A stretch of DNA of 64,000 nt from contig CM119372.1 of NCBI GenBank assembly GCA_051294905.1, forward strand, positions 17,052,001 through 17,116,000, read 5' to 3'. Position numbers and translations under genes: made by a program. The notes under the pieces are model-generated. The model was not told where the DNA came from. It made no database searches and worked only from the letters and a program-made list of their open reading frames with translations. Below are positions 1-64,000 of the stretch, piece by piece. Source of the DNA: Botryllus schlosseri. Taxonomy: Eukaryota. The first letter of the stretch is position 1; the number at the start of each line of letters is the position of its first letter.

Positions 1-910
1 CGACAGACTGCTAACAACGGTACAGCTGGTTAGAAAACTATGACAATTTTTATAGAACTAGGCCTATCTATTAGGTTGCGTGTCACGCAGCCGAGTCTAT
101 CAGATATAATATTATTTCCCGGCCCAGCCTATATTTATCGAGATTGAGACATCATACGAAGTTACTGACATGTCTACCGATACAATATGCCACTATCATT
201 TCGTTTTATTTGTTCACTGCACCTATTTGATTTTTTTGTTGATTTTGTCGATGTTCCCACTTGATTCCAAAACTATTTTTATATTGCAATAGTTTTTTTT
301 TAAGCCTGAAATCCAAAAAAAGATCAGATTACGGATTCTAAACACTGAACTGTATAAACTGAAGAATTTATCAGCTGTGATTACTCAGCCCTATCGCCAT
401 TGATGCCATGGTGACGTAATAACGCTATAGTATAGTCGGAATTTCATTTAAGTAATGTTAGACGAGGTCGAGGACTCGAGGTGATCATCATCTGTCTTCG
501 TCGAGCTTTTACAGCCATAGGAAATAATATGTGCTGCTGCTAAAATTTTATGCAAGATTTTGTTTCCAATCTATATTCATTAGTATCGGGATTCCCGTGA
601 CATGAGCTACAGAAGCAGATGTCATTGCTTGACATCGATGCAATCTCGTTCTATTTCAATTAATAATCGGGAAATCATACCGTACTGTTCGATATTCTTC
701 GATACAATATTCTTGAAATGTTCCCTTTTAGCTTATCCACTGCAGATGATTTGGTATAATTATATTTACAAGTATCTCTGTCTCAGCCCATTAACTAGTG
801 CTCCTATGTATTGGTAATATATGATTAACTATGTGGGTGCATGGCATTTCCTATGGTATCTGTTGATTAAAAAACTGCACAAAGATGCTATGGTTGCTAT
901 TCCACTATGG

Positions 911-1133
911 CAGTGGTTCTCAAACTTTTTGCGACACGCCCCCCTTATTATCATCACAAAATGCAACCAGAATGCTAGCAATCCGGGACCGTTAATGAGA
1001 GAATTTAGACTATACACAAAGCAAAAACGATGAATTAGAGGCAAATCGCGCCGAGCGCAAAAAAAATTTCCAGTTGACCGCAGCTTCGGGCCCCCTTCAG
1101 TTGCTTTTACGCCCCCCAGTTTGAGAACCACTG
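911..1133. mobile_element. hAT-type MITE
   Basis: TIRs CAGTGGTTCTCAAACT...AGTTTGAGAACCACTG; perfect 8-bp TSD CACTATGG (903-910, 1134-1141); same family as 17859-18105. Confidence 0.9.
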
Positions 1134-1526
1134 CACTATGGCATTCTTGTTTCCAGAAAATATACTGGAAATTGACTGAAATATTTGTAGAGTTTTCAAA
1201 TATTGCAATCTAGTCAGGTAAGACAGAATGATGTCTTATTGTCTGTGAAGAAAATTATCAATTCGTAAATTCGCAATTACAGTATGACTAACGACATTAA
1301 AAATATTATATACCAATACCGTTTTCACTTCAATCATTGACAGGAGGTGTGCACATCATACATGGTCACAAAATGCTGACAGAAGCATAAAACAATGATC
1401 GAGTCGATATTGAAAGTAGATAAATCATATAAAGACACTATTCATGTAAAATCAATGTGTAAAGGCGGCCTCTGATTGATACTTTGAATCATTTGAGAGG
1501 ATGGATGGTTGAGCATTGTTTATAAG

Positions 1527-2438
1527 TAGGGCGATTTTTTTTACATGTCAAAAAAGTCAAAATTTTAGCGTTAGGTCAAAAAATTTCAAAATTGTTGACA
1601 AAGTCAAAATTGTTTTGCAACCTGTATTTGGTTTGTATCGTAGATTTTGCACTGTCGGTGAACTTATCATTTGACATTTTACACTTGTAGCCTACTTTAT
1701 AGGCCTACCGTTGTAGACGGCCCGTTCTCTGCTCATTTTGAATTCTCTACTAGTTGCTGATGATTACCCCTGACGAGTGTCAGCCGAAATATTCGGGTTC
1801 ATTTCAATATGAATATACTATTCATTGTGAATCATAAACATTCAAATGAAACAAATAGGTTGGCATGGTGTTATTTCCAACGTACCGCAATATCCCATCT
1901 GAAGCAAGACTGCGTGGGCATTGAATAGTTCTTATATCAAGAAGTGCATGATGAAAAATTGTGATGTAGACAGCATTGTCAGAATGAAGCAACACGGTGT
2001 GTCACAAGTAGTATACGCACAAACTTCAGAAGTTGTCACCAAGAACTGCTGCTGTTGAACTTTCTTTCTCTATTCTTGGCAAGGAACTTGGTAAGTTCAG
2101 AACTTTCTACCCGAGAATATCGGAAAGTATTTTTCATTGTACAACAGCAAATTGTAACTATTTCTACCATAATACGTATTGTAATTACTTTTATCGTAAT
2201 ACGTGATTAAACTAATGGAATTCTTCCTGGGGCTGGATTTCGTTCAAATATATTTTTTTCATGTAAAAATTTGTCAAATGAAGATAAGAAGTAAAATTCT
2301 AACATTATATAGGAGAATACCTAATTTGCATATGTTAGGTCAAAATTTGGTCAAAACTAAGTTTTTTAAAGTCAAATAATGTCAAATTTTTGATTTTTAG
2401 GTCAAAATATTCCGTTTTATAGGTGAAAAAATGCCCTA
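1527..2438. mobile_element. non-autonomous TIR element with GTCAAA-rich subtermini
   Basis: Termini TAGGGC...GCCCTA; near-perfect 8-bp TSD (TTTATAAG/CTTATAAG); internal sequence homologous to 20776-21566. Confidence 0.8.
1744..1821 (+). ncRNA. short dispersed repeat with candidate minimal type I hammerhead ribozyme (Penelope-like)
   Basis: ACCC-CUGACGA-GUGUCAGCC-GAAAUAUUC-GGGU at 1766-1798; segment absent from the homologous MITE copy near 20940; further copies near 17800, 18170, 36381. Confidence 0.5.
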
Positions 2439-2689
2439 CTTATAAGTATTGATATTTTTACATGAATCTTCTCCAAGATTCTCGAATACCTAGTTGACTG
2501 GCTTCTGGTAATCGGGACCTTCTATAATATCTGATTATAATTACAAAGCTGACCAGAAAATCGAGACAAAATTAAATACTGCATGATTCTTATAAAATGC
2601 TGCCATGATCAACTTCCTTTTTCAGGCATTTCTCCTTATCCACAGACTTGCGAACATTGTTACTAACTACCAATAGAAGACTGTTCGAT

Positions 2690-3754
2690 ATGGGATGCCT
2701 GTTTGCACGTAGCGCTTCATCTGAGACCGATGAAACGGAGAAAAAAGTTTATAGCTGGGACAAGAGGAAGGATATACGGGTAGAAGACTTTCTGATGGAG
2801 GATTTTCAAGACCGCACGCTAGTTCGATTACCCGGTTCGATCAACGGGCAGCAATTTCTAATCCAGAATTTAACTAATTGCAAAATCTATCTCCTTGACC
2901 ACACGGCTGCGATCAATATGGATAATTGCACGGATTGCCATCTGATCACAGGCCCAGTCAAAGGATCTCTGTTTTTGCGCAACTGCAAAGGCTGCAAGGT
3001 GCTGTGCGCGTGCCAACAGTTACGTACTCGGGATTGCTCAAAAACCGACATATTCCTCTTCTGCACCACCCAGCCTATCATCGAAGCCTCGTACAAAATG
3101 CAGTTTGGCTGCTACCAGCTGAGCTACTCCGGCCTTTCCACGCAATTTCAAGAATCCGGCCTAGAACTCATGAACAACAGCTGGGATAAAGTGTACGACT
3201 TCACTCCGAATCCAGATCAAGGTCCGAATTGGAAGTTAATGGCGGAAGACACAAAGGTTGAAGATGTATTCGTTTGGAGTATGGAAGGCGAAGACGAGAA
3301 CAGTGAAGACACAGGGTTAAATAAAACACATCTACCCAAAAATCTAATGCTCAATGGCAGCTGCGAAAGTAGCGTGGTACCGATGGTCGCTGGAAATCGA
3401 GGACGATTATCGGAGGAATCTTGCCTTGTAATGTTCTTCGACCAAAACGAATTGACCAACACAGTTTTGGATATAACAAGACAGATACAAAGAGAAGCCG
3501 TTATTGTGATTCGTTCGAAACAGACAACTTTACCCGAAGAGCGAGTGTCGGAAATGTTTGACAAGACGTCTCAGTCACAGTACTACGAAGCTGCGAAACG
3601 CGGAACTGTGGTGGGCGTAGAGGTGAACGGCGAAGACTGTACTGAAAAATGCCGTGAGATTATCGCGTCGTCAAACGGGGATGCCCTCGTGTTTGTAACT
3701 TCTTCGTGGCAACTGATCGAACTGTTTTACTCCGGTGTAGATATGCAGATGTGA
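2690..3754 (+). CDS. RP2: Protein XRP2 (ARL3 GTPase-activating protein), intronless CDS
   Basis: N-terminal MGC (myristoylation/palmitoylation), YSWDKR, TBCC beta-helix with CQQLRTRDC and PIIEAS motifs, C-terminal NDPK-like region; ATG at 2690, 3' splice site ending ~2625. Confidence 0.95.
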   Translation: MGCLFARSASSETDETEKKVYSWDKRKDIRVEDFLMEDFQDRTLVRLPGSINGQQFLIQNLTNCKIYLLDHTAAINMDNCTDCHLITGPVKGSLFLRNCKGCKVLCACQQLRTRDCSKTDIFLFCTTQPIIEASYKMQFGCYQLSYSGLSTQFQESGLELMNNSWDKVYDFTPNPDQGPNWKLMAEDTKVEDVFVWSMEGEDENSEDTGLNKTHLPKNLMLNGSCESSVVPMVAGNRGRLSEESCLVMFFDQNELTNTVLDITRQIQREAVIVIRSKQTTLPEERVSEMFDKTSQSQYYEAAKRGTVVGVEVNGEDCTEKCREIIASSNGDALVFVTSSWQLIELFYSGVDMQM

Positions 3755-5913
3755 TTATTGTGACTTTGTCTTTTGTTTCCTGATGCGTTGAGGTACATTA
3801 CAGGACATAGTAAACACAACAGGATACATGATTTTAACACTCAACCTCAGCATCGTTGCTATTTTTTATTTTACTGCAATGTTTCTGTAACTCGTCGAAT
3901 TCAAATCAGATAGTTATAATCTCACTGTTGCAAAGATGGTCCGGCGCTCGACGCATTGCTGAAAAAGATTCTTATCCATGAAAAGTAGACAAAATGATGG
4001 TTTCTTATTATCTAACCTTGTTCTAGTACAATTTACCAATTAATATGAACTATATTTTTTAACCTTATATCAAATCGTAACGTTTTCATAGAATAGGCTA
4101 TGTATCAGCCTACAAATAATATTTGTGCAATTGTGACCTAACAGTTGATAAAATTATGAAAATTGTTGTTCACTTCAGGATTCATTGATAGCAATCTATA
4201 TGTAGATTTGTACACTGGCAACCAGTGCATTGCAGCGAAGTGGTATGCGTAGCTGGCATTGTCGTCGGATGAATTTTGTCAAGTAGAGTGAAATTGTGTC
4301 TTATATGACCAAAGGTACGGAAGTATGCAAAAAAATATTCACATGTATTGGGCATCTAGTCTACTCGCTTTCATGCAAATGTGAAGTAGGTGGTATATTG
4401 TGCGGTTGTTGTGACAATATCACTAATTCTATTCAATTTACTAATAATACCATCAATTCTAAACGGCTCAAGATTGTTATATAATGAAAAAGTAGGAAGG
4501 TGTAGAATGTAGTAACGACTTGTAATAGTCTATCAATCGAACTCTCACCTTGGCCACTACAACGTCTAATTGAAGGGCATCTACAGTAGGTCATCAGTAA
4601 CTTTGCCCCTCTACTTCTTCGTAATATTCAAGTCGGCTGTATCCACTTCATCAAGTAGTCTTGTGTGTATACTACTTCAACAGATTTTTACCTCATCTCT
4701 CAAAATCGCCCATATTGGGAACTACTGCTAACCTATTATACACTTGCAAGTAGTCTACCTCCCTGTTGTTAATTTACTGTCTATCAAGTTAATATGCCGT
4801 TCTCGTGCTAAAACCATGCAAGGTTAGGGTCTATTTTATATATTGCCGGGTTGTAAGTAATGACTTACGTTTGAGCACATCTTGTAATGGTGCCTGTCTA
4901 GAGATTAGCCGTGCAGCTACATGCTAGGCGATAATGCTATACGGTATTGCAGTACTCATGTAGATATATCAACTTGAGTAGTTTTTAAGCTAACTACTTA
5001 CTTTTCACAATTTGATTCCAATATTCGTCAGATTATATTTTCATCTGTCCAAGACACACACAATGTACAACACGATTTACAATACATACAATGCGATGTA
5101 ATGAACAGAGTCGAGGATGCCGAACGACCATTTGTGGACTCTTAGACTGGCATCTACGTCGGCCTACTGCCCGGTGTCAGTCTTCTCCGATGGTAATCCT
5201 TCTTCGTCGCTATTTCTTGCCCATTTCTTTCTTTATCGGATCCTTTTTTATTGGGCAGCGATGTCGGGAACGAGGAGCCCAGAATAACCTCCGGCGGCGG
5301 GACTTGAACACGGGCCGCCTACGAAGATCATTCTGTGTATTTCTAGTGCCATTATTTGCGGATAGAAATATCTTCCGATTTTGAAAGAAGTTGTTGGAGA
5401 AGTTTGAAATATGTTGACCATCGACCATATCTGTCTTTTGAAGTAGCTTTTGACATGTCTTGGATGTTGATACAAACTACTTGTTATTGAGTAAAGTGAC
5501 AGCGTTGCTGCTACCTTAAGTAGCAACGTTTACTACTTTTACTCTGGAATTCTTCCAGTTAGCTTTCGTCATGTTTGTGGAAGATAAGACAACAGCCGAA
5601 TCAGTCCAGTGACACGACATCGGAAAAATTCTTCTGATGAGTTAAATTCAGTCCGTCAGTTATGTCTCTGGCGAGTCGTCGGTAATCCGGAAAGGTCATG
5701 GTCGATGGTCCCACCTGCAATGCCGTGGCGGATGAAAGAGAACTGAAGCATATCGCCTCTTTCGAGTGAGGGTGGTCAGACGAAATACGCTTCTTCATTT
5801 GTGCAGTTCTGATCAAAGTAGCTATTTGTGTATATCGTTGCTGGAACTTTATCTGCATTGACGTGTCTTTGTGGCGCGGAACAGCCGGTGCCGAATTGTC
5901 CGGCAACCGCCGG

Positions 5914-6203
5914 CATCATCATCATCATTGGTTTATTAGCAATTTTATCAGTTCAATACACCACAAAAATGCGATACAATGAAAAGACAGGAAGATGTCG
6001 AAGCGACAAGGAGTAGTCTATGGAATCTGACACCCACCTTGGCCTAGGCGATGTAAAGAGGAGGCATGCACACTGAATGAAAGTAAAGAAGATAGTATAG
6101 AAGAAGAATGCGACAAGAAATAGGGCGGCATGTCATGGGAAGCAAGATCGATAGGTCAGTCGTGGTCCGGTAATCTTGAGTATGGACTGTATTTATTTAG
6201 TAG
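5914..6203 (-). repeat. 3' end of non-LTR retroelement (AATAAA + (GAT)n tail)
   Basis: Inverted near-copy of 12512-12810; diverged fragments also near 4500, 5100, 6470, 20430/23030, 49480. Confidence 0.7.
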
Positions 6204-6274
6204 CATGTCCACATTCAAGTCGAAATACAAGCAATTACTAATTGCTTGTATTTCGACTTGAATGTGGACATGCT
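6202..6274. repeat. perfect palindrome, 36-bp arms, 1-nt spacer
   Basis: AGCATGTCCACATTCAAGTCGAAATACAAGCAATTA-C-TAATTGCTTGTATTTCGACTTGAATGTGGACATGCT. Confidence 0.95.
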
Positions 6275-6912
6275 CGTCGACTGTCGGGTGGCCGGTCAAC
6301 AAACACAGTTAGATTCGATTATGCGCATTTTTACTTAGACCTGTTTTCATGTTTATTTATCGGGAGACGCGAGCTCAATAATTTTAAAATATACTCACAA
6401 CATATATCGCACCATGAAAAGTTTCAAGTTCAAGCTTATTCACAAAATTTTATCATTTAAAAAATCACAAGACTGCGATACAATGAAAGACAGGAAGGTG
6501 CCGAAACGACTTGAAGTAGTCTTTGAGATCAGACTCGTACCTAGGCGTAGACGATGTAATTGGAGGCATGCACAGCAGTTGCACACTGAATGAAGATAAT
6601 ATAAAATGAGAAGATAATATAAAGTGATAAGCGACAAAATGAGAAGATAATATAAAATGATAAGGGACAAAATCAGGTGGCATGTGACGGATGTTGAATA
6701 CATCTGCCCAGGGATTTCTGCATCTCCCCAACAATATTCCACCTTATCTCCTCATGTTTATAACCGTTATGCATGTTTACCGAATTATTCGATCGAAATC
6801 CATGCGCCGTTGTTGATGGATGGTTTAGAGATGGTAGATGGTTGCTAGATGGTTTACATAGCTCAGTGGTCCAAACGGACAATCAGCAGTGACCACTTGA
6901 CCACGTGGTTAT

Positions 6913-7050
6913 TGTAATATAGTTCAATGTATTTAAAACGTTTCAGTAAAAACCGCACAACCAGTCGTCTCGCCTTCGAGCCCGCTCTGTCGATCGCGTG
7001 ACAGGAGCGTCGGGAGCACACACATAATCATTACGTTAATCACAATCACA
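6913..7050 (-). repeat. 3' LTR
   Basis: Direct repeat of 11454-11591; preceded on the minus strand by the polypurine tract (7051-7059). Confidence 0.95.
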
Positions 7051-7708
7051 CTTCCTCTTGATCTAAAGATCACACGGGAAACCAGCACATAACGCAACGA
7101 TGTAACTTCAAACGTGAAAATCAGGTGAACAATTCTAAAACAGTGTATACATGAAACGGCAAACTTCCCCTTGGTCTGAAGATCGCACGGGAAGCCAAGT
7201 CAACGTGATAAATGTGGAAACAAAAACAAACTAATACGCAGTGTACACATATCGATACATCAAATTGAAAGTTAAATTTCGATATATGCCTGTGATCTAT
7301 TGACGGGGACGGGGAGTCATTTGGTCTTCCTACCCCCGTGATCTATTTGATCACTGACCCAAATTCAAAGCTTTTGAGTGTAACCCCGCAGTGTAGCCTA
7401 TATAAGACTAAGTCTGGCCAATGGGCTAATTCTGAATAAATTAACACGAGTCGTTTGCTATTAGAAGCACACAAAGTGGATCCCACAACTAAAACATACT
7501 GGCGTACAAAAAACGAAAAACTGCGGTGTAGGTGTGCCTCAAACGATGGACGAAGCGGTGATAACTGGAATTTGTAGCATACAGAATTCGTACTTGGAGG
7601 CTAAAACTTGCAAGGTATATGCAATCATCACAAGGCATAAGCATTTACGCGCGAGCAAATCAAAATGTAAAAAATCACTTACTTTTAGTACAGATATACA
7701 CTCAACAT

Positions 7709-10700
7709 CTAGCCTACATAAAAGTCAGCCAACCATTGTGGCGGCGCTCGATCCCGATTTGGTCGCGAATGGTCAGAGTTATTTCTCTCAATATCACGGT
7801 CGACATTGTCATCACCAGGTTGATCCAGATCAGCTGAGTTATTCCCATCGGTGATATTCTCTTCCGTACCGACTGGGTCATTAGCTTCACCCGAGTTACC
7901 GCTGTTTTCCGTATCAATGGCATCATCTTCTCTGCTACAATTCAAGTCGATTTCGCGCGTCGTAACACTTCCTGGTGGGTTAGGTAGATCCCCGACGGCG
8001 AGTCTAACGTCAGAAAGATGTCGATTCATCCCGTCAACCTCGACCACCACGTCGGCGACAACCCTGGTAACGACACCTCTATTCCATTGAGTAGTACATC
8101 GAGCATTTGGTGGCTTCACGAACACTACATCACCGACTCGGTATGGGTTGTAACTATTTTGTCGGTCCAATCTCTTTCTGCTTGCGCAGATCATTGAAGA
8201 TGGCAAACCAGATTCATAGCGAAACACCTTATCCGCAGGTACAATATCCTCCGAATTCGGAGTGTGATTGTACCAATACACCATTCGTTCAACACTACCT
8301 CCAGATCTCGCGGCCATTCTTTTGATAGTTCTGTGATTCCGCTCCCCAATATCATTTCCAGAATGCCGGTAGGCGCAGCTGAACACATGTTCCACCCCCC
8401 AACTGTTCAAAAACTGGCGCATTTTCCGACTAGTAAAACAAGGTCCGTTATCACTCAGAATTTCACTCGGCGCACCTCTTTCCGAGAAGACTTGTTCAAG
8501 GATCTGGATGATTTTATCGGCCGTTTCATTTCGCACCGCCTGCCATATCGCAAATCGACTAGGCCCGCAGTCGATCAAACTCAGGTATGGTCGAGTGTTT
8601 ACGTAAGTAATGTCAAGTGCCAGGCGCTCCCAGACAACGGGAACGGAAAGCTGCCCGTGTTCCCATCTCACGGGAATCGGATCAATTCTGCGACAGATGT
8701 TGCACTGATTGATTACTCGTTGAACAACATCACGAGTAACAGCTTCGCCAATGCTTCTTTTGGCTACGAAAAGCGTCCGATTCACACCTAGGTGATGTAC
8801 GTTATGAAGAGCCCGTACCTGTTCAATCACGTTCTCATTACGCCGGTTTACTCCAAGACACACCTTCTTTAGCCAGCGTTGCGGGACCCTCGTTAGTGCA
8901 TCTGCGAGATTCTCCGACGATGGTACCCAACGGATTGTGACCTCCATGCAGTATTCCTGAAAGAGCTGCGCGATAATTCCCAATCTTCTTTTAATAATCA
9001 TTTCACTTAGCCCACTGACTCTAGGTCGACGCGAATCTTCCAATATTGACTTGACCCAATGGACCACACTGACCGAGGCGGTCACAACTTCTACATTAGT
9101 GAAAACCCCATCTCAGCACCAAACTTAATCCCCTTACGACAGCGTCGAGCTCCGCGACATTTATATGCGTTCCGTCGTCCTCTTTCCTCATCCATGCTGC
9201 ATCTTCGACAACCTTCCCATCCACGGTCAAACAGCATGCCACCGCCATATTGCTCGCATCGCACCAAATTCGCGCTCTTCCATCACGATATACTCTCCAG
9301 TCCCCTCTTACTGGATCGTTCTCTCGTACCTTCGTCAAGATTTCTTCAGCCAAATGCATAACTGGATTCGGGATTACCGCATCCCACGCTATCTCGTTAG
9401 TAAGTCGTTGTTTTACATGACTGCATGCAGTTCTTAACCACCCGGCCACGGGATAATGCCCTGTGAGCTTGCCGAACACAGAAAATAGCCCTCTCTTCGT
9501 CATGCGGCCGTTCAAACTCGGCAGATCACCATCTCTCCTCCACTCCAGTACTCCATTCTGGGTCTCATTCACCCGCAATCCAACGGAACTGGATCCTTCG
9601 TCGCTAACCCATAACTTGCCAAATGCCTGCGCACTTTCTCAACCGCTACAACATTCTCATCAACCCAGATGTCGTCGATGTAATGGTCGGTTCCCCTTGC
9701 TATGTCGTCTTCCAGTGACAATACGGTAGAAATGATCTTGGTCATCACCTTTGGGCCGATGTTCAAACCGAACCCCATTCGTGTCATAACGTAAACTTTT
9801 CCTTGATGCCGCACTACTTGGAATTTTTGCAGCCTCTCGGAGACGTGAATCTGTAGGTATGCCTTCCGGAGATCCAAGATCGATGCGCGATTACTTCGTT
9901 TGCGCCAATTTCTCTATTTTTCTTGGCATACTGCCGCATCCAGTCCGGGGTGACTCATGACATGGGAATTCAGCTCGCGGTAGTCTATCACTGGCCGTAC
10001 CTTCTGCTTTTTGTTTGGTTGCTTGACCGCCAACAGCGGAATTATTCCGCCGTGGGAACCGTGACGGGCAGGATCGTACTCTACCAACCACCCGTCTCTG
10101 ATCCATTGGCTGAGTTCATCATCAAACGATGCACGACACTCCGACGGCATCTGATATCCCCCACATTGATTAGTCAACTCAGGCTCGCCATTTTCCCATC
10201 TCCACTCCATAGTCCACTTCGCTCCATCAAATTTTGCAATGAAATCTTTATCGTCAATTTGTAACCGTTTATTCGTCGCGGCCACCGCACTTGCTACACA
10301 CACCTTTGCACCAAACCACACGTCAAGATTTGAATCAACGAATACTCCGCCTAATTGCTGGATAACATCAATACCGAGAATCACGCCAGCAGCACATACG
10401 AGCTCCGAGGCTACCAAGCATTGCACCCTGACGTTGGTCTCGCCTACAACCATCATTACTATGGTCTCTCCGTAACAACTAGTGCTTTCCCCGTTCAGCA
10501 TCTCCACAATCCTTCTCGGACCCGAAACGGTATGTCCCATACGACGACACACGTCTTCAAGAACAACAGATTGCTGGCACCCAGTGTCCACCAGAGCCTT
10601 GAGAGGTTTTCCACAATTGAAACCACAACAAACGGTAGCACCTTTTTTCCAACTTGTGAATACGGGAGAACGCGTCCGGTGCTGACGGTTCTCCTTGGTA

Positions 10701-11438
10701 ATTTTCCTGCTGCGATCTTGTGACGTTCATCGGCTCTGCATTGGCGAGCTATATGACCAAGCTTACCACAGGAAAAACATCTTGGTTGTCTCCAGGCCAT
10801 TTCGTTACCGTCATATCTTGGCTCTTCAATAGGGCATTCTTTAGCAAAGTGACCACGCTTCCCGCAGAAAAAACAGTTGTCCTTCCGCTGACGCGAACCG
10901 ACCGCGCACGATACATTGAAGCTGCTCCTGACCGACATTATTACTCGATCGTGCCCGCGCGACGAGATCACTCAAATTCATTTAATTTGTCCACTTCTGC
11001 TACAGACTTTAACTGACATGAAACCTCTGGGGGGAGACCATTTACAAACGCGCACCGAATTAACGCCTCGGATGCATCCACTCTCATCCCAATCAATAGC
11101 GCAAGCCTTTTTAGGTCGGAAAGGTACACATCGACAGGTTCTTCATCCAGCAGTATTCTTCGCTGGAATTCGCTATACGCGTCATAGCAATTCACTCTAA
11201 ACGCGTTCAAAATAGCTTGTTTCGACTTCTTGTAATCCTTCCTGTCGCCTTCTGGCAACTGCTTGAACACTGCAAATGCAGGGCCATCCAACAGCAATGG
11301 GAAAATAGTTGGCAGTTTGTCCGTCAGTTCTTGCAGCTCGGAGACCAGTTCCAGTTTCTCAACCCACTTTGCAAAATCACCAGACGTTGGATAATCTTCA
11401 TAACTCCTCACAATATCAGTTAACTTCATATTCGCCAT
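7709..11438 (-). pseudogene. gag-pol with frameshifts and an in-frame stop
   Basis: Two CCHC knuckles (CFFCGKRGHFAKEC, CFSCGKLGHIARQC), protease ALVDTGC, RT (DLRKAY, YIDDI), RNase H (WCDAS, AEL, ADAL), integrase (HH..C..C; LDIT, SDNG, ERNH); broken near 10970, 10620, 9914 (TAG), 9575 and 9096. Confidence 0.92.
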
Positions 11439-11453
11439 TATGCCGCGATAGCT

Positions 11454-11591
11454 TGTAATATAGTTCAATGTATTTAAAACGTTTCAGTAAAAACCGCACA
11501 ATCAGTCGTCTCGCCTTCGAGCCCGCTCTGTCGATCGCGTGACAGGAGCGTCGGGAGCACACACATAATCATTACGTTAATCACAATCACA
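11454..11591 (-). repeat. 5' LTR
   Basis: Direct repeat of 6913-7050; followed by TSD GTTAT (11592-11596). Confidence 0.95.
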
Positions 11592-13336
11592 GTTATCAAC
11601 CTTTTTCACGTCGTGGACCGGTAAAATTTCAAAAAATGTCTGGCGGACCGGTGAACTTTCAAAAATGAAATGAAGACAAAATGTAAAGTATGCAATCGTT
11701 TTTTGGCAATTATATATGGTGCTAGAGTGTGACATTTAGAGGGTTTTGATTATCTTCATGATGGCTTCCATACGATTTTATGGTATAGTGAGTCTGCTGA
11801 GTCGAGGTAAAATTGCCTTGTCCAGATAAACGTGCTACCGCCGAGAGTCGTTTACAGCCTTTCGCGCTGAAGGTCGTGGGTTTAACCGACCACGCCAACA
11901 CGAATAATATTCTTCTCGTTGACAATATCGAGGGAAGAAGAGTTTCGGAGTAGAACCAAGCACCTTGTCTTGCTTCCTTGCTCATTGCCAACTGCCACCA
12001 GACGCAGGCTACTCTGACAACTACGCATACTATGCATACCGCAAGACAACACCTTACAGCAGCTATACCGGCCATGTGCAAATCCGGACTGAAAAATTAC
12101 TTCGTCACCTCAGCCGAAAAAACGCTGGTCTTGGGCCCGCACAGGGCGATAAGTCAAACTTCTGGCGGCTTCGCCCACAGACCCTACAATTGGGTGGATA
12201 TTGCAACTGTACTATAGTGAGCACATTCATTCAACTCAGTGTAAGCAGAGAATTTATGTAGCTTTATCGCGCCAACAGCGAAAATTTCCCTTCAATCATG
12301 ACTGAATCGGTATTCTCGTTGCCGAATTTTTGGCACAACTATCGGAGAGTCCCATGTTAGCCTGAACTTCGTTATGTGTTGGTACGGCGTGGCGCGGTAA
12401 TGGCTGAGGGAAGGCATTTAGTGACACCAGAGTGTCCTATATGGTGTCGGCACAAGCAAATCTCACGGCTCAGTGAAATTGTATCACGTCACAATTTCCA
12501 TTTGGCTACAGGCAATTACTACTAAATAAATACAGTCCATCCTCAAGATTACCGGACCACGACTGACCTATCGATCTCGCTTCCCATGACATGCCGCCCT
12601 ATTTCTTGTCGCTTTCTTTTTCTATACTGTATTCTTTACTTTCATTCAGTGTGCATGCCTCCTCTTTACTACGCCTAGGCCAAGGTGGGTGTCCGATTCC
12701 ATTGACAAATCCAAGTCGCTTCGACATCTTCCTGTCTATTCATTGTATCGCATTTTTTGTGGTGTATTGAACTGATAAAATTGCTAATAAACCAATGATG
12801 ATGATGATGAGGCAAGTTGACGGTCATTTTTGACCGGCTTGCCTAGCATTAAATTTGGTGAAACGGGTATCAATCGAAAGCTGTCTCTGTACTGATTACG
12901 AAAATATAAATTTTATTCCGCTCGCGGCCCTAGAACCCCCACAATCAGCCTCGAATTTTTCATTGTTATGGAGATTGGCATTGGGACGCAACAATGCTGT
13001 CTGGTGAAACGAGAGAGTTAATTAATAATTAATAAATTGAAAATGTTGGAAAAAGTTTCAAAAAATTACGCTATGATTTATGTTCATTTGCAAAATAATT
13101 TTGGGCCCTTTTCAAGCTCGCCCCTCTGGCCCTCTCCAATTGGGCGGTTTGGGGTGTCGCGCAAACTGTGCTCTTTAGCGATGAGTCAGCAGTTCAGCAC
13201 GTATATGTTCTGTACTTGTCGCCTTCAACATTGCATCTTGAAATTATGGTTAAAATTGTAATATACCCGGTGGACCGGCAGGAATGTCGTCGCGGACCGG
13301 CGGTTGTTTATATAGCTCAGTGGTTGAGAACCACTG
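11592..13336. mobile_element. hAT-type MITE remnant hosting the LTR element and a LINE tail
   Basis: Removing the LTR element restores CACGTGGTTATCAACCTTTTT...GGACCGG; far end GGACCGG...GGTTGAGAACCACTG. Confidence 0.55.
12512..12810 (+). repeat. 3' end of non-LTR retroelement ((GAT)n tail)
   Basis: Ends AATAAACCAATGATGATGATGATGA; upstream peptide HTARQHLTAAIPAMCK (~12030-12080) loosely resembles a CR1/L2 ORF2 C-terminus. Confidence 0.65.
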
Positions 13337-15637
13337 GTTTATAACTTTATATGGCTCAGCAGTCAGCATTGATGTCACTGAATTTAAATGCTGTTGTCGG
13401 CAATAGTCACGTGACTTTGCAAAATGCAACCTGCATTCTGTACGAGCGTCGAGCAATGATAGAAAGTGACAGGACTGGGCTGCTATCATTGGTATTGATA
13501 CGAAGTTCACGGTGGGGTGTCCAACTGTTCATTAACTCGTCTACCTTTGTACTTCTTCGATAAGAAATTCAATTATCTGTAGTCATTGTAGAACGAGCTG
13601 CGTGTTCATGGGTAAACTTCCTTACAGTCATTGCTAAGTCATTTTAACTTTGACACTTTTCTGTTTTCCACATTAAAGGAATGTTGTGATATTTTGAAGT
13701 GATCAAAGTAGATACGAAATACTCATACTATTATTCTTCTCTTTGTGTAAATAAAGAAGCCTTACTATTGATACACTCTAGCTAAGCACCAGTCTGGCAA
13801 CAGTGGTTGTTTTCGGCAGAAAGTTCGCATGACACTGTTGACAGAACGGTTTCATGCATAGAATAATAAACTAATTAAACGTAAAGTTGCGTGTGACGTT
13901 GACACCAATTTTTCTCTAGGCTAAGCATATCTGAAAAGGTTTTATTAAATATGAATTAGATAACTTAATTGTCTCTCTCATCTGCGGAACCCCTTGTGGA
14001 TGATGATTGACCATAACCCACCATTTTCAGATGGTTACTGTAACTGCCACCTTTATGGGTGAAAATGGAACCAGGTATAAGAGCTATATGGTTAATACTA
14101 AAGCTACCGACGACCTATCCAGAGATATATGTCACTATGTCAGGTGGACTATTATAAAGTAATATGATCTAGCCTATGGGCAGGGGGTGATTCGGTGTCA
14201 CAGAACCCGATAACCCTCCTTCGAATACTCCCAGCTTCTAGAAGCTTATTTCCTAGAATCTAGGTATAATATTGCTTAACATAATGGCTCATTCGTGATT
14301 AGATGCATGAGGCTGGGCAATGCACATTGCGCTAGCCTGAAGATAGCTTATTACTGAATGAATTTTATGATCAATCTAAATTTGATTTTTACTATATTTT
14401 CAGTTAATTATGCTACTAAAGCATTTTTTCTGTGAGTTATGAAGCTGCATATTATACAAGATCACTGCCAAATTGTTTTGTATCAATTTTGGTGTTAGTA
14501 CCTCAATGCTCATCTTTTTTCATTGCGCCATCTAAGCATTGTTTACCAGAGGCAATAAATTTTCTGTATACCGTAATATCCTTTCATCAAATATTTAGGT
14601 TGTATGCTCCCGTTGCCGTCATATGGTGTTGACCCTTCTAACCCAGCTATGACACTTTGAACTCGAAAGAATGTATACACTTGGAGAACATGCATAGGCC
14701 TACATGGACATGGACATTTACAAAGCACGACAAACATCAGCACCACTGAGAATAAACATCAATAAATTACTTAGTGTTTAAGCAGTAGCAATTGAGCAAA
14801 CTTCTATCCTACCGAACTCTTTCTCAAACGAATGGAATCATAATTAATGTGGGTGAAAGAATGCCGTTCCTGTAGTGTACTGCTGCTAGCTGAAAATGGG
14901 CCTACATTGATGGACAGTGCTAATCATGGGCATCTTCTCGTCGATCAAATGTCATGTAACCATTGAAGCAATCAGCAGCAGGCCACTACTGCCAAGTCAT
15001 GAGCCGACAATTATGGAATGGTATTCTGTGTGTTATCCGAGAGCCAGTGTAAACAGGATTCTAATATTCATGCACTGATTAGTGTGGCTTTGCAACGAGG
15101 AGACATGTTTGTGCCTTTCTGTATTACCAGACAAGTAGGTCAGAATTTTCTCCATGATTATAGACATCAATATAGAAAAAAATAATCTATTTTAAAGATC
15201 TCAGTGGAATCAAGCCCAGTGTAATTGCTCTGTTATATGTCTTTAGTGTTGCGATTCCATGCAAATCGCACCATTATGTACCTTTTGGTTGCTCCTTATT
15301 TGATTGTCAGTGTTGTGCAATATTTATTGTCTGAACTTTATTGGTTAGTATGCTTGCAATTGCAATAATATTGTCGGCCGAGCTGTTAGTTTGATTGCTG
15401 GACATTCTCAATCACTGCTGAGTCATTTCTGTACTTGTTCAGCCACTTGTTACAGCCATTTCATACATAAGTAACACGATATTGTGATATTCTAAAGCGG
15501 CCGAAAAATATGAAGCAAAATTTTATCAATTAGTCATTACATTTCTTCAACTTCATTTAGATAACTAGCAAAAAACTTTAGTTCGCCGTATCTGTCAAGT
15601 TAATATTTATAATTTGGATCCAAGCACTCGAGCAGTT

Positions 15638-16906
15638 ATGGTGAGACTGACTGCAAGCCCAGCGGGAGCCCTTGTGGATGAAGAAATACGATTGACCGTT
15701 ACAGGCCTGGATTATGGTCAGAAGATCACTTTAACTGCAACCACGGTGATTGACGATGGATACAAGTATGAGAGCTATGCTCATTACCGAGCTGATGATA
15801 TGGGCACAGTCGACTTATCAAGAGATGAATGTAAAGGAGGCTCTTTTAAAGGAGTATCTTCCATGGGGTTGTTTTGTTCATTGGCTCCTTCGCCATCAAA
15901 CAAGCATCCATATGGCCGTTTAATGATTCGAGATGTAGAATCGCCACTCTGTGTTAAAGTGACTGTTTTTGAAGGCTATCTATTCGCTGGAGATGATACA
16001 CATCAGCCATTTCTTACACAGTTAACACTCAAGAGATGGTACAAATCTCCCGGTGTAAAAAGAGTGGTGGTCCGTGAAGGACGTATTCGTGGTTCACTTT
16101 TCATTCCCGAAGGTTCTGGCCCCTTTCCTGCCGTTGTAGATCTATTTGGAACTGCAGGTGGGCTATTAGAATACCGAGCTTCGTTGTTGGCCTCTAGAGG
16201 ATTTCTTGCCCTGAGCCTCGCGTATTTCCGGTATGATGACCTCCCAGAGACTGTTCTTGATCTAGAATTGGAATATCTAGAAGAGGCAAAGGATTATTTG
16301 TCGGCTCATGACAAAGCGCAACTAGGAGGAATCGGAATCGTTGGCGTGTCAACAGGAGGAACACTAGCTGTCGCCGCTGCAACATATATCCCTGGCTATA
16401 AGTGTTGCGCTATGATAAATGGGTCTGTTTTCACCCATTACCCCACTCTTCATTACAAGGGAAGAATCTGGCATGCAGCCTTTCCTGATATGAAACACGC
16501 TTTTGTTGAGAGCAATGGTGTTGCATTTCTACGTACGTTAGATAAATATTTTAACATGCCACGAGATTCTAGTGCAATGTTAGAGTTTTTTAAATCGAGT
16601 TCCTCATTTCTGTTCATGTTTTCAGAAGATGACAAGTGCATGAATACGGCCGAGCACAAAAATATGATAGAACACCTGATGAAATTTTCCAATCGTAATC
16701 ATCGTATCATTATGTATAAAGGCGCAGGGCACCTGCTGGAGCCGCCGTTCAGTCCACATAGTGCGATATCATACGCTAAAATTATTGGAATGCCAGAAAA
16801 TTGGGGTGGTAACTGCCATGATCATTCGCTTGCTCAAACGAAAGCCTGGTCCGATTTGCTCATGTTTTTAAAAGATAGTTTGAAAAATACTGTGTCAAAG
16901 CTTTGA
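15638..16906 (+). CDS. acyl-CoA thioesterase (type I ACOT/BAAT family), PTS1 SKL, copy 1
   Basis: N-terminal BAAT-type domain, GPFPAVVDLFG, nucleophile motif GVSTGG, Asp in SEDDK, His in GAGH; ends SKL; intronless. Confidence 0.93.
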   Translation: MVRLTASPAGALVDEEIRLTVTGLDYGQKITLTATTVIDDGYKYESYAHYRADDMGTVDLSRDECKGGSFKGVSSMGLFCSLAPSPSNKHPYGRLMIRDVESPLCVKVTVFEGYLFAGDDTHQPFLTQLTLKRWYKSPGVKRVVVREGRIRGSLFIPEGSGPFPAVVDLFGTAGGLLEYRASLLASRGFLALSLAYFRYDDLPETVLDLELEYLEEAKDYLSAHDKAQLGGIGIVGVSTGGTLAVAAATYIPGYKCCAMINGSVFTHYPTLHYKGRIWHAAFPDMKHAFVESNGVAFLRTLDKYFNMPRDSSAMLEFFKSSSSFLFMFSEDDKCMNTAEHKNMIEHLMKFSNRNHRIIMYKGAGHLLEPPFSPHSAISYAKIIGMPENWGGNCHDHSLAQTKAWSDLLMFLKDSLKNTVSKL

Positions 16907-17795
16907 TGGTCAGGATTACTTCACCGATACTCAGTAGGCTATATGTCGCATCTTTCCTTGGTCCTGCAATGAGGTTTGTATGGCTATAACTCCAAAAATA
17001 ATCCATGAATTTTTACCGAAAAATTCATTTATAATTTTCAAAAATGTTATGCTGAAGTCCAACTAGAGTCAATTTTTATGAGCCACAATCCTATATATAT
17101 ATATGACCTATATATAATGACTGTTATATTCAAACTAAATTTGATGTTTCACATTGTCATCTCAGGGAGAGGGTGATAGTCCGTGTTAGACAGAGGCGAA
17201 GACAAATTATTGTGTATATTACTTGATGTTTCTACATCTATGCTGCAATATGAACTTCCACTCTAGTTTCTCTGCTCAATGTCCGACTGATGCGACATAT
17301 TCTGTATGAACTAGAGTGGTAACAATCAAAGAAACAAGTTTCTCAGTACAGGAATGTAGCTTAATACCGGCTTAGATTGGACATCAACATTCACATCCGG
17401 GCACACATGTTAACAGCAATCAGGAAATTGGCTTTAACAGCATTATATCTTTCCTGATCACAATTATCCATAACTGCGATAATACATGTTCAGAAGTTAA
17501 TTTCACATGCTGTGTGGTACTAAGTAACATATAACATATCTATGTGATCTAATGACAAAAGGTATCTCTCAATTGTATTTGCCATAAGTACATTTAGAAC
17601 TCGTTGCCCCTGTTGTAGTTAGTACTATGTTTGACGATAATTAATTCAAAGGGAATTAGCAAGAAGTCGACCTGGACCGATTTTATAATAATAATAACTG
17701 TTGTGCGACTTTCTAGTTTCTATTACATTCAATGCTCATAATTGTTTCAGCACGTCATTCATCTATTTCCGTGATGTGTTAATAGCTGTGACTGT

Positions 17796-18250
17796 TGAAA
17801 TTAAGCCGTATGTTTTCGGCTGACACTCGTCAGGGGTAATCGTCTGAAACTAGTAGAGCTGTGGTTCTCAAACTTTTTTAGACACGCCCCCTTTTATTAT
17901 AGTGAAATATTTCGTGCCCGCCTTATTGTCATATCACAAAATGCAACCAGAATGCTAGCAATCCCAACAGATAATTTGATGGCAGGGAAGGTTATGACTG
18001 TCGATGAGATAATTCTCAACTATGAAATTTGGACTATACACGGAACAATAACTATGAATTAAAGGTACATCGCTAGGGGCAAACTCCATAGTCTGAGAAC
18101 CACTGTAGTAGAGAATTGGAAAGAACACTGTATATCAATAATCTTATCATAAAATATGACGTCATCATGACGATTACCCCTGAAGCCCTGATGAGTGTCA
18201 GCGGAAAATATTTGGGCTCATTTCAATATGAATGTACCATTCAATTGGAA
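17796..18250. repeat. back-to-back pair of hammerhead-core repeats split by a MITE
   Basis: Minus copy ~17796-17858 (degenerate after GAAA); plus copy CCCTGATGAGTGTCAGCGGAAAATATTTGGG ~18185-18216. Confidence 0.55.
17859..18105. mobile_element. hAT-type MITE
   Basis: TIRs like 911-1133; 8-bp TSD TAGTAGAG. Confidence 0.85.
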
Positions 18251-19127
18251 TACTTTGGTGAATAACATTTCTCTGTAATTGTGCAGTGCATACTTAACTC
18301 TTATCATTTAGCTTGCTTTACTTGATCTATTTTTTACGTAAGCAAAATGGGATTGCACATAAATGCTGATTTCATTACTACTATTTTCGACTACTTCTAC
18401 GTAACAGTTTCAGTATTTCACTTGGAAATTGTGACTTCTATTTATACTCGAGTAGAAATTGACGAGATTACTTCTACTTCCGTACCAACGAAGAATACTT
18501 GTACGGTGCACCACCTTTGCCTGTAAGATGTAAGATCAATATTCCCAGTGTAGCATTCGTAGATTATATTCTCTGCTACCCTGCTATCATGCTGTGACGG
18601 CGCGAAAATTAGCCGATTTTTTTTACGCCAAATTGTCGTTAACCATATTTCTGTTGAAATATGATATCGACTTGATATTATCGGCAAACCGGTAATCACT
18701 CGGACTTTCAGTCAGAATTTCTTCAGTTGCAAGCATGCAATCCCATTTGTTCATGAAATCAGCAAGTTTAGTCAATGTACATATTTAGATATTTCATACG
18801 GGTTATTGCCTAATAAACGCAATTCTATTGCCTAAAAATCTGTGTGTAATCAAATACAGGATCACGACTAATTTGATTTAAATGATTTCTAATCCATTAT
18901 TGCAAATGCTATGACAGCTACTAGTATACAAAGGCTAAGGATATCTCCTTGGACATTGATAACATAGTAAGCATCATCTCGTTTGGTAGGCCTACAAATA
19001 TTTGCCATTCCTTAATAGAAATTGACTGTCGTACAATGGAATGCCTGCTCATTTTCAGATTTCATAATATATTTTTACGTCTGTTAAATCTTACAAGAAA
19101 TATTTGAATGGGAAAAAATCTATGACA

Positions 19128-20343
19128 ATGGTTAAACTTATTGCTATACCATCTGAAGCCCTCATGGACGACGAAATACGGCTGGTTGTTACAAACTTGA
19201 AGTCACACCAGAACATTACTGTAGTTGTAAATGTTACAGGTGCACGCGGAGATAACCATCACAGTCACGCTCATTATGAGGCTGACAATTTCGGAACGGT
19301 TGACATTAGTCGAGATGAAAGCAAAGGTGGCTCGTACACGGGAATATTTTCTATGGGCCTATTCTGCACAATGACACCGTCTCCATTAAACAAGCATCAT
19401 AATTGTGTTCGACCAACATGTAACATACAATGAAAGTATTCATAAGGAAAGTCTGTCGAAAATTGTTGTTGAAAGGAGGTATAAATCTACCGGTGTGAAA
19501 CGCGAGATAGTGCGTGATGGGCGTCTACGGGGATCTCTGTTCATTCCAGAAGGTGCTGGACCATTTCCTGCGGTCGTTGACATATTTGGGGCAGGTGGAC
19601 TGACGGAGTTCAGGGCAGCTTTGCTGGCATCGAGAGGTTTTCTGACATTAGCTCTTGCATTTTTCGGGTATGAGGACCTGCCTAAGACACCACAAGATAT
19701 AGATCTTGAGTATTTTGAAGAGGCAAAGAATTACTTGATTGCTCACAAGGCTTCGCGAATAGGAGGAATTGGTATCGTTGGTATATCATTGGGTGGTACA
19801 ATTGCCCTTGCAGTCGCCTCTTACATTCCGGATTATAACTGCTGTGTAACGATTAATGGCCCGGTTTTTGCCTTCAACTTTAACTTGCGCTACAAAGGCC
19901 GAATGTGGATTGGGGCAGTACCTGATATGAAAAAACTGTACATTGAAAACAATGGGGCCAATGCTATCAATATGCTTGATGATTATTTAACTATGCCGTT
20001 AGACAGTAATTCAATTATGGAATTTAATAAATCACAGAGTTCTATTATGTTTATCTTCTCCGGGGACGATAAAACGCTAAAAGCATATGACCATCAGAAA
20101 ATGGCTGAAAATATACTCAGCGGTTCTAGTGTCGACTATCGTATCATTGCGTATAGTGGGGCTGGCCACCTTCTAGATCCTCCATTTAGTGCACACAGTC
20201 CTATGTCATATAATATGGCCATTAGGATGACTCAACATTGGGGAGGTAACGCTGCACAACATTCTCTTGCTCAGAGTCAAGCTTGGTCGGCTATACTGCA
20301 GTATCTCAGAGAAAAACTCCAAATGTATAAATCTAAACTTTGA
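19128..20343 (+). pseudogene. ACOT/BAAT-family copy 2, frameshifted by a ~50-bp deletion near 19400
   Basis: Two ORFs in different frames; 18 codons present in copy 3 (FTRFMIRDVVSPIQVHLT) are replaced by 4 nt; GISLGG, SGDDK, GAGH and SKL intact. Confidence 0.85.
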
Positions 20344-20560
20344 ATGAATTGGGCAGCCTGTCACATTTGAATCAAGGATTTTTCTAGTCATGCTTTTACT
20401 GATTTTTAATATAATTCATGACATACTAGTCAGCCCTCAAGTTTACCAGACCACGACCTGACATATCGATCCTTCCGTCACATGCCATCTCATTTTCTCA
20501 CTTGTCTTTTACTTTTCGTTTAGTGTGCATGCCTTCTGTTTACATAACCTAGGCCTAGGG

Positions 20561-21717
20561 CAGTGGTTCCCAACCTGTGGTACGCGTACCACTAGTGGTA
20601 CGCGAAGGTCTTCCAGGTGGTACGCGAGTAGATTCTGTTTATTTTTTCGACCAAAGGAAGGTATTAGTTCAGGTGGGTTTGATTTTGAATTTTTTTGACT
20701 AGTGGTGAATAAACAATTCCATGCATCTCATCAACCCGGGCTGATAATGCCTAGTTTAATGAAATTTGGTATTAGTAGGGCTATTTTTTTACAAAATTGA
20801 GCGTTAAGTCAAAAAATTGTCAAAATTGTTTACAAAGTCAAAAGATTTTTGACCCCTCCATTTCGTTTGTATCGTAGATTTGATACTTTAAAGCTTTAAG
20901 CCTACTTTATAGGCCTACCGTTGTAGGCGGCCCATTGTCTGCTCATCGTGGATCATAAATTGTCAAACGAAACGAATAGGTTGTCAATTGACATATGGTG
21001 TTATTCTCAACGTACCGTAATATCCTAACTGAAGCAAGACTGCTTGGGCATTGCATGGATATTTTATCAAGAAGCGCATGATGAATAGGCCTAATTGTGA
21101 TGTATGACGTGTATGACAACATTGTCAGAATGAAGCACCATGGTGGGTCACCAGCAGTGTACGCACAGTTTCAGTGTTGTCAACCAACAACTACTGCTGT
21201 TAAACGGTAGGCTATTTTTCCATTCTTGGCAAGCTACTTAGTAAGGACAGACAATTTTCACCCGAGAATGTAAGAAAGTATGTTTCGTCGTTGTACTACA
21301 ACAAATTTTAATTAACTCCTCCATAATACGTGGTGTAACTACTGGGTCAGATATCGTTAAAATAAAGTTTTTTCATGTCAAAATTTGTCAGTTTTTAAGT
21401 CAAAAAGGCTTTTTCAGGCCATACTACTTCGTAAGGACAGACAGTCCTTACCAAAATTGAATATAAGTAGTACAATTTTAACATTATGTGCGAAAACACC
21501 TAATTTGCGTACGTGAAGTCAAAATTCGGTCAAAATTCTCCAAATTTTTAGGTAAAAATCGCCCTACACCCCACATAGGCCAATTACGGGATTATGACGT
21601 CATAAATGGTGAAAACATTTTTACCGCGTACGTCGTGCGTAAATTATGTAGGTGGTACGCGAGCACTGCATAAAACCTCGAAGTGGTACGCGGAAGGAAA
21701 AAGGTTGGGAACCACTG
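20561..21717. mobile_element. hAT-type MITE with nested element
   Basis: TIR CAGTGGTTCCCAACCT; GGTACGCG subterminal motifs; TSD GCCTAGGG; interrupts a LINE-tail repeat. Confidence 0.9.
20776..21566. mobile_element. TAGGGC-ended element, same family as 1527-2438
   Basis: Colinear homology with 1527-2438; no clear TSD. Confidence 0.75.
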
Positions 21718-21747
21718 GCCTAGGGGGACGGTGGGGCGTCTGATTTC

Positions 21748-23020
21748 CAGAGGTGGTCAGTAACGAAGTACTTCTACTTTTTGGAAGTACTCAAGTAGTT
21801 TTGCTCTACTTCTGGTACTTACTCAAGTAGAGTTGATTTTTGCTACTTCTACTTCATAATATTTTGTGATCTACTTACTTACTTTGCGCCATTTTCAGTT
21901 TGATAAGTAGAAGTAGTGTAATCCCCCATACGAAAGATAACCTGAGGAATTTCGGGGCAGTTTTCACGGAGTACCAACATTTAATATTCATAAAAGTCAA
22001 GTAAACCCCAGAAATTTTGTTGCTCTTCACGCACAGTAGTTATGGAGTGACGTATATGTTTTCACGAAAGTATCAGTCAACATAATTTAGGTACTGGATT
22101 GCTTATGGTTCTGCTCACAACGCATTGTCGCCCATATCAAATATTTCATCACAGTAAATATGGCCCACCATAACGTTTGAAACTACCGTTTTGCAATCTA
22201 GCAATTACCTATCCTATCGTTATCTAACAGCCCATGACGTGTCCTGCTGATCTGGAAAATCCGGCTTTTTGGAACGTTACACCTGTTTTAGTAGATCACC
22301 TTTGAAGCTTTATGGACAAAAGACATGAAATATATTTCCCGCTTTTTAGTAGTGCTATTTGTATTTCACTTTCAATTCTGAGTATGTTACTCGCGGTATC
22401 ATACTTTGAGTCCTAATTACTTTCAATCCTTTTGTCTGCAGAACACACATGTTGAAGCATAAAAGCAAGTGTAGTAATAATGCCTCTAATTTCCGAAAAG
22501 AAAGCTACACTAAATATAGAGTTTAAGATCCACAATATTTATTATTAACGTATACTAGTCGTTCAAAGTGTTCAAACCGTATCCGATACAACTTCTCCGT
22601 ATTGCTCTTTGCCTAAACTTGGGGCCCTATAATATGGGGTAGGGTGCCATGTCATGATATTCTCTAAAATGGGGTCTTTTAGTAAACAAAGGGTTGGTAT
22701 CGCATTTGCGTATCAATACTATAATTTGCATCCCACGACGCGAAAAAAAAATTGTCGAAAATTGATGCCTCCTGGGATGGATCAATACGAATCAAGCTCT
22801 CTGCACCTTCCGCATAGCTCAATTTGCAGCTTTTGACAGTCCATGCAGACGAATTAAAAACTACTTACTTACTTGAGTAGATTTAAAGTCAGTCAATTCT
22901 GCTTCTACTTCACGTAGTTTTTGGTTGCTCATGGAATAAGTACTTCTACTCGGACTTGAGTAGATTTTTCCATCGCTACTTCTACTTGAGTAGCATTCTT
23001 GAATACTTTGACCACCTCTG
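21748..23020. mobile_element. hAT-type MITE with AGTAG/CTACT subterminal repeats
   Basis: TIR CAGAGGTGGTCA; TSD CTGATTTC. Confidence 0.9.
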
Positions 23021-23398
23021 CTGATTTCAAAGACTGCTCCAAGTCGTTTCGACACCTTCCCATCTTTTCATTGTATCACTGACTTCTGGTGTTTTTAAAT
23101 GATCAAATTCCTTAAACTGATACTGGAACCAAAGGACGTAGTCAAAGATTTTACTTTTGTAATGACCACTTCGATTGACAGAAGATAGACTTGCCGAAGG
23201 CTTGACAGCCTACTCAAATGTAATGAATTCACTCATTGTCACAATAATATGATATAAATTTAGCATGGATATGGCCAATACTGACTTGAACATTTCTTGT
23301 AAGTTCATGTTGATTCTTTTTTCGATGTCATGCTTTCGACATGGATTTTTTTTCTTGTAGCCTACCGTATCTGTAATTGGAATTGAAACCACAAAGTC

Positions 23399-24667
23399 AT
23401 GGTGAGGCTAACTGCAAATCCAATGGATGCCCTCATGGATGAAGAAATCTGTTTGGTTGTGAACGACTTGGATCCTCACCAGAACATCACTGTAGTCGCA
23501 AGAGTTACTGATCAAAATGGTGATATCTATGAAAGCAATGCATATTATACAGCTGATGATTTTGGAACTGTTGACATTTTTCGAGATGAAAGCAAAGGAG
23601 GCTCCTATACTGGAGTATCTTCCATGGGTCTATTTTGCTTCATGATACCATCGCCAGCGAATAAGCACCAGTTTACCCGCTTCATGATACGCGATGTAGT
23701 ATCACCTATTCAAGTTCACTTGACTGTGCATCATGGACATCAATTACTTGAAGATATTGAGGGTGAAAAGTTTCTATCGTATATTGTAGTTAAGCGGCGG
23801 TATAAAGCAATTGGCGTGAAAAGAGCGACTGTTCGCAGTGGTCATCTTCGTGGATCGTTGTTCATTCCCGAGGGCATCGGCCCATTTCCTGCAATTGTTG
23901 ATTTGTTTGGCAGTGCCGGCGGACTCATCGAGTTCAGGGCTGCATTACTAGCTTCACGAGGTTTCCTGACACTTTCTCTTGCCTATTTCTCATATGACGA
24001 CCTTCCAGAACAAGTTAATGAAATAGATTTGGAGTATTTTGAAGAGGCAAAGAATTTTTTAGTCGCTCATGAGTCTTCACAAAAAGGAGGAATTGGTATT
24101 ATTGGTGTATCAGCAGGGGGTACCATTGCCCTTGCTGCTGCAACATATATCAATGATTACAAATGCTGCATTTCTATTAATGGACCAGTTTTCGCCTACT
24201 ACACAATGTTAAAATATAAAGGCAAAATCTGGGAACCAAAGGTACTTGACATGACAAGAGTTTATATTGAAAGCAATGGACTCGTTTTGAAAAGATGCAT
24301 AGATGAAAAATTCCAAATGTCCTCTGATTGCAGCTCAATTATTGAATACAACAAATCGAAGAGTTCATTTTTGTTCATGTTTTCAGAAAATGACAAAGCG
24401 ATTAATACAGCAAAGCATCAAGTCATGGCTGAGCGCTTGTTGCGGGGTTCTGGAGTTGACTACCGTGTCATTGTTTATACTGGTGCGGGTCATTTGTTAG
24501 AGCCTCCATTCTCCCCTCATACTTCTGTGTCATATGCCAAGATTTTGGGGATGGCTCAGAATTGGGGAGGTACTGCTAAATACCATTCGCTTGGACAGAG
24601 TAAAGGATGGTCCGATTTATTACTTTATTTGAGAGAGAAATTGCGGACAAATTTAGCGAAACTTTGA
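23399..24667 (+). CDS. ACOT/BAAT-family copy 3, PTS1 AKL
   Basis: GVSAGG, SENDK, GAGH; ends AKL; intronless; clearly paralogous to copies 1 and 2. Confidence 0.93.
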   Translation: MVRLTANPMDALMDEEICLVVNDLDPHQNITVVARVTDQNGDIYESNAYYTADDFGTVDIFRDESKGGSYTGVSSMGLFCFMIPSPANKHQFTRFMIRDVVSPIQVHLTVHHGHQLLEDIEGEKFLSYIVVKRRYKAIGVKRATVRSGHLRGSLFIPEGIGPFPAIVDLFGSAGGLIEFRAALLASRGFLTLSLAYFSYDDLPEQVNEIDLEYFEEAKNFLVAHESSQKGGIGIIGVSAGGTIALAAATYINDYKCCISINGPVFAYYTMLKYKGKIWEPKVLDMTRVYIESNGLVLKRCIDEKFQMSSDCSSIIEYNKSKSSFLFMFSENDKAINTAKHQVMAERLLRGSGVDYRVIVYTGAGHLLEPPFSPHTSVSYAKILGMAQNWGGTAKYHSLGQSKGWSDLLLYLREKLRTNLAKL

Positions 24668-24985
24668 AGACCAGTTGTTTCAATACCATGAAGATTTTAA
24701 CTCCTGTGAATCAGAAAGTCATTTCTGTATTTTTATGATTATTCAAGTGGTTTACAATTGTAATTCTGTACTTGCCTATATCTAAAATCTAAATTATTGA
24801 TATCGCGACTTAGTATATTAGCAGTAAATCTGGTAAAGTTTTGAAACATTGGACAGTAATCACTGTCTCTCATGCCACGCTAATAATGTGGACACGGACT
24901 GACTGGAGGGTATGCATGGTGCCGATTTGTCGCTCAAGTCACTCTGTAAGTGACGGTATTACATTTGATTTGTATAACGTTATAA

Positions 24986-25400
24986 TAGGGTTACCATATT
25001 TTGGAAATCTGAAAAGAGAATGCTTTTACAAAATTTTCAGACTTACAATTCTGGAGTAAAATCCGGTAAAATAGGTTAAATTTTCCCGACATTGTTGTTG
25101 GTTGACTAAAAAGAAAAAACTGGTCATTTTTCCGACTCAGTTCCAGAAATTCACACTTTTGTTGAATTCTCCGTTGATCGACTAAAAAAAAGGTCAAATT
25201 TTCGGTGCACCTCCCGAAATAGCCACCGTAGCGTTACCTCTGCTCATTTAATGTATCTCAGTCGAATTTTACCCTATATTTAACCAAAATTCTTAAAAAA
25301 AGAGGACAAAACCTAATAAAAGAGGACATTTGGGCGTCCTCTGAGGACACTTTCAAAAAAGAGGACAAATCCTCTCAAAAGAGGCCGTATGGTAACCCTC
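24986..25400. mobile_element. hAT-type MITE (AGGGTTACCA TIR, GAGGACA subterminal motifs)
   Basis: TSD CGTTATAA; related copy at 56174-56462. Confidence 0.85.
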
Positions 25401-25631
25401 CGTTATAACCTAATGATGATAATCCTAGTTATGCACTGCTAGTGGTCTTATATATGCAATAGGACAAGATGAGTTTCCTTGTGTACCGAGTTATTTGCAA
25501 TAAATTGAATGATAATTATTTTGGGGGATGGTATATATGGATTTTGGCAAGAATAGATCTACCTAGCGAAACTACATTCATTACTGTCACAGATTTATGG
25601 AATCTTAATGTTGTTGTTGTTGGCTCAAAAT

Positions 25632-26918
25632 CAGAGGTGGTCAAAGTAGTCAAGAAGGCTACTCAAGTAGAAGTAGAAGTAGCGACGAAACAATCTACTC
25701 AAGTACGAGTAGAAGTACTTCTTCCATGAGCAACCTAAAACTACTTGAAGTAGAAGTAGAATTTCCTGACTTCAAATCTACTCAAGTAAGTAGTTGTGAA
25801 AACGATCGTAATTCGTTCGCATGGATTGTCAAAAGCTGCTAATTGAGCTATGCGAAAAGTGCCGAGCTTGATTCATATTGATGCATACCTGGAGGTATCC
25901 AATTTTCGACAGCATAAGCATTTGTCCGGATCATGGAATTAAAATGATAGTATTGATGTGGAAATGCGATACTAATCCTATGTTTACTCTAGCAGCACGT
26001 TTTAGAAAATATCATGGTATGCGGCACTCCCCCATATTATAAGGCCCATAGTTTAGTCGTACAGCAATACGGAGAAGTTGTATAGAATACGGTGTAAACA
26101 CTTTGCGAGATTAGTAAACGTTAATAAAAAATATGGTGGATCGTAAAAATGCCATATTGTGTAGCTTTATTTCTGGGAATTAAAGGCATTACTACACTTG
26201 CTTTTATACTTCAACATGTATGTTATCCAAACCAAAGAACTGATATCAATTAGAACTCAAAGTATATGATGATGGGAATGGAAAATGAAATATACATACT
26301 ACTTCTAAAAGCGGAAAATGTATTTCATGTCTTTAGTCCAGAAAGTTTCAAAGGTGGCATGCTAAAACAGCTCTAAAACTAAAAAAGTCTCACAGTCCCC
26401 TTTTACAGATTAGGACACGCCATGGACTGTTAGATTACGACATGATAAGTAGATGCTGAACATCAGTTTGAAAAGTTATGATGAGCCATATATACTGTGA
26501 TGAAATATTTCATATGGACGAAGGGCGACAATGCGGTGTGAACGCCAACCAACGACTTAAATTATATTCCCCAATACTTTCGTGAAATCATACTGGTTAC
26601 TCCGTATCCACTGAGCGCGACGAAAATTTTGGGCTTTACTAAACTTTTATGAAAACTAAATGTTGATAATCCGCGAAAACAGCCCCGAAATTCCTCAGGC
26701 TATCTTCCTGATCGGAGCAATAAACTATTTCTACTTAACAAACTGAAAATAGCGAAAAGTAAACAAACTGAAAATAGCGAAAAGTAAGTAAGTAGATCAC
26801 AAAATATTACGAAGTAGAAGCAGCGAAAATCAGATCTACTTGAGTAAGTACCAGAAGTAGAGGAAAACTACTTGAGTACTTCGAAAAAGTAGAAGTACTT
26901 CGTTACTGACCACCTCTG
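25632..26918. mobile_element. hAT-type MITE, inverted relative of 21748-23020
   Basis: TIR CAGAGGTGGTCA; TSD CTCAAAAT. Confidence 0.9.
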
Positions 26919-27832
26919 CTCAAAATTGCATAGTACTGCTGTCAATAAAAATGACGAGACATCGATCACACTTACTATTCCATGTTCAGTTCGTTCATGC
27001 TATGACTAAAAAGTTGAATAACAGTTAATTTACACACCACTGTTGTTTACTGTTAAAAATTGTTTAACATTTTGTTTTTGTTTCTGGTAATCATGGTGTT
27101 TGTCGACTACCATGGTCATTTACTTCATTTATATTCCATAGTTGCCGACTTGTAGCACGGCCCACTTGACTTTTATATGACACCGCTTACGCGGATGAGA
27201 TGGCTGAGCCTAGATAAATCTGCAACACTTACGTATAGGAATTCTGGAGGCAACCTCGAACCCGCAACCACGATTTCTCTCATGCAGAGGCAGTCAGTCA
27301 GTAGTAATCTAGCAAAGTACCTCATGTAGATTTTGCTTACTCGCACTACTTAAAGTGGACATGACAACTTCTACTTCAGATTTCTAGGCCGAGGAAGATC
27401 CTATCGTAAAACACCAGAACGTCTTGTTAACCAAATTGTTGTGCAGCATATATAATACATTCTCATTAAACCCCGACAAGGAATCTGGTGGATCCATTCG
27501 CGGAAGCCCTAGACTGCGCCCTTGCGGGCGCAGTGTTTCAAGCTTTTACTGCTATGCTGCCTTCGGCAGCTTACACCTAGAATACCTGCATTTTTACTTA
27601 CTCGTTAATCGCCACTTTGGCCACTTCTGACTTCATGCCTAATATAGACACCATATGGCGGTAGCCGTTACAAGTTCGAAGAAATACCATTTTTGTTGCA
27701 ATTATCCATCCAATAGTCGTGAAGATCTGACTTGCAGTTTTGAAAACTGGCGATTACCTGTCATATCATGTCTTGCCTGTCGATATCACTCGTGGTATTG
27801 ATTTTACTCAGTGCCAGAAATGAATACGGTAG

Positions 27833-28632
27833 CAGGGTTGTAATGACTCGAGTCACGATTTTCTGATGACTCGAGTCATTTTCTCAAAATACTGAAATGA
27901 CTCGAGTCAATCCGTGTATTGACTCCACTTGGACTCGAGTCATTGCGCATGAGAGAGAGAGAGATATGATATTCTTTCTCGCCTGCACCGTCGAGATGCT
28001 TTGGCGACGGAGTTGCGATACAGCCCCATGAGGTCATCTAGTCTGCGCCCCCGTTTTTTTTTCTCCTCCATGCTATCCGTGATTGCTGAGCGCCTAGCAG
28101 GATAGCTGCGGATACCATTTTTCGAGTCTTTGGTATGACCCGGCCGGGGATCGAACCCACGACCTACCGCTCGAGAAGCCGGACGCACAACCATTACACT
28201 ATCTCGCTCGGTACTAGTACAGTACTAGTACCAAGTCATATGATTTGAGACTCAGACGGCCAAGACTGACTTTTCATTGTAATTTCAAAATGAAGTAAAG
28301 TAACAACACTTCCGATTTCGTCTATTGGCACTGGTACTTGAAAATGCGACCAGAAACTGCTAAAAGTGAGGAAAATTAGCATATTATAAATGCGAAGTAT
28401 TCGATATCACCAAACAGATAATAAACAGTGGGTTTAACAAGACAGTAACTGGTTACTGAGTAGTCAACACAATGACTTGGACTCGAGTCATAATACCATA
28501 ACTTGGACTCGACCCTCTGCTTGATGACTTGACTCGGTGGTGAAGTGGAAATGACTCGACTTGACTCGAATCAAAACTTTAAAAGTGAGAACGACTTGTG
28601 ACTCGGAGCCATGTGACTTGGTTACAACCCTG
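27833..28632. mobile_element. hAT-type MITE with GACTCGAGTC subterminal arrays
   Basis: TIR CAGGGTTGTAA; TSD TACGGTAG; contains a SINE. Confidence 0.88.
27941..28212 (-). mobile_element. tRNA-derived SINE
   Basis: A box TAGTGTAATGG, B box GGTTCGATCCC, then GTCATACCAAAGAC...AAAAATGGTA...GCGCTCAGCA (resembles, from memory, the MetaSINE central domain); (TC)n tail. Confidence 0.8.
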
Positions 28633-29620
28633 TACGGTAGTGACTCTGAATATAGCAAGCTCGGACCCCAGAGTCATACAAATACTCTAGTTAATATACT
28701 AATGCTCGGAACAGTGGTTCTTGAAGATAAGTCACAACGGATATCTCATCTGTGCGATGCAACAATAATAAACGAATTTGAAGCTTTCATGGCTACAGCC
28801 GAGTCTCTTCCTGGCGATGCTAAAGCGGAACAAGCCAAGACCTCACCAGCAGTCCCCCTAAAGCAGCCTATCGATACACAATAGCCTGCCTTGGACAGCG
28901 ATTACCAGAACACCAGTCACGTCCGCAAGGGCAGAAGTATGAATTTCAGATATCTTGTTCAATAATAGATAACAAACACATTGATGGAAAACGGTTTAGT
29001 ATGCTCCATAGAATTTGAAAGGAAACGTAAGAACACAAGAAAACCTTTTGCAAATGTAGAATTTCTTATCGAGAACTGGCAATGAAGGCAATATAAAATT
29101 CTGTTGCCTCAACTGCAATGTTTCACTCCCTTAATGGGGTAGGTAGCAGTATAATAACAATAAGCATTGCATATCGATAACGGATACACAAACACTGCCG
29201 GTAGACTTGATCAAAGACGCAGCGAGCAAAATGCGCATAGACAAAAGGAGATGCACACTATACCATATGCTGTATGCTAGGGAATATCGACAAAACACAG
29301 CTTTGATGGTAATCAGTTTTCAATTAGCAGAAAACGCGGTTACAGAACTACACTGGACCCACACTCAGAGCGCTGATCGAACGTCGTCAGATGCAGGAAA
29401 AAATGAACTTTAACTCGACCTATAATAATGACATGATGAAAGTAGTTACAAGAGTGTGGATTCGATAGGGCTTCGAGAAGAAGATATAATAAAGGGGTCA
29501 AGTTGACATGCACTTTCCGGTAATTATTTTCAGTCCGCTGCAAACGTAGTTACGGAGATATCGTCGGGAGGATACTGTAACCTTTGTGTGAGATTACAAT
29601 ATCTTCGCCGTTACTTTCCA

Positions 29621-36233
<6,613 letters not shown>

Positions 36234-36380
36234 TGTCCAATCACAACATTCAACACGTGCTCCAACAAATACTGTGACAGATAAACCACAGCCTATTTTA
36301 CCATAAGCAGACTTGATAAATACTGTCAAGGAATATTTGAAGAGCTTCTTGGTGCGTACAGAACTTCAATATACAATTGC

Positions 36381-36458
36381 ATAGTATATTCATATTGAAA
36401 TGAGCCTGAATATTTTCGGCTGACACTCGTCAGGGGTAATCATCAGCAACTAGTAGAG
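36381..36458 (-). ncRNA. hammerhead-core repeat copy
   Basis: Reverse complement: ACCC-CUGACGA-GUGUCAGCC-GAA-AAUAUU-C-AGG; near-identical to 1744-1821. Confidence 0.5.
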
Positions 36459-36573
36459 TCAAGGAATAGGCAGATATATTCCGAGTAAGGTAAATGGAGG
36501 ATAAAACTGCGACAAGTTAATACGGTATAGACAATGACTGCCTCAATCACCGAAGTTACTAAATAATCTGCAG

Positions 36574-38728
36574 AGGGCCGTAACTGCCGCACCCCAAACC
36601 CCCCAATTCAGGGGGGGCCGTGCTCGAAGGGGCCCAAAATTATTTCGTGAATTAGCATAAATTATAGAGTATTTTTTGAAAATTTATGCAACGTTTTGAA
36701 AATTTTTCACGCTACGCGCAATTTTATGTTGCTAATAGCATCTTTATTTTGGGGTAGGCTAGCCTACTCTTCCCCTAAGAAAAAATACGCAAGATTAATA
36801 GAAATGGGCATATCGGCGCTGACCATTACCGTGCCACGATGCATCAAGACATATATGAAGTTTTAGGCCATGTGACATGCGACACCAACAAGTTTGCCAG
36901 AACGATCGATAGCGAGAAAACCTTGGCCGAAAAGGACTGCCCTTATACCGACCGAAAACTTTGTTATATATACAAAATACATATACGGTAGGTTGAATTA
37001 GGCGCCGAATGTTCCTGTCTTGGCAATCTGAACCTCACAAGACAAATACCACCCCGCAAGGGAAAGTTGTATAATACCAGTGAAGAAATACCAACTTGAA
37101 ATCGTGTGCGTCTTTTAGTTTAGTAGCCTACGTTTGGGCGATTCTATAATTTTGATATAGCAGACAGGAGGTCACGAAATAACATCACGTTACGGAGTCA
37201 TACCAACGGGCCCTACAGTTTCCATAAAAGCTCACTCAGTTCTACCGGTAAATCTGATTACGTGAGCAGAGAGGACAAGAAAGTGATAGCAATATATATA
37301 TATGCAATTCCCGATCTTAATGACCGATTTTTGGTTTATCATCATATAGGGCAGAGGTTCTCAACCTGGGGGGCTCGGTAGGCTCTCAGGGGGGGGGGGG
37401 GGGCACGAGAAATTTTTGTCAATTCGTCAATGTCTGTATAAATTGTGACTAAACATGTGTTTCACAACCATTCTGAAGATACGATTATTGACGATTAAAC
37501 TTGATCCGTATTCTAGAAAGCTTGACAAACTCAAACTGCAGCAGTCGCGCTCAACGGAGTATAGGCTGACTTCAACTTCATTTGAGCAAATTTTTGATAT
37601 TCTTTGAAGATTTAGAGATATTCCTACGAGCAAGTCCTTTATTACTTTATAGCTTTGGCAGTAGCCTAAATCTCTGTGCTCTAGGTAGCTGTTGTTGATA
37701 GCTGGCGAACTGCACTGCCTAAGACAGACTTGGATGCAATATAGGTTGCCCGGTTTCGCCCTCAATTTCGCTATAAATCAACACAATTTAATTCATTTCA
37801 AAAACTGATCAAATTTAGCATGGCAGGACAGAATGACGCCGTGCTCTCTGTAGTCACTACCAGCATCAGGATTAGTCTCAGTGCAACCTACCTTGAAATC
37901 AATTGATGACTTCAATGGTTTTTTATTATTTTCAAACAAGTTTGGGGAAGTTTGTCAGCAATGTAAAAGACTAAACAACTGTAATGCGGATTCAAAATTG
38001 GCGCAAGATATACCTCATGTATACTATTATATCAGGGGTTGGCAGCCCGTACGGCTGCATGCGGCCGTAGAAGGCAAGTTGTGCGGCCGTCGACGCCTAA
38101 TTCAATTAGTATGAGTTGGCAGCCGTAGACATGCAAATTGCAATTACGAATTCACTCCCGAATTTGAGAGATCTTATATAATCTTGAAATTTTCTTCCCG
38201 CTCTGCGCAATTTAACAACACTTCATTTTTCGATTTTAATGCAGTAGCACCCTTCTTAATTGAGCAGGAATGGGAATCCTCAAGGAATAACAATTTATTC
38301 GCGGCTCTGAAAAATTTTCGCACTCCCAGCAACTATTCATAACATTGCCACTCGCGATTTCAGTGCGTACAATAGGCCGTTGTGAAAAGTAGAATAGTCC
38401 GGAGTTCAGCGGAAATGAATATGGACAGTTTACCATAGGCATTTTGCTTCCAGATCTTTCATTGCGGCTATGCCCTGGAATGCGGCCTTAGGCTACATAA
38501 GTAATTGCAATGCGGCCATGATTAGCAGGAAGGTTGCCCACCTCTGTATTAGATGATGTGCTTGATCTTTTTGACATGACGATAAATGTAAGGGGGGCCA
38601 GGGCGGCGCAATTTTTTTGACCATCGCCAAGGGGGGCGCGTGTCAAAAAAGGTTGAGAACCGCTGGCCCAAGACCAACGTTTTTTTTGGGGGGGGGGGGC
38701 GGGCTGTCAAAGTGATGTTACGGCCCTG
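36574..38728. mobile_element. triple-nested TIR elements (outer AGGGCCGTAAC; middle 37352-38665; inner 38033-38546)
   Basis: Outer TSD ATCTGCAG/ATCTACAG; middle TIR CAG(A/C)GGTTCTCAACCT; inner TSD TATTATAT/TATTAGAT. Confidence 0.75.
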
Positions 38729-38909
38729 ATCTACAGTCCTAGAACAAACTAAATTAGCAATTACTTATGAATTGTGATAACGTTTAATAGGCCTATTAAG
38801 TTGCATTCTCTTGTAATTGTGGAAAGGTTAATGGTGCTACAAGAAAGTACACCTACAAACTTTTTTCTTGTGATCATCAATTCATTATAGGGGGTGCATG
38901 CTGCATGAC

Positions 38910-39867
38910 CAGACTTGGACAACTAGAAAATTTTCAGCGTTTCCAAATTAGATTAGAATTAGAATTAGAGCTACACAGTTTTTTACAAATTAGATTAGAA
39001 TTAGAATTAGAGCTCCACAGCTTTTTTAAAATTAGATTAGAATTAGAATTAGAGCTCCACAGCTTTTTCCAAATTAGATTAGAATTAGAGCTACACAGTT
39101 TTTTCCGAATTAGATTAGAATTAGAATTACTGAATTCGCAAAAACTTGGAAATTGAATGAAATTATGATTGATAAATCAATACAGCATAAATCAAGTTCA
39201 TTTCAATTCACAGTGCATTCGTATAACCAAGAGAATGGTTAGCGTCTGTACGTCAAGCTTGGCTCGTTTTGCACGATAACAGGGGTCACTAACACGCGGC
39301 TCGCGAGGTCACATTTTGCGGCTATCTGATTTGTGATTTCGGAAGAATGCGAAATTAAGTATTTACACATGCTGAAGCAATCATCCTCTTTTTCTGGTGT
39401 AGTTGAGGGCATGAAAGTGAATAAGCCTGTATTAACTATCTCATTTTCGTTGCTGTCGTTCTGTTTGTGATCGAAACTAGCATGTTGTTCGCAGACTACA
39501 AGCTATTATGCCAGCATGGCTATTATTCATCACAATAACTACTATGACTGTACGGTGTAAGCAATGCAATGGCAGCTTGGCACTGGATTTCCCTACGTGA
39601 GAGGGATATTCTCGCTTCAAAATACCTAGGAAAAAGAGGCATTTTCAGGCAAACCGTAAATTAGATTAGAATTAAAATTAGAGAATAGGAACATTTCACA
39701 AATTAGACTAGAATTAGAACTAGAGCATAAGTACATTTCACAAATTAGATTAGGATTAGAATTAGAGCACACATACATTTTACAAATTAGATTAGAATTA
39801 GATTATGGGCATTTCGCTCTAATTTAGTGAAATTAGACAACTAGAATTATCTAGTTGTCCAAGTCTG
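38910..39867. mobile_element. hAT-type MITE with ATTAGA subterminal arrays
   Basis: TIR CAGACTTGGACAACTAGA; TSD TGCATGAC; ~41-bp tandem units 38940-39130. Confidence 0.9.
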
Positions 39868-41557
39868 TGCATGACCATCCTTTCTCCCTCTAAAATGATG
39901 CAAATCTATCGATATACTAGGTTCTACTCGAATATAATTTAACAAGAACTTTGCAAATATTTGGATAACGAAATGTGATGGCATCGAAAATCGCAACTAA
40001 CTGATGATTAAATAGGTCTATATGTGCTCAACTGGAAGTCAAATGCTGCCTTCAAATAGTCAGCTATTATTATCGGCAGTACTGAAATCTTTGAAATTAG
40101 GTTGGTAACAGCCATAAAATGCTTGACTGTATTTAGAAAGTTTCTCAGGTGATCCCATATCACAATAGACATCTTGAAGCATTTTTTTTGCAAATAATTA
40201 TTATTATAAGACACATTACTTGAATCAATGTTTTCCAAATACATAACTACAGCGTATAAATATAAAGTTATTTATCTGATTGCAGAAACTAATTCATGGA
40301 TAGAGGCCTAAATGATGTGTCCTATGTACAAATCATAACAGTTTATCAGTAGATTTATTACTATAATAAACAATTATATATAAACATTATAAATTTATGA
40401 TTACACATATTTTTGTATATTGGATATTATGCTGTTATATTATTTTTTCTTGGGAACCAGACATCTCAGACTTCAGAATACTACGATGTTTAGAGAAATG
40501 ATATAATTAGTCGTTATATAGAGAAAAATTAATGGCTCAAGTTTCAATTCATTTGGCTCCCTTTGGGGATAAAATTGATTCACATTCATATCATTGAAAT
40601 GCAACAGTTCACTATTATATATTTTCACACCATCTTTATTAAAGCATATTTTTCAAATACGGGTGTTGTACCTTCGCGTCTGGTTAGTGCCAATATTTAG
40701 CACATAGGTTGAGTTTGTTTAGTAAAATATCCAATTAATGGAAAGCATTTTCGACCTTGGCGAGGAAGTTTTCTACTTCCTATCACAGTTTAGGCTGGGA
40801 TACCCAACACAACAGAGCATAATGTTCTTGATTCATTTTTTTTTTAGCTGCATCAATCATTATAGTTTTAATTTTGCAATGCGGGAGATCCTAAGTCTTG
40901 TTAAACTGTTCATAAGAGGTTAATGTTGCATTGCGACAAGTTATTGACAAAAATCAGTTTTCAACAGATATCGCGCCGTTATTTTAATGGCCTTTCCACA
41001 ATTATGCAACAAAATACAGATGTCCAATCAACCCGCCTCTAAACATCTAAAATGTGTATGTTCCAAATCAGTTATACTTTCTAGTTCAAGACGACGTAAC
41101 CAATCTTCAATAACTGCTTTTAGCCCCGACGCATACCTCAAAATTACATCCGACCATTCCATTGACACATCGGGCGTAGCTGTTTTGGCATTCTTCGATC
41201 GCAACTCCAACATAACGAAGGCAGTCGGGCGTATTCGCTGGAGCGATGAGGTGCTGCTGTTGAAAAATCCGAGGCCGCTTCTCAATGTGGTCCTTCTAGC
41301 TTCTACTACACGATCTAAGGAGAAATCTATTTCACAGAACGTATAAAGAAGTAAGTTTTGGACGCCTATGGTGAATAAATTAGAAATAATGTCTAATAAA
41401 TAATTGTGAACCATTGCCAACGTCTATGCATCTCGGACGTAGTAAGATTCAACTCGGGAAGTCCCGTCCCGTGAAATAAAGCTTCCGGCTATGTGTGTAA
41501 ATGTAAACAAAATATAATGACATGTTAATATTGCTACTCACTGATCTGGCTGGTGTC

Positions 41558-43356
41558 ATGTTGAAATTCAGCCTGCGTATCGCTAAGACATGGCCATCGG
41601 GCGATAAACTTAATTCGTTGACAAGAATGGTGCATAACAAGGGCACCTCACGTATCGATACAGTAGTCAGGGACATCCTACACCCACTTTCAAACGAACA
41701 GAGGAAGCGCGAAGCCGGTCGAATTGTACGCAGGAACGACATCGGGAAGTTCTCTGATCTCTATAAAACCTTGGATATTCAATCAAGGACAAAAATATTG
41801 TCTCTGTTGGCGAAGGATTATGGATGTGATTCACAGATGATTGCGCAGCAATGCCGCACGCTTGTCCAAATGAATGATAATTCTGTAGGTAAATTTTAAT
41901 ACCGTAAGCAATGACACATTCTCACATTAATTTACCAAATACTTTGCAGAGAGACGACCCGTCTATTCAGCAATTGGAAATGAAGCTCAATAAATCTCTG
42001 AAGCCCGCATATCACTCTTTACTGACACAACTTGGTACTTTGAGAAACGGAGTGAAGCTGTTGATTGACATGAGATACGATTCTATGCATGCTGCTAAAA
42101 ATCAGGACTTGTGTACTACAGAAATCCAAGGTCTCAGGTAATTGAGAAACTTGATATAATTTTGGTTCTTCTACAAAAATACATAATTTTCGAAGGAACC
42201 TGAACGAACATATTGGCGATATTCTCGGTATGTGGTTTTCGGTTGGACTTTTGCAATTGTCGCAAATCAGCTGGAGCACCCCAGCAGCGATATTAGAAAA
42301 AGTAGGATAAACAAGAATCTCTGTGGCTATATTATTAAACATAACTTCAAACTAGCTTGCAGAGTATGAAGCCGTTCATGCAGTTCGGAACTGGATGGAC
42401 CTGAAACACCGCCTTGGGCCAAAGAGAAGGTGTTACGCATTTTTTCATGCGAATATGCCAGAAGAACCATTGATAGTTCTGCATGTAGCACTGACAGAGA
42501 CTATATCTGATAACATCACTGACATTCTCAACTATAAGTCTAAGGAAGACACCGCTGGTTCGCATATTCAAATTGTATTTTATTTCAATATAGGCTGATA
42601 CTGATGGTATATTTTTTTTACTTACTAGAAAACTCAGCTGAATGTGCCATATTCTACTCAATAACTGCCACACAGAAAGGACTTCAAGGTATCGAACTTG
42701 GAGCGTACCTAATACAATCGGTTGTGCAATCACTGAAAACAGAGCTTCCACAGCTTAATGTATATTCAAGCCTATCTCCAATACCAGGTGATACGATATT
42801 TTCACAGTGTAAATAACAGTGATACTTCATATAGAAAATACATAAAATTGATTGTCTCTATACAGGATTTCGAAAGTGGCTGCTATCGGAACTTGGTAGA
42901 AATGACAAAATAAGACAAATTATCAATGATGACGATACAATATCGTTACAGAAAGCATGCCAATTGATCAATCACAAAGGAGACGGGATTAGTTTACTGG
43001 TGCATTTGCTAAAAAATCTTCGACTTCTGAACCAAAACGCAGATCTGGCCACGTCAGTCAAGGATATATTAATGAAGCTGTGTGCGTTTTACATCTGCAA
43101 AGTCAAGCGAAGGGGGTATGCTTTAGATGCGGTCACCAACTTCCATCTGAAGAACGGCGCAGTAGTATGGCGGTTAAATTGGATGGGTGACACTACACTG
43201 TCGGGCATGCAAAATTCGTGCGGTATTATGGTGAATTACCGCTACTACCTCGAAGATATGCCCAGTAATTCTGCAGACTATATCGGCAATCATAATATAC
43301 CAGTTTCAGAATATGTCAACAAACTGTTGCGTGCGGACGAGAGGAGCAATTTGTGA
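41558..43356 (+). CDS. MLYCD: malonyl-CoA decarboxylase; introns ~41885-41949, 42138-42195, 42302-42355, 42558-42628, 42788-42865
   Basis: [72 protein letters not shown]; start may be 41522 or 41558. Confidence 0.93.
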
Positions 43357-43420
43357 ATAATTTCTTGATCATGCTGCTGATTGACGGACCTGACAAAATC
43401 ACTGTGATAAATAAATTCGA

Positions 43421-46400
43421 CTAATTACCCTTGAATAGTGTCTTGAAGGAAGGTGTACAATGCAAAAGATCTGAAGCCAGGTTATCGAGAACAGAAATTA
43501 AAATTCCAGTCACGTGAGATAAGGCTTTGGACAAACTATCCACGTCGATGTCAGCGGTGTACTCGTTTAGATTACAGGGTGCAGAACTCTGCAGCAAGTC
43601 TTGGCAATACACATTCAAAGCTGATGGAACCATAGTACTTTTTGCAGATAAGAACTTATGCAGGCCATTTCTAAACCCATAAAGCATGGACACTGGTACT
43701 TTTTGCATCAATTTATCTTTTGAAAAGGCATCCATGTGCAACACAGTCTCTTGTAAAGCTTCACCGACAGCTATCAGATATGACAATCCTCCACAGGGGC
43801 TGTGAAAAAATCGCCACGCAAACAAAGTCAACTCCGTGGTTGGATTTTTTGTGTCACAGCACCATGCCGACACGAATTGCACCAGTTCATTCCAATTCTG
43901 TTTGCTGGCGCTATCGACAATTGCCATAGCCAGTGAACTAACAGATTTTTTTGTCGATGCAATGCGTTTTGCGTAGTCAATCGCGTCGGTGCTAGAAAGA
44001 AACACTTGATTGTAATTGAGTGAATTGTCATAATTTGTCGAAAACGAAATTTTGCTTGTGGCATCGCTGAAGTAATATATGTGAACTCTCTTCTTCACCA
44101 GTATGAACCTCCAATCCATAGGAACCAGAATATTAATGACGAAGGGCTCATGCGTGGATAACGTCGATGCGACCTGACTCTCAAATCCAACAGAAGAATT
44201 TTCCAACTCCGTTAAATCCACACTCGTGTCACCAAACACTGCGGTTGTCGCGACCAAGCCTTTTTCTTTCAGATTTTTGAGAAAACTGATTAATACGGCT
44301 GTCAAAAAAGACAGTCCGTCTATTTCCAGCCCCTCGGGACCCACGATAAGGCAGTGGTCCACGGTGCAAACCTGCGAAAGATATGGCGTGGCAGAATTCA
44401 GCAACAATGAATTGCCCGACAAAGCCGAGAGAACCTTCAAATCAAATTGTCTTCCCAGTGATGTGTTACTCTTGGACTGCGGCAATGCAGAGCTGATCTT
44501 AGTGGTCGCCGCGATCGTGCTTGTTCGTTTGAAGCCAGTCGAATTGACACCTGCCATCGCAGCAAGGTTCCCGAAAGCTGATACACCAGATATCGTATAT
44601 AGCTTCAATTCAGCGTCAAACACCTTCGGCGTGACAGTGAAGACTTTCCCAATAAGCTTCTTGTCTTCTTCCCGATGAACTTGCACCTGCAAGGATCCTG
44701 CTCTCAGCCATGCGATAAGTAGGGGACAGGGATTAGGCGGCAGGCTACTCTTTGACATGAAAAGATCTTTTAAAAAGCTTTCCCATACTTGATCGACACG
44801 GATATCCATCAAATACTGCAATCTTTTGGCTTGACGTATGTCCAATCCCGTTTTGCTACTGGAAGACTCTGCCACATTTACAATTTTTCTTTCCACGTCT
44901 GCGAATGTGTCGGTCTCCAACTTATGGCGGTATTTATCGAGGCTGACGTCGGTTTCAAGATTTTGTCCAAATTTAGTTCCAAACGCGGAATCGATTTGCT
45001 TTAGCGTTTGGTGTATAGTTGGAAATCCATCGATAGCGTCTGAGTTAAGACCGATCGACAATGCCTTCAAATATGACAGGCTTAGAAGTAATAACGACTT
45101 CACGGTATCCTCGTTCTGATCAATCAGGGCAGCGTCAATGTCACTTACGATTCTCAGCAACGTCTCCTTCCCAAAGCCCGCAGCAGTGTCATGGGAATCA
45201 AAGAACTCGGTTAAATGATCGTTATACTGCTGCAACGTCTGCTTCATCATGTCGGTCGAGGATTTCAACGGCTGGCTGTCTAGAATGTCAATCATTGCGT
45301 CGACGAGTACAGAAATCCTCACAAGTCTCATGCCCAACCCTTGGCAAATGCGGAATATCTCGATTGATAACGAGTCCTCTTTTCTGGACGTGATTGGTTT
45401 CACCAGATTTTGTATTCTCTCCATCAATATTCCATGATGAGTGACTGTCGTGATGTTCGACTCAATCTGGCGACCTGCGATATTTTGCTGCCAGTTCTCT
45501 TCAATCGTAGATATTACATTGGACTGCAACGGAGAACGGTATCCGGAGTGTTTTTGCAGCGTGGTTACGTACAGTTCGGCTTCTGATTTCACAACAAAAA
45601 ATCCTTCGTGCAATGCTTGATATGGGGCGCCGGCATAAAAGCATTCGACCTTACTGCTACTCGTGCTTTTTGTCAATATGGCAAGCAGGCGATAGGACTT
45701 CGACACACGCATGTGTCCCACTTTCAACGGCATCGAGTTATTCTTACAGTCTACCATTAAATTTACAGTACAGTCTTGCTTCTTTGTTGCTGCCAACGCG
45801 ATCTGTTTTAGCAATTCATTTTTTGACGGAACAGATGTGTCAGACGATAGCGCTTGTTCAAGATCGTTTAGGATGTAAAACTTTTTTATCGCTTCATCTT
45901 CCTCAGTAACGTTAACTTCCACCGATAATATTTTGTGGCTACTCTCTTTATGAATTGATTTCAAATCAGCGATGATGGACATGGCAAAACTGTAAGCCGC
46001 ATCTTCTACTGTCGACGCACTCACCAAGACAACAGCCAGTACATTGACGCTGTAACACGCATCGTGAAATGACCCGAAAAACACGGCCGGACCTTTGACA
46101 GAAGACATGATCGTAGCATTCTTCACGTGAGAGTGATCCAGCAGATTCTTCAGAATGTCGGTAAGTAGTGACAGCTTCTTTGGATTCAACACCATCACAA
46201 TATGCCGCAATCCCCAGATACCGTAATCAGGGGAATTGTATCCCGCGATAACGCTACTTTTAGTGTCAAGAACCAAAGGTTGCGATAGGCTTTGATGGAT
46301 TTCTGTCAATGTCTTTTTGCGAGTGTGGAATCTTTCCGAAATTTTCGAAAATCTCCGGATGAATCCGGGATATGGATTGTACGGCAATTCATCGCTTAAC

Positions 46401-46660
46401 AGGAGATCGAGAGTTAGTTTGTTCATGTGACCGGCAACACCAGTGTCCCGTAAATACTGCTTTCTAAGCCTGATGGCATGCATGACATCTTTGTCGTCGC
46501 TAGGTACGAGAACTGGTATTCCTGTTATCGTACCACGTTCATCCACCACGGTTGAAGATCTGTCTTCCTCCTCCTCGCCTGTTTGAGGCAGTGGGTCCTT
46601 CAACTTTGAATCATTCCTCGGTATTGTCAGTGGATTAGTTAATTTGTACCGCTTCGCCAT
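43421..46660 (-). CDS. uncharacterised 1079-aa protein, intronless, two RIIa/Dpy-30-like motifs
   Basis: 3.2-kb open frame in AT-rich DNA; upstream 3' splice site near 46700; apparent internal duplication. Confidence 0.85.
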   Translation of the reverse strand: MAKRYKLTNPLTIPRNDSKLKDPLPQTGEEEEDRSSTVVDERGTITGIPVLVPSDDKDVMHAIRLRKQYLRDTGVAGHMNKLTLDLLLSDELPYNPYPGFIRRFSKISERFHTRKKTLTEIHQSLSQPLVLDTKSSVIAGYNSPDYGIWGLRHIVMVLNPKKLSLLTDILKNLLDHSHVKNATIMSSVKGPAVFFGSFHDACYSVNVLAVVLVSASTVEDAAYSFAMSIIADLKSIHKESSHKILSVEVNVTEEDEAIKKFYILNDLEQALSSDTSVPSKNELLKQIALAATKKQDCTVNLMVDCKNNSMPLKVGHMRVSKSYRLLAILTKSTSSSKVECFYAGAPYQALHEGFFVVKSEAELYVTTLQKHSGYRSPLQSNVISTIEENWQQNIAGRQIESNITTVTHHGILMERIQNLVKPITSRKEDSLSIEIFRICQGLGMRLVRISVLVDAMIDILDSQPLKSSTDMMKQTLQQYNDHLTEFFDSHDTAAGFGKETLLRIVSDIDAALIDQNEDTVKSLLLLSLSYLKALSIGLNSDAIDGFPTIHQTLKQIDSAFGTKFGQNLETDVSLDKYRHKLETDTFADVERKIVNVAESSSSKTGLDIRQAKRLQYLMDIRVDQVWESFLKDLFMSKSSLPPNPCPLLIAWLRAGSLQVQVHREEDKKLIGKVFTVTPKVFDAELKLYTISGVSAFGNLAAMAGVNSTGFKRTSTIAATTKISSALPQSKSNTSLGRQFDLKVLSALSGNSLLLNSATPYLSQVCTVDHCLIVGPEGLEIDGLSFLTAVLISFLKNLKEKGLVATTAVFGDTSVDLTELENSSVGFESQVASTLSTHEPFVINILVPMDWRFILVKKRVHIYYFSDATSKISFSTNYDNSLNYNQVFLSSTDAIDYAKRIASTKKSVSSLAMAIVDSASKQNWNELVQFVSAWCCDTKNPTTELTLFAWRFFHSPCGGLSYLIAVGEALQETVLHMDAFSKDKLMQKVPVSMLYGFRNGLHKFLSAKSTMVPSALNVYCQDLLQSSAPCNLNEYTADIDVDSLSKALSHVTGILISVLDNLASDLLHCTPSFKTLFKGN

Positions 46661-47339
46661 GACGCATTCACACTAATTTGCTTGGGTTTCAAAACGCATC
46701 TGAAAATTGAATAACACATGATGATAATCATCCATTCAGCGAAGGATTGGCTGACTGTAGGAAGAGATAATTTTCAAACAGAATATTTGAATATTTATCA
46801 AGCCATATCATATTGCTAAAGTTGTAGGTTCTGGTTGGGGGGGGGGTCACTCGAAATAGACAAAATTTATTAACAGTAGAGCCTACTTGATTAACTGCAT
46901 GGTGATATCAGGCGAAATAAAGCAGGACAACCAATGCTTCCATGTTTTCTTATAGGCCTTAACTTTTTAATGAATAGGCCTACATGTAGACCTATTTATT
47001 CGAAGTTTTGAGCACTTCTTCGATACACCGTGATCCCCATGACTATGGATACTATCAGTGTTTCACATGACACTTGAACGATGCGCACCGCTGACTCTGA
47101 GTAAGGTTTGGTTTTGGGGTCAGGAAAGAAGAAGTATCAAGATATTTTACTAAAGGCACTCGAGTGTGCTAATTTACTTTGAGCAGTTTAAATAGCCTAC
47201 AATGCGAATACAAACGTATGCTCGCAAATAGAAATACAAGCAATATTTTTAGTTAGTGAAATATGAATGCCAGTAAGAATAATATTTTGCACAAGGTTGC
47301 ATAAGCGTACCGCTAGATAATTCCTACAGTATAATATAG

Positions 47340-47917
47340 CGGTGTTGAGATCAAGTCAGTACCTTAGAGTCAGATCAAGTCATCTCGAATCATTGCACAT
47401 TTTGACGCAAGTCAAGTCAAATCGATTTGCAAAGGTGACTCGAGTCAAGTCATGTAGAATTTTCAAAGTCATTGCATTTTGCTAGCTGTTTTAAATACAG
47501 ATACAGTCGAGTATACACGCAAAAGGGCATTGTATCGCTCACCCCAGCTTACGTATGTAACATAGAACTGCTAAACTACGTACGCAAGTAACGGTATAGT
47601 CTCCCCAGTCACTAATTATCAGCATACCCCAAAATAAAGGATAGAATACGAATAGAAGGTTACAAAAACTCGATAAAACGCACAATCATTGAGTGATTGG
47701 ACGCACTCACAGGTCACACCGGCGTATTGTTAACAATCCAGACAAGATTGAACTACAGCGATTTAGTCGACACTGATCACTTTGATGGCTTGGAATTGAC
47801 CCGTAAATTTTACTTGGAGTCACGATTCAATCCGTATTTCCGAAGCGTCAAGTCAAGTCAAGTCATTTTTGTAAAGTGACTCAAGTCAAGTCTCAAGCTC
47901 GAGTCATCCCAATACGG
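47340..47917. mobile_element. CAAGT/GACTCGAGTC-family MITE
   Basis: Subterminal AAGTC arrays; imperfect TIRs; ends next to the FIBP stop codon. Confidence 0.65.
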
Positions 47918-47918
47918 A

Positions 47919-48980
47919 TCAATAGTATGCTTGCAAAACACAACAGGTGAGACCATCCATAAATCTCAACCAAGCCTGTTTGCAAGACATTATTTGAGGA
48001 TGCTGACTGGTAATTCTCGTGAAGTTAACAAGAAATTCTTCTACCGTACCACGACTCCAGTGGTATGATCTGGCTGGTTCCACAATTTTCTCAACGATAT
48101 CGATAAAAAAATCTCTCAAGTCCTTCGTGTGGTATAGACCCGATCCTATTACCGTGATTGATCGACACATAGACCTACAACTATGGAACGATTCATCGTC
48201 GGCTCTATTTGAGAAGCTCTCCTTTATTTTATCAAGAGTATCCTTGTCCGACGACAAAAATTTAGATGCACGTAGGTCATGCAGAAATTCACGGTCGATA
48301 TCGATGTTTCCGTCGTTGACAGCAGAAAATTCTCCATCGGAATTACTCGTCCAATGTTCCGACAAGTGCTTGACGCACGTAACAAAGTGATTTAACGTCA
48401 TGTGACTGAGCTTTCGCTTGGTACATTCGAATTTGTGACTAGCCAGAAAGACAACTGTCGCGTAGGCCCAAGATAGTTCCTTCGGCAACAGAAAGAGTTG
48501 CGATATATTATCAACCAAAGACCCGGGTTGGTCCTCCACAGCTTTGAACACTCGTCGGCAATTCTCAAACTGACGGAGACAGCACCGGTGGTTGATGCCT
48601 GTCTTGTCCGCCACCTCGTCCATATTCTGGTAGGTGCTGCGTGACAGCTTCTTTCCCAACAGCTCGCGAATGACAGCGTGGTCTAAGTTGAAATACCGAA
48701 TTATGAGCTCTCTTTGCATATCTTGAGATAGTTGGAAACATAATTGATGAGCCAGCGTCAACGGTTTTCTCAAGTACTTTTCTAGTAGACCAAGTGTTCG
48801 ATACTGGTCCAAAATGTCGCTCATCAAAAGGTCGGCTGAGCAAGCAGGCGATTGCTGATTTTTCATCTTTAACTTTACGGCTTCGCTAGGTGGCTTTGAC
48901 CCGAGCCATAGATCGTACAACGTTAAATCGATGATTGTGTTATTTCCGACAAATATGTCAATGTCTGGTTGCAATTCCAT
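47919..48980 (-). CDS. FIBP: acidic FGF intracellular-binding protein, intronless
   Basis: DIFVGNNTIID..YDLWLG, VIRELLGKKLS, CLRQFENCRRVFKAVED, KDLRDFFIDIVEKIVEP match FIBP as recalled. Confidence 0.93.
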   Translation of the reverse strand: MELQPDIDIFVGNNTIIDLTLYDLWLGSKPPSEAVKLKMKNQQSPACSADLLMSDILDQYRTLGLLEKYLRKPLTLAHQLCFQLSQDMQRELIIRYFNLDHAVIRELLGKKLSRSTYQNMDEVADKTGINHRCCLRQFENCRRVFKAVEDQPGSLVDNISQLFLLPKELSWAYATVVFLASHKFECTKRKLSHMTLNHFVTCVKHLSEHWTSNSDGEFSAVNDGNIDIDREFLHDLRASKFLSSDKDTLDKIKESFSNRADDESFHSCRSMCRSITVIGSGLYHTKDLRDFFIDIVEKIVEPARSYHWSRGTVEEFLVNFTRITSQHPQIMSCKQAWLRFMDGLTCCVLQAYY

Positions 48981-50214
48981 GGTATTTTCACTTAAAATCT
49001 TGGAAACTTATATGGAGATGCAACCACGTATTAATTACAGTCTGTGTGAAGGGGTTTAGAAATGTTACATCACCAATATAAATATCAATGACAGTCTATT
49101 ACCCTGATGTGGATGTAGTGACTGCGGACTCCGGACTGGAGATACAAGACAAGTAGCTCAGACTTCACACCACATTGACTAGGCCTACGTGATGGGAACC
49201 AATTTCCATAATCGTAATCAAGTTACACAACAAATTGCATCACAGGAAATGAACTTTTTTGTTACGTCATATCAATTTAGAACTTTTTTATCTGTCATTA
49301 TCACTTTCTTCATCATTGTGATGCATAAATTGAACATTCGAATAAATAGATTTTAGCAAAACTATTTTCATTATATCAGAAAAAAGCATAGCATTCAACA
49401 TATCATCATCATTTTCTTAAAATTTCGATCAAATCAATACACCATACGATTGCGTTATAATGAAAAGATATATATAGGAGGGTGTCGAAACGACTAAGGG
49501 TAATCTTTTAATAAGCACCCACCTTGGCCTACAGCATGTTCAATTCAATTTATTCCTAAGATTTTCGAAATCACTAATCAGACACCCACCAAGTAAAAGT
49601 AATCAGGTATAGCTCTATGGAGATTACCAGGATACTATTTTATCTTGTTACGATAAAGATCTATATGAAGAATGGGTAAATATTGTTCGATACAAACTCG
49701 ATCAATGACAACTGAACGGCTGCATAGGACATTGGTTGGTAAGGCAAGTCCTCGCAAGTATTTGTACCACTGTGATTCTATTAGAATTTTTGGCGAAAAT
49801 CGGTGATTGTGTGAATCATGAAAATATACTCGGGGGTCATTACATTTTGTGCTTTGGAAATTACATCGGCATATTCAGGAACCTCTTGACATACTGTTTC
49901 TTGGTGATGTATTCAATGACAAATGCACGTAAACGACCGTTTTCGGGTGTATTTCCAGGTATTATGACGAAAAAACAATTTTAAGAAGACGAAGAGATAC
50001 CTACTACACAGCCGTTTGACTGAATATTTTGCAGTTGAATCGTAAGAAATGTGTCGGTGATAACGCTCAACAGACCATGTCTATCGACTATCCTTGGGTA
50101 TAAATATATTTCGAAGAGTGCGGGAATGATTTGACACCGGCGGCTGCTACGAAGAATCATCATTTTCTCGAATATATGATCACGACGAATAGTAGAACAC
50201 TTTTTTAAAAGATT

Positions 50215-51543
50215 TAGGCTCCGGACTCTACATACATCTCATTAGAATCGAATTGAAATCGGACATTTTCGAAATTTCGGTAATCCGGACACAATTAGGG
50301 CCCCAGTTCTACCCTTGGGACCTCGACTTGAATAATGATTTTGGTCTCGATAGAAGCGACTAGACTAGTAGAATCCATTTCAAAAAGAATTACGCTCCGG
50401 ACTCTACATATATCTCATTAGAATCGAATTGAAAATTGACATTTTCGAAATTTCGGTAATCCGGACACAATTAGGGCCCCAGTTCGACCCTTGGGACCTC
50501 GACTTGAATAATGATTTTGGTCTCGATAGAAGCGACTAGACTAGTAGAATCCATTTCAAAAAGAATTACGCTCCGGACTCTACATATATCTCATTAGAAT
50601 CGAATTGAAATTTGACATTTTCGAAATTTCGGTAATCCGGACACAATTAGGGCCCCAGTTCGACCCTTGGGACCTTGACTTGAATAATGATTTTGGTCTC
50701 GATAGAAGCGGCCAGACTAGTAGAATCCATTTCAAAAAGAATTACGCTCCGGACTCTACATATATCTCATTAGAATCGAATTGAAATTTGACATTTTCGA
50801 AATTTTGGTAATCCGGACACAATTAGGGCCCCAGTTCGACCCTTGGGACCTCGACTTGAATAATGATTTTGGTCTCGATAGAAGCGACTAGACTAGTAAA
50901 ATCCATTTCAAAAAGAATTACGCTCCGGACTCTACATATATCTCATTAGAATCGAATTGAAATTTGACATTTTCGAAATTTCGGTAATCCGGACACAATT
51001 AGGGCCCCAGTTCGACCCTTGGGACCTTGACTTGAATAATGATTTTGGTCTCGATAGAAGCGGCCAGACTAGTAGAATCCATTTCAAAAAGAATTACGCT
51101 CCGGACTCTACATATATCTCATTAGAATCGAATTGAAATCGGACATTTTCGAAATTTCGGTAATCCGGACACAATTAGGGCCCCAGTTCGACCCTTGGGA
51201 CCTCGACTTGAATAATGATTTTGGTCTCGATAGAAGCGGCCAGACTAGTAGAATCCATTTCAAAACGAATTAGGCTTCGGACTCTACATATATCTCATTA
51301 GAATCGAATTGAAATCGGACATTTTTGAAATTTTGATAATCCGGACACAATTATGGCCCCCGTTCGACCCTTGGGACGTCGACTTGAATAATAATTTTGG
51401 TCTCGATCGAAGCGGCTAGAATCCATTTCAAAACGAATTAGGCTTCGGACTCTACATATATCTCATTTGAATCGAATTGAAATTGTACATTTTCTAAATT
51501 TCGGTACCCCTGACACAATTATGGCCCCCGTTTGACCCGTGGG
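50215..51543 (+). repeat. 176-bp tandem array, ~7.5 units (left arm)
   Basis: (C/T)CGGACTCTACA recurs at 50221, 50397, 50573, 50749, 50925, 51101, 51277, 51445. Confidence 0.95.
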
Positions 51544-53395
51544 TTTGAATTGTATATGTTATGGCTCTGCTCTGCTCTGTCCTTTCATCCAACCTATGTA
51601 TGTAAGTACACAGCTGCTAAGCCTGAAATAATTAACATTGCTTTCTCCAATGTTACAGACCAATAAAACAACACTCTAGCAAGTCCGATTTTATCACACC
51701 TATTCGCAATGTAAGAATGTATACAAGATGAAGATAACAAATACGGTAAGGCACATTCAAAATTCGGGATGTTCTATTAATCAATTTACTATCATCGATG
51801 AGTAACATCCTAGGAGTTCTTCAGCGTCTTTGTAATTAAGTTTTTTCTTACCATGGTAAGTTTGATTATAAATTCAATCAATATTACAAGTTTAAAATAT
51901 GAATGGACTTTGAAATCTGATTTCAAAAATTTCATAATATCACAGTTTTCTGCATTAACGCCAGGGTTGATTACCTTTACCTCGATTGTTAATTCCCCTG
52001 GTCGCGAAAGTATTCTGCCTTTGATTTATTCGCAAACGTCCTCAGTAAGCAAAGTTTCGATTTGACGTACTTACACACCGAGAATACGTCATTCCAACAT
52101 TACGTGTTTTTCTCGTGGAAATTTCATTTCCAAAGTTTTATATAAAGAAGCCAACAACTCGATAGTTGATATAGAAACTAAATTGGAACTCAATCAACAA
52201 TCAATCATGGAAATTTTGGGTCGCGAAAATCGCCGCTTAAATGTTACAATCGCCCCGTACCCAGGGGCAATTGTATCACCCTTGCGGGGCAATTATAACA
52301 GTGTTATTTATAACTAATAAACAAACGAAATGAACAATGAAAACGGAAGCACAAATTGTAAAATTGCATTAAACTAAAGGAAGAGACGTTTGAGCGCTTC
52401 CAGGCTACGCCCCATCGCATTTATGGCATCTAAATGCAATATCACCCTTCGTGTCTTGTTCAAGCTTAAAGTGTACAAGAAACACATTCATTCCATCATC
52501 TCCCTACGCATATTCGGCCTCTTCTACCAAGGTTCTGTTGTTCAGCGTGCATAATGGGTGGGTCATTCGGTCACATGCGAAGGTGCGAAACCGACCTCGC
52601 CAACATATCTTGGTTGAATGGGCCGATGATAGTATAGCAAAACGAGGACACAACATTGTGTGGCGTCAAAGCTATCATGACATTCTTCTGGGCGGAATGA
52701 AATTAAAATATATTGTTCACATCAAATATCAAAATATAAGTGGGCCATGATCAAAGTCAGGGGATGAGGATTCAGTCATGACCAATAAAGGTCGACACAC
52801 CAAAAGCCGGTCAACACGAGAAAGGGTGGTTGAATCACGGAAATAAACGAACCGTAAGATTCACATCACCACTCTTGTATGGCCGTTTCGACAGATGATC
52901 ATGTTAGAATTGGCATCACAAGGTAGTATCTGTTCTGGTGAACTTCTGGCTGTTGCAAGATTATTCTGCAGTAGATGAATGGTAATACCAACATATGAAC
53001 AAAGACATTCAGAATTGATAACATATTGTAACGGGGCAAAAGTAACAGAGTGTTACGATTGCCCCTGACACGCTCGACCATGATTAGTGTCTCAGTATGG
53101 TACCTTCCAGGCGATGCAAGTCCTACTCTTTCCATCATCACGGTAGAGTATGATAACATTGTTCCAGCTACAGATATTACGTTGAAACTAATTGAGACAC
53201 TATTCGTCTAAACAAATTATTCCAGACCAGAAAATATTTACTCGAGGGTCAAAAATTTCGTTTTTTTCAAATTATTCCGAGGTTTCGCGTCGTAGCTCAA
53301 CGTAACTCCAAGTATAATAGGAGAGATAACTATACTGCATGCGCACTTAAAATATCAAGCTGATTTCTCCACCCTACTAGCGATGAGGTCGATTG

Positions 53396-53731
53396 TTACA
53401 TTTGTCCCCGGTCTCCCCCACTAAAGCAATCTGTTAAAATGATGGAGTCGGTTATGTTGTTTTGGTCTATCCAATTCAAGGCACATTTAATGGCACATAA
53501 TTCTGCTGTGAATGACGAGGAATTGCGGTGAGCAGCGTGAGCAATTCTCAGGTTAATACTTGGCATATATATCGAGTATCCGGATCCATTCGCGGTCTTA
53601 GACCGATCTGTGAATATAGTCGTTGAGTTAGCGTAGTAAGCATCTAGAAATTCCCTAACTTTGATGGCTATCATGTAGCAAGGTGGCTCGCGGGATACGT
53701 GTTTTAAACAAAGTGTTTTGACACACCTCAT
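53396..53731 (-). pseudogene. LINE RNase H fragment (I-group-like)
   Basis: IFTDRSK...SSFTAELCAIKCAL...IILTDC. Confidence 0.8.
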
Positions 53732-53882
53732 ATTTTCATTCTTTTTTTCAATTTAAAACAACGCCTAATTAGAGGCGTATAGGTATAAAATATAGATCCA
53801 TAAATCGCGTAATACTGCATTATGCATCATCCTTCCTGTGCCGCACTGTTGTAAAAAGGGCCCTCAAACAATGCATATCCCT

Positions 53883-55181
53883 CAGTGTTAGGATGACTCG
53901 TGTCATGACTTGACTCGAGTCACCTTTTTCGTGTGACTGAGCCTCCATTGTTCTCTCACAAATAAATTACCGCAATCGAAGTGATCGAAGCTTACAGCTT
54001 ACGTTGTCGTAAACTAGTAGTAAAGTAGTTTAGTAGCAAAATGCGCATTTCTGTTCTCTGCTCTTACCTTAAGGAAATTAAATTCGAATATAAAATTTAT
54101 ATAGTCCTAAACCATTGGCGCAGGCTCGAATTGTATCATATCAATTTGTAAATGGATAATGTATTGCATATCTTATCAATTCATTTCTCTATTCTCTATT
54201 CTCTATTTTGGCTGGAAAGTATAAACTGAGGCTGTGCAATTACTTACGCGATACAGCTCATTCTTGCATGTACAAGTTATTATTATTATTTATTAATAAA
54301 AGCATGTTATGGTGCTTGTAACAGCGTGGTCTTTTGCACCACGTGACAACAAATTCCATCGCTAACTCAAGCTAACTTGTAAATTCAGTGCATGATACTC
54401 TCAGTGGGAAGTCAAATGTCAATAACTAAATACGGCGTCCCTATGATGCTACAATGTCGATTACGTGTTGTAATATATTGGTGTCTATCAATAAGTTTTC
54501 CAAGTCGAATGGTATTCTCCTTCGATGTGCACTGTTTCTTAGTATCTGTCTGCGTTGTTCTAATGTCGGACAATTCATCAAAAAATGGCGCACGTCTTCG
54601 ATGACTCCACAATGGGCACAAACAGGTGTCGCAGAGATCCCTATTCTGTGGAGATGTCCATTCAATCCGCAGTCTCCCGTTCGTAAACGAAATAACGTGG
54701 ATTCATTTCTTCGCGTTGCTTGTCTTGGAATTGTAGTGTCGATGTTTGGCTGGTATTGTCGATACGTTGCTCCCTGGTCAGTACTTTGGTATTGTCCATT
54801 CCAGATCGACTTGCAATGGCGGAACATTAATGTTGTCGCGTCTGTTAGCATGTACATGTACAAGTACATTTAACTCTATATTCGTTCATCGGTTCGGAAT
54901 CAATGACCACTCAATCTGTATTTCAGACAGCTCGCAAAATGCAATGACGTAATCATGCCTCATACTTCGAAAAGGTAACTTGACTTGAATTGTGACTTAA
55001 CTCGTGATTTGACTTGACCTGACTCGACTTGACTCGAGTCATTTCCAAAAATTGATTGACTTGACTTGACTTGACTCGAGTCACTTTTGAAAATCGATTG
55101 ACTTGACTCGAGTCGAAATGTGCAATGACTCGAAATGACTCGTGACTCGAAGGTGGTGACTTGATCCCAAACCCAACACTG
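53883..55181. mobile_element. GACTCGAGTC-family MITE interrupted by a LINE
   Basis: Ends CAGTGTT...AACACTG; GACTT/GACTCGAGTC arrays. Confidence 0.7.
54278..54854 (-). mobile_element. 5'-truncated I-group LINE
   Basis: RLRTGDCGLNGHLHRIG...CAHCGVIEDVRHFLMNC (C-terminal CCHC), (TAA)n tail, TSD CATGTACAAGT (54267-54277, 54855-54865). Confidence 0.88.
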
Positions 55182-56173
55182 GGTCCCTTTCCAATTAACC
55201 GGTGCCTACCGCGCGGGCTGGAGATCTCGCATCTAGATGCGCCTCCACTCCTGACTGCACTCAACTTTGCGACTCAGACTGACGACTCGCTCCGGCTACC
55301 GGCTCTCATGTGAGTGAAATTGTGATTTCGACTCTGAAGTCTGAAACCGATACTCCCTAATGGCAAAAAATGTACTGCTTCAGCTACGACCCCCGCGTTG
55401 CTCCAAGCATTGCTGTCAATGGTTCTTCTTCAATAACAGTGGTTCTCTGGGGGTGCACCACCTTTGCAGGCGTCAAATCATCTGAAGGGGGTCGAAGCCA
55501 TCTGAGAGAAATTATCATTCTTGAATTCGGAATGAGTTAAACTTGTGCTGAAGCCTTCAAGTTTGAGCAACGGTGTCAATAATCCTGATAATTTGATTAT
55601 TTTAAATGTCAAAGTTACGTCGTCGTGCCATGCACACACCGCTGATGGATTTTGACTGACACCAGACCTTGAACCGATGAGAAGATGTATTGTCTGAATT
55701 AAAAGAAGGCCTAAATGGTGAAGGCGTGAAGCTGTCAGCTCAGTGGTTAACTGATTATTAACCCTTACCTAGCCGCAGAACCCACGGAACACGCCAATTT
55801 TGAGACCTTCACGGAACCCCAAATTTCATTGATACAAGTAGCCTATCTATCACAATACAACACAAGACAAGGAAAGCGAGTGGCGCAGTGTGCTAAGCAA
55901 CACAGTCCCTACACCAATGGTTGCTGGATGTAGTCTCAGTACCGCCATGTTTCTATGTGTCTATCTGGGCTCCTCAGAGCCTTCACAAGCCCAGATGAAG
56001 AGAGACACGGACTCAAGAAAGCCAAGCCGCCAGCAGAGACCAGAAAAAGAACTGCGAAGACGAAAAAAAAAAAAAAAGACACGAAGTTATGAAATTACCG
56101 TGAGGGCGCAATTGACCGAAGTGTTGATAAGCGCCAATCAAAACAAACATTCAACTAAATTTAATACATTAAT

Positions 56174-56462
56174 CAGGGTTACCATATTTTGGAAATCTGA
56201 AAAGAGGACAGATTTTAGAAATTTTCAGACCTAAATAGACAAAAATGTCGACTTCCAGCTCAGCTCCCGTAATGCCCTCCAGAACGTTACTCCGGTGCCG
56301 ATTTACTGTAACTCAGTCGAATTTCACCTTATATTTAACCATAATTCGCAAAAAACAATATGGCAAAATGAAAAAAAAGGACATTTGGGCGTCCTCCGGG
56401 GACACTTTCAAAATAGTCAAAAAAGAGTACAAATCCTCTTTAAAGGAGGTATTGTAACCCTA
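56174..56462. mobile_element. MITE related to 24986-25400
   Basis: AGGGTTACCATATTTTGGAAATCTGAAAAGAG shared. Confidence 0.75.
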
Positions 56463-56577
56463 ACATTTCTAAAGATTACTTCTGCACAAAATTTAGCTGT
56501 ACAATATCACCTGCTCGTCAACAGAGTGCTGGAAGAACAGAATCCTCGCGTCAAGCGGCGCCCTATTTGTAATTCGC

Positions 56578-59095
56578 GTACCGAAATTTAGAAAATGTAC
56601 AATTTCAATTCGATTCAAATGAGATATATGTAGAGTCCGAAGCCTAATTCGTTTTGAAATGGATTCTACTAGTCTAGCCGCTTCGATCGAGACCAAAATT
56701 ATTATTCAAGTCGACGTCCCAAGGGTCGAACGGGGGCCATAATTGTGTCCGGATTATCAAAATTTCGAAAATGTCCGATTTCAATTCGATTCTAATGAGA
56801 TATATGTAGAGTCCGAAGCCTAATTCGTTTTGAAATGGATTCTACTAGTCTGGCCGCTTCTATCGAGACCAAAATCATTATTCAAGTCGAGGTCCCAAGG
56901 GTCGAACTGGGGCCCTAATTGTGTCCGGATTACCGAAATTTCGAAAATGTCAAATTTCAATTCGATTTTAATGAGATATATGTAGAGTCCGGAGCGTAAT
57001 TCTTTTTGAAATGGATTCTACTAGTCTGGCCGCTTCTATCGAGAACAAAATCATTATTCAAGTCGAGGTCCCAAGGGTCGAACTGGGGCCCTAATTGTGT
57101 CCGGATTACCGAAATTTCGAAAATGTCAAATTTCAATTCGATTCTAATGAGATATATGTAGAGTCCGGAGCGTAATTCTTTTTGAAATGGATTCTACTAG
57201 TCTGGCCGCTACTATCGAGACCAAAATCATTATTCAAGTCGAGGTCCCAAGGGTCGAACTGGGGCCCTAATTGTGTCCGGATTACCGAAATTTCGAAAAT
57301 GTCAAATTTCAATTCGATTCTAATGAGATATATGTAGAGTCCGGAGCGTAATTCTTTTTGAAATGGATTCTACTAGTCTGGCCGCTACTATCGAGACCAA
57401 AATCATTATTCAAGTCGAGGTCCCAAGGGTCGAACTGGGGCCCTAATTGTGTCCGGATTACCGAAATTTCAAAAATGTCAAATATCAATTCGATTCTAAT
57501 GAGATATATGTAGAGTCCGGAGCGTAATTCTTTTTGAAATGGATTCTACTAGTCTGGCCGCTTCTATCGAGACCAAAATCATTATTCAAGTCGAGGTCCC
57601 AAGGGTCGAACTGGGGCCCTAATTGTGTCCGGATTACCGAAATTTCGAAAATGTCAAATTTCAATTCGATTCTAATGAGATATATGTAGAGTCCGGAGCG
57701 TAATTCTTTTTGAAATGGATTCTACTAGTCTGGCCGCTTCTATCGAGACCAAAATCATTATTCAAGTCGAGGTCCCAAGGGTCGAACTGGGGCCCTAATT
57801 GTGTCCGGATTACCGAAATTTCGAAAATGTCAAATTTCAATTCGATTCTAATGAGATATATGTAGAGTCCGGAGCGTAATTCTTTTTGAAATGGATTCTA
57901 CTAGTCTGGCCGCTTCTATCGAGAACAAAATCATTATTCAAGTCGAGGTCCCAAGGGTCGAACTGGGGCCCTAATTGTGTCCGGATTACCGAAATTTCGA
58001 AAATGTCAAATTTCAATTCGATTCTAATGAGATATATGTAGAGTCCGGAGCGTAATTCTTTTTGAAATGGATTCTACTAGTCTGGCCGCTACTATCGAGA
58101 CCAAAATCATTATTCAAGTCGAGGTCCCAAGGGTCGAACTGGGGCCCTAATTGTGTCCAGATTACCGAAATTTCAAAAATGTCAAATTTCAATTCGATTC
58201 TAATGAGATATATGTAGAGTCCGGAGCGTAATTCTTTTTGAAATGGATTCTACTAGTCTGGCCGCTTCTATCGAGACCAAAATCATTATTCAAGTCGAGG
58301 TCCCAAGGGTCGAACTGGGGCCCTAATTGTGTCCGGATTACCGAAATTTCGAAAATGTCAAATTTCAATTCGATTCTAATGAGATATATGTAGAGTCCGG
58401 AGCGTAATTCTTTTTGAAATGGATTCTACTAGTCTGGCCGCTACTATCGAGACCAAAATCATTATTCAAGTCGAGGTCCCAAGGGTCGAACTGGGGCCCT
58501 AATTGTGTCCGGATTACCGAAATTTCAAAAATGTCAAATTTCAATTCGATTCTAATGAGATATATGTAGAGTCCGGAGCGTAATTCTTTTTGAAAGTCTG
58601 GCCGCTTCTATCGAGACCAAAATCATTATTCAAGTCGAGGTCCCAAGGGTCGAACTGGGGCCCTAATTGTGTCCGGATTACCGAAATTTCGAAAATGTCA
58701 AATTTCAATTCGATTCTAATGAGATATATGTAGAGTCCGGAGCGTAATTCTTTCTGAAATGGATTCTACTTGTCTGGCCGCTTCTATCGAGACCAAAATC
58801 ATTATTCAAGTCGAGGTCCCAAGGGTCGAACTGGGGCCCTAATTGTGTCCGGATTACCGAAATTTCGAAAATGTCAAATTTCAATTCGATTCTAATGAGA
58901 TATATGTAGAGTCCTTAGCCCAATTCTTTTTGAAATGGATTTTATCAGTCTGGCCGCTTCTATCGAGACCAAAATCATTATTCAAGTCGAGGTCCCAAGG
59001 GTCGAACTGGGGCCCTAATTGTGTCCGGATTACCGAAATTTCGAAAATGTCCGATTTCAATTCGATTCTAATGAGATGTATGTAGAGTCCGGAGC
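56578..59095 (-). repeat. 176-bp tandem array, ~14.3 units (right arm, inverted)
   Basis: TGTAGAGTCC recurs every 176 bp from ~56635 to ~59087 (15 times; one unit carries a 12-bp deletion). Confidence 0.95.
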
Positions 59096-60729
59096 CTAAA
59101 TCTTTTAAAAAAGTGTTCTACTATTCGTCGTGATCATATATTCGAGAAATTGATGATTCTTCGTAGCAGCCGCCGGTGTCAAATCATTCCCGCACTCTTC
59201 GAAATATATTTATACCCAAGGATAGTCGATAGACATGGTCTGTTGAGCGTTATCACCGACACATTTCTTACGATTCAACTGCAAAATATTCAGTCAAACG
59301 GCTGTGTAGTAGGTATCTCTTCGTCTTCTTAAAATTGTTTTTTCGTCATAATACCTGGAAATACACCCGAAAACGGTCGTTTACGTGCATTTGTCATTGA
59401 ATACATCACCAAGAAACAGTATGGCAAGAGGTTCCTGAATATGCTGATGTAATTTCCAAAGCACAAAATGTAATGACACCCGAGTATATTTTCATGATTC
59501 ACACAATCACCGATTTTCGCCAAAAATTCTAATAGAATCACAGTGGTGTATTTGTGGTTTGTTTATGTCATGGCTCAATGAATTCGTTGTCATGATCTGA
59601 CCATAGATATTAATGGTAAATGTTTAATATAAATGTAAACATTTGACTTTATATAGCTCATTGATCGACTGAACTGTACCACTGAGCTATATAAAGTGAG
59701 TGCATGATCAATGATCATAAAAAGCATGTAATCAATAATTTTAAAGTTAGATTTTTGAGATAACTGTGAATCGTTATGCCTTTATTAATTTTAGAGAGAT
59801 ACTCTGTGAAATGTCTCAGCTCAGAGCTTCGATGTCAGTTTCCGTGTACTTTGTCCAAATATATTACAGGCTCCATCCTGCCAATTAGAATGATTGGGCC
59901 TTACATTGTTGCAATTTCGAAAAGGTTAAACTTGGAGAAAACATCTAACCTAGAATTAGCGCGAGGGGTAAAATATGGCTCCTTTGCATTTCGTGAGGGA
60001 GGAAACACATGAGTGATTCTGTACTCGAAGTTGGAATATTGTGAATTCGTTGCTGTCACCAACGATAGACCTTTACGCCTGATATTCTTACCATTGAACG
60101 GGACCGTGTGAATCTGGTATCAAGATGCGTAAGCGTTAGTTGTAATTTTTCGAAAATTGGTTACTATTATATGAATTTACTGGCCTGACTGGGGTGTACC
60201 AGTGTGGTGTGTATATCTTAGTTCTCTTCTCCCTGCTTCTCTTGCTTTGATAAACTATTATTGAATAAATGTCACGTTAATGCATGTCTATTTAGGCTGT
60301 TACACGTAACTGAAGCAACCAATTCGAGGTCCATTAGATTCGGGCCATCAATTTGTATAGGTTGTAGCAAGTATTACTGTTACTGGTGCCGTAAATTTTA
60401 TACTCTAATGGAACTTGGAAGTATAGTCATCATTTCAATGTACCCCAAGACTGTGATACAATGTAAAAAAAACATAAGGTGTTCTAACGACTTGAGGTAG
60501 TCTTTACAATCAGACATGAATCCGAAGAGTGACCTAATACTAATAGTAACTATTTTTTCTTTAAAAGATGTTAATAAGGAGTGGAATTAGTCCAAAAATA
60601 ACCACTTAAGTGCATAAGTGTGAGTAACCAGCATAACCAATATATTTATACCATCCCCTATGAAATCTCGGTTCATTTTTTGAAATAAATCCTGCGTGAT
60701 AAGAGCTTTTCTGCATAGAGTAATTAAGT

Positions 60730-61806
60730 GATTACCAGAGAACCCGGCCCTTGGAGAACCCGGCCCTACCAACTCGGCCCTCGGAGAACCCGGCCCTCGG
60801 GAAATTTTGTATATCAAGCACGCGTGGTCTACTTGTTGTGGTATTCATGGTGTTTTTCGACTACTCTGGACCTCGGTGAATGCGGCCATCGAATAATTTT
60901 GAAATAAAAATGCATTAAATGTGATATGATTCTCAGGTAGGGAACAATCACGTGCCGTGGTAGATCTCCCAGTGCGAGAGCCTGATATCGAAGAATCTAC
61001 CACGCATGCTACCGGTTCACCATGATTGGTTGCCAGGGAACTCGGCACTTGGAGTTTGATACCGCAGCTTTGCAGCATGTGGCCTAATATCCCACCCCGG
61101 CAACCCTAATATCCCACCTCCGGCAACCCTAATATCCCACCCCCGGCAACCCTAATATCCCACCCCCGGCAACCCTAATATCCCACCCCGGCAACCCTAA
61201 TATCCCACCTCGGCAACCCTAATATCCCACCTCCGGCAACCCTAATATCCCACCCCCGGCAACCCTAATATCCCACCCCCGGCAACCCTAATATCCCACC
61301 CCGGCAACCCTAATATCCCACCCCGGCAACCCTATAATATCCCACCTCCGGTAACCCTAATGTCCCACTCCCCGGACCCTAATGTCTCCTTTCCCAACTA
61401 CCCTAACACCCCACCTCAACCTACAGTTGCAATAACGAGCAGACCACGTGTGGTTGATATGTGAGCAATAACAATCATCTGAACAATTCACACACAATGT
61501 ACAATGCGATAAGACCCAATACGATGTCATGAACCGATACGAGTATGTCGAACATCGCACGTCCGCCCTTCGCCAAGTCAATTCAACACTGAGCCGACCA
61601 CGCAAGCGTGATCACGTGATCTCTGCGTGATCTACGCATGCCCTGACCTCCTTACAAGATTGACAAATCAGTTGATAATAACATTATTAGTTTAATAATT
61701 CATATTAATACTTGTGAATACACTTAATTTCAAAATTTCCCGAGGAATTCACCGAGGGCCGGGTTCCCCAAGGGCCGGGTTGGTAGGGCCGGGTTCTCCG
61801 GCAACC
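60730..61806. mobile_element. non-autonomous TIR element with AACCCGGCCC subterminal repeats
   Basis: GATTACCAGAGAACCCGGCCC...GGGCCGGGTTCTCCGGCAACC; perfect 8-bp TSD AATTAAGT. Confidence 0.85.
61081..61385. repeat. 22-23 bp minisatellite GGCAACCCTAATATCCCACCCC(C), ~13 units
   Basis: Directly visible tandem units. Confidence 0.92.
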
Positions 61807-61872
61807 AATTAAGTAATTGAACAGAAAGTCCTGCATGACGTTGCCAACTTGCCACCAATTTCACTCTGGTAT

Positions 61873-64000
61873 ACCATAGTGTCCTATTAGAATTTTTGGC
61901 CGAAATCGGTGATCGGGTGAATCATGGAAATATACTCGGGTGTCATTACGTTTTGTGCTTTGGAAATTACATCGGCATATTCCGGAACCTCTTGCCAGAC
62001 TATTTCTTGATAATGTATTCAACGACAAATGCATGTAAACGACGGTTTTCGGGTGTATTTCCGGGTCTTATGATGAAAGAACAATTTTAGGAAGACGACT
62101 GGATACCTACTACGCAGCCGTTTGACTGAATATTTGGCAGAGAAATCGCCAGAAATGTGTCGATGATAACGCTCAGCAGACCATGTCTATCGACAATCCT
62201 TGGGGTATAAATATATTTCGAAGAGTGCGAGAATGGTTTGACACCGGCGACAGCTACAAAGAATCATCATTTTCCAGAATATATGATCACAACGAATAGT
62301 AGAACACTTTTTAAAAAGATTTAGGCTCCGGACTCTACATATATCTCATTAGAATCGAATTGAAATCAGACATTTTCAAAATTTCGGTAATCCGGACACA
62401 ATTATGGCCCCAGATCGACCCTTGGGACGTCGACTTGAATAATAATTTTGGTATTGATGGAATCGGCTAGACTAGTAGAATCCATTTCAAAAAGAATTAG
62501 GCTTCGGACTCTACGTATATCTCATTAGAATCGAATTGAAATCGGACATATTCGAAATTTCGATAATCCGGACACAATTATGGCCCCAGATCGACCCTTG
62601 GGACGTCGACTTGAATAATAATTTTGGTATTGATGGAATCGGCTAGACTAGTAGAATCCATTTCAAAAAGAATTAGGCTTCGGACTCTACATATATCTCA
62701 TTAGAATCGAATTGAAATCGGAAATTTTCGAAATTTTGATAATCCGGACACAATTATGGCCCCAGATCGACCCTTGGGACGTCGACTTGAATAATAATTT
62801 TGGTATTGATGGAATCGGCTAGACTAGTAGAATCCATTTCAAAAAGAATTAGGCTTCGGACTCTCCATATATCTCATTAGAATCGAATTGAAATCGGACA
62901 TTTTCAAAATTTCGGTAATCCGGACACAATTATGGCCCCAGATCGACCCTTGGGACGTCGACTTGAATAATAATTTTGGTATTGATGGAATCGGCTAGAC
63001 TAGTAGAATCCATTTCAAAAAGAATTAGGCTTCGGACTCTACGTATATCTCATTAGAATCGAATTGAAATCGGACATATTAGAAACTTCGATAATCCGGA
63101 CACAATTATGGCCCCAGATCGACCCTTGGGACGTCGACTTGAATAATAATTTTGGTATTGATGGAATCGGCTAGACTAGTAGAATCCATTTCAAAAAGAA
63201 TTAGGCTTCGGACTCTACATATATCTCATTAGAATCGAATTGAAATCGGAAATTTTCGAAATTTTGATAATCCGGACACAATTATGGCCCCAGATCGACC
63301 CTTGGGACGTCGACTTGAATAATAATTTTGGTATTGATGGAATCGGCTAGACTAGTAGAATCCATTTCAAAAAGAATTAGGCTTCGGACTCTCCATATAT
63401 CTCATTAGAATCGAATTGAAATCGGACATATTAGAAATTTCGATAATCCGGACACAATTATGGCCCCAGATCGACCCTTGGGACGTCGACTTGAATAATA
63501 ATTTTGGTATTGATGGAATCGGCTAGACTAGTAGAATCCATTTCAAAAAGAATTAGGCTTCGGACTCTACATATATCTCATTAGAATCGAATTGAAATCG
63601 GACATTTTCAAAATTTCGGTAATCCGGACACAATTATGGCCCCAGATCGACCCTTGGGACGTCGACTTGAATAATAATTTTGGTATTGATGGAATTGCCT
63701 ATACGAGTAGAATCCATTTCAAAAAGAATTAGGCTTCGGACTCTCCATATATCTCATTAGAATCGAATTGAAATCGGACATATTCGAAATTTCGATAATC
63801 AAGACACAATTATGGCCCCAGATCGACCCTTGGGACGTCGACTTGAATAATAATTTTGGTATTGATGGAATCGGCTAGATTAGTAGAATCCATTTCAAAA
63901 AGAATTAGGCTTCGGACTCTCCATATATCTCATTAGAATCGAATTGAAATTGGACATATTAGAAATTTCGATAATCCGGACACAATTATGGCCCCAGTTT
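61873..64000 (+). mobile_element. left arm of a second, diverged foldback-type element; 176-bp array from ~62322 runs off the window
   Basis: Starts ACCATAGTGTCCTATTAG; colinear with 49766-50215; ~9.5 units visible. Confidence 0.88.

Follow-up and report, generated by a model that had tools for sequence, protein, structure and literature searches.

The window, by which we mean the whole stretch of 64,000 nucleotides analysed here, is animal-like DNA in which host genes lie among many repeats. The host genes include those for a TBCC-domain protein (2609-3754) and FIBP (47919-49007), each in one long frame, and for malonyl-CoA decarboxylase (41908-43356), which is spread over several frames, by short introns or frameshifts. 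Three tandem acyl-CoA thioesterase/BAAT paralogues occupy 15569-24667, each as one or two long frames, and a pair of 1.3-kb inverted repeats (21748-23020 and 25632-26918, 76% identical) brackets the third, which may represent a transposon capture. An uninterrupted ORF of 1,083 amino acids with no Pfam match is located at 43421-46672 on the minus strand. Among the repeats, an LTR retrotransposon (6912-11594, minus strand) has 142-bp LTRs of 98.6% identity, is broken, with its gag, protease, reverse transcriptase (RT) and integrase in several frames, and is flanked by 320-bp inverted repeats (5883-6203 and 12519-12839). Arrays of a 176-bp unit are found at 49765-51543, 56541-59547 and 61872-64000, in both orientations and each preceded by a common 420-bp leader; a descriptor search of these arrays for a hammerhead with a paired stem I found none.

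A short dispersed repeat is present four times in the window. All four copies lie where the first-pass annotation had placed them, and a search with the core pattern, allowing up to three mismatches, returned these four matches and none in 100 shuffles. Copy 1 (1744-1821, plus strand) is a 5'-truncated insertion that ends at the shorter of two 3' ends. Copies 2 and 3 form a head-to-head inverted pair, in which copy 2 (17795-17858, minus strand) is the decayed left arm and copy 3 (18168-18247, plus strand) is the inverted arm, which is 5'-truncated, bears a small duplication inside it and has the short 3' end. Copy 4 (36336-36457, minus strand) has the long 3' end and is an insertion of 122 bp, because its limits are set by a perfect 11-bp target-site duplication (TSD; 36325-36335 and 36458-36468, plus strand) that the first-pass annotation had missed. 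Copies 1 and 4 are 94% identical over 86 bp, copies 1 and 2 are 87.5% identical over 64 bp, copies 1 and 3 85% over 66 bp and copies 2 and 3 80% over 41 bp. Copy 1 had also been described as an insertion and, in fact, we found 78 bp together with an 11-bp duplication. The left TSD (1733-1743, plus strand) is present once in the sister of the host element, at ∼20943, where the insertion is absent, and the right TSD (1822-1832, plus strand) has one mismatch and first bases that resemble the family's own 3' end. Such a duplication is expected by chance in 0.24% of random spans. A TSD was likewise sought for the pair formed by copies 2 and 3, and none was found. The host element of copy 1 (1520-2445) has 20-bp terminal inverted repeats and a sister at ∼20775-21567, which is itself nested in an element (20554-21724) with 23-bp inverted ends that resemble the ends of a MITE inside copy 2.

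None of the four copies is intact, each carrying at least one damaging change: the palindrome is one base short in copy 1, copy 2 has A at U16.1, in copy 3 C11.1 is replaced by G and stem I is broken, and copy 4 has A at G1.1. The window copies are probably dead. The palindromic AAUAUU that had been claimed for two copies was seen in copies 3 and 4, and the consensus proposed at that stage agrees with the majority sequence of the reads. The unit of ∼80 bp did not hold, as these 80 bp are merely the overlap common to shortened copies and the reads extend it on both sides. All four copies are degenerate fragments, cut short, of a highly abundant repeat that is probably the end of a Penelope-like element (PLE).

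Read mapping on copy 4 covered four of the 24 listed runs (X4, X7 and two RNA runs). In X4 and X7, 36,226 and 1,753 contigs, respectively, fitted copy 4, and 2,571 and 8,227 reads did so in the two RNA runs. Extrapolated, the four copies in the 64 kb of the window would correspond to ∼6,000 per 100 Mb; the contig counts do not amount to a copy count, nor is the read depth ratio of ∼1.5e5 a copy number. The family reaches at least 30 bp farther to the 5' side and ∼40 bp farther to the 3' side than the ∼80 bp, and the largest groups of 5' loose ends run on, in all four runs, into one common sequence (upstream groups of 484 contigs in X4 and 569 reads in X23, with an agreement of 0.67-0.75). This upstream continuation is found in the window at 18114-18143 (minus strand), where 28 of 30 positions match the consensus that the loose ends give in all four runs, and it may run on to ∼18167. 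It is the upstream part of copy 2, separated from it by a MITE (17859-18105) that we take to be hAT-like and that is bordered by an 8-bp TSD (17851-17858 and 18106-18113). The target site of this MITE in copy 2 (17851-17858) coincides with the 5' start point of copies 1 and 4, possibly by chance. The right flank of copy 4 had zero coverage in any of the four runs. A strand bias of 4:1, whose meaning depends on the library chemistry, was seen in the single-cell RNA run, and the bulk run was even. Outside these runs, six metagenome loci share only the repeat's 20-mer, in unrelated flanks, and no match was found in prokaryote genomes or in viral contigs.

The elements of a type I hammerhead (C3 U4 G5 A6 N7 G8 A9, G12 A13 A14, A15.1, U16.1 and H17, in C-G-S order) are present in the read majority and in copies 1, 3 and 4. 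On the plus strand of copy 1 they follow one another as the 5' strand of stem I (1766-1769), the core box CUGANGA (1770-1776), G10.1 with a 7-nt loop II and C11.1 forming a stem II of one base pair (1777-1785), the GAAA box with the stem III region, which lacks one base in copy 1, and UC (1786-1794), and the 3' strand of stem I (1795-1798), with cleavage predicted after 1794. Stem I has four Watson-Crick pairs in copy 1 and in the read majority. The read majority combines intact core letters with this 4-bp stem I, the G10.1-C11.1 pair and the AAUAUU palindrome, and the palindromic 15.2-16.2 region is shared with copies 3 and 4. When judged by the junction pairs 1.1-2.1, 10.1-11.1 and 15.1-16.1, as set out in the text of PMC3088659, all three are intact in the read majority and in copy 1 and are broken in copies 2, 3 and 4. 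The majority letters of stem I account for 68-94% at 1.1 and for 89-97% at 1.4; ∼30% of the X4 depth has A at 1.1, where it disrupts the pair that closes stem I. A descriptor with a stem I of at least 4 bp and the 10.1-11.1 pair matched 0.0067 times per shuffled window, and none of 300 shuffles contained a match once the palindrome was added; the core boxes alone gave 2.75 matches per shuffled window.

The Rfam hammerhead models had no match in the window or on stretches of 111 and 146 bases, and the Rfam snoRNA and miRNA matches in the window were discarded for lying far below the gathering score. The core had been expected to be more conserved than its flanks, and its positions vary about as often as theirs (median variation of 1.4% in the core vs 1.1% in the flanks for X4, and 0.8% vs 2.3% for X7, over 40 of 78 rows). 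This is what dead copies are expected to show, and it gives no support to the ribozyme. No pile-up of RNA ends was seen in the two RNA runs at the cleavage site or elsewhere, as has also been described for PAc (PMC11167929). Inspection by eye of the window copies for a second GAAA block downstream, which would allow the permuted C-S-G order, found none, and the AAUAUU duplex adds only -0.2 kcal/mol. The majority sequence supports a Penelope-type hammerhead core in this repeat, with the letters of an RNA that would cut itself.

The first-pass annotation had warned that stem II was weak and that a competing hairpin existed, and it was right on both points, as stem II consists of a single G-C pair. 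What it had not noticed is that the 7-nt loop II is complementary to a seven-base stretch upstream of stem I, with 3 nt in between, so that this upstream strand (1756-1762, plus strand) can pair with all 7 nt of the loop in a predicted pseudoknot. The pairs are six Watson-Crick and one G-U in the majority sequence, and five Watson-Crick and two G-U in both copy 1 and copy 4, and the majority letters of the knot strand account for 85-97%. Among random 15-nt stretches, 0.3-0.6% contain a partner able to form seven pairs with loop II. We found no compensatory change in stems or knot among the four copies (75% of cells paired), and a single young family cannot show covariation. The pairing-neutral variants at 36441 and 36442 were set aside as support for the knot, being products of CpG decay. 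The upstream strand is close to being a repeat of the core box and might have arisen by a small duplication. The competing hairpin, CUGAC/GUCAG, has a calculated energy of -5.4 kcal/mol vs -5.3 for the knot helix; it occurs in the predicted fold of copy 1, and copy 4 has a 4-bp version of it. Stem II is not a hairpin but one G-C pair closing a 7-nt loop, which is likely to be engaged in a pseudoknot. There is a precedent, since a hammerhead with a 1-bp stem II and a 6-bp pseudoknot has been described as active, at >1.2 per minute, and pseudoknotted hammerheads have been reported in all three types (PMC3088659).

The ends of the copies recall those of PLEs, for which the published descriptions give an optional tail of 30-40 bp, an adjacent inverted truncated copy, TSDs of 8-10 bp and palindromes at junctions (PMC8557442, PMC3846280), the 8-10-bp length being that of Adineta PLEs. 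In our case, the TSDs of copies 1 and 4 are 11 bp long and there are two likely 3' ends ∼39 bp apart, near 36374 and 36336 (24 of 592 loose-end rows). Copies 1 and 3 stop near the shorter of these two ends, copy 4 reaches the longer one, and copy 2 breaks off earlier. The difference is an optional 3' extension, or tail, of ∼39 bp (36336-36373, minus strand) that is absent from copies 1-3. The tail of PLEs has been attributed to two internal start sites of reverse transcription (PMC11167929). An inverted copy that is itself 5'-truncated, as lies at the 5' end of PLEs, is represented by copies 2 and 3 and by strand-changing joints that meet head-to-head at the 5' side (8 of the 15 joints listed, from a total of 35), and a 10-bp palindrome (18156-18165), with a probability of ∼6% by chance per 30 bp, lies near the junction of copies 2 and 3. 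Read depth drops smoothly toward the 5' side, as truncation predicts. The tail hairpin is no more stable than shuffles (z -0.6), and among six folds only the hairpin downstream of copy 3 reached z -2.5.

An adjacent ORF with a Penelope RT or a GIY-YIG domain had also been sought, and none was found among the 128 ORFs scanned out of the 176 of at least 70 residues in the window, the other 48 lying in host genes, the LTR element and the 176-bp arrays. The sole RT match among the scanned ORFs belongs to the LTR element, and two weak matches near 53400-54870 resemble another non-LTR remnant. As there is no linked ORF in the window, membership in the Penelope-like class rests on anatomy and not on an enzyme gene. 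A PLE pLTR can contain the start of an ORF (PMC8557442, PMC3846280, PMC11167929), and here an ATG (1809-1811, plus strand) lies 14 nt past the predicted cleavage site, a weak candidate for the ORF start of a master element. By our reading, its frame stays open in the read majority for 19 codons, until the tail finishes; its two commonest variants are synonymous, as are 6 of the 10 transitions listed (p 0.06, hand count). A second open frame is likewise present in copy 4, and we take the ATG frame only as a hint of a coding start. The earlier idea of a tiny non-autonomous family derived from Penelope holds in one half: the TSDs, the two likely 3' ends, the inverted truncated copies and the majority sequence argue for the Penelope-like origin; the ∼80 bp are the stretch that the truncated copies have in common.

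The reading that we favour, and consider probable in full, is a Penelope-like terminal repeat (pLTR and tail) with a dimer-type hammerhead whose stem II is knotted. A Penelope-type RT/endonuclease would nick the DNA and begin reverse transcription of the RNA at either of two internal points, which lie ∼33 and 72 nt beyond the ribozyme site. As reverse transcription would usually stop early, short pieces centred on the ribozyme remain. Loop II of the master RNA would form pairs with the strand immediately upstream of stem I and, by stacking on G10.1-C11.1, produce a helix II of 8 bp that a 3-nt linker connects to stem I, a geometry that we infer from general knowledge of pseudoknots. Two such motifs would then pair through AAUAUU and be cut after UC.

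It could be argued instead, in line with the first-pass idea but for a unit longer than 80 bp, that the repeat is a dedicated short non-autonomous element: a monomer akin to retrozymes or SINEs, whose 5' end is defined and which a Penelope enzyme moves in trans. The 5' starts of copies 1 and 4 do fall within ∼2 bp of each other, one X4 loose-end row (115 contigs) fades just past that point, the repeat is very abundant with no ORF seen, and monomer retrozymes related to pLTRs have been described in a preprint (bioRxiv 2026.07.22.740005). However, the larger loose-end groups run into the common upstream sequence, the smooth fall in depth and the different start of copy 3 do not suggest a fixed 5' end, the window is without a tandem array, and the ATG frame with its synonymous transitions (6 of 10, p 0.06) follows the ribozyme; we regard such an element as unlikely. 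Less likely still is a Penelope-like repeat in which the hammerhead degenerated in the master lineage, with stem II lost, the inhibitory hairpin winning, the knot a by-product of duplication and no cleavage. The absence of a hairpin stem II, the stability of the competing hairpin, which equals that of the knot, and the lack of compensatory changes could be explained in this way, and insertion of PAc in vitro did not need ribozyme cleavage (PMC11167929). Against this, the majority sequence retains every core letter along with all three junction pairs and the palindrome, the knot has seven pairs vs five for the hairpin, and the one-pair stem II with a pseudoknot is active in the published case (PMC3088659).

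The repeat might also be the end of an unrelated element (a Helitron, a MITE or another LINE or SINE) with a hammerhead-like core arisen by chance. Helitrons produce no TSD and end at CTRR, and a hairpin followed by CTAG, such as the one found 16 nt before CTAG on the opposite strand, resembles their 3' end; the lack of an Rfam match and the frequency of the core boxes alone in shuffled windows also fit a chance core. Nevertheless, the 11-bp TSDs at two copies and the continuation of the family past CTAG led us to reject the Helitron identity. The window copies have ragged ends without terminal inverted repeats or poly-A, and the full descriptor was absent from all 300 shuffles, which makes an unrelated end of any kind very improbable. 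A Penelope-type origin in some form, whether as the knotted terminal repeat that we favour, as a short element moved in trans or as a repeat with a degenerate hammerhead, is very likely.

When the terminal repeat with its predicted knot is compared with the minimal hammerheads of PLE repeats described by Cervera and De la Pena (2014, PMC4209133), they share the core boxes, the G10.1-C11.1 pair, a short stem I and a self-complementary 15.1-16.1 region of the Drosophila Penelope type, and the PLE copies of that report are likewise mostly solitary and truncated, with opposite-strand pairs 100-700 bp apart. In contrast, a hairpin stem II of at least 3 bp is seen by eye in every one of the 56 examples of its figure S3, where we predict one pair and a pseudoknot, and most published examples carry an extra base after A9 that is absent here. 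Because the hairpin stem II is missing, the repeat falls outside the published minimal-hammerhead form. The canonical EN+ PLEs, as far as described in PMC3846280, PMC8557442 and PMC11167929, are alike in TSD length, in the 30-40-bp tail, in the head-to-head truncated copy and in a possible ORF start just past the ribozyme, whereas here no ORF is linked and the observed copies measure just 64-122 bp. The pseudoknotted hammerhead of Perreault et al. (2011, PMC3088659) also has a one-pair stem II and a knot, of 6-7 bp across the two cases, that ties stems I and II together; that example, according to the text, is a metagenomic type II motif with a normal stem III, active when tested, unlike the predicted type I motif with a dimer-type stem III that we describe in an animal retroelement repeat. 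The non-LTR retrozymes (Cervera and De la Pena 2020; bioRxiv 2026.07.22.740005) are described as non-coding and related to pLTRs, with a type I hammerhead and some monomers, and they are defined by tandem units, whereas the copies here are dispersed and ragged, with TSDs. No array of tandem hammerhead units was found in the window, and the reads contain only a few partial-tandem joints.

As hammerheads in Penelope terminal repeats are already known, the basic finding is an ordinary one. What we predict to be new is the knotted one-pair stem II in a Penelope-like repeat, of which the literature searched (titles, beginnings of abstracts and selected passages) gave no case. If the knotted stem II folds and cuts, standard searches would undercount ribozymes in animal genomes, some Penelope families called 'hammerhead-less' would be misdescribed, and the repeat would be a natural on/off RNA design of small size (a 55-nt transcript). 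Tentatively, and with less than even confidence, we propose that the competing hairpin is an off state that wins once 5' truncation removes the knot strand and that, together with the permuted hammerheads of nematode Naiads considered below, the 'hammerhead-less' PLE clades may carry rearranged ones.

The Naiad elements described by Craig et al. (2021, PMC8557442), which the paper reports to be without a canonical hammerhead, have an 'HHR_core' with both core boxes and a spacer of 7-17 nt that fits no stem descriptor, as is the case here. In some of their consensus sequences a helix can be seen by eye between a strand upstream of stem I and a strand after the first core box. Two Darwinula 'HHR_core' ends differ in that no stem I partner stands immediately after GAAA, and those of nematodes are permuted; this likeness is judged by description. 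Only two C-S-G hammerhead sequences are given as known in PMC10085705, and no link between Naiads and C-S-G hammerheads was found in the literature searched. [quoted passage not shown] In the Acropora, Pomphorhynchus and Beroe Naiad 3' regions of the same source, the cleavage, GAAA and CUGAUGA blocks appear by eye in S-G-C order, with the partner strand of stem II coming from upstream.
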